45,380 nt of DNA from Clostridia bacterium. Its GTDB lineage: Bacteria; Bacillota; Clostridia; CAKSNL01; HGM11501. The stretch is taken from contig JAZQAZ010000037.1 in NCBI GenBank assembly GCA_045545475.1, positions 1 to 45,380 on the forward strand. The letters are read 5' to 3'. The translations under genes and the position numbers were made by a program. Positions 1 through 45,380 of the stretch are shown here, piece after piece. The notes below the pieces were generated by a model. It had not been told where the DNA came from and did no database searches. It saw only the letters and a program-made list of their open reading frames with translations. Positions within the stretch are counted from its first letter, which is position 1; the number at the start of each line of letters is the position of its first letter.

Positions 1-2
1 TT

Positions 3-317
3 GAGAAAGTCCCGGCAATAGAGGGAGATACCTATAAGGCTCTCTATAAGTACTTAAATATTCTTGAAAGCGAGTATGGGAAAGACAGAGACCTGGATAA
101 AGACGATGGCGGTTACGTTCTCTATGCGGAGAGAGGAACAAGCCTTGAAGAACTCGAAACATATTTTGACTATTCAAGATATCTTTTGGAGTTTGCGGAA
201 GGTAATGATAGTGGCGAAATAATAACCGCAGTCTACCTGCTTGGAAATGATTACGGAGTTGTCATAGTAATGCATAAGGAAGATGCTCCTGAAGAAATCT
301 TAAAGGAATTGGGGTGA
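3..317 (+). CDS. 5'-truncated hypothetical protein of mobile element
   Basis: Open frame from window edge to TGA at 315-317 (..ILESEYGKDRDLDKDDGGYVLY..GNDYGVVIVM..ELG*). Not in ORF track; next ORF starts 5 nt later. Confidence 0.75.
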   Translation, partial: EKVPAIEGDTYKALYKYLNILESEYGKDRDLDKDDGGYVLYAERGTSLEELETYFDYSRYLLEFAEGNDSGEIITAVYLLGNDYGVVIVMHKEDAPEEILKELG

Positions 318-321
318 TTTT

Positions 322-561
322 GTGGGATATACCTGGGATGAACTTTTTGAGCGTGCCATAGACCGTCCTTTTCTTTCTTCTGAACTTAAGGCAAAGGATA
401 ATGCAAGGTTTTTGCTCAGCGTATTAATACTTGAAGAAGAGGGTTATGACATTGAGGAATGCGAGTGTCCCGAGGACGAAATAGAAGCTTTCCAGGCTAA
501 AAGAAAAGAGCCTTTGCTTTTTGATGAAAACGGAAATTTTATAAATTTGAGAAAGGAATGA
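322..561 (+). CDS. Small acidic hypothetical protein
   Basis: 79 aa, E/D-rich, tightly packed in operon. Confidence 0.7.
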   Translation: MGYTWDELFERAIDRPFLSSELKAKDNARFLLSVLILEEEGYDIEECECPEDEIEAFQAKRKEPLLFDENGNFINLRKE

Positions 562-827
562 GGTTAATGTTTGGATTCCCGTCAGAAAAGATAGTCGAAG
601 AACTAAGGAAAGAATTCCCGGAAGGAACAAGAGTTGCCCTTGTGAAGATGGACGATCCCTATTCTAAGTTAGTCCCGGGAGACAAAGGAACCGTCAAGTA
701 TGTGGATGATGCAGGAACTATACACGTAAGATGGGATTGCGGTAGTAGCCTTGGAGTGGCATATGGAGAAGATGCTTGCAGAAAGCTTAACGAAAAAGAA
801 ATCGAGGAGGAGCAGAATGAGGTATAA
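558..827 (+). CDS. DUF4314 domain protein
   Basis: FPEGTRVALVKMDDPYSKLVPGDKGTVKYVDDAGTIHVRWDCGSSLGVAYGEDAC matches the DUF4314 pattern. Start may be ATG 567. Confidence 0.85.
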   Translation: MRLMFGFPSEKIVEELRKEFPEGTRVALVKMDDPYSKLVPGDKGTVKYVDDAGTIHVRWDCGSSLGVAYGEDACRKLNEKEIEEEQNEV

Positions 828-981
828 GGTAAAGATACGTGAGACACTTGAAAGGACAGTTGAAGTGAGCGCTAAAAACGAAGAGGATGCAATAGACAAA
901 ACAGAAATGCTGTACGATAAATGCAGTATAGTCTTAGACGCTGAAGACTTTGAAGAAGTAACATTTACGATTCAGGAATAA
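817..981 (+). CDS. DpnD/PcfM-like small protein
   Basis: ATG at 817 after GAGGAG; MRYKVKIRETLERTVEVSAKNEEDAI...IVLDAEDF (54 aa). Confidence 0.75.
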   Translation: MRYKVKIRETLERTVEVSAKNEEDAIDKTEMLYDKCSIVLDAEDFEEVTFTIQE

Positions 982-996
982 GAAAGGAAGATAAAG

Positions 997-1659
997 ATGA
1001 TAACTGAGAAAGATACTATAAAATGTGAGGCAATATTCAACGATGAACATACACACCGCTTTTTGTGGAGAAGAATGTGGGACAAGGACAAGCCCATGGC
1101 AACGGTAGTTATGCTTAATCCTTGCCATGCAGATAACGTCATAACCGATACAACGACAGCGCTTGTTGTGAACAATGTCGCAAGACTTGAAAAATATGGT
1201 GGAGTAAACATAGTTAACCTGTATTCGCTATTGACAAATAAGCTTAACTTCCGTTGGAACTCCGATGAAGACCTTAACGAGGAAGAAAATGATAGCTACA
1301 TAAAGAAAGCTGCGGAAGAAAGCGATGTAGTAATACTGGCATGGGGTAAAGGTGCCGACAGTAATCAAAGAATAACAGAAAGAGCCGTGGATGTGATAAA
1401 CCTTCTTAATCATCTTGAGGACAAGCTCTACATCATCAGTGATGGCCTGAGAAAGGGCTTGCATCCGCTGACACCTACGATAAGAAATGGGTGGACTCTT
1501 GAGCCGGCAAAGATACGCAAGGATATTAGAGAAAAGGGCGATAAGGAAGAAGGAAATGCTTCTGATTTTGTTGTGGTAGGAGAATGTATGGAAAACAAAG
1601 AAGATGATATCTCCGGGGATACCTCAGTAAATAATGAGGAAGAAAGCGTCCCTGCATAA
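997..1659 (+). CDS. DUF1643 domain protein
   Basis: HRFLWRRMWD..VVMLNP..D.T..NLYS..VILAWG..LHPL motifs; acidic C-terminal tail. Confidence 0.85.
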   Translation: MITEKDTIKCEAIFNDEHTHRFLWRRMWDKDKPMATVVMLNPCHADNVITDTTTALVVNNVARLEKYGGVNIVNLYSLLTNKLNFRWNSDEDLNEEENDSYIKKAAEESDVVILAWGKGADSNQRITERAVDVINLLNHLEDKLYIISDGLRKGLHPLTPTIRNGWTLEPAKIRKDIREKGDKEEGNASDFVVVGECMENKEDDISGDTSVNNEEESVPA

Positions 1660-1701
1660 GCAGGAACGCATAAAAAATAGGCTGGGAGGTGAGAAAAGCC
1701 T

Positions 1702-3249
1702 ATGATCCGTACAAATAACCGTGTAGCTCTCTATGCAAGATTCAGTTCTGACAATCAGCGCTCCGAGAGTATAGATGCACAAGTGCGTGCAATGAAAGCA
1801 TATTGTAAACAGCATAACTTTGTCATTGTCGATACTTATGTGGATGAAGCAAAGAGTGCAACGACAGATAAGCGACCGGCATTCCAGCAGATGATATCCG
1901 ACAGTGCCAATCACGGCTTTGACATTTTGCTTGTACATAAGCTTGACAGATTTGCCCGTAACAGATATGACTCTGCGGTATATAAAAGAGAACTAAAGAA
2001 GAATGGTGTGCAGGTTTACAGTGTTCTTGAAAACTTGGATGACAGTCCTGAAAGCATCATGATGGAAGCTGTATTAGAAGGCATGAGCGAATACTATAGT
2101 CAGAACCTTGCCAGAGAAACTATGAAGGGAATGCGAGAAACAGCCTTACAATGCAAGCATACAGGAGGAAAACCGCCTCTTGGATACGATGTGGATGAGG
2201 TCTCAAAGCGTCTTGTAATAAATCCTGAAGAGGCGGAAACGGTAAAAATCATCTTCGGGATGTACAGCGAAGGCTATGGATATTCTCCCATACTTGAGAG
2301 GCTGTGGAAAGAAGGAAGAAAAACAAAATGTGGTAAAGATTTTGCGAAAAACAGCCTTTACAGCATCTTGACTAACCCCAAATATCAAGGAATGTATGTA
2401 TTTAACAGAAGTTCTGCTAAAAGCATAGCCGGCACAAGAAATACTCATTCATATAAAGATGATGACGAAATAATCGCCATTGACGGTGGGTGCCCTGAGA
2501 TAGTATCTAAAGAGATATACGATAAAGTGCAAAAGAGAATTACGGAAAATAAACATACGGGAGGTAAACATAACGCTAAAAGAACATATCTTCTGTCAGG
2601 ACTTATCTATTGCAGGGAATGTGGCAAGGCAATGGTAGGTAATGCACACTATTCGGGAAGGAATAAGTCGCTTTATATTACCTACAAGTGCCCCTGTAAG
2701 AAATATATCTGCAGTAACAGGGAGATTAATAAGGAATATATTGAATCTTATGTCATACGATTGCTGGAAGATAAAATATTCAATGCGAGAGCTATAAAAC
2801 AAATATCAGATAAGATTGATAAAAGAGCAGAATATGTAGGAGACGAAAGAAGGGATAATGTATACGACAAGGAACTGGAAGAGGTTAAAGAAGCTTTGAA
2901 AAATGTAGCCGATGCCGTTGCTTCGGGACTGATGTCAGAAAGTCTTATAGCTAAGCTTAATGAGCTTGAAGGAAAGAAGGCGGAACTTGAGAAAAAGCTT
3001 GCTGAAGGAAGCGAGAGACGCGAATATTCAAAGATTGACACGGGACTTATACTTTCGGGATATGCAGAGGTGAAAGAGGCAAAAGCTTCTCCGCTTTACC
3101 GTACCTTTATATCGGAATTTATTGAAAGGATAAATGTGGGAAAGTATACGGTAAGTATAACCTTGAAGACCGGATTGGATATGTTTCCGGAACTAGATAC
3201 GACCATAGAAGTGAGAAGACAGGAGATATATGAAAGAAAAACGGCATAG
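1702..3249 (+). CDS. Large serine recombinase (resolvase + recombinase + Zn ribbon + coiled coil)
   Basis: YARFSSDNQ catalytic motif, HKLDRFARN, GGKPPLGY, LLSGLIYCRECG; GGAGG RBS. Confidence 0.95.
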   Translation: MIRTNNRVALYARFSSDNQRSESIDAQVRAMKAYCKQHNFVIVDTYVDEAKSATTDKRPAFQQMISDSANHGFDILLVHKLDRFARNRYDSAVYKRELKKNGVQVYSVLENLDDSPESIMMEAVLEGMSEYYSQNLARETMKGMRETALQCKHTGGKPPLGYDVDEVSKRLVINPEEAETVKIIFGMYSEGYGYSPILERLWKEGRKTKCGKDFAKNSLYSILTNPKYQGMYVFNRSSAKSIAGTRNTHSYKDDDEIIAIDGGCPEIVSKEIYDKVQKRITENKHTGGKHNAKRTYLLSGLIYCRECGKAMVGNAHYSGRNKSLYITYKCPCKKYICSNREINKEYIESYVIRLLEDKIFNARAIKQISDKIDKRAEYVGDERRDNVYDKELEEVKEALKNVADAVASGLMSESLIAKLNELEGKKAELEKKLAEGSERREYSKIDTGLILSGYAEVKEAKASPLYRTFISEFIERINVGKYTVSITLKTGLDMFPELDTTIEVRRQEIYERKTA

Positions 3250-3303
3250 GTATAACTGTATTTGAGAAAAAACTTCTTAAAAATGTAAGTGAGAGGTGAT
3301 GAG

Positions 3304-3573
3304 ATGAGAAAATTATTAGAACATATATGGTGCGATAACATATCTCCGCTTGAGAAGCAGATAAATGAGGACACTGAGGTAAAGTATCTGTCTGAATTAA
3401 CCGATGTTAACAGCGATAGATTGATAAAAACACTGTCAGAAGACCAGAAAAAACTCTTCCTTAGGTATGAAGAAAGCGTTGGAAGGATGAATTCTGAGAT
3501 AGAAAAGGCTACTTTTATCTACGCTTTTCGACTTGGAGCGATGCTGGCGATAGAGATTTTGACAGAAAAATGA
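3304..3573 (+). CDS. DUF6809-like small protein
   Basis: MRKLLEHIWCDNISP...TLSEDQKKLF...FIYAFRLGAMLAIEIL; GAGGTG RBS before ATG 3304. Confidence 0.7.
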   Translation: MRKLLEHIWCDNISPLEKQINEDTEVKYLSELTDVNSDRLIKTLSEDQKKLFLRYEESVGRMNSEIEKATFIYAFRLGAMLAIEILTEK

Positions 3574-3584
3574 AGTGAAAAAAA

Positions 3585-3628
3585 GAGGTCATGCGAGAGT
3601 TAATGAGCTCGCATGGCCTTCTTTTTTT
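3585..3628 (+). terminator. Rho-independent terminator
   Basis: gaggtcatgcgag...ctcgcatggcctt followed by a T run. Confidence 0.8.
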
Positions 3629-3910
3629 GTTTAGGAAGGTAAAATACTGCACAAATTTAATGCGCTTATAGGAAAATGATGTATACTTTAGAGTGCGATG
3701 GAATATTAGCGATTTGAGCCGGAAAGAGGATGAGAATGAATAAAACCCCTATGATGGGCAGGATATCCTTGGCCGTATGATATTTATAATGTTTTATCAA
3801 GGATATCCTTGGCGGATGACAAGATGAAGCTGAATTTTAATAAAAAACATAAAAAATAATCACTAATGAAAATTGAGGGCGAAAGACACTCGACCTCATT
3901 TAGTCAAGTA

Positions 3911-3957
3911 AAGACTGGCAGTTTTAACTATTGTAAACTGTCAGTTTTTCTTTTTTG
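3911..3957 (+). terminator. Terminator-like hairpin
   Basis: actggcagttt...aaactgtcagt followed by ttttcttttttt. Confidence 0.65.
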
Positions 3958-4044
3958 AAAAAAGTTTTTTTCAACAATCCATTATACCCTACCACGTTTG
4001 CACGAGCGTGTCAACAGGTAAGGTAATTATTAAAGAATGGAAGG

Positions 4045-4545
4045 TTGAAAAAAATGGAAAAAACAAAGAAGTCTTTTGGCAGAATAGCGAATGAGTCTAG
4101 TGTCCACAGTTATGAAGAGGAATCGTTGAGAAAAACAATCCCTTCGTACATCGACAATTGCCTGACAGCATTTGGAACATCTCTAAAAAAATTGCGTGAT
4201 TCAAGTGAAAGAGGACAGTATGAGAGATATGCTATAAACGAAAAATTAAGTGACTATCTTAAATCTGCTATGAGAAGAGAAAATGGAAAGAATAAAAGAA
4301 ATCGAAAAGGTGAAATAGACAAAAGTGTTGAAGGACCACTATATAATCCGCAAATACTTGGGGAAACGCTGCTTGTTGTCAAGAACTTCGTTCAAGAAAA
4401 TTTCTCAAGTGTAGAATGCAACGGTGAAGTGGAGCAAATAAACATGAAAATTTCCGAGATTGAAAGGAAATGTGATGAAATGATAGAGTCACTCAAAAAA
4501 ACAAAGAGCGTCTTAAAGGAAAATAAAATAACATTAAAAAAATGA
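4045..4545 (+). CDS. Hypothetical basic protein with C-terminal coiled coil
   Basis: 166-aa ORF with GGAAGG RBS; no recognisable family. Confidence 0.65.
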   Translation: MKKMEKTKKSFGRIANESSVHSYEEESLRKTIPSYIDNCLTAFGTSLKKLRDSSERGQYERYAINEKLSDYLKSAMRRENGKNKRNRKGEIDKSVEGPLYNPQILGETLLVVKNFVQENFSSVECNGEVEQINMKISEIERKCDEMIESLKKTKSVLKENKITLKK

Positions 4546-5069
4546 AATAAGAGAAAATAGGAAGCGAAATTAATATTTTTCTTCCTCGTGATAATAATGG
4601 CAGTATATGGTACAATGAAGATATAACGAAGAAATGCAATGAAGTCATTGCATTTTCTCCGAATACTCGCGAGTAGATGTGGAATTGCTCATCTGCAATT
4701 CAACATCCCATTTGACGACAGCTAACGGTGCGACATGCGCAGTCGTATTGTTGAATTTGTGAAGAGAGGTGATTTTTATGAGGGTTTTTGGGCTTTGTTG
4801 ACTTTACGGACAGCTACCTTTTTCCGTTATGCATCATGGAACGTATCAGCGCACATGAGGCTGGATACTCCGTGACGAATAAGTCGGGACAGGTTTTAGC
4901 AGAAGTTGAGGCAAACAATAGCAAGAAAGCTTTTATGCTGGAAGAATTCAATCCTTAGAAGGGAAATAGGAATATATTTCTGGCTATATTACATAAAGAA
5001 AAAAATAGAAAACTCCGTAAGCTCCTGCGGGAGCTCGCAGTTAAAATTATTAAAAAGGTGGTAATTGAA

Positions 5070-5459
5070 ATGGCAACAAGAAAAGAAAAAACTACAAAAT
5101 CCAGAACTGCAATCAGACCGGGAATATATGAGGCGATAGTCACTGCGTGCGGCTATGACGATTCATATGCAGGGGACGGTGCATTCAGTGTGACGTATGA
5201 GCTCACGAGCGGTAATGGTAAAAAAATTAAACATTCTGAGGTGTTCTTTGACAATGATTACAACGACCGTACATGGGAGTTTAAGGAACATCTTTATAAT
5301 CTTGGCATCACAGAAGAAAACCTCGAAGATTTCGTGGGTTGTAAAGAGCGCATCATAGTAAAAAAGATTGTAAGAAATAACCGCGCCCTTCCAGGTATCG
5401 TTGAAAGGGAATTTATCTCTTTCCCAGAGGGGGATACCGATGGATTGGCAGCTGAATAA
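5070..5459 (+). CDS. Putative ssDNA-binding protein (DUF669-like)
   Basis: PGIYEAIVT N-terminal motif, beta-rich, acidic tail; overlaps start of the helicase gene. Function is inferred. Confidence 0.5.
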   Translation: MATRKEKTTKSRTAIRPGIYEAIVTACGYDDSYAGDGAFSVTYELTSGNGKKIKHSEVFFDNDYNDRTWEFKEHLYNLGITEENLEDFVGCKERIIVKKIVRNNRALPGIVEREFISFPEGDTDGLAAE

Positions 5460-7140
5460 AAAGAGCCATCGTATCGAAGTGTATAATGAGGAAGAAAATG
5501 TGTATGCCGACTTTTGTGAGGAAATCGGAGTTCAGGAAGTTCGCAGCAATTTGTTGACGGGCAGAAAAACCGTTATTGGTTACGTGTATGACAAAGTAAC
5601 AGGTGAGGGATACATGGAACTGAAAAGAAGAGACATCTCAAAGGGCCTCCTGAAAAAGCTAGTTGACTACGGTCTAAGTGTTGTTGAAACCACTGATATG
5701 GAGGCAGACTTGATACAGATTATGATGGAGTGTGCCGAAGAGGCACCGCAGCATTACTACCACGATAAGTTGGGCTTCTGTAAAATCGGTAGAGAAACGG
5801 CATTTTTGGCTCATTATCCAATAGGCGTGAACGATTCCCTTAAGGCACGTTCGGAGTATATTTACGAAAAAACTAAGCCATTAGGAACATTTGCTTCTTG
5901 GAAAGAAGTAGTTAAGAATGAGGTCTTAGGTTACCCTTATATGGAACTTGCACTGGCTATCGGAGCTCTTGCTCCGGTAGCTCATGTGCTAAGGGAAAAA
6001 CGCGTAATCAGCGATATTCCTATTGTAGCTTTAATCGGCCCATCATCGAGAGGTAAAACAACTTCTTTGAAACTCATGGGTTCAATATGGGGAGCACCTG
6101 AAGAAAGTGGTGGCGTGGTAGAAGATTTTAATGCTACGCAGAACGCCTTCTTTGCACAAATGGGCAATGACTTCGGCTTTCCAACAATCGTAGATGACAC
6201 TTCGTCAGTTCCTGACTGGGATTTCACGCGCATTATATACAACCTTCCGAAAGGCAGAGAAAAGCGTCGATGTAATGGTGATGGTAGCGTTAAATTGACT
6301 GCCAAATACTCCGGCGCAATCATTTTTACAGGTGAAAACAGTATTTTCGAACAGACAAATGAAAACCTTGGGCTTTTAGCTCGTCTGTTGGAATTGAGCT
6401 TTCCATGGACTGATGATATGGAGCATTCCCAAAGAATTGACTATGGCTGTCGTTGGAATTATGGCACTGCTGTATATCCCCTTATGAAATGGGTGCTAGA
6501 AAATCAAGAAGTGCTTCCAACATGGTATAGGGAACAGTATGACTTATTAAACGAGATTATCGAAGATTTTCAACCTGAAACGACGGGTGTGGAATACCGT
6601 ATAATAAAAATTTATGCACAGATCCTTGTGGCAGCAGTTGTATTAAAGACATCGTTAAGTATTGATGTTGACGTTGACGATATGCGTGATTTACTTGTGG
6701 ACCACCATTATAAGAAGTATTGCGGCAAAGGTCCAGTAGAGGAAATTATCGCAAATATCAAGGAACAAATTTTAAATAACAACGATAAGTTCCACACTGA
6801 AGAAACAGCGGAGTTCGCAGGTAAAATCTGGGGATATAAGTCAGTATACAAGCACCAGAAAATACTTTGGGTTGCAGAGCCCTTCTACAATCAAATGCTT
6901 CAAAAAGCAAGAGTTAAAGACATAGAGAAGTGCAATAAACTGTTAGCTGAAGTGGAATTTTTACACAAAGACAAACAGAGGCATTACAAGTTTGTGAAGA
7001 GCATATCGGGTACGGATATGCCGTGCTATGGCATATTTATTGGCAAGGAACCCTTGGTAAAGAAAATCGTCAAGAAAAACGCAACCGTGTATGAATGCTC
7101 AGGATTATCATACACCAGGAGAGCCTTGATTGAAGATTAA
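5440..7140 (+). CDS. DUF927 domain ATPase / putative Cch-like replicative helicase
   Basis: HDKLGF, PLGTFASW, Walker A GPSSRGKTT, SIWG, NATQNA, Walker B IVDD, GREKRRCN, FTGE, GLLARLLE. ATG 5440 follows GAGGGGG. Confidence 0.85.
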   Translation: MDWQLNKKSHRIEVYNEEENVYADFCEEIGVQEVRSNLLTGRKTVIGYVYDKVTGEGYMELKRRDISKGLLKKLVDYGLSVVETTDMEADLIQIMMECAEEAPQHYYHDKLGFCKIGRETAFLAHYPIGVNDSLKARSEYIYEKTKPLGTFASWKEVVKNEVLGYPYMELALAIGALAPVAHVLREKRVISDIPIVALIGPSSRGKTTSLKLMGSIWGAPEESGGVVEDFNATQNAFFAQMGNDFGFPTIVDDTSSVPDWDFTRIIYNLPKGREKRRCNGDGSVKLTAKYSGAIIFTGENSIFEQTNENLGLLARLLELSFPWTDDMEHSQRIDYGCRWNYGTAVYPLMKWVLENQEVLPTWYREQYDLLNEIIEDFQPETTGVEYRIIKIYAQILVAAVVLKTSLSIDVDVDDMRDLLVDHHYKKYCGKGPVEEIIANIKEQILNNNDKFHTEETAEFAGKIWGYKSVYKHQKILWVAEPFYNQMLQKARVKDIEKCNKLLAEVEFLHKDKQRHYKFVKSISGTDMPCYGIFIGKEPLVKKIVKKNATVYECSGLSYTRRALIED

Positions 7141-7207
7141 AACTAAAAAAAAGCGGTAGGGCAAACCCTGCCTCTCGAAAATAAATTAATGAAATGAGGA
7201 ATTAACT

Positions 7208-7729
7208 ATGGTAAAAACAAGCAATATTTCAATCGCTGATGCAATATCAGAGGCAGAAGAATCAATGGCGGCTATGCCTGTTATAACAGGAACCACTCGC
7301 GTGGCGAATGGTATCTGTTCACTCAGTATAGTTAACAGTGAAACAAATGGTAAACGTATTAGCTTTAGTAAGGCTCTTAGTGCTAAACTTGATCTTAGCG
7401 ATAAGGTAAGTATTCTTCCTAACATAAAAACAGGAGAGCTTATTGTATCGAAGAAGATTAAGTCAGAAAAAGCATATCATGGAAAGTTAAGCGGTAAAGA
7501 TAAAAAACTTTGCTACAATGCAAGCATGGTTCAGTTGGTTACACAAGCTTTTGGTCTTGACTTCTCCGAACGTGTATCAAGATCCTTTTCGACAATAAGA
7601 TTTCTTGAAGACGGTGATGATGTGGTTGCATTTATAACTTTGAGTAAAGATACCGCACAAACAGAAGTGTACATAAAGAAATCCCCCGTTGATGGCATAT
7701 CGGAAGACGACGAAATAACTGAAGATTAA
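7208..7729 (+). CDS. Hypothetical protein with acidic tail
   Basis: 173 aa with GAGG RBS; SIVNSETNGKRISFSKAL motif. Confidence 0.75.
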   Translation: MVKTSNISIADAISEAEESMAAMPVITGTTRVANGICSLSIVNSETNGKRISFSKALSAKLDLSDKVSILPNIKTGELIVSKKIKSEKAYHGKLSGKDKKLCYNASMVQLVTQAFGLDFSERVSRSFSTIRFLEDGDDVVAFITLSKDTAQTEVYIKKSPVDGISEDDEITED

Positions 7730-7801
7730 ATAAATAAACCACCTCTGTCACTTTTGTGGCAGAGGTGGTAATGATAATGAAAGTGAAGGGAATAAAAGAT
7801 G

Positions 7802-7936
7802 ATGAAAACAGTCTTAATAACAAGAGGAGAGCTTAAAGCCGGAGCATATAAAAGGGCAAAAATCCGTAAGGTCGGAGAGAAAAAGGTCTCTCGAGATGTG
7901 GAAACATTGGCAGAAATCTTAAAGAAACTTATTTAA
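7802..7936 (+). CDS. 44-aa basic protein upstream of recombinase
   Basis: MKTVLITRGELKAGAYKRAKIRKVGEKKVSRDVETLAEILKKLI*, GAAGGGA upstream; below ORF-track cutoff. Confidence 0.5.
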   Translation: MKTVLITRGELKAGAYKRAKIRKVGEKKVSRDVETLAEILKKLI

Positions 7937-7985
7937 TAAATATAAGGAGGAGTGCAACTGCAGTCCTCCCGGAAAGGAGTTCATT

Positions 7986-9509
7986 ATGAGCACAAATAAC
8001 GTAGGCATATTCACAGAAGAGATTATTGTCAACGGAAGCAATACTAAAACTAAAGACGGTGAAGAGGTAAGGGTCGTTGGATATACCAGATATTCGTCTG
8101 ATAACCAGTCGGAAAATTCAACGTACTATCAGAGCAATGCCATCAAAAGCTACTGTAAAGCAAAGGGGTATAGGCTTATTAGAATGTACAGCGATACAGC
8201 AAAGACCGGTACCAACGGTAATCGTACAGAATTTCAAAATATGCTGAACGCTGCCGGAAATAATCCTCCTTGGACTAAGATAATAGTCTTTTCGTATAGC
8301 CGCTATTTCAGAAATACAGCCGGAGCTACGACTATTGAAGCAAAGCTTAACAGTCTCGGCATCGAGTTAGTAAGTATAACCCAAAACTTTGATAATACAC
8401 CTGAAGGCAGATTAATGAAGCGTATTACATATAATATGGATGAGTATTACAGCGACTGCGTTTCGTTACATACCCATTCCGGGATGAGTGGAAAGGCGGA
8501 GCAATGCTTTCATTGCGGAGGAATCCCGCCACTCGGCTATACAGTAAATGAGGATAAAAAGCTTGTCATCTGTGAAGAAGAGGCTGACATAGTAAGAGAG
8601 ATTTTTGACATGTATGAACAAGAATACTCCTATAAAAAGATGGCGGAAGTTCTTAATGCAAAAGGATATAAAACTAAAGCAGGAAAACCCTTTACCAAGC
8701 ATTCATTTTCGGCAATTCTTACGCAGGAAAAATACACCGGAGTCTTCGTGTGGAATAGGACCAAAAGAAAAGACGAGAATGGGAGGCGTAATTCTCATCG
8801 TTTTAAGCCTTTAGACGAGTACATAAGGGTTGAAAATGGCTGTCCTGCCATCATTTCTCCCGAACAGTTTGATAAGGTTCGTCAGAAGATGACGTCAAGA
8901 GTTCATGGTACTGCTAACTCTAAGTCTCGTCAGAACTATATGTTAAGCGGTCTTAAGCTTATGAAATGTGCCGAATGCGGGGCATACATGGTTGGAAATA
9001 CGGTACGTAGTCATGGTAGGAAATACACAGTATATTCTTGCCCTAACCACAAGGATAAAGGATGCCCTGTTAAAGACATTAAGACAGAGCAGATAGATAA
9101 GCTTGTAGCAGGAATGCTTGTACAGGACCTATTTAATAGGCAGGATATAGAAGATATAGAACGCCTTATGTCATCAGATAATGAAATCAATGCCATGAAA
9201 ATGAAGCTTTCCGGCTTAGAGAGAGCAAAGATAAACGTTGTTACAGCTATTGAAAACTGTTATGTTGAAGAACTCACGGAAGAACTTGAAAAGATTAAAT
9301 CTGAGGAAAAAGAATTAAGAAAAAAGATTGATAAAATTGAAAACAAGAAGACTATCCTTAAAGGAGAAGCCTTCCGTAAAATATGCAAAAAATTCGGTCG
9401 CTTACTTGTGACCTCTAACGATATAACGATAAAGAATTACTTGAAGAAATGCATAGAAGAAATACTCGTAGATAACGAAGGCGTACAGCTTACATTCTGC
9501 GAGGCATAA
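7986..9509 (+). CDS. Large serine recombinase (second)
   Basis: GYTRYSSDNQ, SRYFRN, GGIPPLGY, MLSGLKLMKCAECG Zn ribbon, coiled coil; AAGGAG RBS. Confidence 0.95.
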   Translation: MSTNNVGIFTEEIIVNGSNTKTKDGEEVRVVGYTRYSSDNQSENSTYYQSNAIKSYCKAKGYRLIRMYSDTAKTGTNGNRTEFQNMLNAAGNNPPWTKIIVFSYSRYFRNTAGATTIEAKLNSLGIELVSITQNFDNTPEGRLMKRITYNMDEYYSDCVSLHTHSGMSGKAEQCFHCGGIPPLGYTVNEDKKLVICEEEADIVREIFDMYEQEYSYKKMAEVLNAKGYKTKAGKPFTKHSFSAILTQEKYTGVFVWNRTKRKDENGRRNSHRFKPLDEYIRVENGCPAIISPEQFDKVRQKMTSRVHGTANSKSRQNYMLSGLKLMKCAECGAYMVGNTVRSHGRKYTVYSCPNHKDKGCPVKDIKTEQIDKLVAGMLVQDLFNRQDIEDIERLMSSDNEINAMKMKLSGLERAKINVVTAIENCYVEELTEELEKIKSEEKELRKKIDKIENKKTILKGEAFRKICKKFGRLLVTSNDITIKNYLKKCIEEILVDNEGVQLTFCEA

Positions 9510-9724
9510 TATAAAGGAGCCCTGCTATCATTGAAGATAACAGAGCTTTTTTCTTGGAACGTAATCTCCGAGCAAAAGGACATCGGGAGCATGAAGCCGG
9601 AAAATGCAAAAGGAAAGAAAGAAGAAAAAGATGACTCGCAAATGAAGGGGCATGCGAGGTCAAGTACTTTCATTTTCGAGCCATTTAAGGGTGTAGGGTA
9701 AATATGTCTTTTGTAGATAAATTA

Positions 9725-9779
9725 CGTATTTACGTGTAAAGTCAGGTATTACAAGGGATAACCGGCGTAAAAGAGACGT
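9725..9779 (+). repeat. ~55-bp conserved motif, copy 1
   Basis: cgtatttacgtgtaaagtcaggtattacaagggataaccggcgtaaaagagacgt; similar to 10401-10454 and 42487-42541. Confidence 0.75.
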
Positions 9780-9886
9780 GTTTTGTGCGGGGAAACATCG
9801 CTATACCATGCGGATATGCAAGTGATAAAAGCTATTAAGATAACTAATCATAAGCCATAGGTTAAGTAATTGTGTATCTCGAGACT

Positions 9887-10120
9887 TTATTCAAATAGCT
9901 TAAATAATTTAATCCATTTTTCGCTATACTCATTTGAAATATCTATTATTTTTTTATTCTTCATAGCCTGTTTGAACGCTTTTGCTAATCCTACCTTCCA
10001 GCCATCGGCTAATTGGACTGAATACTTTCTTGCAAATTCTTCTATTTGCGGAACAACCGACTTAGAAGAATCGTATTCATCTTCGAAAGTTGCATCTTCT
10101 ACATATACAATCAGCTTGGT
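9887..10120 (-). pseudogene. C-terminal remnant of a truncated gene
   Basis: Start-less minus frame ..VYVEDATFEDEYDSSKSVVPQIEEFARKYSVQLADGWKVGLAKAFKQAMKNKKIIDISNEYSEKWIKLFKLFE*. Confidence 0.55.
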
Positions 10121-10191
10121 AAGGTATATGAAGAGAAAAAAGACGCTATAGGCAATGATAATATAAAAATCGTATTAAACTATGCATAAAG

Positions 10192-10227
10192 AAACCTGTT
10201 ATCCTTATGGATAACAGGCTGTTTTTT
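10192..10227. terminator. Hairpin terminator
   Basis: cctgttatcc ttat ggataacagg followed by ctgtttttt. Confidence 0.7.
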
Positions 10228-10400
10228 ATCAGGAGATAATTGTGACAGATGAATGAGGCTCCTGGTTAATTTGTGACTATACGGATTAAATAAATACGAC
10301 TTGAAAATGACGGGGATTGCATGGGCAGATAAGCTCATTTTCAGGCCGTTCCCGGAAAGGTGGTTGACCTGTAATTTTATCCTCTTTTCCTCCGAAATTA

Positions 10401-10454
10401 CGTATTTACGTACAAGAGCAGGTGGAACAAGGGTTATCTGTGTAAAAGATACGT
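10401..10454 (+). repeat. ~55-bp conserved motif, copy 2
   Basis: cgtatttacgtacaagagcaggtggaacaagggttatctgtgtaaaagatacgt. Confidence 0.75.
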
Positions 10455-10489
10455 ATTTTGTGAGAGAAAATTGATTTTTGAACTCGAGA

Positions 10490-11611
10490 TTAAATTTTGT
10501 GTTTGGCAATAAGCTCCGTGCTATAAATGAGTTTTTTGACTTCGTATGTACGACTATATGTACATTTGAAATTATCGGGGTTAAAAATTGCGAAATTAGA
10601 ACCTTTATTATCCATTGTGCTTTGGTATTCAATCCCATCAAAAATAGCTTGTCCATGTTGGTCTGTGATGGACATAACAAAATCACAAATATATTGAGTG
10701 GACAGATAGTCTAAAGGCCCGTCGCCTTTGCGCATTGTTCTACTCATTTCTTGATTGATTCTTATTAAGTGTTCGCGATTAATTGCTAATGCCGTACAGT
10801 CAACATCTTCGCCAAATGGACTGATTTTATGTATGCGTTTTAAATCTACTACCTTGATAGGTTTCTGTTGTTTAAATGTTCCTATGGTAACGTAATCATA
10901 CTCTGCGGCACGTATCTCATGGAATGTAGTGCGAATGTTATCTGTTAAATAAAGTCTACTTATTCCAGCAGAGTTTGCTCTTCCGTCAGATGCTTGGCCT
11001 TTTTGAGGAGCACCCATTTCACTAGGAGGAAATCCGTCTCGGTTAGTGGAAATTCTCCCTCTGTAAAAACGATGTTTGCCTATCGGAATTTCTTTGATAA
11101 TATTCAAACAATAGTTTTTTAATAACGGCTTATTTATGAGATCAGTGTGAAAACGATTTTTATGTTTAATGGAGTCTACGAAATCATCCCATTTTTCCGT
11201 TTTCAATATAGAGTTTTCCTTTAAATATGATAGATCGTATTTTTCGGGAATCCCTACAAGCCCGCTAAATAGCATCGGGTAGTCTAGAGAAATTGTAGGG
11301 GATAAACTTTTGATTATTTCGGATATGCAGTCATCAGGAATGTTGGAAAATATATCCCAATCATTTTTGATTGAATATAGCAAAGAATGCAGATCATCTT
11401 TGGGAAAGCTCGACGGCAAATCACATTCTGCGGTATAAACTGATAACAGATTATCGAATATTCCGATTAAAGAGGAATCTTTTTCGGTATTATATATATA
11501 GACATTTTTAGAACCGCATATTGGACATTCGCTACGAGTACCTTCTTTATCTATTTTATCTATTATAGCTTTTAGTTCTGCATCTTGAAAGCAATTACTA
11601 CAAAATCTCAT
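10490..11611 (-). CDS. RES domain protein (NAD+ phosphorylase/ART-like) with N-terminal Zn ribbon
   Basis: FYRGRI, MGAP, GRANSAGISRLYL, HEIRA, YLSTQYICDF, FDGIEYQST, NFAIF; CxxC...CxxC at the N-terminus. Confidence 0.9.
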   Translation of the reverse strand: MRFCSNCFQDAELKAIIDKIDKEGTRSECPICGSKNVYIYNTEKDSSLIGIFDNLLSVYTAECDLPSSFPKDDLHSLLYSIKNDWDIFSNIPDDCISEIIKSLSPTISLDYPMLFSGLVGIPEKYDLSYLKENSILKTEKWDDFVDSIKHKNRFHTDLINKPLLKNYCLNIIKEIPIGKHRFYRGRISTNRDGFPPSEMGAPQKGQASDGRANSAGISRLYLTDNIRTTFHEIRAAEYDYVTIGTFKQQKPIKVVDLKRIHKISPFGEDVDCTALAINREHLIRINQEMSRTMRKGDGPLDYLSTQYICDFVMSITDQHGQAIFDGIEYQSTMDNKGSNFAIFNPDNFKCTYSRTYEVKKLIYSTELIAKHKI

Positions 11612-12543
11612 ACTATAACCCCATCTAAATAACGTCCAATTAGTTCTAAGTGATGCATTAATGAGAGCTTCTTTACAATACCTAATCCAGGATATGATTC
11701 TTCCGCATGGATTTTTTCGAACATTTTTATTCCGAAGGTATCAAGTTTTTTTGATTTATTCCACTCGACTAACTGATCTAACGCCTGATAGAATTTATTT
11801 GCGGGGTCGCTTATGTCGTCATTATCTTCGGAAACGAAATGGCGGACTCTTAACTCCATATTGTCATCGAAATAAACAATGTGAATAGCAACTGCATATG
11901 GTGCAAATCCTGATTCAGAATATTCATTACCTATTATTGAATAATCAGAAAAGCCTAGATAATTATCTTCTAAGTAATATAAGTGGTCATTTGAAAAAAA
12001 CTCGTCAGAATCTTCTGAATAATCTTGATTTCTACTTTTTTTGTTGAATTTATCATCAAGAAGTATTCTATCAGTATGAATTTTTCTGAAAGCTGGAGCA
12101 TATGGAACTACTGTTTTGATGCTATTTTTGTCGTTGAAAGCTAGTTCGTGATATTTGATAAAATCGGGATTAGTGCAGATTGAAATGATTTGAGAATCAT
12201 CAACTCCGTCTTCATACCAAGAGTTAACTTTATCTGGCATTTCGCTATCGGCTATTATTCCTCGGAGAATTTCGGGTTTTATTGCAATTTCTCTAAGTTT
12301 ATTAAGATATTTTTCATTTTTAGAATTGCGAGCATCGGTAGCAAAGGAGCCCACCTTAGGATTTCTAATTAATATAATGGGTCGATTTGCTTCGGAAAAT
12401 GCATCTAAAGTGTTAACTAAAGTTGGTGAGAGCTTTACTGGCTCTATTATGGGGACAATTTTGTTACTTAAAGTAGAATTGCTTAAAAGCTCTTTGATGG
12501 CTAATAATTCATTCTGCCTACCTCTTAATAATGGATAATACAC
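11608..12543 (-). CDS. sce7725-family (beta-protein-like) protein
   Basis: MYYPLLRGRQNELLA, PIIEPVK, GFSDYSIIG, GFAPYAVAIH, YPGLGIVKKLSLMHHLEL. Confidence 0.85.
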   Translation of the reverse strand: MYYPLLRGRQNELLAIKELLSNSTLSNKIVPIIEPVKLSPTLVNTLDAFSEANRPIILIRNPKVGSFATDARNSKNEKYLNKLREIAIKPEILRGIIADSEMPDKVNSWYEDGVDDSQIISICTNPDFIKYHELAFNDKNSIKTVVPYAPAFRKIHTDRILLDDKFNKKSRNQDYSEDSDEFFSNDHLYYLEDNYLGFSDYSIIGNEYSESGFAPYAVAIHIVYFDDNMELRVRHFVSEDNDDISDPANKFYQALDQLVEWNKSKKLDTFGIKMFEKIHAEESYPGLGIVKKLSLMHHLELIGRYLDGVIV

Positions 12544-12544
12544 T

Positions 12545-13402
12545 TTATATTCCCTCCTTGAATGGCTTCTCGAGGTATTTGTGAAGCTCGCTTAATTCAT
12601 AGTTATCATATTTTGAAAAATAAACTAAAAATCTTAAACTGTATGGAATGAGTTCGAAATCTATAATGTCTATTCTGCTTCTCTTTTTTAATTCTTTTAA
12701 GTATAAATTATAGAAACTATCGAGAGGTAAATCGCACAACATACGCTTACATTCTCTGTAATAATTGACAGGAGTTACATTTGGCAATGGTTCTTTAATT
12801 TTCCTTATAATACTTTCGTATTCGGGTTTGTTGAGAATTTTGAACATTTCTTCTTTGGATAAAGAGCTTCTATACTCTTCAGGCTCTTTAACTCGCTTTA
12901 GTATATTTTTGTTAGATAATGCGTATATACCGATAGGGGAATTCTTGAATTTTAAAATCAGTTCTTCAGCTTGTGTTTCGCTAGTTACAACGCAGACATG
13001 ATCGAAGGCTTTGTAGTAATCATTTATTTGAGAGTCTAATCTTTCAAATGTATCCAACTCTGTTTTTATCTCATATACAACCGCTTTGCCATTTATCATT
13101 ATGAAATCTGCCTTTGACTTTGCGACAGGAACCTCGGTTAGTGCCGTTGTTGTTTTTAACCTATGTGCGGAGATTATTAATTTATTTAGGAGAGTGTTTT
13201 TATAGAAATATTCATTTCTGTATGCTGAATCTAAGCATTCGTATATTTCTGAAATGATTTGCTCGTTGTTTTTTTCAGCATCATATGAAATATTATATCG
13301 TTTTACTACGCTAGCTAAAACCGAACGGGGATTATTGTTAACAATAAGAGAGTTAAGGGTGTTGCGAGTAAAAACTCTAGTCAAAATTGTATTGTTATTC
13401 AT
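12545..13402 (-). CDS. sce7726-family protein (PD-(D/E)xK nuclease-like)
   Basis: YRNEYFYKN, E..VAKSKADFIMINGKAVVYEIKTELDTFERLDSQ..YYKAFD; AAGGGG RBS before the ATG at 13402. Confidence 0.85.
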   Translation of the reverse strand: MNNNTILTRVFTRNTLNSLIVNNNPRSVLASVVKRYNISYDAEKNNEQIISEIYECLDSAYRNEYFYKNTLLNKLIISAHRLKTTTALTEVPVAKSKADFIMINGKAVVYEIKTELDTFERLDSQINDYYKAFDHVCVVTSETQAEELILKFKNSPIGIYALSNKNILKRVKEPEEYRSSLSKEEMFKILNKPEYESIIRKIKEPLPNVTPVNYYRECKRMLCDLPLDSFYNLYLKELKKRSRIDIIDFELIPYSLRFLVYFSKYDNYELSELHKYLEKPFKEGI

Positions 13403-13445
13403 TTGATTATCCCCTTTCCATATATTCATATAACCAAGCATCTAC

Positions 13446-13474
13446 ATTATAACACTAAATTATACAGTTGACAA
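13446..13474 (-). promoter_or_regulatory. sigmaA-type promoter of the sce7726 operon
   Basis: TTGTCA-17 nt-TATAAT on the minus strand. Confidence 0.65.
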
Positions 13475-13665
13475 CCTCTAAATTAAAGATTTTGCTTATG
13501 TAGTTTGTATAAATTAAAATTGAATAGTATTAAGAATATAAGTTTGTTAGAACTGCAAATGGACGGTAACGGGATGATGTACTTTCATTTGCGATGCATG
13601 GCAAAAATAAGCACAGTTAAACATATGAAAAAATAGTATAAATTTATAGTCGAACTCACGGATGG

Positions 13666-13895
13666 ATTTCCTCACCATCCCGGCTACTGTACCCGACACA
13701 CCGAGGAAACCCATATAGCAAATGACTCTATAATGAAAGGTGAAGCGTCGCCTCCACCACGTCGGAACAAGCTAAGCTTGCTCCGACTTTTTTATGCAAA
13801 AAAGCCTTCCGCAGCACCGCTGTTCCTGCATTTCCCCAAAAAGCCTAACGCTTTCCGGGGGCCCCTTGTGCACCCTTTGGGTGCTTTTTCTTTTG
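13666..13895 (+). repeat. ~225-bp structured intergenic repeat, copy 1
   Basis: Clearly homologous to 43014-43234 (shared ccatatagcaaatgactctataatgaaaggtgaagcgtcgcctc, cgtcggaacaagc, ttccgcagcaccgctg). Confidence 0.9.
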
Positions 13896-14027
13896 GCGAA
13901 ACAATGCAGGGAGTCGAACCCTGAGAGAGTTTTTGCGTTAAGAAAACGATTGATAATCGTTTTTAGCAAAAAGGTGCGAAGAGCGGTATCGAAATGCGAA
14001 GCATACGCTCTCCCGTCGCCTCCACCA
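13894..14027. repeat. Small non-coding element with tRNA-like 3' ends on both strands
   Basis: Minus: cagggttcgactccctgcattgtttcgcca; plus: ctcccgtcgcctccacca; internal palindrome aaaacgattgataatcgtttt. Confidence 0.5.
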
Positions 14028-14151
14028 TTCATTAGCGCGTCCGGTGCAAAATTACTAAAATACCCCTCTTGGCCAACATTTACTGGTTTTTAGGTTGTCG
14101 CCCCACAGGGGAGAATTGGTTTTGGAATGTTATTTTCCGCTGATAGTGTGC

Positions 14152-14191
14152 AAAAAAACACGGATATACGTCAGTATGTCCGTGTTTTTTT
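14152..14191. terminator. Bidirectional terminator
   Basis: aaaaaaacacggatatac gtca gtatgtccgtgttttttt. Confidence 0.75.
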
Positions 14192-14449
14192 ACTTCTCTG
14201 AGACGAAAAATACCTATCCCAAAACTGCAACGCATCCGAAGGACAATTCTCCCCGAGGAGCGACAACCGATAGGGGTATTTGTTTGTCTTACCGAGGATA
14301 TCTATAAACCGGATATTTTACGAAAAAAGCCTATTTTATTGAAGCTGTCGAGGCTATATTGATTTCAGGAAAGCTTTCGGCAAGGCGATGCTTGCCATAT
14401 AGGAGAGTTTTTTCTTAAGCAAGAATAAAGAGCAAACTTTAAAAAATTA

Positions 14450-14477
14450 TTGACAATTTGATTCAAAGTGGTAGAAT
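14450..14477 (+). promoter_or_regulatory. sigmaA promoter of GH78 gene with palindrome in spacer
   Basis: TTGACA-16 nt-TAGAAT with TG extension; tttgattcaaa palindrome in the spacer. Confidence 0.6.
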
Positions 14478-14497
14478 ATGCCTATATGTAAAGAAGG

Positions 14498-16585
14498 GTG
14501 ATTATTATGTTTAACTCAAATTGGATAACAACAAAGGACTTTATAAACCTTGAAAAAATAGACGTCTATCACAAGGAACACGATAAAAAAACTCTTTCTG
14601 AAACACCGGAAGAACTTAAGAATAATCGCTGTCGTTTCAAAAAAACTTTTTTGGCTGCACAGAGCAAAAGCTATAAAATAAAAATATCGGCAGATGATTA
14701 CTATAAGCTTTACGTAAACGGAAAGTTCGTTTGTCAGGGCCCCGCTCCCGCCTATGAGGATAATTACTATTATAATGAAGCAGATATAACTCCCTTTATT
14801 ATAGACGGCATAAACCTTATTGCGGTTGAGATTTACTATCAGGGGTGCAATAACCGTGTATGGAACAGTGCCGACAACCGTCAGGGAATGATTGCAGATA
14901 TATATGAAAATGATAATTTTCTTTTCGGAACGGATGAAAGCTGGGTTTACTCCTATGCAAAGGAATATTCCGGAAGCCCTTCTATCGGCTATAAAACACA
15001 ATATACCGAAAACATAGATTTCAATAAGGCGGATTCTTCCTGGAAAACAGACTTGAATCTTTCAGGGACGGAAAAAGCTCTGATAAACGAAAAGGATGAT
15101 CACAAATTTACTTCATGTGTTCCTACCGTTTCGGTTTATACGTTAAAGCCCGAAAGCATTAACAAATTGGGTGTCGGACACTATATCATCGATATGGGTA
15201 AGGAATATACAGGTCAGCTTCATTTTAACTTAAAGGGTAAAAAGGACGAAAAAGTAATCCTCCGTCATGGTGAGGAACTTAATGAAGACGGCACTGTAAG
15301 GTTTGATATGCGGTGTAATTGCCGCTACGAGGATGTGCTTACACTCTCAGGCGGAACTGACGAAACTGACTTTTACGACTACAAGGCTTTCCGATATGCC
15401 GAAATCATCTCAGAAAGTGACTCGGTAATTGAAGATAGCATCGAAATGATTGTGCGCCATCACAAATTTGATGATGAAGGCTTTTACATAAAATCAAGCG
15501 AACCTTTGCTGGAAGATATCTGGAAGATATGTGCACAGGCACTTAAAATAGGTGTACAAGAGGGATATCTTGACTGCCCCTCAAGGGAAAAAGGACAGTA
15601 TTTGGGAGATTTTGTTGTAAGCGGTCTTGCTCATATGTATTTAACGGGCGATAGCGAAATGTATAAAAAAACGCTCCGCGAATTTGCCCTGTCATCAAAA
15701 ATCAGTAAGGGAATAATGGCGGTTGCTCCGGGCTCATTTATGCAGGAAATTGCGGATTTTTCCCTTCTTTATCCCAGAGCAGTATATAACTATTTTAAGT
15801 ATACGAACGATACGGAATTTATAAAAGAAATTCTTCCTGTACTTGACGGACTTTTAGAATATTTCAAAGGCTACGAAAACGAGAGAGGGTTACTTGAGGG
15901 AGTAGTTGAAAAGTGGAATCTTGTTGATTGGCCCGATAACCTTCGTGACGGTTATGATTTTGAACTTAAAAATCCTCCGAAGGCTGAGGGGTGTCACAAT
16001 GTAATAAATGCTTACTATTATTGTGCACACAAAACCGTTGAAGAAATAAAAAAGACAGTCGGCATAGAGTGCGAAGGATATTCGGAAAAGGTAAAGAATG
16101 CTTATATTGCAGAATTCTACAAAAAGGATATGAAGCTTTTTACAGATACAAAAGAATCGGATCATACATCCCTTCATTCAAATGCGCTTCCTGCCTGCTT
16201 CGGTCTTGTGCCGGATGAAGCAAAGGAAGATATCAGAAGACTCATTATGGAAAAAGGGCTTTGCTGCGGAGTGTGGTTCTCTTCCTTTGTGCTTGGTGCA
16301 CTTTCTGAGATTGGTGCTTATGAAGATGAGTTTGCTCTTATTACAAATAAGGGAGAGCATTCCTGGTACAATATGATAAAAGAAGGAGCGACCACCTGCT
16401 TTGAAGCCTGGGGCAAGGAGCAGAAGTGGAATACCAGCTTGTGTCATCCATGGGCGAGCAGTCCTGTAATTGCGGTAATTGAGGATTTTCTCGGAGTAAA
16501 GGGAGGCTCAACAGGAGAGGCTCATATGCCAAAAGGCGTAAAGATAGAGGTTACGCTTCCGAAAATCGGAAAAGTTGCTTATTAA
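14498..16585 (+). CDS. GH78 alpha-L-rhamnosidase (cytoplasmic)
   Basis: ISADDYYKLYVNG, IDMGKE, LRHGEEL, FRYAEI, DCPSREKGQYLGD, DWP, GATTCFEAW, SLCHPWASSP; no signal peptide. Confidence 0.9.
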   Translation: MIIMFNSNWITTKDFINLEKIDVYHKEHDKKTLSETPEELKNNRCRFKKTFLAAQSKSYKIKISADDYYKLYVNGKFVCQGPAPAYEDNYYYNEADITPFIIDGINLIAVEIYYQGCNNRVWNSADNRQGMIADIYENDNFLFGTDESWVYSYAKEYSGSPSIGYKTQYTENIDFNKADSSWKTDLNLSGTEKALINEKDDHKFTSCVPTVSVYTLKPESINKLGVGHYIIDMGKEYTGQLHFNLKGKKDEKVILRHGEELNEDGTVRFDMRCNCRYEDVLTLSGGTDETDFYDYKAFRYAEIISESDSVIEDSIEMIVRHHKFDDEGFYIKSSEPLLEDIWKICAQALKIGVQEGYLDCPSREKGQYLGDFVVSGLAHMYLTGDSEMYKKTLREFALSSKISKGIMAVAPGSFMQEIADFSLLYPRAVYNYFKYTNDTEFIKEILPVLDGLLEYFKGYENERGLLEGVVEKWNLVDWPDNLRDGYDFELKNPPKAEGCHNVINAYYYCAHKTVEEIKKTVGIECEGYSEKVKNAYIAEFYKKDMKLFTDTKESDHTSLHSNALPACFGLVPDEAKEDIRRLIMEKGLCCGVWFSSFVLGALSEIGAYEDEFALITNKGEHSWYNMIKEGATTCFEAWGKEQKWNTSLCHPWASSPVIAVIEDFLGVKGGSTGEAHMPKGVKIEVTLPKIGKVAY

Positions 16586-16586
16586 C

Positions 16587-16623
16587 AAAATATCCCGAAA
16601 GCATTTGCTTTCGGGATATTTTT
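16587..16623. terminator. Bidirectional terminator between convergent genes
   Basis: aaaatatcccgaaagc attt gctttcgggatatttt. Confidence 0.85.
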
Positions 16624-17437
16624 ATTTTGAACTGCTTCTTGTTTCCGATGGCCTCATACCCATATGCTTTACATATGTTCTGGTGAAGTAGGAGAGGTTG
16701 TGAAAGCCGCATATTTCCGAAATTTCGGAAATGCTTTTATTTGTTGTGCCGAGGAGCGATTTTGCATCTAAGCAACGCAGGTTATTGATATAGTCTATGA
16801 TAGACATTCCGGTTATAATTTTGAACTGAGTTGAAAAATATGATCGACTGTAGTTACAGGCTTTGACAAGCTCATCTATTGTTATTGGATTGCGGTAATT
16901 TTTGTTTATGTACCAGATGCTGTTCCATACAGATGTTTCCACCGAATGAGGAGATATTTTCTTTTCTTCCTGCGGTGCCGGAACCGAATGATTTTTGGCA
17001 AGCTCAAGTAAAAGAGTGAGTGCGGCGGAGCGTATGGTGGCGTTTCGCAAAGGCTCCGGTGAAGAAAAAGAATCTGCAAGGGATAAACAAAGGTCGCTTA
17101 TAACAGGACTTTCCACAAATGTATCAAAAATTATTCCTGATAAATAATTCTCTTCGGTAAAGGCTGTGGATATCTGAAACAAATGGTGCGTTGAGGTCTC
17201 TGATACAGGCTCTATTGAATGTGATTCTGAATAGTTTGCGATGCAGGCATCTCCGGGAGAGAGAATATATTCCTTGTTATTGGTTGTAATCTTTAATTTT
17301 CCCTTCAAAAGATATATGATTTCGATACCGCTGTGATAATGCTCGGTTATTTTTGGAAAATATTTTAAAGAAAGCTCTGTAGTGTTGTGCTGAATGTGCC
17401 TGAAAGCCTGGGGCTTTTTGATTACAGTTCGTTTCAT
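16622..17437 (-). CDS. AraC family transcriptional regulator
   Basis: Cupin HYHSGIEIIY; HTH YSRSYFSTQFK...SISEISEICGFHNLSYFTR. Confidence 0.95.
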   Translation of the reverse strand: MKRTVIKKPQAFRHIQHNTTELSLKYFPKITEHYHSGIEIIYLLKGKLKITTNNKEYILSPGDACIANYSESHSIEPVSETSTHHLFQISTAFTEENYLSGIIFDTFVESPVISDLCLSLADSFSSPEPLRNATIRSAALTLLLELAKNHSVPAPQEEKKISPHSVETSVWNSIWYINKNYRNPITIDELVKACNYSRSYFSTQFKIITGMSIIDYINNLRCLDAKSLLGTTNKSISEISEICGFHNLSYFTRTYVKHMGMRPSETRSSSK

Positions 17438-17460
17438 ACTTTAGCGCCTCCTTTACTACG

Positions 17461-17562
17461 ATTATACTATTATTAACATTGTTTTGTCAATAAAAAAAGA
17501 ATAATTGTGTCAAAGTATGGAAAGTATTGTGCCTTGAAAAAGGCTTATGCGGGTGATATAGT
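17461..17562. promoter_or_regulatory. Divergent promoters with possible AraC half-sites
   Basis: Minus TTGACA-18-TATAAT (17490-17461); plus TTGAAA-17-TATAGT (17534-17562); attgtg direct repeat at 17504 and 17526 next to the -35. Confidence 0.55.
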
Positions 17563-17783
17563 AAAATGTGTAAAGAACTATTTGTGATATAAGCATTTTA
17601 AATGTTTATATATGTTTCCTTCCTGCGGAAAGTCTTGGGGATTTACCGCAGAATGCCTTACGCACGCAGAGGCGTTTTGTGTTAAAGACTAAAGACTGCC
17701 GCAGCCGGATGACTTTTCACCATCCGGCATCCCTCCGGGGGAAACCCCGGAGGAAACCAAAAAGCAAAGAAAGAGGGATTGTA

Positions 17784-20504
17784 ATGAAAAGAATTTTGTG
17801 TATTTTGCTTACGGTAGTACTGATGCTTTCCTTCTGCGTAATTTATGCAAATGAAGACATTGTACTGCTTGTTTCGGATGCGGACTACAACAAGGAGGTA
17901 ACCGTAGCAGACGGTGTGGCAAAAAACTTTGCCAGAGGAAAGTATCTTGGCTTCAAGGACGTGGATATGACAGGAATTTCCTCTGTTGATATGTATGCCG
18001 ATGCTAAGGTTGTGGGGTGGTCTAACGGAGCGGCAATGCGAGTGATGATTGACGATCCCGTAACAGGCGATCAGATTGGAACAATCGTGGTAAGCGAATC
18101 CGGCGAAAAATATTCAGCTTATATAGAAAGCGTAAGGGGAATTCACGATGTGTATTTCGTGGAAAGCTATTGGGACGGATTGCTTGATAACTTTTTAGTA
18201 TCAAAGTTCGTGCTTAAAAAGACGGCTTATGAAGATACTGCACTCATCGACTGGGTGTCTGACGACTACATAAAGGATTTCTATGCCGACACATGGGTTG
18301 CGACAGACGATTTTGGCCGTAAGGTGGCAGACTTTGAAGAGGTTGGCGCACCTAAGGAAGACAGAGAAGTAATGATGATGTTCTGGAACTGGCTTTCGGG
18401 AAACGGAACAAGAAATGTGAAAATAATATCGGAGGTTATAAATAAGTATCCGGATGCCATGACAAATGCCAACAGCGAAGCCTGGAAGGGAATGGATGAG
18501 TTTTTCTGGGATGAGTCGGTATACGGCTTTTACTCAAGCTTCGATTATTGGGTATACCGTCAGCAGATAGAGCTTCTCGCAACGGCAGGGGTTGACGCTA
18601 TTATGCTTGACTACACCAATGGCGTAAATATATCAGAGGCTTGGAACATACTGGTAAGAGCGCTTCGGGATGCGAAGAAGGCAGGAATTGATGCTCCGAA
18701 GTTTGCACTTTATGCAGGAAATAAGACTGCAACGGTACAATACGGATTGCTGGCATCAGTGTACAATATAGCTTTTGTGGAGCACGATTTTACAGATGTG
18801 TGGTATCACTTGGACGGAAAGCCTCTTATAATGGGCCCATCAAGTGCAAAGAGTGCTATGGGTGCTGTAAATCCCGCCGATACCGAAGGTGTGGAATTTA
18901 TAAATAATATAACAGACTTTTTCACATGGCGTCCGGGCGGAAGACATACAGAGCCTTCCGACGATGAGCTTTGGGCATGGCTTGAGCCGTTCCCTCAGGG
19001 GGAAAGACGTGGCGGAATTAAAGAAGACGGAAGGCCTGAGATGGTGACAGTGGGAATGGCGGCAAATATTCCGTATTCTCAAGGTGAAAATTATTCATCC
19101 TATGCATTCAGCCTTCCTTATGTAATGGGTAAAAATTATTCATACGCTTTTGGTGAGGATTATTCTCCCGATGCGGACAGAAAAGCATTTTTCTTCCGTG
19201 AACAGGCAAGATTTGCTCTTGAAGCAGATCCCCATATTGTATATGTAACAGGCTGGAATGAGTACACCGCCGACAGACAGAGCGACTTTTACGGATATAA
19301 AAATGTATTTGTAGATACTTTTGACGATGCAAGAAGCCGTGATTTTGAGCCTGTTAAGGGAAGATTGGGGGACGATTATTACAATCTTTTGGTAGATTTC
19401 ATCCGTAAATATAAAGGCGTAAGAAAAGCACCGGTAGCGGGAAATCCTGTTACTGTAGATGTTTTTGGCGATATAAGCCAGTGGGACAGCGTTACACCTT
19501 CTTATTACAATTATGAAGGAATTGACAGAAACGGAACATCAGGCTACTTAAATCCCGAGACAGGCAAGGTTTGGACATATACTACAGAATCGTCAAACCG
19601 TGTGGTATTTTCGAAAGCATCACGTGACAGCGAAAATATTTATTTTATGGCAAAGGCCCCCGAAGGAAAGAGCATAGCATCAACAGCACTTTACATAAAT
19701 GTGGACAGAAATCCCGCAACGGGATGGGAAGGCTTCGACTATGTGGCAGGAAGAGGCGGCACTGCTTCAGTTGAAAGCCTTGCATCTGATAAAACCACAG
19801 CTTACATCGGAGATGCAACTGTTGTAAGAAACGGAAACGTAATGCAGATAAAAATTCCGAGAACATTGATAAATGAAACGGGAACAGCAGATTTTGAATT
19901 CAAGTGGGTTCACGGAGAATTCAGTTCCGTTACCGAGCTTTACAGCCTTTCAAATACGGCACCCGTGGGAAGATTCAGCTATCTTTATACAGAAATTGAG
20001 CAGAAGACTCTGACGGATGAAGAAAGAAAAGCACTCGGAGACGGAAGCATCCTTAAGGCAGGTAGTACAAGGATGATAACCTCCGGAGGAATTATGACGG
20101 TTTATGAAAAAGACACAGCCGTAACGCCCTTTGAAATGAATAATACACTCTACGTTCCCATGGAGACGTTTGAAGAGCTTCTTGTAAACGGAAAAGGCAA
20201 GGTAAGATATAACTACCTTTCAAATATTTTCTACTTCTACAATTATGAATTTACCGAGGACCTTAAGGGCCTTTCTGAAAACAACTGGTATTATACTGTT
20301 GTGGGTTCAAATGAGGCAAGATGCAACGGCGTTTTGACGAATATTTCAGCACCCGTCAGCGTAGTGGGAGATAAAATTTATGTTCCAATAAGCCTTTTTG
20401 CAGAATGTATGGGTAAAAAGGTTACAAATGTTGGCAACGGTGTTTACTTAATCGGGGATGCAGCGGTTGATGCATCGGCTTTAAGTCTTTCGTATATAGG
20501 TTAA
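17784..20504 (+). CDS. Secreted glycoside hydrolase (CBM6/35-like + GH99/GH71-like TIM barrel + copper-amine-oxidase-N-like stalk domain)
   Basis: Signal peptide MKRILCILLTVVLMLSFCVIYA; DTWVATDDFGR, FFWDESVYGFY, LATAGVDAIMLDYTN, VTGWNEY, SRDFEP; C-terminal TLYVPM/KIYVPI. ATG 17784 follows GAGGGA. Confidence 0.7.
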   Translation: MKRILCILLTVVLMLSFCVIYANEDIVLLVSDADYNKEVTVADGVAKNFARGKYLGFKDVDMTGISSVDMYADAKVVGWSNGAAMRVMIDDPVTGDQIGTIVVSESGEKYSAYIESVRGIHDVYFVESYWDGLLDNFLVSKFVLKKTAYEDTALIDWVSDDYIKDFYADTWVATDDFGRKVADFEEVGAPKEDREVMMMFWNWLSGNGTRNVKIISEVINKYPDAMTNANSEAWKGMDEFFWDESVYGFYSSFDYWVYRQQIELLATAGVDAIMLDYTNGVNISEAWNILVRALRDAKKAGIDAPKFALYAGNKTATVQYGLLASVYNIAFVEHDFTDVWYHLDGKPLIMGPSSAKSAMGAVNPADTEGVEFINNITDFFTWRPGGRHTEPSDDELWAWLEPFPQGERRGGIKEDGRPEMVTVGMAANIPYSQGENYSSYAFSLPYVMGKNYSYAFGEDYSPDADRKAFFFREQARFALEADPHIVYVTGWNEYTADRQSDFYGYKNVFVDTFDDARSRDFEPVKGRLGDDYYNLLVDFIRKYKGVRKAPVAGNPVTVDVFGDISQWDSVTPSYYNYEGIDRNGTSGYLNPETGKVWTYTTESSNRVVFSKASRDSENIYFMAKAPEGKSIASTALYINVDRNPATGWEGFDYVAGRGGTASVESLASDKTTAYIGDATVVRNGNVMQIKIPRTLINETGTADFEFKWVHGEFSSVTELYSLSNTAPVGRFSYLYTEIEQKTLTDEERKALGDGSILKAGSTRMITSGGIMTVYEKDTAVTPFEMNNTLYVPMETFEELLVNGKGKVRYNYLSNIFYFYNYEFTEDLKGLSENNWYYTVVGSNEARCNGVLTNISAPVSVVGDKIYVPISLFAECMGKKVTNVGNGVYLIGDAAVDASALSLSYIG

Positions 20505-20517
20505 GGAGGGATTTTGG

Positions 20518-21342
20518 TTGAACAAATTAGGTATTATATTTTCGCTTGAAAATATCTTAAACGAAAAAACCGAAGACCTTTTCAGCTTTGGTCTTGACAC
20601 GGTTCAGCTTAGCTGCTGGTGTCCTGAAAATCTTACATTGGAAAATGCGGAAAAGGTCAAGAAAATTCTTGCGAAGGGGAATCTTACAGCAACATCCGTA
20701 TGGGGCGGCTGGTCAGGCCCTGCTGTATGGAACTTTGTTTCGGGACCTAAGACGCTTGGTCTCGTTCCGAAGGAATATCGCTTCCACAGAATGCAGGAAT
20801 TAAGACGTGCCGTTGACTTTGCTGCGGCAGTCGGTGCTACGGATATGGCAACTCATATGGGTTTCATTCCGGAACAGCCCTGCTATGAAGAATACAGAGG
20901 CCTGGTTGAAGCGGTAAAATGGGTTGGTACTTATGCAAAGAGCAAGGGAATATGGTTCAATTTTGAAACAGGCCAGGAAACTCCCACAACCTTGATGAGA
21001 ACAATTGCTGATACAGGTCTTGATAACCTTGGCGTAAACCTGGATCCTGCAAACCTCATTATGTACGGCAGAGCAAACCCCGTTGATGCTGTAGGTATTT
21101 ACGGCGACAGGATAAGAGGTGTGCATCTTAAGGACGGCAACTATCCGACAGGCGACTTCTCAAAGCTCGGTTGCGAAACAAAGGTTGGAGAAGGATCGGT
21201 AAACTATCCCGCATTCATCAATAAGCTCGTTAAGGAACAGGGCTATAAAGGTGACCTTTATATCGAAAGAGAAATTTCCGGTGCACAGCAGATTGCGGAT
21301 ATCAAGGACACGATCGTATATATAAAAGAACTACTCAGATAA
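20518..21342 (+). CDS. Sugar phosphate isomerase/epimerase (xylose isomerase-like TIM barrel)
   Basis: THMGFIPE, FETGQE, NLDPANL, VHLKDG, YIERE; AAGGAGG + TTG start. Confidence 0.9.
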   Translation: MNKLGIIFSLENILNEKTEDLFSFGLDTVQLSCWCPENLTLENAEKVKKILAKGNLTATSVWGGWSGPAVWNFVSGPKTLGLVPKEYRFHRMQELRRAVDFAAAVGATDMATHMGFIPEQPCYEEYRGLVEAVKWVGTYAKSKGIWFNFETGQETPTTLMRTIADTGLDNLGVNLDPANLIMYGRANPVDAVGIYGDRIRGVHLKDGNYPTGDFSKLGCETKVGEGSVNYPAFINKLVKEQGYKGDLYIEREISGAQQIADIKDTIVYIKELLR

Positions 21343-21434
21343 AAAATAGTGTTAACGGTTGCACTAATCGGTTATGTCAGACCGGATAAAATATGCATTT
21401 TTCATCTGACTTAACAAAATGTGGAGGAATTGAT

Positions 21435-24400
21435 ATGAGTATTAAGAAAAATACAATAGCTTCGCTTTTTCTGGCAATGGCATTGTTTTTCAGCATTATA
21501 CCGCTATATGCAAGTGGTGACGTTTGTCAGAACGATGCGACGGGCAAGAAATATTCCGCAATAAAAGATGCAATGTATGAAGCAAACGGAAAAACCATAA
21601 CTCTCCTTTCGGACACTTATCTGCCCGCCGGAAACCTTGGAACAAACGGCTACACCTTGAAGGGAAACGGTCATAAGCTTATTTTGGAGGGAGATGTTAC
21701 ACTCCTTAGCGAAAAAGGAGCGGTTTTCCAGGATATCACAATTGACTTAAGCGGATTTCACTTCGCAGTAACCGAAAACTCGGGAGACAGTGTCATTACC
21801 CTCGGAAATGGAACTATCGTTGAAAACGGCTCGGGTACAAACGGCGGTGCGTTTTTGGTTAATGCAGGTGCGGAAGTAATAATGGAAGACGGAGCCGTTG
21901 TAAGAAATTCTGTTGCGGCAAAAGGCAGCGGCGGCGGTTTCTTCTTAAACGGCGGAACGCTTATAATGAAAGGCGGAACAATTGAAAACTGCAGCAGTAT
22001 AAACCGAGGCGGCGGTGTTCTTGTAAACGAAACGGGAACATTAAAGCTTTCAGGAAGTGCAAAAATTATAAACAATAAAAGTACAAGCGGTCAGAGAGGC
22101 CCGGTAAACAATGTGGAAGTAAGAGATGCCGACGGATTTATTCTTTCGGGAGCCTTTACAGGAAGTGCAGGTCTTCGATATGACGAAGGCGGCGAAGGCG
22201 TTCCCTTCGGTATTATTGAAGGAAATGTTTCGGGTGCCGATAAAATTTTATGGGATATTGATAATTCCTTAGTCGGATCTGTAAGCGGAACAAATCTTGT
22301 GATAGCAAAAGGCGGAAGTGCCAACAGCTCCGGCACAAGCACAAGTTCATCGGAAAATTCCGGAACAGCTTCCGGTAAAACAGAAATCGTTCCAGGCGGA
22401 GATGTATGTTATATAGGAAACGATTTGGGCTCGGGAATTAAATATTCCGACCTTAAAACCGCTTTATATGCGGCAAACGGAAAAACCGTTCATCTTCTTA
22501 AAAATACTTATCTTCCCGCAGGAAACATCGGAACAAACGGCTATGTGATAGACGGAACCAATATAGACGGCGGCGAAAACTTCAAACTTCTTGCAGAAGG
22601 CGATGTAACACTGCTTAACGATAAGGGAGCAATCTTTACCAACGTAACCGTTGACCTTAATTCTCACCACATTAACGTAAGTACCACAGGCTCGCCCTGT
22701 AAGGTGATTCTTAAAGAGGGTGCGGTGTTTGAAAACGGCTCCGGAACAAACGGCGGTGCATTTTTGGTTAATGCAGGAACTGAAGTAATTATGGAAGAAG
22801 GAGCCATTGTAAGAAACTCTGTTGCGGCGAAGGGAAGTGGCGGTGGCTTCTTCTTAAACGGCGGAACGCTTACCATGAACGGCGGAAGCATAGAAAACTG
22901 CAGCAGTATAAACCGAGGCGGCGGAATAATTGTAAATGAAACCGGTACGCTTATACTGACGGGCAATGCAAAGGTTGTAAACAATAAGAGCACCAGCGAA
23001 CAAAGAGGCCCGGTAAACAACATTGAAATAAGAGACGGCGACGGCCTTATATTAAAGGGTGCATTTACCGGAACTGCAGGCATAAGCTACGACGAAGGAA
23101 CCGTCGGAGTTGCAATCGGGATAGCCGAAGGCGGTGCAAGCGGAGCGGAAAAGCTTATCTTCGATAAGGATAATACGGTAAAGGGAAGCATAGCTGACGG
23201 AAAAATTGTACTTACAAAGGGCGACGGCACACCTACTCCCGTAGGAAACGGAAAGCCCCTTTGCTACATCGGTACAAATAAGGGTAAAACCTACACCAAT
23301 TTATCCGAGGCGATAAAAGCATCAAAGGGCGAAACAGTTTACCTTATGGGTGATATGAGCCTTAACACAGGCGGTTCAAGCTACAGTGCAATTATTGCAA
23401 ATATCGACGGTGGCGGCTATAAAATCAAGGCGGAAAGCGAAATCAAGCTTATCTACGGCTCCCACCTGAAGTTCACTAATGCAACCATTGACCTTAATAA
23501 CAAAAATCACTTTGTACTCCAGTATACAGGAAAGCTTACTTTGGGAAAGGGTACCATAGTTGAAAATGGTAAGGCGTCCAACGGCGGTGCGGTACTCATT
23601 TATCCCGAAGGCGAAATGTATATGGAAGAGGGAAGCTTAGTCAGAAACAACACCTGCGATGGCGGTGGCGGAGGTATCCGTGTTCACGGCGGACTTCTTG
23701 TTATGAAGGGCGGAACGGTTACCGGGAACACTTCAAACTCGGGAAGCGGTATCGGCGTAAGTGAAAACGGAAGACTGGTTCTTTCCGGAAATGCCAAAGT
23801 CGAAGGTAATATCAACAAGGCAGGTGTTGAAGAAAACATAAGACTCGACTCCAAGGATTACTTAATCTTAAATGGAGAATTTATAGGCTCAGCCGGTGTC
23901 ACAATGGCAACTGATGCTAAGGAAGGCAGTGCCTTCGGCTTAGCAAACGGTGCTGTTAAGGGAGCAAAGAAGCTTTACCTTGATTCTGACAAGAGTCTTT
24001 CAGGTTCCGTAAGCGGAAACGAGCTTGTTTTTGCTAAAACGGCATCTGCAAAGGATTCGGGAACGGGCGAAGTTGTATATAGCGAGCCTGACGGTATAGG
24101 CTATGTTGACAAAAAGGACTGGAAGGTGGAAATAAATTCAGGTAACCCCGTAAACTGGCCCCGTTTAATCGACGGTTCGCTTGTTACCTACTGGCATTCG
24201 GGATATACCGTTGAAAACAACGCCATTGTTGCAAAGGACGATCCGCCTTTCAATATTGATATAACTCTTCCTGAAGAAACCGTGATTTCTGGCTTTGGTT
24301 TTGCTAACCGCCCCGACGGCGGAGCAGGAAAAGTTGCTCACTTAAAGTTCTTCATTGAGGAAAACGGAGAATTCAAGGAAGCAGGAGATTATAAGGTAGG

Positions 24401-25415
24401 ACAGATAAACGGCTTAAGACGAGAATTTTTCACCTGTAACATAAAAACAAAAAAGGTAAGAGTTCAGATACTTGACGGAATGGGCGGTTACGGTTCGCTG
24501 GCAGAAATTGAGCTTATTTCGGAAAATAAAAATCTTAAAACAGCCAAAGATTACGAAGACTTCCTTAAAATAACAAAGGAAGACGGACTTTATAAAATTG
24601 ATAAGTCAAAGGCTTCAGCGTATTACGAAGGAGAAGTATGGGGAGGCCGTATAATACAGAACGTAATCGACGGTGAAGATACATGCTTCCAGAATCAGCC
24701 TAAGACAGGTGAACTTGAAATTTTAATAGACCTGGGGGAAAGCTATAATTTAGAGGCTATAAGTCATCAGCCGAGACTGGACGATTCTCCCGGCTACTGG
24801 TACAATTACACGATTTATGCGTCAAGCGACGGAGAAAATTATGAAGAAGTAAAGAAAACATTCCTTCGCGATTTCTCATACGACATTGTATTTGACCACT
24901 TTGATGAAACGGTAACGGCAAGATATTTCAAGTTTGCAATACACCGCGGCTACAACGGAATAATGAGCTGTACGGAAATTGATTTTTATGAGTCATATGA
25001 AGAACAGACAAGACGAATTGAAGAAAGCCGCGAAATTTACAAGCTTGTTATCGGGGATAAAAACATCACTCACAAAAACGGCACGGTAACTCTTGATACC
25101 GCACCTTACATAGAAAACGGCACTACATTTATTCCTTTAAGAGGACTCTTAGAGCTTATGGGTGCAGAAATAGCGTGGAGCGACAGAGAGCAGGGAATAA
25201 CGATTACAAAAGACGACATAAAAATTTATCTGCAGATAAGATACGAGACAGTTAAGGTAACCACACCCACCTACGGCGAGGTAAGGTATAATCTTTTGGC
25301 AGAGCCCAGAATAACTGATAACCGTACCTTCGTCCCGATAAGATTTATATCCGAACAGCTTGGATATAATGTATCCTGGGATGGCGAAACTAAAACGGTT
25401 ACCATAACCAATTAA
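21435..25415 (+). CDS. Secreted protein: 3 beta-helix modules + 2 F5/8-type C (CBM32-like) + copper-amine-oxidase-N-like stalk domain
   Basis: Signal peptide from ATG 21435 (GGAGG RBS); GGA/GGG repeats; LIDG..TYWHS; APYIENGTTFIPLR and RTFVPIRFISEQLGYNVSWD. Confidence 0.85.
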   Translation: MSIKKNTIASLFLAMALFFSIIPLYASGDVCQNDATGKKYSAIKDAMYEANGKTITLLSDTYLPAGNLGTNGYTLKGNGHKLILEGDVTLLSEKGAVFQDITIDLSGFHFAVTENSGDSVITLGNGTIVENGSGTNGGAFLVNAGAEVIMEDGAVVRNSVAAKGSGGGFFLNGGTLIMKGGTIENCSSINRGGGVLVNETGTLKLSGSAKIINNKSTSGQRGPVNNVEVRDADGFILSGAFTGSAGLRYDEGGEGVPFGIIEGNVSGADKILWDIDNSLVGSVSGTNLVIAKGGSANSSGTSTSSSENSGTASGKTEIVPGGDVCYIGNDLGSGIKYSDLKTALYAANGKTVHLLKNTYLPAGNIGTNGYVIDGTNIDGGENFKLLAEGDVTLLNDKGAIFTNVTVDLNSHHINVSTTGSPCKVILKEGAVFENGSGTNGGAFLVNAGTEVIMEEGAIVRNSVAAKGSGGGFFLNGGTLTMNGGSIENCSSINRGGGIIVNETGTLILTGNAKVVNNKSTSEQRGPVNNIEIRDGDGLILKGAFTGTAGISYDEGTVGVAIGIAEGGASGAEKLIFDKDNTVKGSIADGKIVLTKGDGTPTPVGNGKPLCYIGTNKGKTYTNLSEAIKASKGETVYLMGDMSLNTGGSSYSAIIANIDGGGYKIKAESEIKLIYGSHLKFTNATIDLNNKNHFVLQYTGKLTLGKGTIVENGKASNGGAVLIYPEGEMYMEEGSLVRNNTCDGGGGGIRVHGGLLVMKGGTVTGNTSNSGSGIGVSENGRLVLSGNAKVEGNINKAGVEENIRLDSKDYLILNGEFIGSAGVTMATDAKEGSAFGLANGAVKGAKKLYLDSDKSLSGSVSGNELVFAKTASAKDSGTGEVVYSEPDGIGYVDKKDWKVEINSGNPVNWPRLIDGSLVTYWHSGYTVENNAIVAKDDPPFNIDITLPEETVISGFGFANRPDGGAGKVAHLKFFIEENGEFKEAGDYKVGQINGLRREFFTCNIKTKKVRVQILDGMGGYGSLAEIELISENKNLKTAKDYEDFLKITKEDGLYKIDKSKASAYYEGEVWGGRIIQNVIDGEDTCFQNQPKTGELEILIDLGESYNLEAISHQPRLDDSPGYWYNYTIYASSDGENYEEVKKTFLRDFSYDIVFDHFDETVTARYFKFAIHRGYNGIMSCTEIDFYESYEEQTRRIEESREIYKLVIGDKNITHKNGTVTLDTAPYIENGTTFIPLRGLLELMGAEIAWSDREQGITITKDDIKIYLQIRYETVKVTTPTYGEVRYNLLAEPRITDNRTFVPIRFISEQLGYNVSWDGETKTVTITN

Positions 25416-25434
25416 AAAAGTGGAGGAAACAAAA

Positions 25435-28400
25435 ATGAAAAGAAAAATGAAATTTTTGGCTTTACTTGTCTGTGCAGCTATGATTTTTTTCGGCATAAGT
25501 GTATTTGCAACAGTAACAGATGCCGAAGATATTATTATTGAAGAGGAAATCATTGAAACAGAAGAGCTTCCTGAGATTGCGGAATTTTCGGAAGAAGCAG
25601 AGCTTTTCGCAGAAGGCGCTGTGTGCTATATAGGCGATGACACAGAAAATACATATACCTCTCTTAATACAGCTATTTATAATGCGAACGGCGAAACAAT
25701 ACATCTTTTAAGCGATGCTACATTAGAGGCGGCAACCAATCTCGGAACAAGTGGAGGATATGTAATTGACGGAACAGGCGAGAATGACGAAAACTATACA
25801 ATTACACTTTCCGGAGAGGTTGCTATAGCTAATGAACATTCAGGAACTCTTACTAATGTTAATGTGGATATGGCAGGCTACCGCTTTGATATAAAGGGTA
25901 CAACCGTGTTTACATTGGGAAGCGGCACAATTGTTGAAAACGGTGGCGGAAGCGACGGCGGTACAGCAATCGTAAGAAGCGGTGCTACATTAAACATCGA
26001 AGAAGGATGTATAATAAGAAACTCTACTGCATCTGCTAACGGCGGAGCGCTTCACGTAAGAGGAACTGTCAATATGAGTGGCGGAAGCATAGAAAACTGT
26101 AAGTCGGCAAACAGAGGCGGTGCAGTTGCTCTTTACGAAGATGGTGTAATGAAAATTTCCGGTAATGCAACAATTACGGGAAATATAAGCACAGCAAAGG
26201 GCGAAACAAACGTAGAAGTACGTGATGCAGATTCTTTAATCCTTGCAGATGATTTTACGGGAACTGTCGGCATAAGCTATGACTCGGGTGCCAAGGGAGT
26301 AGCATTTGCTATTGCCGATGTAGGTGCAACGGGTGCTGAAAATCTTATATATGATGAAACAGAAGCCTATGTCGGATACATAAAAGACGGTACAATTTAT
26401 TTCGTTGAAGACGGTATATGCTATATTGGCGAAGACAGACTTACGGGAACTTTTTATGAAACACTTAACGATGCTATTGCCGCTGTTGACAAAAGCGGAG
26501 TAGTTATTCATCTTGCAGGAAATGCAACCCTTCCCGGAGAAACTACCTCAACGAATCAGTACGGTTATACAATTGACGGAACAGCAACAGGTGAAAACTA
26601 TAAAATTACGCTTTCCGGACAGTACACAATCCAGAATGTTGCAGAATTTAAGTTTACCAATGTTACTTTAGACCTTAATCAGAACAATATCAATGTAAAG
26701 AGAACAGGAAGCAACTTGTGTAAAGTTGTATTGGGAGACGGTGCATCATGGATAAATGGTAATCGTGCATCCGGCTCTTACGGCGGTGCTGCTTATATGT
26801 ATGCAAATACAGAACTTATTATGGAAGAAGGAAGCTCTGTTAAAAACTGTACTGCATATAACGGTGGAGGCGCATTTTTCGTTGCTGACAATGCAAGCCT
26901 TACAATGGAAGGCGGAAGCATAACGGCATGCTCTGCTTACGGTCGTGGTGGCGGTGTGCTTGTAAGCACAAACGGTAAAATTTATATTTCAGGAAACGCC
27001 GAAATCACGGGAAACAACAGTACAGCGAATGGCGATAATCTTGAAATCCGTGATAATGATTCACTTGAACTTACCGGAGATTTTACAGGATCTATCGGTG
27101 TTACGGTAGATAACGGAGCAAAGGGAGCACCTTTTGCCCTTGCCGGAAATGATGTAACAGGTGCAGAAAACTTATATCTTGAGTCTGACAGCAGTATTAC
27201 GGGAACAAATCTTAATGGTGTACTTTTCTTCAAAGGAACAGAAGATTTCAGTTGTTATATTTCTGTCTCCTCTGTGCCCACTAAAGCTTATGAGAATGTT
27301 ATAGACGGAATCAAAGCTGCAGAAGGAAATACTGTACATCTTATTAAAAATGCAACTCTTCCTGCGGGAAATCTCGGCACATCAGGCTACGTTCTGGATG
27401 GAGCAGGAAAATACACAGTTGCTCTTTCGGGCGACGTTACAATTCTTAATGAAGCAGGAGCAGAATTTAAGAATATTACCGTTGACTTGATGCAGCATCA
27501 TTTTGCTGTAACAACCAATAACGGAAAAGGAAGCATACTTATATTCGGAGACGGAGCGGTTGTAATAAACGGTAAGGCAGCAAATGGTGGTGCAGCGATA
27601 ATAAATTCGGGTGCCACAGTAAACATTAAACCGGGAAGTGTAGTTAAAGACTGTACTTCAACCGGAAACGCCGGTGCATTCCATGTAAACGGCGGAACAT
27701 TTAATATGACCGGCGGAACGATTACAAACTGCACTACAGCTAACCGAGGTGGCGGTATCCTGGTTGTTGAAGGCGGAACACTCAATCTGTCAGGAAATGC
27801 CACTGTTATGGGAAACACCAGCTCTTATGGTGCGAGAGGTCCCGTAAACAACATTGAAATCCGTGATTTTGACTCCCTTAATATTGCAGGCGATTTTTCG
27901 GGCGAGGTTGGTATTTCCTACTATGATAACACTACCTTTACTGCGGCAGTGGATTCTGCTTTCGGTACTGCGGCTACAGGTGTTACAATTGAAAAAATAG
28001 AAAATATTAAGGCTGACAAGGCAGAACTTTATGCATATATTGACGGAAACAGTCTTAAGTGGACAAGTAAGCCTTCTGTTAGCGTTCAGGCAGACTCCGG
28101 TGTATACAGCGATAAAACCGGTGTAATACGTTTCCTTACCACCTTTGAAAGCGTATCTCCTGCGGCGGTTTCAAACTACGGAACATACGCTCTTGCAACG
28201 GATGAATTTGATATTGAAAGCGATGCATCAGTGCTCACTAAGTTCTGTAGCTTTGATGTAACACCCGGAAACGGAAAAGCTTATATAGTTGATATTGTGG
28301 AAATCCCTGAAGATAAAACAGAGACTCTTATTTCGGGAATAAGCTTTGTGAAGATAAAAGGGGTAGCGACACCTTGTTATATGCCCTATGAAAAATGCAT

Positions 28401-28464
28401 AAGCGTTGCAAGCTGTAACGGCACAATTAAAAATCTGGGCATTAAGCCTGTAAGCGGAAATTAA
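25435..28464 (+). CDS. Secreted protein: 3 beta-helix modules + C-terminal G-V-I-R-F domain
   Basis: Signal peptide MKRKMKFLALLVCAAMIFFGISVFA, acidic linker, three CYI-initiated modules, ~130-aa C-terminal domain. Confidence 0.85.
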   Translation: MKRKMKFLALLVCAAMIFFGISVFATVTDAEDIIIEEEIIETEELPEIAEFSEEAELFAEGAVCYIGDDTENTYTSLNTAIYNANGETIHLLSDATLEAATNLGTSGGYVIDGTGENDENYTITLSGEVAIANEHSGTLTNVNVDMAGYRFDIKGTTVFTLGSGTIVENGGGSDGGTAIVRSGATLNIEEGCIIRNSTASANGGALHVRGTVNMSGGSIENCKSANRGGAVALYEDGVMKISGNATITGNISTAKGETNVEVRDADSLILADDFTGTVGISYDSGAKGVAFAIADVGATGAENLIYDETEAYVGYIKDGTIYFVEDGICYIGEDRLTGTFYETLNDAIAAVDKSGVVIHLAGNATLPGETTSTNQYGYTIDGTATGENYKITLSGQYTIQNVAEFKFTNVTLDLNQNNINVKRTGSNLCKVVLGDGASWINGNRASGSYGGAAYMYANTELIMEEGSSVKNCTAYNGGGAFFVADNASLTMEGGSITACSAYGRGGGVLVSTNGKIYISGNAEITGNNSTANGDNLEIRDNDSLELTGDFTGSIGVTVDNGAKGAPFALAGNDVTGAENLYLESDSSITGTNLNGVLFFKGTEDFSCYISVSSVPTKAYENVIDGIKAAEGNTVHLIKNATLPAGNLGTSGYVLDGAGKYTVALSGDVTILNEAGAEFKNITVDLMQHHFAVTTNNGKGSILIFGDGAVVINGKAANGGAAIINSGATVNIKPGSVVKDCTSTGNAGAFHVNGGTFNMTGGTITNCTTANRGGGILVVEGGTLNLSGNATVMGNTSSYGARGPVNNIEIRDFDSLNIAGDFSGEVGISYYDNTTFTAAVDSAFGTAATGVTIEKIENIKADKAELYAYIDGNSLKWTSKPSVSVQADSGVYSDKTGVIRFLTTFESVSPAAVSNYGTYALATDEFDIESDASVLTKFCSFDVTPGNGKAYIVDIVEIPEDKTETLISGISFVKIKGVATPCYMPYEKCISVASCNGTIKNLGIKPVSGN
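25618..26276 (+). repeat. DNA-level duplication of first beta-helix module (other copy 28773-29431)
   Basis: Long identical runs such as ggtggcggaagcgacggcggtacagcaatcgtaagaagcgg and ggaaatataagcacagcaaagggcgaaacaaacgtagaagtacgtgatgc. Confidence 0.9.
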
Positions 28465-28478
28465 GGGAGGGCTTTGTG

Positions 28479-28637
28479 ATGAAAAAATTAAAGAAAAAAT
28501 ATGAAAGCCCTGCTTTAAGCATAACAGAGCTTGAAGTAGAGGATGTTATTCTTGTAAGCGGTCTTGATGCTCTTATTACAGCAGATGATGTCCTGGGTCA
28601 GGGAAAGATTCAGTGGATAGAAATTGACCTTAATTAA
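28479..28637 (+). CDS. 52-aa peptide with YxxPxL...EDVIxxSG leader-like motif
   Basis: GGGAGG RBS at 28465-28470; MKKLKKKYESPALSITELEVEDVILVSGLDALITADDVLGQGKIQWIEIDLN*; missed by ORF track. Confidence 0.85.
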   Translation: MKKLKKKYESPALSITELEVEDVILVSGLDALITADDVLGQGKIQWIEIDLN

Positions 28638-28649
28638 AAATGACTTAAA

Positions 28650-28672
28650 GGGCGGTTCAATTTGAACCGCCC
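28650..28672 (+). promoter_or_regulatory. Strong intra-operon stem-loop without U-tract
   Basis: gggcggttcaa t ttgaaccgccc directly after the peptide gene. Confidence 0.6.
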
Positions 28673-28694
28673 GTACGTGAAATGAGGGGATATT

Positions 28695-31600
28695 ATGAAA
28701 CTCAGAATTACGGCTTTTATACTGGCACTTTGTATGCTGGTGTCGGGAATAACCGTAGCAGCAACAGAGGAAGCCGTGTGCTATATAGGAGATGATACGG
28801 AAAATACCTATACATCTCTTAAAACGGCACTTTATGCAGCGGATGGCGAAGTGGTACATCTTCTTTGCGATACGACTCTTGAAGCGTCTGATAACTTTGG
28901 TACAACCGGAGGTTATATCATAGACGGAAGCGGTGAAGGGGGGAATAACTACACCATTACCCTCACAGGAAATGTGGCTATAGTTAATGAACCTTCGGGA
29001 ACTCTTACTAATGTAAATATTGATATGGCAGGCTACCGTTTTGATATAAAGGGTACAACCGAATTTACTTTCGGAAGCGGTACAGTAATTGAAAATGGTG
29101 GCGGAAGCGACGGCGGTACAGCAATCGTAAGAAGCGGCTCTACATTAAACATCGAAGAAGGATGCATTATAAGAAATTCTACTGCATCCGCAAACGGCGG
29201 TGCACTTCACGTAAGAGGAACTGTCAATATGAGTGGCGGAAGTATAGAGGACTGTAAGTCAGCAAACAGAGGTGGTGCAGTTGCTCTTTACGAAGATGGA
29301 ATTATGAAAATTTCCGGCAATGCGACAATTACAGGAAATATAAGCACAGCAAAGGGCGAAACAAACGTAGAAGTACGTGATGCGGATTCTTTAATCCTTG
29401 CGGACGATTTTACCGGAACTGTCGGCATAACCTTTGATAATGCAACTGAAGGCACGGCCTTCGGTATTGCAGAAGATGGGGCGACGGGTGCCGAAAACTT
29501 TATTTTCGATGAGGACGGCGAAATAACAGGTGCCGTTAAAAACGGAAATCTTGTTTTATATAGAAAATCCGATGCGGTATGCTATATAGGCGACGATGAG
29601 GAGTCTGGAACGGTTTACAACAGCCTTAAAGAGGCTATGACAGAAGCTGAGGGTGAGACAATACATCTTATAGCAGATACTGCATTTCCTTCCGGTAATA
29701 TTACAACCAAAGGCTTTGTGATTGACGGAAGCAATGGTGACGGAAATTACACAATTACATACGAAGGCGATGTAACGTTTCTTAATGAAGCGGGAGCAAT
29801 TTTTGAAAATGTAAACATAGACTTAAACGAAAAGCACAACAATGTTACCGTAAACGGAAGCGGAACAAAAAGCTCTGTAACACTTGGATATGGAGCAGAA
29901 CTTTATGGCGGATACGGCACTAACGGCGGTGCATTTCTTATAAATAAAAATGCTGAAGTAATAATGGAAAGCGGAGCAAAGGTTACCGGCTGCTATGCCA
30001 AAAACAACGGCGGTGCCTTCTTCATAAACGAAGGAACCCTTAAAATGGAAGGCGGAACTATAGAAGGCTGTAAGGCACAGGTCGGAAGCGGCGTTTTTGC
30101 CGGAGGAGTTGCTTTCTTTTATGTGTCGGGTGATGCAAATGTTTTGGGAAATGACTTAGCTGATGCATCAGGCAATGTGACAAAAGAGGATTCACATAAC
30201 GTGGAATTAAGATCAACTAATACCCTTAACCTTGCATCCGGCCTTACGGGAAGCATAAAGGTTTATTTTAGAAGTAACGAGCTTACCGTAAAAGAAGGTG
30301 CGGTTTTCGGAACGGCGAAGGAGAATGCAACGGGAGCCGAAAACATCGTTTCTGAAAACGACGAAACTCTTTCGGGCGTCATTTTAGGCGGAAAGCTGGC
30401 ATTTCAGAGTGCGGAATTCTGCTGTTATATTGAAGATGAAGACGGAAATATCATTTCCGCATCCCAGAGCCTCGGGACAGCCATAAAGGCGGCAAACGGA
30501 AACACAGTGCATCTTTTGAGCGATGCTGAACTATCACCCACAAATGACGGAATAAATATCCGTGGTGTGCAAAGTGCAGTGATCGACGGAAGCGACGGAA
30601 AAGGCGGCTTTTATACAATTACTCTTACAGACGACATCCGTTTTGTAAATCCGGGAACGGTTACATTCAAAAACGTAAAGCTTGAACTGGACGGACATCA
30701 TTTTGATACAACGGTATCCGACGGAAGCTGTGTTATCATATTTGACGAAAATACAGCTGTAACCGGAGGTAAGGCGGCAAACGGCGGTGCAGTTTTGGTT
30801 AATGCTGGCTGCGAGCTTATTATGAAAAAAGGTAGCGCAATCGAAAGCTGTGAAGCATCAGGCGGTGGCGGTGCAGTTTGCGTTAACGGCGGAACCTTAA
30901 CCATGATGGGCGGTAAAATAACCGGAAACAAAGCAAATAACGGCGGCGGTGTAAACGTTTCCGATACAGGTATGGTAAGGGTTTCGGGCGATGCAGTAAT
31001 TAACGGTAACACAAAAAGCGACGGAGAAACGGCTGATAATGTAAAGCTTTCGAGATATGACAGCTTTTATCTTGTCGGAGAGCTTTCGGGCAAAATAGGA
31101 ATAACTATAACAGAAGCGGGCCCCGGAATGCAGTTTGGTGTTGCGGAAGATGAAACAGACGGTGCGGATAACATCTTTATGGATTCCGATAAAACACAAC
31201 TTGGTAGTATAAAATCAGGGAAGCTTGTTTTCCCCATAACAGGTGAAGCATATATCGGCGAAAGTGCCGAGGAAGGTATGATTTACGGAACACTTACCGA
31301 TGCTATCAAGGCATCAAACGGGGAAGTGGTGCATCTTCTTTCTGATGCTTCTTTGCCGGGAGGAAATCTCATAACCGGAGAAGGCTATATAATTGACGGA
31401 AGCAAGGCCGACGGCGGAACATTTAAGATAACGCTTTCAGATAATGTGACGATTCTTAACGAAAAGAGTGCGGAACTTAGAAATGTGGAAGTTGATTTAA
31501 ATCAGAAGCATTTCCTGATTTCTGTAACAGGAAACAATAAGAGTAAGCTTATTTTAGGCAGCGGTACTGTTCTTAAAAACGGCTTTGGTGCTAACGGCGG

Positions 31601-34600
31601 TGCGGCAATTATTAATGCAGGCGGTGAAGTAGTTGTAGAAGAAGGCACCCTTATCACAGAATGCAGAGCATCAAGCGGTGGCGGTGCTTTTCACGTAAAC
31701 GGCGGAACGCTTACCCTTACGGGCGGTAAAATCACAGGTAACCACGCCGACAGTAACGGCGGTGGCGTTATCGTAGCTCAGACGGGAACAGTAAATTTAA
31801 GCGGAAATGCAGAAATTATGGGAAACACTAAAGGAAGCGACAATAAAATAAATAACTTAAGATTAAGTGACAATGATTCACTTAATCTCAATGCTGATTT
31901 TACAGGAAATGTTGGTATAACCCTTGATAATACCACTTCGGGCGATGCTTTCGGAAAAGGAGGTGCAGGAGTTTCCGGTGCGGAAAAGCTTTGGTCCGAT
32001 TTGGATTCTTCGCTTCATGGGTTTTTATCAGGCGACAGCCTTTTATGGATTACCGGAACTGTTGTAATTGATATAGCTACTGACGGCGGTGTTTACAAAA
32101 ACGAAGACGGAAGCATAAAAAGCGGTGTTTTAAGAATAATCACCGGCTTTGAAAAGGCGGAAAATACTGATATAACAGCCTACGGTACATATATTATTCC
32201 ATCAGACATTTTCGACCGTTATGAATACGATCTTTATAACGATACGGAAAATACCCTTATAGGCTACAGAAGCATTCTTACAAGCAAGGATAATATGTTC
32301 AAAGCACCCGGAGAAATAAGCTCCTTCGGCGTTGATATGGTAAATATCCCCGGCGATAAGATTGATGCGGAATTTATTCCCGTTACATTCTTTAAGTCCG
32401 GTGACAAGTATTATTTTGTAAAGCACGATGCACTCTCGGTTTCCGACATAAAGGAAGAAGGAGAAATAAAGGTTATCGGAAGCCTCACGGAGACGTTTAT
32501 GCTTCCCAAAATAAAATACCTTGCATCCGACAGCGTTTATATTGAAGATGGTGACCTTGCAAAAACACTTTTTGCAGAAAAGGTTTACTCATCGTCTTCT
32601 CTTTCGGAATACAAGTCGGGAGAGGAAATAACAACCCTTCAGGATCTTAAGAGCGAGCCTGAATTTGTCCCTGATGAAAAGTACGTGATTTACGAACTTT
32701 CTGAAATTACAAAGATTTCAGGCCTCCGTCTTATTGAAAGCGGGGGAGTAATCGCTGAAAATGCACTTATCTATGTAACGGATGATGGCGAAACCTGGAA
32801 AAAAGTCGGAAATCTCAAGGCGAGAGGATGCGGCACACTCACAACAGATTTTGGATATAATGTAAATGTAAAAGCTGTTGCGATTGAATTTCCGGAAGAC
32901 AGACTTGCAGATATTGCTTTAGCCGATATGCATATCCTAAAAGGGGAGCGAAGCTACAAGGATATATCTATTGAAAATATAGAAAACTTCAGATTTTACA
33001 GCAATACTGCGGGAGGCTTTACAGCGGTTGTCGACACACAGCAGGAATCTGCTAAAATCGAAAAGCTTTTCGACGGCGATTACAATACATACTGGCATTC
33101 GGGTTATGTATCGGTTGACGGAACCACAAAGCCTTTAATAGAGCTTCCCCATACAATAACCGTAACCTTTGAAGAGGAACGTGTGATTTCGGGAATGCGC
33201 TATATCCCGAGAAACGGCTCCAACAAAATATCGGCAGTATCCGTTTACGGAACAGTTAACGGGAAAAACTACTATCTTTTGGCGGAAAGTGAAAGATGGA
33301 GCTATGCATCAAGCGAAGACCAGGAACCGAGAATGCTTGACTTCGGCGAAAATTACAGCGTTAAAGAAGTAAAGATAGTAATAACGGCGGCAAGCAACAA
33401 TGTTCATTCCACAGGTGCGGAAATTGAATTCTTAAAGGGAAATATGGGTTATGAAACACATAATAACCTTTCGGAGGACGGACTTGTAAACCGCATAAAT
33501 GCAGAAATAACCGCAACTGACGGAGAAATATCATATGCATTTGACGGTGTGGAAAAATCTTTCTGGGAAGCAGAGGAAAATGCTTCCTTAACTGTGGAAT
33601 TTGAAAAAATGCATTCCCTTTCCGGAATAAAATACCTTTCAGGAAGCGGCAAATGTATTGAAGAAGCTGATATTTATATAAGCGAGGACGGAGAAAACTT
33701 TATAAACTTTGCAAAGGCAGCCTTTAACGATGAAAACGAATATCATTTTTATGCAAATATAAAGGTAAAAGCAATTAAAATAGATATCACGAAAAGTTCA
33801 TCGGACAAGATAAAGGTGTCTGAAATGCTTTTCCTTTCAGGGAACAGGGATTATACAGACATTCTTCTTTCAAATGAAATGGAAAGCCCTGCTTCGTGGG
33901 AGATTTCCGCAAGTGAATATGGGGATAATCCTGCTGTAAATCTCATAGACGGAGATATAAATTCCGAATGGAGAACATATTACAGCGATACAGAAGAGGA
34001 TAAAACTCCCACCGATATAATTATTGATTTCGGCGAAGATACGGAGTTTTCCGGAATAAATTATTATCCCAGACGCAGCGGAGGAAACGGATATTTTACA
34101 GCGGTTGATTTTTACATATCCGTGGAAGAAGATAAAAACGGAAATCCTGTTTGGGATTATATCGGAAGCGACAGCTACAGCTATGTATCAGGCAGAGAAG
34201 TAAAAACTACGGTATTTTCAAGAAATTACAAGGCCGGGAAATTGAGAATCTGCGTTAAAGAAGGAAAAAATCTTTATGCGGCGGGTGCGGAAATAAAGCT
34301 TCTTAAGGCTGATGCCTCAAAGGTCGTGAAAAGTGCCCGTCTTATTTCGGATAAGCTCTATTTTGATCCTGCAGAGCCCTATGAGGTTCTGGCCAACTTT
34401 GAATTCAACGAAAGCGGAAGAGTAGTGAGCATTAAATACAATGGAATGGTTATTCCGAAAAGCTTTTATTCCGTAACGGAAGAAGGTATTATTTTAAGTA
34501 CATATGTTTTTGACGATTTCGTTGATCTTGATGAAAATACGGCAGAATTTACTGTTGATTTCCTTCAGGGAGAAAATGCCCGAGTTGTTGTGGAAATAGG

Positions 34601-36701
34601 TGCAGGGGAAACATTCCGTGTGGATTTTGAAGCTGAAAGCGAAAAGGGAAGTCTCAGTGTTACAGCGATAAATTCCCTTGGCGTGTCACGTTCTGTTTCT
34701 CCGGGAGCGGAAATTAAACAGACAGAACGAATCAAAGTTGAAGCTATTTCAAAGGAGGGCTATGGCGTTGGCGAATGGGTGATTTCAAACACTACTCCGG
34801 TTTATGAAAAAATTGAAGACAGATCAGGCTGGAAGGTTGATGCATCTACCTATACAAATGAAATCGGTCTTTTAAATATGACAGACGGAAAGGATACCAC
34901 CTATTGGCACTCAGGATATTCCATCGTGGACGGAAGCCCCCGACCTGTGGAGGATAAGGATAAGAAACCCTATTATATTACACTTGACTTTGGTGAAAGT
35001 ATTGATATAGCAGGTCTTTCATTCCTTTGCCGTCAGGATTCAAGCGAGGGTAAGATAACAGCATACGAAATCTATGAAAGCTCAGACGGCATATCCTTTG
35101 ATACTCTTATCTGCAAAGGAAGCGTAAGCTATGAAAACAGAGCAGACAGAAGCGAAAAGGAGATTCATTTTGGTAAAACTGTAAATTTGAAAACTTTGCA
35201 GATTAAAATAACAGAAACCTCCGGAACCTGGGGACAGATTGCCGAGATATGGGCATTAAAGGAAAAAGCTCCTGTAGAAGGCAGGGTAATCTACAAGGGT
35301 ACTGTCTCTGAAAAATATGAAATTGACAGTGTGTCTACCGATATTAAGGTTGAGGCAGTATTTAATGAGCTTTCGGGAGAAGCAACTGTAAATTATAATC
35401 TTTCAAATATCAGCACAGAAGAGATCAAAAAAGTTGATAAGGGTGAGCCCCTTAGAATTACCTTAAAATGTGAAGGAAAATATAAGGTTCCTGAAAATGT
35501 AACTGTTAAATCCGAAGACACCGTACTAATGGCGGGAACGGACTACACTTATGAAAGAATTTCAGATACCGAAGCCTCTCTTGCGGTAAGAAACGTAAAC
35601 GGAAAAATCAGCATAACCGCATCCGGTATAATGGAAAATGCACACAGGATAAGCTTTACCGATGCCTTTGGGGCAAGCGGAGAATTGCCTGCTGATATAT
35701 ATGAAATTGAAGGCGGAAAGGTTAAACTCATAACGCCTAAGCTTTCGCTTGCAGGTTATAAGTTCGCAGGCTGGAAGGTTTACTATGACGGAATATCCGA
35801 AGAGGAAGCCAAAGTATATAAGGCAGGAGCAATGTTTACAATGATAAACAAGGATGTAAACTTTGATACCGTATGGGAAGCCTTAAAGGATAAAGAACCC
35901 GGCAAAAAGCCTTCGGGCGGCGGTGGTTCATCCGGCGGAACCATTATTGTGCCTGACAACTCAAAGTCTGTAATTGTCAATGTGGAAGGTATAGGAGAAA
36001 TTAAGCTTTCCAAGGGAGATTTAATTCCAGCTGCGGAAGAAAAGGAAGGATACACCTTCATTGGATACTACCTTGATGCGGCATACACTGTTCCTTACAG
36101 TAATTCAGGAGTAAGCGAAAGCATTACACTTTATCCTTTCTACAGAAAGATAAGACACGCATCAGAGCTTACCGATATGGAAGGCCATTGGGCTGAGGAT
36201 GCTGTCGGAGAAATGTACGAAAGCTATCTGGTAAACGGAAAGGCGGAAGGAATTTTTGCTCCAGATGATAAAATTACCAGAGCTGAATTCTGTCAGATTC
36301 TCTATCTTCTTTCTGCCAAGGTTTCAGACGGAGCAGAGCCATTTGCCGATGTAAATGTGGGAGACTGGTTTATGCCGGCTGTTTCCTGGGCGTATAATAA
36401 TAAAATAGTTATGGGAAGAAGTGAGGATACATTCGCTCCCTATGATGCTATAACAAGGGAAGATATGGCAGTTATGCTTTACCGCTTTGCAACCTATATG
36501 GGAGCACAGTGGCAGGTTGAAAAAGAAGCAGATTTTATAGATTCAAACGAAATTTCGGATTATGCTTTATATCAGGTAAGATGGGCAAAAGATAAGGGAA
36601 TAATTTTAGGATATCCCGACGGAAGCTTTAAGCCTTCAGGATATGCCTGTCGTGCAGAAGCGGCTGTAATGATAAAAAGGGCAGCTGACTTTGTAAAATA
36701 A
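28695..36701 (+). CDS. 2668-aa SLH-anchored surface protein: 4 beta-helix modules, G-V-L-R-I domain, multiple F5/8-type C domains, Ig/InlB-B-like repeats, 3 SLH
   Basis: Signal peptide; FDGDYNTYWHS, LIDGDINSEW, TDGKDTTYWHS; GYKFAGW/GYTFIGYY; FAPDDKITRAEF, FAPYDAITREDMA, GYPDGSFKP..RAEAA. Confidence 0.9.
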   Translation: MKLRITAFILALCMLVSGITVAATEEAVCYIGDDTENTYTSLKTALYAADGEVVHLLCDTTLEASDNFGTTGGYIIDGSGEGGNNYTITLTGNVAIVNEPSGTLTNVNIDMAGYRFDIKGTTEFTFGSGTVIENGGGSDGGTAIVRSGSTLNIEEGCIIRNSTASANGGALHVRGTVNMSGGSIEDCKSANRGGAVALYEDGIMKISGNATITGNISTAKGETNVEVRDADSLILADDFTGTVGITFDNATEGTAFGIAEDGATGAENFIFDEDGEITGAVKNGNLVLYRKSDAVCYIGDDEESGTVYNSLKEAMTEAEGETIHLIADTAFPSGNITTKGFVIDGSNGDGNYTITYEGDVTFLNEAGAIFENVNIDLNEKHNNVTVNGSGTKSSVTLGYGAELYGGYGTNGGAFLINKNAEVIMESGAKVTGCYAKNNGGAFFINEGTLKMEGGTIEGCKAQVGSGVFAGGVAFFYVSGDANVLGNDLADASGNVTKEDSHNVELRSTNTLNLASGLTGSIKVYFRSNELTVKEGAVFGTAKENATGAENIVSENDETLSGVILGGKLAFQSAEFCCYIEDEDGNIISASQSLGTAIKAANGNTVHLLSDAELSPTNDGINIRGVQSAVIDGSDGKGGFYTITLTDDIRFVNPGTVTFKNVKLELDGHHFDTTVSDGSCVIIFDENTAVTGGKAANGGAVLVNAGCELIMKKGSAIESCEASGGGGAVCVNGGTLTMMGGKITGNKANNGGGVNVSDTGMVRVSGDAVINGNTKSDGETADNVKLSRYDSFYLVGELSGKIGITITEAGPGMQFGVAEDETDGADNIFMDSDKTQLGSIKSGKLVFPITGEAYIGESAEEGMIYGTLTDAIKASNGEVVHLLSDASLPGGNLITGEGYIIDGSKADGGTFKITLSDNVTILNEKSAELRNVEVDLNQKHFLISVTGNNKSKLILGSGTVLKNGFGANGGAAIINAGGEVVVEEGTLITECRASSGGGAFHVNGGTLTLTGGKITGNHADSNGGGVIVAQTGTVNLSGNAEIMGNTKGSDNKINNLRLSDNDSLNLNADFTGNVGITLDNTTSGDAFGKGGAGVSGAEKLWSDLDSSLHGFLSGDSLLWITGTVVIDIATDGGVYKNEDGSIKSGVLRIITGFEKAENTDITAYGTYIIPSDIFDRYEYDLYNDTENTLIGYRSILTSKDNMFKAPGEISSFGVDMVNIPGDKIDAEFIPVTFFKSGDKYYFVKHDALSVSDIKEEGEIKVIGSLTETFMLPKIKYLASDSVYIEDGDLAKTLFAEKVYSSSSLSEYKSGEEITTLQDLKSEPEFVPDEKYVIYELSEITKISGLRLIESGGVIAENALIYVTDDGETWKKVGNLKARGCGTLTTDFGYNVNVKAVAIEFPEDRLADIALADMHILKGERSYKDISIENIENFRFYSNTAGGFTAVVDTQQESAKIEKLFDGDYNTYWHSGYVSVDGTTKPLIELPHTITVTFEEERVISGMRYIPRNGSNKISAVSVYGTVNGKNYYLLAESERWSYASSEDQEPRMLDFGENYSVKEVKIVITAASNNVHSTGAEIEFLKGNMGYETHNNLSEDGLVNRINAEITATDGEISYAFDGVEKSFWEAEENASLTVEFEKMHSLSGIKYLSGSGKCIEEADIYISEDGENFINFAKAAFNDENEYHFYANIKVKAIKIDITKSSSDKIKVSEMLFLSGNRDYTDILLSNEMESPASWEISASEYGDNPAVNLIDGDINSEWRTYYSDTEEDKTPTDIIIDFGEDTEFSGINYYPRRSGGNGYFTAVDFYISVEEDKNGNPVWDYIGSDSYSYVSGREVKTTVFSRNYKAGKLRICVKEGKNLYAAGAEIKLLKADASKVVKSARLISDKLYFDPAEPYEVLANFEFNESGRVVSIKYNGMVIPKSFYSVTEEGIILSTYVFDDFVDLDENTAEFTVDFLQGENARVVVEIGAGETFRVDFEAESEKGSLSVTAINSLGVSRSVSPGAEIKQTERIKVEAISKEGYGVGEWVISNTTPVYEKIEDRSGWKVDASTYTNEIGLLNMTDGKDTTYWHSGYSIVDGSPRPVEDKDKKPYYITLDFGESIDIAGLSFLCRQDSSEGKITAYEIYESSDGISFDTLICKGSVSYENRADRSEKEIHFGKTVNLKTLQIKITETSGTWGQIAEIWALKEKAPVEGRVIYKGTVSEKYEIDSVSTDIKVEAVFNELSGEATVNYNLSNISTEEIKKVDKGEPLRITLKCEGKYKVPENVTVKSEDTVLMAGTDYTYERISDTEASLAVRNVNGKISITASGIMENAHRISFTDAFGASGELPADIYEIEGGKVKLITPKLSLAGYKFAGWKVYYDGISEEEAKVYKAGAMFTMINKDVNFDTVWEALKDKEPGKKPSGGGGSSGGTIIVPDNSKSVIVNVEGIGEIKLSKGDLIPAAEEKEGYTFIGYYLDAAYTVPYSNSGVSESITLYPFYRKIRHASELTDMEGHWAEDAVGEMYESYLVNGKAEGIFAPDDKITRAEFCQILYLLSAKVSDGAEPFADVNVGDWFMPAVSWAYNNKIVMGRSEDTFAPYDAITREDMAVMLYRFATYMGAQWQVEKEADFIDSNEISDYALYQVRWAKDKGIILGYPDGSFKPSGYACRAEAAVMIKRAADFVK

Positions 36702-36706
36702 GAAAA

Positions 36707-36734
36707 CGGTATTCCGCCTTCGGGCGGAATACCG
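36707..36734. terminator. GC-rich hairpin after SLH gene
   Basis: cggtattccgcc ttcg ggcggaataccg. Confidence 0.7.
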
Positions 36735-36751
36735 GAAAATATGATAATTTG

Positions 36752-36780
36752 TTGACATAAAATGCATTTGCGTGTAGTAT
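36752..36780 (+). promoter_or_regulatory. sigmaA promoter with palindromic operator candidate
   Basis: TTGACA-17-TAGTAT; aaatgcattt palindrome in the spacer and aaatgcaaa just downstream. Confidence 0.65.
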
Positions 36781-36825
36781 TAAATGCAAAATTGTTTATA
36801 CGAAGCTTTAAGGATGGAAACAACT

Positions 36826-39312
36826 ATGAAAGTATTTGAAAGAAAAAGCCGTCTTGCGCCTTTTTTCTGGTTACACGGGGAAAGTAAAGACGTTTTAGAA
36901 GAAGAAATTGAAGCAATATATAATTCGGGAATTCGTGCGGTGTGTTTAGAATCCCGTACTCACGAGGATTTTTGTAAGGAACATTGGTTTTCGGATGTGA
37001 AATTCATACTTGAAGAGTGCAAAAAGCGTGATATGAAAGTGTGGATTCTGGACGATAAACACTTTCCTTCCGGTTATGCTGCGGGAGCACTTGAAAATGA
37101 AAATCTGGATATGCGAGCATGGGGAATAACTGAAAATCACGTTGATATTCCCGGAGGAATGGATGATATCTCTTTGATTGCCGAAACAAGGGTAATGCCT
37201 GAGGACGAGCTGGTTGCGATTGTTGCATGTCGCCACAAAGACGGCAAAGGGCTTCTTACAGGGGAGACGATTAATCTCACTGACAAGCTTTCTGACGGGA
37301 TGTTGCATTTTTCCCTTCCGGAAGGAATGTGGAGAATATTCTATATATTAAAAACTCGCTCCGGTATAAGCAAAGGGATGCTTAAATACATTGATATGCT
37401 TCGTCCGGAGTCAGTGGATATCTTTATAAATACGGTTTATGAAAAGCACTATGCCGAGCTTTCCGATGAGTTCGGAAAAACTTTTATGGGCTTTTTCTCC
37501 GACGAACCGGCATTTCACAACGGTGCGAAGTCAATGGTTGAAACAGGCGTATTGTTCAGCCACCATCCTTACGGAAACTCTGTACTGGATTATCTTAAAG
37601 GAATATACGGCGACGATGCCGTGAAGCTCCTTCCGGGACTCTGGGCTGATTTTGATGACGGCAGAGAAAACGAAATTCGCTATACCTATATGGATTTTAT
37701 AACAAAGGAATACAGAAATAATTTCTGTAATCGCATAGCAGATTGGTGCCATGACCACGGGGTGAAATATATAGGACACGTAATAGAAGATAACAGAATT
37801 GATGCCACAACGGGAAACGGATGTGGGCACTATTTCAGGGCTCTTGATAAGCAGGATATGTCGGGAATAGATGTAGTACTTACTCAGCTTGTTCCCGGAA
37901 TGCAGAACTGCGATAATGCCGGACCAACAAGCTATCGCCATATGAATTATAATTTCTATAAATATATGCTTGCAAAGCTTGGTTCATCAATGGCACATCT
38001 TGACGAGCGTAAAGGCGGAGAGGCGATGTGCGAAATATTCGGTGCATTTGGCTGGGTAGAGGGAACGAAGACAATGAAATGGCTTTCTGACCATATGCTT
38101 GTTCGCGGTATAAACTATTATGTTCCTCATGCGTTTTCGGCAAAAGAAAATGATGCCGACTGTCCTCCGGTTTTCTATTACAGAGGTAAAAATCCCCAGT
38201 ATAGATATTTTAAGAAAATTGCTGACTATTTGGAGAGGGGAAGCAGCATATTGTCAGGCGGTCGCCATATAGCTGATGTGGCTCTTTTGTACGATGCGGA
38301 GTATAAATGGATAAATAAGAGTTATGTGCCTTTAGAGGACATAGCAAAGGAATTATATACCAATCAGATAGATTTTGATATTATCCCCGCAGACTACCTT
38401 GAAAAAGTAAAGGTGAAAAACGGATGCTTATCTATAAATAACGAAAGCTTTAAGGCGCTTATAGTGCCTTGCGGCTCATGGATGCATCCAGAAATAAAAG
38501 CAAAGCTGAAAACACTTTTAGATAGCGGTGCAGATATCATATATGCGAGAAACACACGAAACGAAGACAGCGAAAATGTTATCACACAATACATAAAAAA
38601 ATTGGGCTGTGATGTATCAATCAATATAAAAAATCCTGACATACACATTCTTCATTATGCAAAAGATGATAAAGATATTTATATGATTACCAATGAGGGA
38701 ATTTTCGATGAGGCTACCTTTACTTTCAAAATGAGTAAAGAAGCAAAGGCGGCTGCACTTTATGATGCTATGGAAGACAGGTTATACAAGACTGAAATAA
38801 AGCAAAACGCTGCCGAAATAACTCTGCCTCCTTACGGTTCTATATTTCTTATTACAGGCATTGAAGGTGAAGAAGAAATGCCTGAAGCCAAAAGAGAGGA
38901 AAAGCTTTCATTAAATTACAGAATTTCACTTGCTGAAATAAATGAAGACAAATTTATTGATTATGCAAAAACAGAAAAACTTTTCAATATAACAGGAAGA
39001 AACGAAAAACCTCGTTTTTCAGGACATATATTGTATAAAACAAGTTTTTCTGCTAAAAAAGGTAAATACCTTTTGGACCTTGGCTATGTGGGAGAAATTG
39101 CAGAAATTACGTTGAACGGAAAGAACTTAGGCAGCCGTATAATGCCTCCTTATACCTTTGATATATCGGAGGCTGTGATAGACGGGGAAAATGAGCTTTT
39201 GGTTGAAGTAACAAACACAAATGTATTCCTTCTGCGCGATAATTTATCTTCTTTTATGAGGATTGAACCGTCGGGACTTTTAGGACCGGTTACACTTAAA
39301 GAAATAAAATAA
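36826..39312 (+). CDS. GH106-like glycoside hydrolase (putative alpha-L-rhamnosidase) with C-terminal GH2-type sugar-binding domain
   Basis: PFFWLHGE, WILDDKHFPSGYA, GFFSDEP, IGHVIED, CEIFGAFGW, GINYYVPHAF, SGLLGPV. Confidence 0.8.
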   Translation: MKVFERKSRLAPFFWLHGESKDVLEEEIEAIYNSGIRAVCLESRTHEDFCKEHWFSDVKFILEECKKRDMKVWILDDKHFPSGYAAGALENENLDMRAWGITENHVDIPGGMDDISLIAETRVMPEDELVAIVACRHKDGKGLLTGETINLTDKLSDGMLHFSLPEGMWRIFYILKTRSGISKGMLKYIDMLRPESVDIFINTVYEKHYAELSDEFGKTFMGFFSDEPAFHNGAKSMVETGVLFSHHPYGNSVLDYLKGIYGDDAVKLLPGLWADFDDGRENEIRYTYMDFITKEYRNNFCNRIADWCHDHGVKYIGHVIEDNRIDATTGNGCGHYFRALDKQDMSGIDVVLTQLVPGMQNCDNAGPTSYRHMNYNFYKYMLAKLGSSMAHLDERKGGEAMCEIFGAFGWVEGTKTMKWLSDHMLVRGINYYVPHAFSAKENDADCPPVFYYRGKNPQYRYFKKIADYLERGSSILSGGRHIADVALLYDAEYKWINKSYVPLEDIAKELYTNQIDFDIIPADYLEKVKVKNGCLSINNESFKALIVPCGSWMHPEIKAKLKTLLDSGADIIYARNTRNEDSENVITQYIKKLGCDVSINIKNPDIHILHYAKDDKDIYMITNEGIFDEATFTFKMSKEAKAAALYDAMEDRLYKTEIKQNAAEITLPPYGSIFLITGIEGEEEMPEAKREEKLSLNYRISLAEINEDKFIDYAKTEKLFNITGRNEKPRFSGHILYKTSFSAKKGKYLLDLGYVGEIAEITLNGKNLGSRIMPPYTFDISEAVIDGENELLVEVTNTNVFLLRDNLSSFMRIEPSGLLGPVTLKEIK

Positions 39313-39323
39313 CGGAGGTTATT

Positions 39324-40148
39324 ATGCAGATAGGATGTTTTTACGATGTAATTTCTGCAGGAGTAAAAGAGATGGGGTTTGAGAATATTGATGCTTGTCT
39401 TGAAGATGCAAGAAAGCTTGGCATCTGCTCAGTTGATGTATGCTCTGCATTTCTGGAAGCGGAAGAACCTGAAATATTTGCGTCAAGACTTAAAAGACAT
39501 GGAATTGAAATTGCTTCCGTGCACGGATTTTTAAGATGCCCGTATAAAACAAAAGAGGAAAGGGAAAAGAGCATCAAGGATATGTGCGGGGCAATGGACC
39601 TTGCGAAAAGAGCAGGAGCTTCACGGTTTATGATAGTTCCGCAAAAGCCACTTCCCTTTGATGAAAGCGATATTGAAATTCTCCGGGAATTTATTATTGA
39701 GGTGTTCAGAGAATCTGCGAAATACGGAAAACGTATAGGGCTCATACCTACAGTCGAAAACTATTCCGACAGATTTTACAATTATACAACAATCGAAGAC
39801 ATTGAATATCTTCTTGCTGAAATCCCGGAGCTTTCTTTCACCTATGACAGCGGAAATTTTCCTCTGGCAGGGATTTCGGAAGTGGAAGCTGCGAAAGTGA
39901 TGGCAAAAAGAATTGTTTACTGTCACCTTAAGGATCTGGTTGTATGCGAGAAGTCCAATATATTGAGAGATGGAAAATACTACGATTCGGTTGCAATTGG
40001 AGACGGATTTATGGATAACAAGAAAGCGATAGATATTCTTAAGGAAGCAGGCTATGACGGACCTTTGATGGTTGAAATATGCGGTAATGCTGATAAATAC
40101 AAAAAATGTAAAAAATCTATTGAATATCTGAAGAGTATAGGAGTATAA
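39324..40148 (+). CDS. Sugar phosphate isomerase/epimerase (TIM barrel)
   Basis: TVENY, TYDSGNF, CHLKD, AGYDGPLMVE. Confidence 0.85.
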   Translation: MQIGCFYDVISAGVKEMGFENIDACLEDARKLGICSVDVCSAFLEAEEPEIFASRLKRHGIEIASVHGFLRCPYKTKEEREKSIKDMCGAMDLAKRAGASRFMIVPQKPLPFDESDIEILREFIIEVFRESAKYGKRIGLIPTVENYSDRFYNYTTIEDIEYLLAEIPELSFTYDSGNFPLAGISEVEAAKVMAKRIVYCHLKDLVVCEKSNILRDGKYYDSVAIGDGFMDNKKAIDILKEAGYDGPLMVEICGNADKYKKCKKSIEYLKSIGV

Positions 40149-40219
40149 TGTCAGTATGCTCGGAAGATCGTTATTAAGCATATTTCTTTTCTCCCATACT
40201 CAAAATAATAAAATGAGGA

Positions 40220-41024
40220 ATGAAAATGATATCGAATTACCATACACATACATCGTTTTGTGACGGCAAAAATACACCTGAAGAAATAGTTTTATATGCA
40301 ATTGAAAAAGGATTTTCGTCAATAGGATTTTCTGGACACGGATACACACCCTTTGATTTAAGATATTGTATGCAGGATGAAGAGGGATATATTGAAGAAG
40401 TATCAAGACTAAAAGATAAATATGGCGAAAAAATTGAGATTTATTGCGGTGTTGAAGAGGATGCTTTTTCGTATGTAAACAGAGAAAGCTTTGATTATAT
40501 TATAGGAAGCTCACACTATTTTCATATTAAGGACAAATACTATCCTATTGACTCAAACTATGATTATTTCAAGAAATGTCTGGAGGTTTTTCATTATGAT
40601 GCGGAAAAACTTGCAGAAACTTATTACAGAACATTTGTAAATTATATTGAAAAAAAAAACTGATATCGTTGGGCATTTTGATGTTATAACAAAATTTGAT
40701 GAAATTGATGAAATGCGTTTTTTAAACAACGTGCAATATTTAAGCCTTGCACAAGAATACATAAAAAGAGCTGCACAGGCTGATGTGATTTTTGAAGTGA
40801 ATACAGGCGCTATGTCAAGAGGAGTCAGAAAAACACCATATCTGGGAGAAAACTTGCTTCATATTCTGAAAAAGCAAAATGGCAAAGTGCTTCTTTCTTC
40901 GGATAGTCACAGTGTTGAGACGCTGAATTATTACTTTGATGAAATGGAATATATTTTGCGTGATGTCGGATTTGATTGTGTATATGAACTAAATAAAGGC
41001 AAGTTCAGAAAAAGATATATATAA
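40220..41024 (+). pseudogene. HisJ-family PHP phosphatase split by frameshift in A10 tract
   Basis: NYHTHTSFCDG, GFSGH, DYIIGSSH in the first frame; DIVGHFD, FEVNTG, SSDSH in the second; junction at A10 40650-40659. Confidence 0.85.
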
Positions 41025-41065
41025 TTTTTTGCTCCTGACAAGATAAAAAGTCAGGAGCAAAAATT
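41025..41065. terminator. Hairpin after PHP gene
   Basis: atttttgctcctgac...gtcaggagcaaaaat. Confidence 0.7.
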
Positions 41066-41114
41066 AAGTCGCTAAAGGATAAAACGTGGCATTAAGATTT
41101 TATGGAGGGAATTT

Positions 41115-42173
41115 ATGAATATCAGGGACATTGAAACACCTGCATTGATAGTTGATAAAAAAATTATGCTTGAAAATATGAAAGCGATGGATACCATTAT
41201 ATCGGGAACGAATCTGAAACTTCGTCCGCACTACAAGTCTCACAAGTGTTCAGAGCTTGCACAGCTGCAAATCAAAAATGGAGCTAAAGGAATGACGTGC
41301 TCAAAGCTGAGTGAAGCGATTGACCTTTGTGATTGCGGCATTGATGATATTTTAATTGCAAATCAGATTACTGATGCAAAGAAAATACGAAGACTTGCAG
41401 ACCTGGCGGGTTGTTGCCGCCTGACAGTTTGTGTTGATGATGAAAATAATATCAGAGAGCTTGCAAAAGCAGCAAAAAATTCGGGGACGACAATATATTG
41501 TCTGGTTGAATATGAGATTGGAATGAAACGTTGCGGCGTCCTTACCAAAGAAGAAGTTTTAAGCTTGGTTCGCGTGATAGAAGAGTGTGAAAACCTTGTG
41601 TTTGAAGGAATACAGGCTTATGCAGGTCATGCATCACATATGACAGATACCGAAGAAAGAAAAAATATAACGTATACCAATTTTGATAAATTAGGAAAGC
41701 TTCTCAGCTATCTTAAGGAAAATAATGTTAATGTCAACATAGTTTCTGGCGGAAGCACAGGAACCGCTGAATTGAAAACAAAAAGCGTATATAATGAGCT
41801 GCAGGCAGGAAGTTATCTTTTTATGGATTATACATATAGGGACCTCGATTTGCCATTTAAAAACTCGTTATTTGTACTTTCGACAGTTGTCAGCAGAAAG
41901 GACGGGCTTACTGTAGTTGATGCAGGGGTTAAAACCTGCGGAGTAGACCAGGGCATGCCGGGGATATATGATAACGCCTGCGAAGAAGTTGTTGCAAGCG
42001 AAGAGCATTTTCAATTACATAAATTAAGTAAAGCCTTAAACGTTGGAGATAAGATAAAACTTATACCGGGACATTGTTGTTCAACAGTAAATCTTCATGA
42101 TAAAATATACCTTGTTGAAGACGACAAAGTGGTAGGACGTCTGCTTGTCACAGCACGTGGTATGGGTAAATGA
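41115..42173 (+). CDS. DSD1-family PLP enzyme (D-threonine aldolase / D-serine dehydratase-like)
   Basis: ETPALIVD, LRPHYKSHK (PLP Lys), GIQAYAGH, SGGSTGT, ELQAGSYLFMD, SEEH, IPGHCCSTVNLHD. Confidence 0.9.
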   Translation: MNIRDIETPALIVDKKIMLENMKAMDTIISGTNLKLRPHYKSHKCSELAQLQIKNGAKGMTCSKLSEAIDLCDCGIDDILIANQITDAKKIRRLADLAGCCRLTVCVDDENNIRELAKAAKNSGTTIYCLVEYEIGMKRCGVLTKEEVLSLVRVIEECENLVFEGIQAYAGHASHMTDTEERKNITYTNFDKLGKLLSYLKENNVNVNIVSGGSTGTAELKTKSVYNELQAGSYLFMDYTYRDLDLPFKNSLFVLSTVVSRKDGLTVVDAGVKTCGVDQGMPGIYDNACEEVVASEEHFQLHKLSKALNVGDKIKLIPGHCCSTVNLHDKIYLVEDDKVVGRLLVTARGMGK

Positions 42174-42294
42174 TTTTTATGAATTGCTGGAATTTATAGG
42201 ATGATTATAGTAGAGAAGTAATTCAAAATTTGGTTATTAGGGTGATAAGAGGTATTTTCTTTCCTTATTACTCTGATAATATATAACCACTCAA

Positions 42295-42332
42295 CATAAA
42301 AGCCACCTTAAGGTGGCTTTTATGCTTTTTTT
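42295..42332. terminator. Palindromic terminator
   Basis: cataaaagccaccttaaggtggcttttatg followed by a T run. Confidence 0.7.
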
Positions 42333-42486
42333 CTTAAAATAATGTCTCAAACGAACAAATAAATAACGAGAAGAAAACAAGTGTTTCTGAAACGAAACAC
42401 TTGTTTTCTTTATATATAAAAAAGCCTATAAAAGCATCATCAGTTCACATCATGGTACAAAATTACCTCTTTTTTCTCAAAAAGTG

Positions 42487-42541
42487 CGTATTTGCGTATA
42501 AAGCCTTGTAGCACAAGGGATTGGGGGCGTAAAAAGTGCGT
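42487..42541 (+). repeat. ~55-bp conserved motif, copy 3
   Basis: Ungapped match to copy 1 at about 40/55 positions by manual count. Confidence 0.65.
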
Positions 42542-42671
42542 AATCACTGCGTATTTTTTGCGTAAAAATAAAGCGGCTACATTCGTACAGAAAAAACCAA
42601 CAAATAATTAGAAGGGAATTTTTTTAAAAATAAAAACCTTTTAATAAACAATAAATTAGGAGAGATACATT

Positions 42672-42878
42672 ATGGCTAAAATAATACGTAAATGTAGACT
42701 TGCAGACTCCTCCCACAGAAATATAGACCTGAGACATTATGAAGATATCATCTTAGAAACCATAAATAAGACCGTACCCGGGAAAAATCCTTCGGTACAC
42801 AGGGATTCTTTCGTTACAGATAAGCTGACTCAAAGTGAGGCTGTAACTATAAACTTCACCTTATCTAGCTCGGATTGA
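42672..42878 (+). CDS. Small hypothetical protein, possibly truncated mobile-element remnant
   Basis: AGGAG RBS, 68 aa, AT-rich surroundings. Confidence 0.55.
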   Translation: MAKIIRKCRLADSSHRNIDLRHYEDIILETINKTVPGKNPSVHRDSFVTDKLTQSEAVTINFTLSSSD

Positions 42879-43013
42879 GCGAAAGGAATTTAAAACTTGT
42901 ATATCAAAAATAACAGGGCTTGGGAGGTCGAATGTTTCCGTTTATAATACATATCCGGAAAAACTATAACGGGATGAATTTTGCAGAAAAAAGAAAAATA
43001 ATAAGGCGTTATA

Positions 43014-43234
43014 ATTTCCTTGCCATATCTGCTACAACACCCGACACACCAAGGCTATCCATATAGCAAATGACTCTATAATGAAAGGTGAAGCGTCGCC
43101 TCTGATGCGTCGGAACAAGCAAAGCTTGCTCTGACTTTTTTATGCAAAAAAGTCTTCCGCAGCACCGCTGCTCTTCCTTTTCCCCAAAAAGCCAAAGGCT
43201 TTCCGGAGACCCCTTATGCACGCTTTTTCTTTTG
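43014..43234 (+). repeat. ~225-bp structured intergenic repeat, copy 2
   Basis: Same orientation as 13666-13895; lacks the cctttgggt part of the terminal hairpin. Confidence 0.9.
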
Positions 43235-43268
43235 CTCTTCATTCGCTAAAAAACTACTGTAAAAGCTG

Positions 43269-43297
43269 TTGACAAAGATTTTTTTCGGGAGTAAAAT
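43269..43297 (+). promoter_or_regulatory. sigmaA promoter of GH1 gene
   Basis: TTGACA-17-TAAAAT. Confidence 0.65.
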
Positions 43298-43351
43298 ACT
43301 ATTATACAAAAGATGAAACAAAATTACAGCATATAAACGGAGGGTGCGAAA

Positions 43352-44689
43352 ATGGATAACGTTTTTCCCAAGGATTTTATATGGGGCGTGGCAACAAGTG
43401 CCGGACAGATAGAAGGCGGAGCCTTGCAGGACGGCAGAGGAAAGAGCATATGGGATGTTTTTGCCGAAACTCCCGGTAAAATTTTCGGCGGACATACACC
43501 TTCGGTTGCCTGCGACAGCTATAACAGATTTGACAGGGACTTAGAAATGCTTAAATTCCTTGGCGTGGACAGCTACCGTCTTTCTATGTCCTGGTCAAGA
43601 GTGCTTCCCGAAGGAACGGGAAAACTCAATGAAAAAGGAATGGACTATTATAAAAGCGTTTTTGAAAAGCTGCTTGAAGCAGGGATAAAGCCCAACGTAA
43701 CATTATATCATTGGGATTTACCTCAGGCACTTGAAGATAAAGGCGGCTGGGTAAACCGTGATGTTATAGACTGGTTTGGCGAATATGCGGAAAAGATGTT
43801 TTCTGCATTCGGAAGCCTTGTTCCCATGTGGTCAACGGTTAACGAACCTATTGCTACATATGTTGGCTATGCCCTGGGCGGCTTTGCACCGGGCCACAGA
43901 AATGAAAAGTGGGGAAATCAGGCTCGTCACAACATTTTGGTTGCTCACGGTAAGGGCGTGGAGGCCTTCAGAGCGGCCAATCTCAAAAACTCCGAAATAG
44001 GTGTGGTAATAGACATATGGAAGCGTCACGCTTTAACGGATTCACCTGAAGACAAAGCTCTTGTAATTGACCAGGATGAGCGTAACTGGAAGTTTTACTG
44101 CGATCCTATCCTTAAAGGAAGCTATTCAGATTATATCTTAAATAAGCTTTCAGAGGAAGGCACTCTTATGGAAATGCATGAAGACGATTTCCGCCTTACA
44201 TCCAAGAAGCTTGATTTCTTCGGTCTTAATGTCTATAATCGTGTTATGGTAAGCAAAGATGCCAAGGCAAGGGCGGACTTTTCTCAGGGGGGAAACTTCC
44301 TTAACAACAAGACAGAATACTATCCCGATGCACTTTACGATGCAGTAAAGCTTTTGCATGAGCTTTATAACATTGATGTCCCGATTTATGTTACCGAAAA
44401 CGGTACATACTTCGAAGGGGAAGAGACTATAGATGAAAACGGCACAGTTTTGGATTATGACCGCATAAAATACGTTTCCGGCTTCCTTGACAGCCTTAAA
44501 AAGGCACTTTCTGAAGGTTATGATATAAGAGGCTATTACCTCTGGAGCCTTATGGATAATTTCGAATGGTCGGCAGGATACAACTATAAATTCGGAATAA
44601 CCCGACTTGAAAAAGAGACAATGAATCTTATTCCGAAAAAGAGTGCATTGTTCTATAAGGACTTCATAAAAGAGAAAAAAGGATTATAA
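43352..44689 (+). CDS. GH1 beta-glucosidase
   Basis: FPKDFIWGVATSAGQIEG, TLYHWDLPQ, TVNEP (acid/base), YVTENG (nucleophile), WSLMDNFEWSAGY. Confidence 0.97.
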   Translation: MDNVFPKDFIWGVATSAGQIEGGALQDGRGKSIWDVFAETPGKIFGGHTPSVACDSYNRFDRDLEMLKFLGVDSYRLSMSWSRVLPEGTGKLNEKGMDYYKSVFEKLLEAGIKPNVTLYHWDLPQALEDKGGWVNRDVIDWFGEYAEKMFSAFGSLVPMWSTVNEPIATYVGYALGGFAPGHRNEKWGNQARHNILVAHGKGVEAFRAANLKNSEIGVVIDIWKRHALTDSPEDKALVIDQDERNWKFYCDPILKGSYSDYILNKLSEEGTLMEMHEDDFRLTSKKLDFFGLNVYNRVMVSKDAKARADFSQGGNFLNNKTEYYPDALYDAVKLLHELYNIDVPIYVTENGTYFEGEETIDENGTVLDYDRIKYVSGFLDSLKKALSEGYDIRGYYLWSLMDNFEWSAGYNYKFGITRLEKETMNLIPKKSALFYKDFIKEKKGL

Positions 44690-44790
44690 TAAAAAGCACC
44701 ATGTTACTTTCTAGACAGGTAAATAATTTGCAGATTTCCGGAAAAACTGGCAAATAAAAAATTTATTTATATAACAGGAGGATTGGTGTA

Positions 44791-45380
44791 ATGAAACAAA
44801 GATTTTTCAGTATGCTTTTATGTATGCTTATGTGTATAGTGAGTATTCCAACTTTGGCAGCCTCAAAAGGACTGCCTGACGAAATAAAAGCCATTGCTTC
44901 GGAGTATGAATGGGAGGTTTTAAAACTGGTCAATATCGAGCGTGCAAATGCCGGTCTTCAGTCATTATCTATGGTTTCTGAGCTTCAGGCATCCTGCGAT
45001 ATTCGTGCAGTTGAGCTGGAGACTTCATTTTCGCACACCAGACCTAACGGCTCCGGTTGTTATACAACAATACCGAAATCATTCCCCCACAAAGGTACGG
45101 GCGAAAATGCGGCAAAAGGGCAAACCGGACCCGAGGAGGTGGTGGAATCGTGGATGAACAGCTCCGGACACCGTGCGAATATTTTAAGCTACTCGGCCGG
45201 ATATATGGGAGTCGGGTATGCAGAGAAAGAAAACACATGGATACAGCAATTTACAGCCCGTGATACTATTGTAGACTGTAAGGTAAGCACCGACCTAAGA
45301 AGCTTGAACTCAAGAGAAATTTCAGAAGTTTATCTGACCCTGACAACTGCAAACGGCTATGTTTCATATATGCCCCTTTC
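44791..45380 (+). CDS. Secreted CAP/SCP domain protein (3'-truncated)
   Basis: GGAGG RBS, signal peptide, VLKLVNIERANAGL, FSHTRPNG, GENAAKG, WMNSSGHRANIL; runs off the window and is not in the ORF track. Confidence 0.9.
   Translation, partial: MKQRFFSMLLCMLMCIVSIPTLAASKGLPDEIKAIASEYEWEVLKLVNIERANAGLQSLSMVSELQASCDIRAVELETSFSHTRPNGSGCYTTIPKSFPHKGTGENAAKGQTGPEEVVESWMNSSGHRANILSYSAGYMGVGYAEKENTWIQQFTARDTIVDCKVSTDLRSLNSREISEVYLTLTTANGYVSYMPL

Follow-up and report, generated by a model that had tools for sequence, protein, structure and literature searches.

Two large secreted proteins encoded in the analysed window, the whole 45,380-nt stretch of contig JAZQAZ010000037.1 from a Clostridia bacterium, share a region which, judged by sequence comparison, is a new and unnamed domain family. 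It forms the tail of secreted surface proteins and carbohydrate-active enzymes in a few lineages of gut Clostridia. One form of this FN3/Ig-like C-terminal domain is coupled to a small downstream gene, the product of which looks, by its sequence, like a precursor of the Linear Polyphosphorylated Peptide (LPP) family of RiPPs (ribosomally made, modified peptides). We tentatively propose, at slightly less than even chances, that the exported core of this peptide docks on the domain.

Table 1. Features of the domain-peptide locus and the associated signal peptidase gene
Feature	Position	Strand	Description
P0001 gene	25420..28464	+	secreted protein, 1014 aa; signal peptide, three ~270-aa beta-helix modules, then C-terminal domain
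C-terminal domain, form A (peptide-linked)	28060..28461	+	P0001 residues 881-1014, 134 aa
Putative LPP-type precursor gene, 52 aa	28479..28637	+	start 14 nt past P0001 stop; GGGAGGG ribosome-binding site
Predicted leader, residues 1-24	28479..28550	+	Lys-rich start, YESPAL at 28500-28517, then ..EDVI
Predicted core, residues 25-52	28551..28634	+	LVSGLD...WIEIDLN
GC-rich hairpin, 10 bp	28650..28672	+	-20.3 kcal/mol, z -3.45; downstream of peptide gene
P0002 gene	28695..36701	+	surface protein, 2668 aa; signal peptide, four beta-helix modules, internal domain copy, four F5/8 type C, Flg_new repeats, three SLH
Internal domain copy, form B (peptide-less)	32046..~32483	+	P0002 residues 1118-~1263
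Soluble SipW-type signal peptidase	C34:95805-96296		Peptidase_S24 25.1 bits (cut-off 23.3); sigpep_I_arch E 1.8e-8, below its cut-off

BLASTP aligned the C-terminus of P0001 with an internal segment of P0002 (46/159 identities, 29%, E 4e-15; 28006-28461 versus 31995-32702), and this alignment contained the motifs quoted in the preliminary description. Each domain copy retrieved the other by HMMER in the genome of origin (E 4.2e-8 and 4.3e-9). Together, these matches bear out the earlier proposal that the two proteins share a domain, which is ~130 aa long. Searches of the window with each copy by tblastn (E<=10) returned self-hits alone, whereas HMMER and BLASTP do recover the pair. As had been described, the domain begins immediately after the last ~270-aa beta-helix module, the junction lying between ..SLKW and TSKP in P0001 and between ..SLLW and ITGT in P0002. 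The form B copy of P0002 bears an insertion of ~25 aa (DRYEYDLYNDTENTLIGYRSIL..). Among 23 aligned copies, R24, G41 and D78 of the domain were invariant, R24 being the arginine of the previously noted G-x-[IL]-R-[FI] motif. Two further copies, which bring the total in the genome to four, lie at the C-terminal ends of ORFs on contigs C20 and C16.

Since P0003, a near-identical representative, starts with MKRKMKF, translation of P0001 probably begins with the ATG at 25435. Pfam recognised no anchor domain in P0001, and SLH, CW_binding, dockerin and LPXTG were unmatched, in agreement with the earlier statement that this protein has no other anchor. Rhamnosidases and CBM32-like domains are abundant around the two genes.

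Relatives of the domain are rare. They amounted to 114 clusters among 1.84 billion representatives (E<=1e-3), and a related-locus search with a single domain copy found one locus. The domain was terminal in 109 of the 114 representative proteins, and 82 of the 95 domain proteins of at least 300 aa displayed signal-peptide-like N-termini in a crude hydropathy test. Passenger domains were varied and included F5/8C, LRR_5, Beta_helix, SASA, CE2, GH5, VanY and LamG, while SLH, CW_binding, LysM, Gram_pos_anchor, Cu_amine_oxidN1, dockerin and LPXTG occurred in none of the 114. Pfam at E<=10 gave no family for either copy, with fn3, Big and CBM families unmatched, and no family was common to the 114 relatives. 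NCBIfam held no meaningful match. PDB sequences were likewise unmatched, a profile search giving just L25 (E 1.3), and the ESM Atlas provided no usable lead (0.85 or less). The domain had been called unnamed, and the Pfam, NCBIfam and PDB sequence searches agree with this. A sequence match to a known CBM or Ig family, which had been suggested as a test, was not found, and the association with the peptide was present. Neither the domain nor a coupling of peptide and surface protein was described in the literature searched, including the RRE-Finder paper, which was scanned for terms.

Structure prediction of the domain yielded a confident model with pLDDT 86.8 and pTM 0.81, superseding an initial AF2 model from four sequences (pLDDT 66). 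VIA-align superposed it on the FN3 domain 2gee_A (Z 8.7, rmsd 2.4, 93 aligned residues) and listed many FN3 rows at Z 7-8.7; since a Z near 8 is the usual background for sandwiches, these matches show the fold class only. On this model, the domain is a generic FN3/Ig-like beta-sandwich. Foldseek gave no match at E<=1e-3. The preliminary description had anticipated an incomplete Ig-like fold, an expectation left unsupported by the superposition of 93 residues on complete FN3 domains.

The small gene between the two large ones resembles those of the LPP family, known from lppA-K-B-S-D-N clusters of Bacillota (Popov et al., Nat Commun 2026, PMC13381572), whose biological role is unknown according to the main text of that paper. 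The terms 'surface' and 'Clostridi' are absent from this main text. That the peptide looks like a RiPP precursor of this type had escaped the preliminary description. Comparison of 21 relatives of the peptide revealed invariant residues Y8, P11, D22 and S27, with S27 located three residues beyond a conserved D-[VI]-I. Mean identity was 53% in the leader versus 34% in the core. YESPAL is predicted to be an RRE-binding [Y/W]xxP motif. By analogy with LppA, the leader would be cleaved after I24, and Ser27 (28557-28559) would thus be core position 3, the site of polyphosphorylation in LppA. The spacing from Tyr to Ser is 19 residues here and 18 in the published LPP motif. The leader also aligned weakly with the TfuA lasso leader MEKKKYTAPQLA (E 0.49). 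Searches of the ESM Atlas with the peptide gave unnamed clusters only (0.90) and no usable lead. Profile matches of the peptide to MpAFP and 'Ika' repeat proteins were discarded as repeat-inflated, a short strand motif (VT.I..D.I..S) being repeated four times. The hairpin downstream of the peptide gene has no U tract after it and was not called by the terminator scan, so that we do not claim a stop of transcription before P0002. One metatranscriptome run contained short contigs at 27900-28149 and 28686-28828, none of them covering the peptide gene; such contigs cannot define transcript limits.

Genes for an LPP-like pathway are present in the same genome. Those for a 234-aa HprK-like protein, a PqqD protein and the S24/S26 SipW-like peptidase are adjacent and form a trio. 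The 234-aa protein displayed weak matches only (HprK_rel_A, E 0.0074; PEPCK_ATP, E 0.051), and its position corresponds to that of LppK. The PqqD protein adjoining the peptidase scored 54.9 bits and matched TbiB1 with E 1.3e-6. The exporter (C8:150897-152561, E 6e-104) and the NTP transferase (C44:42210-43361) are dispersed. In 13 loci picked from other families, a large ORF is followed by a YxxP peptide and a homologue of the 234-aa protein, and then by PqqD in seven and the peptidase in nine. When four other-family loci were scanned for the two dispersed functions, ABC was found in L100 and L108 and NTP_transf_5 in L099 and L104. None of the 12 loci fetched from the own family (L087-L098) had a YxxP ORF within 1.5 kb of the trio. 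Homologues of the 234-aa protein occurred in 55 of 57 peptide-positive genomes versus 151 of 399 overall. In genome G295, the genes for the peptide, the homologue of the 234-aa protein and the peptidase lie together with a domain-bearing gene on one strand in an operon-like row, in which a PqqD protein was undetected.

The domain and the peptide gene are closely coupled. Across seven families, the peptide starts 3-79 nt after the frame in 36 of the 41 C-terminal copies with downstream sequence, and a hand cross-tabulation placed a peptide match just downstream of 42 of 51 genomic domain matches. Moreover, divergence of the domain correlates with that of the peptide (core, Mantel r 0.71; leader, 0.65; 0/2000 permutations as high). 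Form A, represented by P0001, is the commoner form and near-always followed by a YxxP peptide. Form B, represented by P0002, constitutes one tree group of seven copies; it retains the invariant Arg despite lacking the peptide in all seven, and the upstream gene alone is therefore tied to the peptide. P0002 adjoins it because this gene sits downstream of the P0001 gene pair. Consequently, the domain-peptide link that had been suggested for both flanking genes stands for the P0001 form and falls for the P0002 form.

The peptide also occurs elsewhere. Among 16 large ORFs upstream of YxxP peptides in other families, 12 had no detectable domain copy, so the coupling of the peptide extends to large ORFs generally, beyond those with this domain. 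In their C-terminal ~490 aa, 14 of the 16 ORFs were without Pfam match, and the remaining two gave sub-threshold SpaA and DUF4625 matches. Orphan peptides with no domain upstream were found on C47 and in L048-L050, L059, L064 and L065. A fused domain-peptide protein was not found, the peptide profile matching none of the 114 domain proteins; the one longer protein, P0209 (148 aa), comes from an 846-nt contig and appears to be two genes read through and miscalled as one. We rejected a toxin-immunity reading, as the C-terminal domain is conserved, the passengers vary and include sugar-acting enzymes, and in SLH-anchored proteins the domain has an internal position.

Complex prediction of the domain with the unprocessed, unphosphorylated peptide gave an ipSAE of 0.42 (runs 0.42, 0.45 and 0.36) versus 0.00 for the best control, which points weakly to binding in a score range that is more often wrong than right unless the pair is likely beforehand. 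Of 157 solved complexes, 116 reached the score mark, as did 2 of 215 mismatched pairs; scores up to 0.60 were seen in just 18 of the solved complexes but in both mismatches. The partner had a pLDDT of 44 or more, and contacts agreed to 52% or more, with the fold of the peptide itself uncertain. A function of the domain as docking module, which had been suggested earlier alongside sorting, appears plausible.

Coupling of this kind might also reflect co-expression without contact. The domain would then be an ordinary structural or glycan-binding FN3-like module, and the LPP genes would share transcription with it in one envelope or biofilm programme. Such a programme would suit the generic fold, the weak binding prediction, the orphan peptides and the YxxP peptides behind large ORFs without detectable domain in 12 of 16 loci, as well as the capsule loci in which the main text of PMC13381572 places the LPP clusters of Bacilli. 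However, translationally coupled partners typically have gaps like the 3-79 nt kept over seven families, core and domain diverge in step, and the controls of the complex test scored 0.00. Furthermore, the peptide-less form is one tree group and not a set of scattered losses. We consider co-expression alone rather unlikely.

A second alternative, to which we assign a low probability, is that the domain by itself anchors or targets the protein by binding a wall polymer or carbohydrate, while the peptide acts elsewhere, e.g. as a signal or antimicrobial. The terminal position in proteins without known anchor and a neighbourhood rich in rhamnosidases and CBM32-like domains are in line with this, and Foldseek gave a weak row for 3aqx, the N-terminal domain of the glucan-binding beta-GRP (E 5.7e-3). 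But no CBM or wall-binding family matched in sequence or, convincingly, in structure, and self-anchoring leaves unexplained why form A near-always has a peptide gene and form B never.

The preliminary description had raised donor-strand complementation, in which the unprocessed peptide fills the missing strand of an incomplete Ig fold. The alternating hydrophobic stretches of the peptide and the weak pass in complex prediction would fit, yet the model superposes on whole FN3 domains (93 residues, rmsd 2.4), the N-terminal half of the peptide is of the type of leader that is RRE-bound and then cleaved (main text of PMC13381572), and the peptide lacks a signal peptide, in contrast to the Sec-exported domain. 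This makes a donor strand very improbable. A lasso-peptide precursor is likewise very improbable despite the YxxPxL leader motif and the PqqD B1-like protein, since Transglut_core3 (B2, PF13471) was unmatched in the 95% complete genome, the cluster ORFs scanned included no cyclase-like ORF, and the predicted cores vary at position 1 and do not keep Gly1 with Asp/Glu at 7-9.

Under the docking reading, the pathway would operate in analogy to the LPP pathway of Paenibacillus. The PqqD-type recognition protein of the genome would bind the Lys-rich YxxP leader, the HprK-like kinase would add the polyphosphate to core Ser3 (precursor Ser27), the soluble signal-peptidase-like protease would take off the leader, and the MsbA-like ABC pump would export the core. 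After modification and export, the core would bind to the C-terminal domain of the product of the gene immediately upstream, and the domain would act as peptide-docking module in place of the SLH or Cu_amine_oxidN1 anchors of the organism's other surface proteins. Form B would have lost its peptide partner and, when internal, would serve as a spacer in SLH-anchored proteins. In a bolder version, which we regard as a long shot, domain and LPP peptide would together retain proteins on the Gram-positive surface by a new mechanism. The receptor would be the polyphosphorylated peptide after its export, perhaps phosphate-joined to an envelope polymer by LppN chemistry, and the FN3-like domain would dock via its invariant Arg.

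All these results provide a new domain family on glycan-degrading and adhesin-like proteins of gut bacteria. They show a systematic coupling, in gut Clostridia, of LPP-type precursor genes with those encoding large secreted proteins, and in several lineages with one specific, previously unnamed C-terminal domain. The domain is thereby the first candidate partner for an LPP-type peptide, and the role of LPPs becomes a direct experiment: does the core bind the domain, and does it control the location of the enzyme? Moreover, RiPP precursors can be scattered far from their enzymes, and cluster-based genome mining would miss them. If the dock/receptor reading is true, each surface enzyme bears its own dock and encodes its own receptor peptide next door, which would give the LPP family a biological function.

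Compared with the LPP system as described in the main text of PMC13381572, the Clostridia loci share the Lys-rich YxxP leader and have an invariant Ser at the third position after the predicted cleavage site. A similar set of genes is also present, with a putative HprK-like kinase, a discrete PqqD RRE (recognition protein), a soluble SipW-like signal peptidase, an MsbA-like exporter and an NTP transferase, and the A-K-B-S order recurs in the 13 Clostridia loci, though with B in 7 and S in 9. In contrast to the LPPs of Bacilli, the hosts are Clostridia and the precursor lies behind a gene for a large secreted protein. The own family has 2-9 precursors per genome, scattered behind domain-bearing genes and far from the single trio. 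Furthermore, the leader ends in ..E[DE][VI]I-xxS instead of ..FET-xxS, and Tyr is one residue further from Ser. Paeninodin-type firmicute lasso clusters (C A K B1 B2 D; PMC5067487, PMC10368454) have the [Y/W]xxPxL motif, B1 RRE, putative HprK-like kinase, NTP transferase and ABC exporter in common with these loci, which differ in showing no macrolactam cyclase among the cluster ORFs scanned and in having, instead of the B2 cysteine protease, a serine signal-peptidase-like enzyme. The domain resembles Fibronectin type III and Ig-like domains (2gee_A; RsgI4 sensor domain 7cg5_A) as a seven-strand sandwich (Z 8.7 and 8.4, rmsd 2.3-2.4 over 88-93 residues). It is set apart from them by 6-10% identity, the missing Pfam fn3 match, an ordered C-terminal extension of 35 residues, its near-constant position at the protein end and the coupled peptide gene. 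Finally, it occupies the same architectural place on varied secreted enzymes as the SLH, dockerin and Cu_amine_oxidN1-type modules by which Gram-positive surface proteins are anchored or docked at their C-terminus, but is unrelated to these in sequence and fold, and the ligand proposed for it is the small modified peptide from the adjacent gene.

The preliminary description had proposed that the proteins encoded on either side of a 52-aa YxxP peptide gene, the secreted 1014-aa protein P0001 and the SLH-anchored 2668-aa surface protein P0002, share a domain placed directly after their last beta-helix module. Both points were confirmed. A ~130-aa stretch containing the described motifs is common to P0001 and P0002 (BLASTP: 29% identity over 159 columns, E 4e-15), and in HMMER searches of the source genome either copy retrieved its partner (E 4e-8 and 4e-9). 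Plain tblastn inside the window did not recover the pair. P0001 ends with the domain. The copy of P0002 lies inside the protein, with four F5/8 type C domains, Flg_new repeats and three SLH repeats on its C-terminal side. Neither copy matched Pfam at E≤10, NCBIfam gave no meaningful match and the PDB no sequence match. According to sequence comparison, the N-terminal beta-helix modules (~270 aa) of the two proteins are paralogous. Their first module is nearly identical and later ones are about 40-50% identical, a pattern suggesting that the N-terminal module was recently duplicated or gene-converted.

Positions of features in the window and, where a contig or locus is named, outside it
Feature	Position	Remark
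Mobile-element-like block	1-13500	includes DUF1643
Large serine recombinase	1702-3249	in mobile-element-like block
Primase-like gene, DUF927/Cch-HTH	5401-7140	in mobile-element-like block
Large serine recombinase	7986-9509	in mobile-element-like block
RES-domain gene	10490-11611	minus strand; in mobile-element-like block
Low-G+C region	10-14 kb	G+C down to 0.35
Two large ORFs (941 aa, 1340 aa)	17679-25415	upstream of P0001; end in Cu_amine_oxidN1, the domain's place in P0001
P0001	25420-28464 (+)	
First beta-helix module, P0001	25615-26330	residues 65-304
Domain, P0001	28060-28461	residues 881-1014
YxxP peptide	28479-28637 (+)	52 aa
P0002	28695-36701 (+)	
First beta-helix module, P0002	28770-29485	residues 25-264
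Domain, P0002	32046-~32483	
PHP-domain ORF	40220-40663	overlaps next ORF (40647-41024, other frame); a frameshift may have divided a single gene here
Surroundings of the LPP-like trio, source genome	C34:93964-95745	trio adjoins ORFs taken by eye for sporulation genes (membrane protein, sigma-factor-like)
Orphan peptide, source genome	C47:10553-10681	
Tandem YxxP-type precursor genes (two)	L105 (G329:C95), 2081-2425	minus strand; upstream of 234-aa kinase-like gene
Small Cu_amine_oxidN1 protein	L104, 1952-2392	within LPP-type operon
Small Cu_amine_oxidN1 protein	L110, 3557-4039	within LPP-type operon, by sequence clustering

A profile of the four domain copies of the source genome, searched against 1.84 billion representatives, retrieved 114 clusters at E≤1e-3; 38 of these had E≤1e-10 and 8 had E≤1e-30. 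The domain lay at most 27 residues from the protein end in 109/114; in the other five it was internal with 326-967 residues after it. Fragments occur among the 114 proteins. Passengers are diverse and comprise F5/8 type C, BspA-type LRR, right-handed beta-helix, SASA and CE2 esterases, GH5, VanY, LamG and Big_2. SLH, CW_binding, LysM, LPXTG and Cu_amine_oxidN1 were absent from all 114 domain proteins, and a crude hydropathy test revealed a signal-peptide-like N-terminus in 82 of the 95 with at least 300 aa. The AlphaFold2 model of the domain (42-sequence alignment) is confident (pLDDT 86.8, pTM 0.81) and displays six long strands and an ordered tail. Its Foldseek matches were generic Ig-like rows, none of them reaching E≤1e-3. 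An all-against-all structural search placed FN3 on top (2gee_A: Z 8.7, rmsd 2.4, 93 aligned) and gave Z 8.4 for the sensor domain of RsgI4; as Z near 8 is the usual sandwich background of this tool, the FN3 match defines the fold class only. The earlier idea of an incomplete Ig fold was not borne out, because whole FN3 domains superpose on the predicted model and no strand thus appears to be missing. FN3-like and nearly always terminal, the domain is carried by secreted proteins with no further known anchor.

Across seven families, the domain gene is tightly coupled to a precursor gene of the Linear Polyphosphorylated Peptide (LPP) type. The peptide gene of the window starts 14 nt past the P0001 stop codon, is preceded by a GGGAGGG ribosome-binding site and has a strong hairpin at its 3' side (-20.3 kcal/mol, z -3.45; no U tract). 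Both remaining terminal domain copies of the source genome (contigs C20 and C16) likewise have a homologous peptide gene directly behind them. The fourth peptide (MKKVYEAPTAELEIITTKDII..IIEMDF) is an orphan with no domain-bearing gene alongside and a lysyl-tRNA-synthetase-like gene upstream; its conservation extends to several of the family's genomes (also L059, L049 and L050), two of them lacking the domain entirely. The GTDB order consists of this single family of 14 genomes. The peptide is present in 13 of them and the domain in 10, at 1-8 matches per genome. The fetched loci held 47 distinct domain copies: 41 terminal with downstream sequence, five internal and one at a contig end. A peptide match was located 3-79 nt past the frame in 36 of the 41 terminal copies; the exceptions were three copies of form B, described below (L012, L022 and L139), the copy at L071, whose peptide is 262 nt off, and that at L080, whose peptide lies upstream. 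None of the five internal copies was followed by a peptide. In the class-wide sample the domain occurred in 15/399 genomes, and cross-tabulation by hand placed a peptide match just downstream of 42 of 51 domain matches.

Seven copies including that of P0002, designated form B, constitute one maximum-likelihood tree group (support 87/94, not starred) and have a ~25-aa insertion in common. None of the seven has a peptide. The proposed tie of the peptide to both flanking genes therefore holds for the upstream gene, P0001, with its peptide-linked form A domain, and fails for P0002: the peptide belongs with P0001, and its adjacency to P0002 is incidental.

Of 401 Clostridia genomes sampled, 57 encode sequences matching the peptide's first ~35 residues, with as many as 15 in a single genome; their C-termini vary. 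In an alignment of 21 peptides K6, Y8, P11, D22 and S27 are invariant, and mean identity is 53% in the N-terminal 27 residues vs 34% in the rest. The peptide family is unnamed in databases; none of its 92 clusters contains a Pfam domain. Contig C34 of the source genome has three adjacent genes of interest. One encodes a 234-aa protein with a weak resemblance to HprK-related kinases, another a member of the PqqD family whose nearest matches are lasso B1 chaperones (TbiB1, E 1.3e-6), and the remaining one a soluble S24/S26 peptidase most similar to the archaeal-type/SipW signal peptidase. The 234-aa protein has homologues in 151/399 sampled genomes and in 55/57 genomes positive for the peptide; the remaining two peptide matches fall within a 286-aa frame. 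At 13 loci in other families, chosen where peptide and 234-aa matches sit close, the order was large ORF, YxxP peptide and 234-aa homologue, then PqqD (7/13) and peptidase (9/13); at the four loci scanned for them, an ABC exporter (L100, L108) or NTP_transf_5 (L099, L104) was the next gene. In the family of the source genome, precursor genes lie apart from the trio. The likely exporter (contig C8, E 6e-104) and the NTP_transf_5 gene (contig C44) are also dispersed in the source genome, and pathway genes exist in every genome of the family (13/13 and the source genome). Genome G295 combines domain-bearing gene, peptide, 234-aa homologue and peptidase in one row, in which a PqqD protein was not detected.

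Exported by an ABC pump, the mature peptide would reach the compartment to which Sec delivers the domain. Domain and peptide core diverge together (Mantel r 0.71, none of 2000 permutations as high), a result that shared descent would also give. Complex prediction of peptide and domain scored 0.42, while all three controls scored 0.00; the pLDDT of the partner was 44 or higher and contacts agreed in 52% or more. The tool's calibration assigns a score of 0.42 to the unreliable range unless pairing is likely beforehand. Given the coupling, the co-divergence, the pathway genes, the G295 row and the weak complex prediction, docking of the cognate modified peptide by the domain therefore has slightly less than an even chance. 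Co-expression without contact, the main rival, appears rather unlikely to us. Several observations are at odds with a domain-specific partnership: the domain was not detectable in 12 of 16 upstream ORFs in other families, orphan peptides exist and no domain-peptide fusion was found.

The peptide profile aligns with the TfuA lasso leader (MEKKKYTAPQLA) at E 0.49. According to PMC10368454, lasso leaders are bound by the RRE through a YxxPxL motif; a B2-type protease was not found in the source genome. The LPP pathway is already known in Bacilli, its role being unknown, according to PMC13381572, whose main text has neither 'surface' nor 'Clostridi'. New are the domain family, its division into forms A and B, the regular placement of LPP-type precursor genes of Clostridia behind genes for large secreted proteins, and the scattering of precursors apart from the enzymes. 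No description of domain, forms, coupling or scattering was found in the literature searched; the supplementary cluster and precursor lists of PMC13381572 might include Clostridia. The LPP set described in PMC13381572 is lppA-K-B-S-D-N, with a discrete RRE, an MsbA-like pump and an NTP transferase; the HprK-like kinase polyphosphorylates core Ser3, the SipW-like leader peptidase cuts after T-1, and each cluster has one to three precursors, in line with the tandem precursors at L105. By analogy, the third core residue would be Ser27, with the leader cut off after Ile24. Compared with the conserved leader published there (YxxPxVLxHQxIxFETxxS), the Tyr-to-Ser spacing of the Clostridia peptide is one residue longer. 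Gene set and order of the Clostridia clusters closely match those of LPP.

Follow-up and report, generated by a model that had tools for sequence, protein, structure and literature searches.

The locus examined here raises the question of what a 52-codon open reading frame (ORF), placed between the gene of a giant secreted protein and that of its SLH-anchored paralogue (Table 1), contributes to a gut Clostridia lineage. The stretch of 45,380 nucleotides that contains it was analyzed at full length and is referred to as the window. A preliminary description had proposed that the ORF is a hidden peptide gene whose product carries a leader motif of the YxxPxL kind and forms an undescribed pair with a domain at the end of the giant protein. 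The sections of the argument concern, in turn, the reality of the gene, its genomic company, the predicted contact of the two products, and the enzymes that may process the peptide.

Table 1. Features of the peptide locus and of the enzyme cassette; positions refer to the window unless another contig is named
Feature	Position	Strand	Remarks
Giant secreted protein, 1014 aa	25420..28464	+	GTG at 25420; ATG at 25435 behind GGAGG is the likelier start
C-terminal end domain, ~160 aa, FN3-like beta-sandwich	27952..28461	+	Motifs G-V-IRFLTTF, YGTYAL, YIVDIVEIP, ISGISFVKIKG, KNLG
Strand GKAYIVDIVEIP, domain residues 108-119, predicted docking edge	28273..28308	+	In the interface list; holds invariant D114
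Ribosome-binding site GGGAGGG	28465..28471	+	7 nt before the peptide ATG
Peptide gene (P0001)	28479..28637	+	52 aa plus stop
YESPAL leader motif, [Y/W]xxPx[L/V/I] type	28500..28517	+	P11 invariant
Ser27 codon	28557..28559	+	Invariant
Core tail DVLGQGKIQWIEID, residues 37-50	28587..28628	+	Predicted parallel beta-strand added to the end domain
GC-rich hairpin, 10-bp perfect stem, without T-run	28650..28672	+	Downstream of the peptide gene, ahead of the SLH gene
SLH-anchored paralogue, 2668 aa	28695..36701	+	N-terminal beta-solenoid region as in the giant protein
Internal end-domain copy, ~aa 1087-1265 of the SLH protein	31953..32489	+	E 5.2e-9 (3-sequence profile); E 1.7e-40 (profile A3)
Cassette operon	contig C34, locus L040, 10751-9306	-	Kinase-like protein, PqqD RRE, SipW-like peptidase
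PqqD-type RRE, 89 aa	L040:9781-10050	-	PF05402 E 1.1e-14, over cut-off

The sequence evidence shows the 52-codon frame to be a genuine peptide gene, as had been proposed, and one conserved among gut Clostridia; it lies where the preliminary description placed it. The frame runs from an ATG to a TAA (28635-28637) and encodes MKKLKKKYESPALSITELEVEDVILVSGLDALITADDVLGQGKIQWIEIDLN, and its ribosome-binding site abuts the stop codon (28462-28464) of the upstream 1014-aa ORF. Across 14 gene pairs, the distance from the giant-gene stop to the first in-frame ATG of the peptide ranges from -65 to +17 nt. Extension of the giant protein by readthrough or frameshifting is rejected because the two genes are in different frames, every copy starts from an ATG and ribosome-binding site of its own, and the gaps vary. 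Over a 22-codon leader block in 22 copies, the mean pairwise difference is 0.385, 0.268, and 0.583 at codon positions 1, 2, and 3, respectively, which is the pattern of a coding frame, and a pair of the type found on contig C47 has 21 synonymous changes in 24 sites and 8 non-synonymous changes in 102. The nearest pair, the window copy and its ortholog in genome G003, gives a dN/dS of 1.28, which demonstrates no selection on the window copy since it rests on only 12 changes (2 synonymous and 10 non-synonymous), too few to read. Gut metatranscriptome contigs from two runs extend over the flanks (27900-28149, 28686-28828, and 28947-29400) and none over the ORF, although such contigs give no verdict either way. 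These last two observations are what a chance ORF, or a cis-regulatory leader of the downstream SLH gene, would have in its favor. An account without a functional protein is nevertheless highly improbable in view of the protein-level conservation across divergent DNA (both the codon-position differences and the C47-type pair), the four paralogues with a ribosome-binding site each, and the absence of an SLH gene after most peptide copies.

The four small ORFs of this genome, on contigs C37, C20, C16, and C47, share a basic N-terminus, the motif YE[SA]P, the stretch [ED]D[VI]I-x-x-S, and an end of the form IE[IFM]D[FL]. All 11 same-genus genomes hold the family, with 1-8 copies each, and a search of 1.84 billion public proteins returned 15 cluster representatives of 48-85 aa at E <= 0.001. 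Among 28 aligned members, P11 and S27 are invariant and Y8, E9, and G40 nearly so; every paralogue retains YE[SA]P. According to the main text of the paper on linear polyphosphorylated peptides (LPPs; PMC13381572), [Y/W]xxPx[L/V/I] is the motif bound by discrete RREs. Relatives in other families match leader positions ~1-31 only and have different cores, and the leader together with Ser27 forms the most conserved part of the family. Pfam and NCBIfam scans of the peptide gave no match even at E 10 and E 1, a word-indexed homology search returned only two near-identical matches, and a PDB profile search with the family yielded nothing beyond noise from repeat proteins (Ika8, MpAFP) and, at E 0.65, the TfuA leader. 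In the ESM Atlas, both the peptide and the end domain match only clusters of the "hypothetical protein" kind, the nearest named one being fn3 at 0.79.

The protein encoded before the peptide (N-terminus MKRKMKFLALLVCAAMIFFGISVFA) carries a signal peptide and beta-solenoid-like GGA repeats and has no wall-anchor domain. Against Pfam and NCBIfam, it matches no family at cut-off or at E <= 0.001, and two Pfam matches are weak and sub-threshold (E 0.004-0.005). The SLH protein encoded downstream is 52% identical to it in its own N-terminal part, over ~800 aa, and contains four F5/8 type C domains, three SLH domains, and an internal copy of the end domain. The end domain itself is 44% identical to the end of a 1315-aa protein (contig C20) and 29% identical to its counterpart on C16, with R60, G77, and D114 invariant in alignment A3. 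Its AF2 model is all-beta, with a pLDDT of 75.5. When this model is compared with known structures by VIA-align, the best rows are all FN3 with Z 8.3-7.3, within the range that the tool terms "common arrangement"; the top match has Z 8.3 and an rmsd of 3.2 over 104 aligned residues. Foldseek finds nothing for the domain at E <= 0.001, and Pfam has no match for its sequence, PF00041 included.

Peptide and end domain are closely associated. In this genome, all three C-terminal copies of the G-[VT]-IRF domain are followed by such a peptide, and across 41 related genomes 30 of 42 G-IRF domain copies are followed, at a distance of 9-100 nt, by a peptide gene of the same orientation. The preliminary description had stated that similar peptides often lie next to big secreted proteins of clostridia with a GxRF-type domain at their end, and both counts bear this out. 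Seen from the peptide, the end domain lies upstream of 29 of the 39 matches at E < 1e-3. The other 10 strong matches are orphans with no upstream domain, among them the C47 copy behind lysS, and for this reason the peptide tail cannot serve an adjacent domain alone. The same-genus genomes G007 (97% complete) and G009 (92% complete) keep a peptide that ends in ...EIEIDL and have no end-domain match. Neither the end domain nor the peptide was found with the neighboring secreted proteins of 941 and 1340 aa. The order of terminal-domain gene, peptide gene, and giant gene with an internal domain occurs at four loci (the window, G003:C363, G002:C38, and G008:C3). The possibility that a segment resembling the peptide follows the internal domain within the SLH protein itself, and so acts in cis, was considered and rejected, the peptide profile matching no large ORF of the genome at E <= 10.

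The hairpin behind the peptide gene has a folding energy of -18.8 kcal/mol (z -3.41), and 2 of 200 shuffled sequences fold equally well. Comparable hairpins lie 3' of the peptide gene in 7 of the 12 copies examined, and those of loci L010 and L027 differ from each other by compensatory changes. The structure is likely to be the 3' end, a stabilizer, or a partial terminator of the unit formed by the giant gene and the peptide gene.

The proposed docking of a peptide strand on the end domain passed a controlled complex prediction. Peptide and end domain score 0.74 (0.74, 0.80, and 0.74 in the individual runs), as against 0.23 for the best of three controls. Of 157 solved complexes 116 attain this mark, as do 2 of 215 mismatched pairs, a calibration that holds only roughly for a prediction made, like this one, with its own unpaired alignments. 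At least 61% of the contacts agree between runs, and residues 111-118 of the first chain contact residues 39-46 of the second with an expected error of 0.5-0.9 A. The predicted interface takes in the invariant R60 and D114 of the domain and the conserved tail of the peptide and leaves the leader free. The pLDDT of the partner in the complex is 46-58, below 50 in at least one run, so that its own fold is uncertain. Neither Foldseek nor VIA-align found a similar solved complex that the prediction could recall. The model supports docking of the C-terminal strand of the peptide on the end domain. Because the domain is modeled as a complete FN3-like sandwich without the peptide, the contact would represent addition of a strand and not completion of a missing one.

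An RRE, peptidase, cyclase, and exporter had been reported missing from the window, and a family scan of the window confirms this. The conclusion drawn from their absence, namely that the peptide does not belong to a standard RiPP cluster, is wrong or incomplete: an operon of a kinase-like protein, an RRE, and a SipW-like peptidase is present on another contig, co-occurs with the peptide class-wide, and adjoins it in other families. The kinase-like protein (234 aa) has an invariant P-loop, SGTGKT, and an AF2 model with a pLDDT of 93. Its fold matches PEPCK (E 2.7e-6) and HprK/P 1kkl (E 1.9e-5), and its sequence matches HprK_rel_A (TIGR04352) below threshold at E 0.0074; taken together, the sub-threshold sequence match and the fold match point to an HprK-like kinase. 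The PqqD-type RRE also matches lasso PqqD models at E 6e-9 and TbiB1 (5v1u) at E 1.3e-6. One further PqqD-like match in the genome exceeds the cut-off, and this is the SCIFF maturase, of no relevance to a Cys-free peptide. Directly after the RRE, in a conserved position, is the 163-aa peptidase, which matches sigpep_I_arch (TIGR02228) at E 1.8e-8 with 34.4 bits, below the cut-off of 51.85, and Peptidase_S24 at E 1.5e-5. The order of kinase, RRE, and peptidase recurs in 11 of 12 same-family loci (the twelfth is cut by a contig end) and in genome G026. Neighbors of the cassette are ThuA, AraC, SigE/SpoIIGA, and an S26 peptidase, with nothing recognizable as an exporter or NTP-transferase among them. 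Two further ORFs beside it, of 114 and 84 aa, match no family and are probably spurious, given their odd composition or ThuA overlap.

In a class-wide sample, the kinase-like gene is present in 40 of 41 peptide-positive genomes versus 109 of 300 genomes overall, counts that overstate the support because related genomes are not independent. In the single peptide-positive genome that lacks it, the peptide match lies inside a 491-aa frame. A leader-bearing peptide precedes the kinase gene by ~114-1240 nt on the same strand at eight places in seven genomes. The cassette contig of the present genome, C34, holds no precursor-like gene, all four being on the contigs named above. In other families the precursor adjoins the cassette, for example in G026, G039, G097, and G212, and in G026 the large protein, peptide, kinase, RRE, and peptidase are encoded in a single row. 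The preliminary description had itself named the possibility that the ORF is the substrate of a lasso or RiPP cluster elsewhere, and this probably holds in part: there is a cassette elsewhere, with which the peptide co-occurs, and the lasso identity falls away for the reasons given below.

On balance, the evidence tips slightly toward an LPP-like processed-peptide precursor, made in trans, whose product acts on the giant protein encoded before it. Giant protein and peptide would be products of a single unit, closely coupled in translation and bounded by the hairpin at its end. The leader (~residues 1-24, YESPAL...EDVI) would be bound by the single stand-alone PqqD-type chaperone of the genome, the invariant Ser27 would be phosphorylated by the neighboring HprK-like kinase, and the leader would be removed by the SipW-like peptidase. 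By analogy with LppA, the cut may fall after EDVI (Ile24), which would make Ser27 the phospho-acceptor Ser3 of the core. Once exported, the ~28-residue core would bind the giant protein: its conserved C-terminal strand (residues 37-50, ...LGQGKIQWIEIDL) would be added alongside YIVDIVEIP, the edge strand in the FN3-like end domain. The presumed effect of binding is that the modified core serves the giant protein as its dedicated ligand or adaptor. It counts against this reading that the giant protein is Sec-exported whereas the peptide lacks a signal peptide. A more ambitious proposal, and a rather doubtful one, is that the processed, phosphorylated core is a detachable beta-strand adaptor that docks on the end domain of the anchor-less protein and tethers or assembles giant proteins at the surface through either its phospho-Ser end or the internal domain copy of the SLH paralogue.

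Alternatively, the product may be an ordinary secreted LPP-like phosphopeptide (a signal, an antimicrobial, or a matrix component) whose gene travels with giant genes through shared regulation or in a mobile or duplicating module, with no contact between the two products. All of the cassette evidence applies to such a peptide, and this account also accommodates the 10 orphans among 39 strong matches, the two genomes with a peptide and no detectable end domain, and the combination of a conserved leader and a variable core, which is the classic RiPP pattern. Yet it is an unlikely account, if one to be reckoned with, because the adjacency is unusually strict (9-100 nt, same strand, 30 of 42 domain copies), the peptide tracks one particular domain and both are missing from the neighboring 941-aa and 1340-aa secreted proteins, and the controlled complex prediction passes with an interface of conserved tail and invariant domain residues. 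Contact without maturation, in which the ORF encodes an unprocessed small partner that serves the end domain as strand donor, plug, or chaperone, the YxxP motif has arisen by coincidence, and the cassette serves other substrates, draws on the same prediction as well as on the tight translational coupling and the lack of maturation genes in the window. It is an improbable solution: the leader and Ser27 are the most conserved part of the peptide but lie outside the predicted interface, the kinase-like gene accompanies the peptide in 40 of 41 genomes, leader-bearing peptides directly precede the kinase gene at eight places, and no other candidate substrate was seen for the only stand-alone RRE.

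The YxxPxL motif, the lasso PqqD type of the RRE, and the spacing G28...D36, which would allow a 9-residue ring, recall a lasso precursor, cut between S27 and G28 and closed by a macrolactam between Gly1 and Asp9. The probability of this is minimal, and lasso identity is rejected: no cyclase or B2 peptidase accompanies the RRE, and neither a Thr at -2 nor a ring pair is conserved. G28 is replaced by S, V, or T in the paralogues, and alignments A1 and A2 show no conserved G/A/S/C1...D/E7-9 pair. No B2 transglutaminase-type peptidase exceeds the cut-off in the genome (PF13471, best E 0.24), the Asn-synthase-like (PF00733) matches are on C18 and C47 and not beside the RRE on C34, and the cassette has the SipW-like peptidase instead.

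On the LPP-like precursor reading, this Clostridia variant supplies a concrete and testable partner for LPPs, which were described only in 2026. One enzyme cassette would serve many dispersed precursors, each tied to a giant secreted protein with one particular end domain. If this is true, a class of ribosomal modified peptides would serve as adaptors, each for a specific protein, at the cell surface of abundant gut bacteria, which would also explain the thousands of such micro-ORFs that stand unannotated behind giant genes. Should the surface-adaptor proposal hold as well, LPP-type RiPPs would have a structural job in surface assembly and would not be free bioactive peptides. Should binding fail, the LPP kind would still gain a minimal K-B-S cassette and a precursor family that is large and so far without a name.

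Donor-strand complementation and beta-strand addition to Ig/FN3-like domains are established in chaperone-usher pilins and in "dock, lock and latch" adhesins. If the complex prediction is right, the likeness to these systems is that a short peptide pairs with an exposed edge strand of a surface-protein beta-sandwich. They differ in that the strand here would be donated by a peptide with a gene and leader of its own, which is probably modified as well, and no sequence or family relation was found. No publication was found on the pairing of such a peptide with the end domain of a giant protein.

The phosphorylated lasso peptides of the paeninodin type (PadeA/B1/B2/C/K), covered in part by PMC13381572, resemble the proposed system in that a discrete RRE recognizes a [Y/W]xxP leader and a Ser of the core is the target of an HprK-like kinase. 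Unlike theirs, the cassette here is without a macrolactam cyclase or B2 cysteine peptidase, and the peptide has neither a Thr at -2 nor a conserved ring pair.

The closest known system is that of the LPPs of Bacillota, encoded by lppA-K-B-S-D-N (Popov et al., Nat Commun 2026, PMC13381572), whose function is unknown according to the authors. The present system is thus not wholly undescribed. The main text of that paper contains none of the terms "Clostridi", "adhesin", and "surface protein". Measured against the same text, the host here belongs to a gut Clostridia lineage and those of LPPs to Bacilli; the precursors here are dispersed, with four on contigs other than that of the cassette, behind genes of giant secreted proteins; and LPP clusters carry an MsbA-like exporter (LppD) and an NTP-transferase (LppN), neither of which is recognized beside the cassette here. 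The LppA core follows the cut in ...FET-xxS, with S3 polyphosphorylated. Compared by eye, the leader YE[SA]PxLxVTE[IL]xTED[VI]I-xx-S does not reproduce the full LPP consensus YxxPxVLxHQxIxFET-xx-S: the two have in common just the Y, the P, a hydrophobic position at +5, some acidic residue close to the cut, and the Ser, whereas H, Q, F, and T are not kept and the Ser is 19 rather than 18 residues after the Tyr. The trio of kinase, RRE, and putative SipW-like peptidase corresponds to the core of the LPP system. Precursors of both kinds begin with a YxxP leader, have an acidic residue close to the cut (a presumed one here), and place a Ser as the third residue of the core. The enzymes, encoded in the order K-B-S in both, are an HprK-like kinase, a discrete RRE of the PqqD type, and a signal peptidase of the archaeal type, in the present case a putative SipW-like one; there is no cyclase, and in both the neighboring genes concern the cell surface or glycans.

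The window is a glycan-degradation locus that encodes GH78 and GH106 rhamnosidases, a GH1 enzyme, and, consecutively, four large secreted proteins. The giant protein encoded directly upstream of the peptide gene, for which Pfam and NCBIfam give neither a family-level match nor an anchor domain, is a tandem paralogue of the N-terminal part of the SLH protein encoded downstream (52% identity over the first ~800 residues of the latter), with the peptide gene placed exactly between these copies. The other two large secreted proteins end in a Cu_amine_oxidN1-type domain rather than the unnamed G-IRF domain of the giant protein (the end domain), and no peptide gene lies behind either of them. The locus shows three C-terminal solutions side by side: Cu_amine_oxidN1, SLH, and the end domain with the peptide. 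Two xylose-isomerase-like TIM-barrel genes, each just behind a large glycan-related gene, bracket the giant-gene block. Elsewhere, a PHP-domain ORF overlaps a family-less ORF by 17 nt, and a frameshift may have made the two out of a single gene.

The 52-residue product of the peptide gene is MKKLKKKYESPALSITELEVEDVILVSGLDALITADDVLGQGKIQWIEIDLN. Its ribosome site is contiguous with the stop codon that ends the 1014-aa ORF before it; the ATG follows 7 nt further on. The hairpin behind the ORF has a perfect 10-bp stem (−18.8 kcal/mol, z −3.41; equalled by 2 of 200 shuffles) and no T-run on its 3′ side. The ORF, ribosome site, and hairpin were re-located in the sequence, and all features named in the preliminary description are present. 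Orthologous peptide genes in two other locus stretches (L010 and L027) are likewise followed by strong hairpins without a T-run that carry compensatory changes (GGGGCGG/CCGCCCC versus GGAGCGG/CCGCTCC); such U-less hairpins may regularly mark the 3′ side of giant-gene/peptide units. Contigs from two gut metatranscriptomes span both flanks of the peptide ORF, not the ORF itself.

Features of the peptide locus (window positions) and of related loci on other contigs
Feature	Position	Strand	Description
Two large secreted proteins	17679-25415		941 and 1340 aa
Xylose-isomerase-like genes	20518-21342, 39324-40148		274 aa each
Giant protein	25420-28464, likely start ATG 25435		~1009 aa; signal peptide; beta-solenoid-like repeats
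Tandem-paralogous parts	25435-28461, 28695-31100		giant protein; N-terminal part of SLH protein
Ribosome site	28465-28471		GGGAGGG
Peptide ORF	ATG 28479, stop 28635-28637		
Hairpin	28650-28672		
SLH protein	28695-36701		2668 aa; directly downstream of peptide; four F5/8 type C and three SLH domains
PHP-domain and family-less ORFs	40220-41024		147 and 125 aa
Kinase-like protein	C34	minus	234 aa; invariant P-loop; model pLDDT 93
PqqD (RRE)	C34	minus	89 aa; matches lasso-type chaperones, TbiB1
Candidate peptidase	C34	minus	163 aa, soluble; nearest archaeal-type signal peptidase I / SipW, E 1.8e-8, below cut-off
SCIFF radical-SAM maturase	G000:C6 (L035) 325-1698	minus	TIGR03974, E 3.8e-233
Leader-bearing ORFs upstream of kinase gene	G039:C44, G026:C84, G097:C99, G097:C98, G212:C145, G194:C1, G270:C10, G151:C81		
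Gene row of G039 (distant family)	L054 (G039:C44) 1218-5837	minus	giant protein, 51-aa leader peptide, 93-aa membrane protein, kinase-like gene, CitMHS-type transporter

The peptide ORF is a member of a real gene family, one for which neither Pfam nor NCBIfam has a matching model. Its own genome, 2.74 Mb in 50 contigs, encodes exactly four small ORFs of this kind according to a six-frame motif scan combined with a profile search: one each on C37 (the window), C20, C16, and C47, every one with a GGAGG-type ribosome site of its own. Common to all four are a basic N-terminus, the motifs YE[SA]P and [ED]D[VI]I-x-x-S, and a C-terminal IE[IFM]D[FL]. Profile matches (E ≤ 1) occur in 19 of 41 related genomes, including 11 of 11 same-genus genomes, with 1–8 copies per same-genus genome in open frames that are always 47–84 codons long. 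When 1.84 billion representatives are searched exhaustively with phmmer, 15 proteins reach E ≤ 0.001, all of 48–85 aa, versus just 2 from a word-indexed search. With 28 members aligned, P11 and S27 never vary, and K6, Y8, E9, D22, and G40 almost never do. The third codon position is the most variable in the leader block of 22 copies (0.583 versus 0.385 and 0.268), and a C47-type ortholog pair differs by 21 synonymous changes over 24 sites and 8 non-synonymous changes over 102; the dN/dS of 1.28 between the window copy and its nearest ortholog comes from only 12 changes, too few for a firm reading. Four genomes of other families (G069, G130, G193, and G182) hold 7–13 leader-type matches each, far above this genus, which hints at large precursor-family expansions that one or two kinase genes would serve.

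At three of this genome's four paralogous loci, a large Pfam-less protein precedes the peptide gene, and these three proteins have a C-terminal domain of ~160 aa in common, which is evidently the "GxRF" domain of large secreted clostridial proteins named in the preliminary description. Its motifs are G-[VT]-IRF-[LI]-TT, YGTYA, Y-[IY]-VD, [IL]-SFVKIKG, and KNLG, and the other two copies are 44% and 29% identical to that of the window. A three-sequence profile run against the whole genome finds only these three terminal copies and one internal copy, in the SLH protein. The domain, unnamed in Pfam, NCBIfam, and Atlas, is modeled as an all-beta sandwich (pLDDT 75.5) for which Foldseek returns nothing at E ≤ 0.001; the best VIA-align rows are all FN3 domains, at a Z of ~8 that the tool rates as common.

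The two elements are closely linked in the genomes. A 15-row profile detects 42 end-domain copies in 11 of 41 related genomes, and for 30 of these copies a peptide match lies 9–100 nt downstream on the same strand. The remaining 12 are mostly internal in frames of 1100–4900 codons or at contig ends, and six of them have a peptide match upstream of the same giant gene. Conversely, the end domain terminates the upstream ORF for 29 of 39 peptide matches at E < 1e-3. The distance from giant-gene stop to the first in-frame ATG of the peptide is −65 to +17 nt in 14 pairs, and the window order of terminal-domain gene, peptide, and giant gene with an internal domain recurs in G003:C363, G002:C38, and G008:C3.

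Structure prediction with the last 170 residues of the giant protein and the peptide gives a complex score of 0.74 (runs of 0.74, 0.80, and 0.74) against a top value of 0.23 among three controls; of 157 solved complexes 116 attain 0.74, as do 2 of 215 mismatched pairs, a calibration that holds only roughly for the author-built alignments used. At least 61% of contacts are common to the runs, and the peptide pLDDT of 46–58 leaves its own fold uncertain. The confident contacts place peptide residues 39–46 (LGQGKIQW) in register with domain residues 111–118 (YIVDIVEI), and the wider predicted interface takes in the invariant domain residues R60 and D114. Foldseek and VIA-align find no solved look-alike complex that the model might have memorised. 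The prediction supports binding of the peptide to the end domain, in an arrangement where the leader and Ser27, outside the predicted interface, would stay free for an RRE and enzymes.

Such a pairing, as proposed in the preliminary description, does not fit every case. Ten of the 39 strong peptide matches, about a quarter, are orphans, including the C47 copy behind lysS, and in G007 and G009 the peptide keeps its ...EIEIDL end with no end-domain match in a profile search. The peptide also lacks a signal peptide, whereas the giant protein leaves the cell by the Sec route, a poor fit to pairing. The genomic association is real and the controlled complex prediction was passed; the exclusion of RiPP-type processing does not stand, since the peptide is very probably a substrate of a putative RiPP-type cassette encoded on another contig. 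This minus-strand operon on C34 holds the only stand-alone PqqD gene of the genome, together with a kinase-like and a candidate peptidase gene. The kinase-like protein resembles PEPCK (E 2.7e-6) and HprK/P (E 1.9e-5) in fold and matches HprK-related models weakly in sequence; the cassette assignments, partly sub-threshold in sequence, are putative. Synteny of the trio extends to 11 of 12 same-family loci and likewise to the distant-family genome G026. No B2 peptidase scores above cut-off in the genome, no cyclase lies beside the RRE, and no exporter is recognised adjoining the cassette. The sole other PqqD-like region above cut-off is part of a SCIFF maturase, which marks a second, unrelated RiPP system.

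Peptide and cassette also occur together more widely. In a class sample, the kinase-like gene is found in 109 of 300 genomes, the peptide (E ≤ 0.01) in 41 of 301, and the kinase in 40 of the 41 peptide-positive genomes, counts that, as related genomes are not independent, represent a consistent pattern and not a probability. The one kinase-less genome has its match inside a 491-codon frame. Outside the genus, matches mostly cover the leader only (positions ~1–31) and the cores differ, as expected of precursors. In 8 places in 7 genomes, the kinase gene is preceded, ~114–1240 nt away and in the same orientation, by a leader-bearing small ORF. In G026 the row reads large protein, peptide, kinase, RRE, and peptidase; along the G039 stretch neither RRE nor peptidase was found. 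The G039 giant protein carries another end domain (...SPLRFRPYAKL...). The kinase-like family has two forms in the class sample: a short one (~230–276 codons) that matches over its full length and accompanies peptides, and a long one (~283–336 codons) that matches positions ~50–231 only, in many genomes without peptide matches. One 312-aa relative with a full-length match has no Pfam match.

The peptide system cannot be called wholly undescribed, because its nearest relative, the linear polyphosphorylated peptide (LPP) system, was published in 2026; neither the literature searches nor a term search of that paper's main text turned up a link of such peptides to giant secreted proteins. According to that main text, LppA is the precursor, with the leader YxxPxVLxHQxIxFET; the SipW-like LppS, aided by the RRE LppB, cleaves it behind T-1, and LppK polyphosphorylates its core Ser3 (Popov et al., PMC13381572). 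Against the system as described there, the peptide system of this genome is not a strict LPP member, because the full leader consensus, a precursor in cis, and an exporter and transferase next to the cassette were looked for and not found; its own leader consensus deviates, with a spacing one residue longer. The cassette trio nevertheless corresponds to the K-B-S core of LPP (PMC13381572), and the peptides likewise present YxxP, hydrophobic residues, an acidic residue, and then x-x-Ser with the serine invariant, so that, by analogy, the peptide system would work like LPP.
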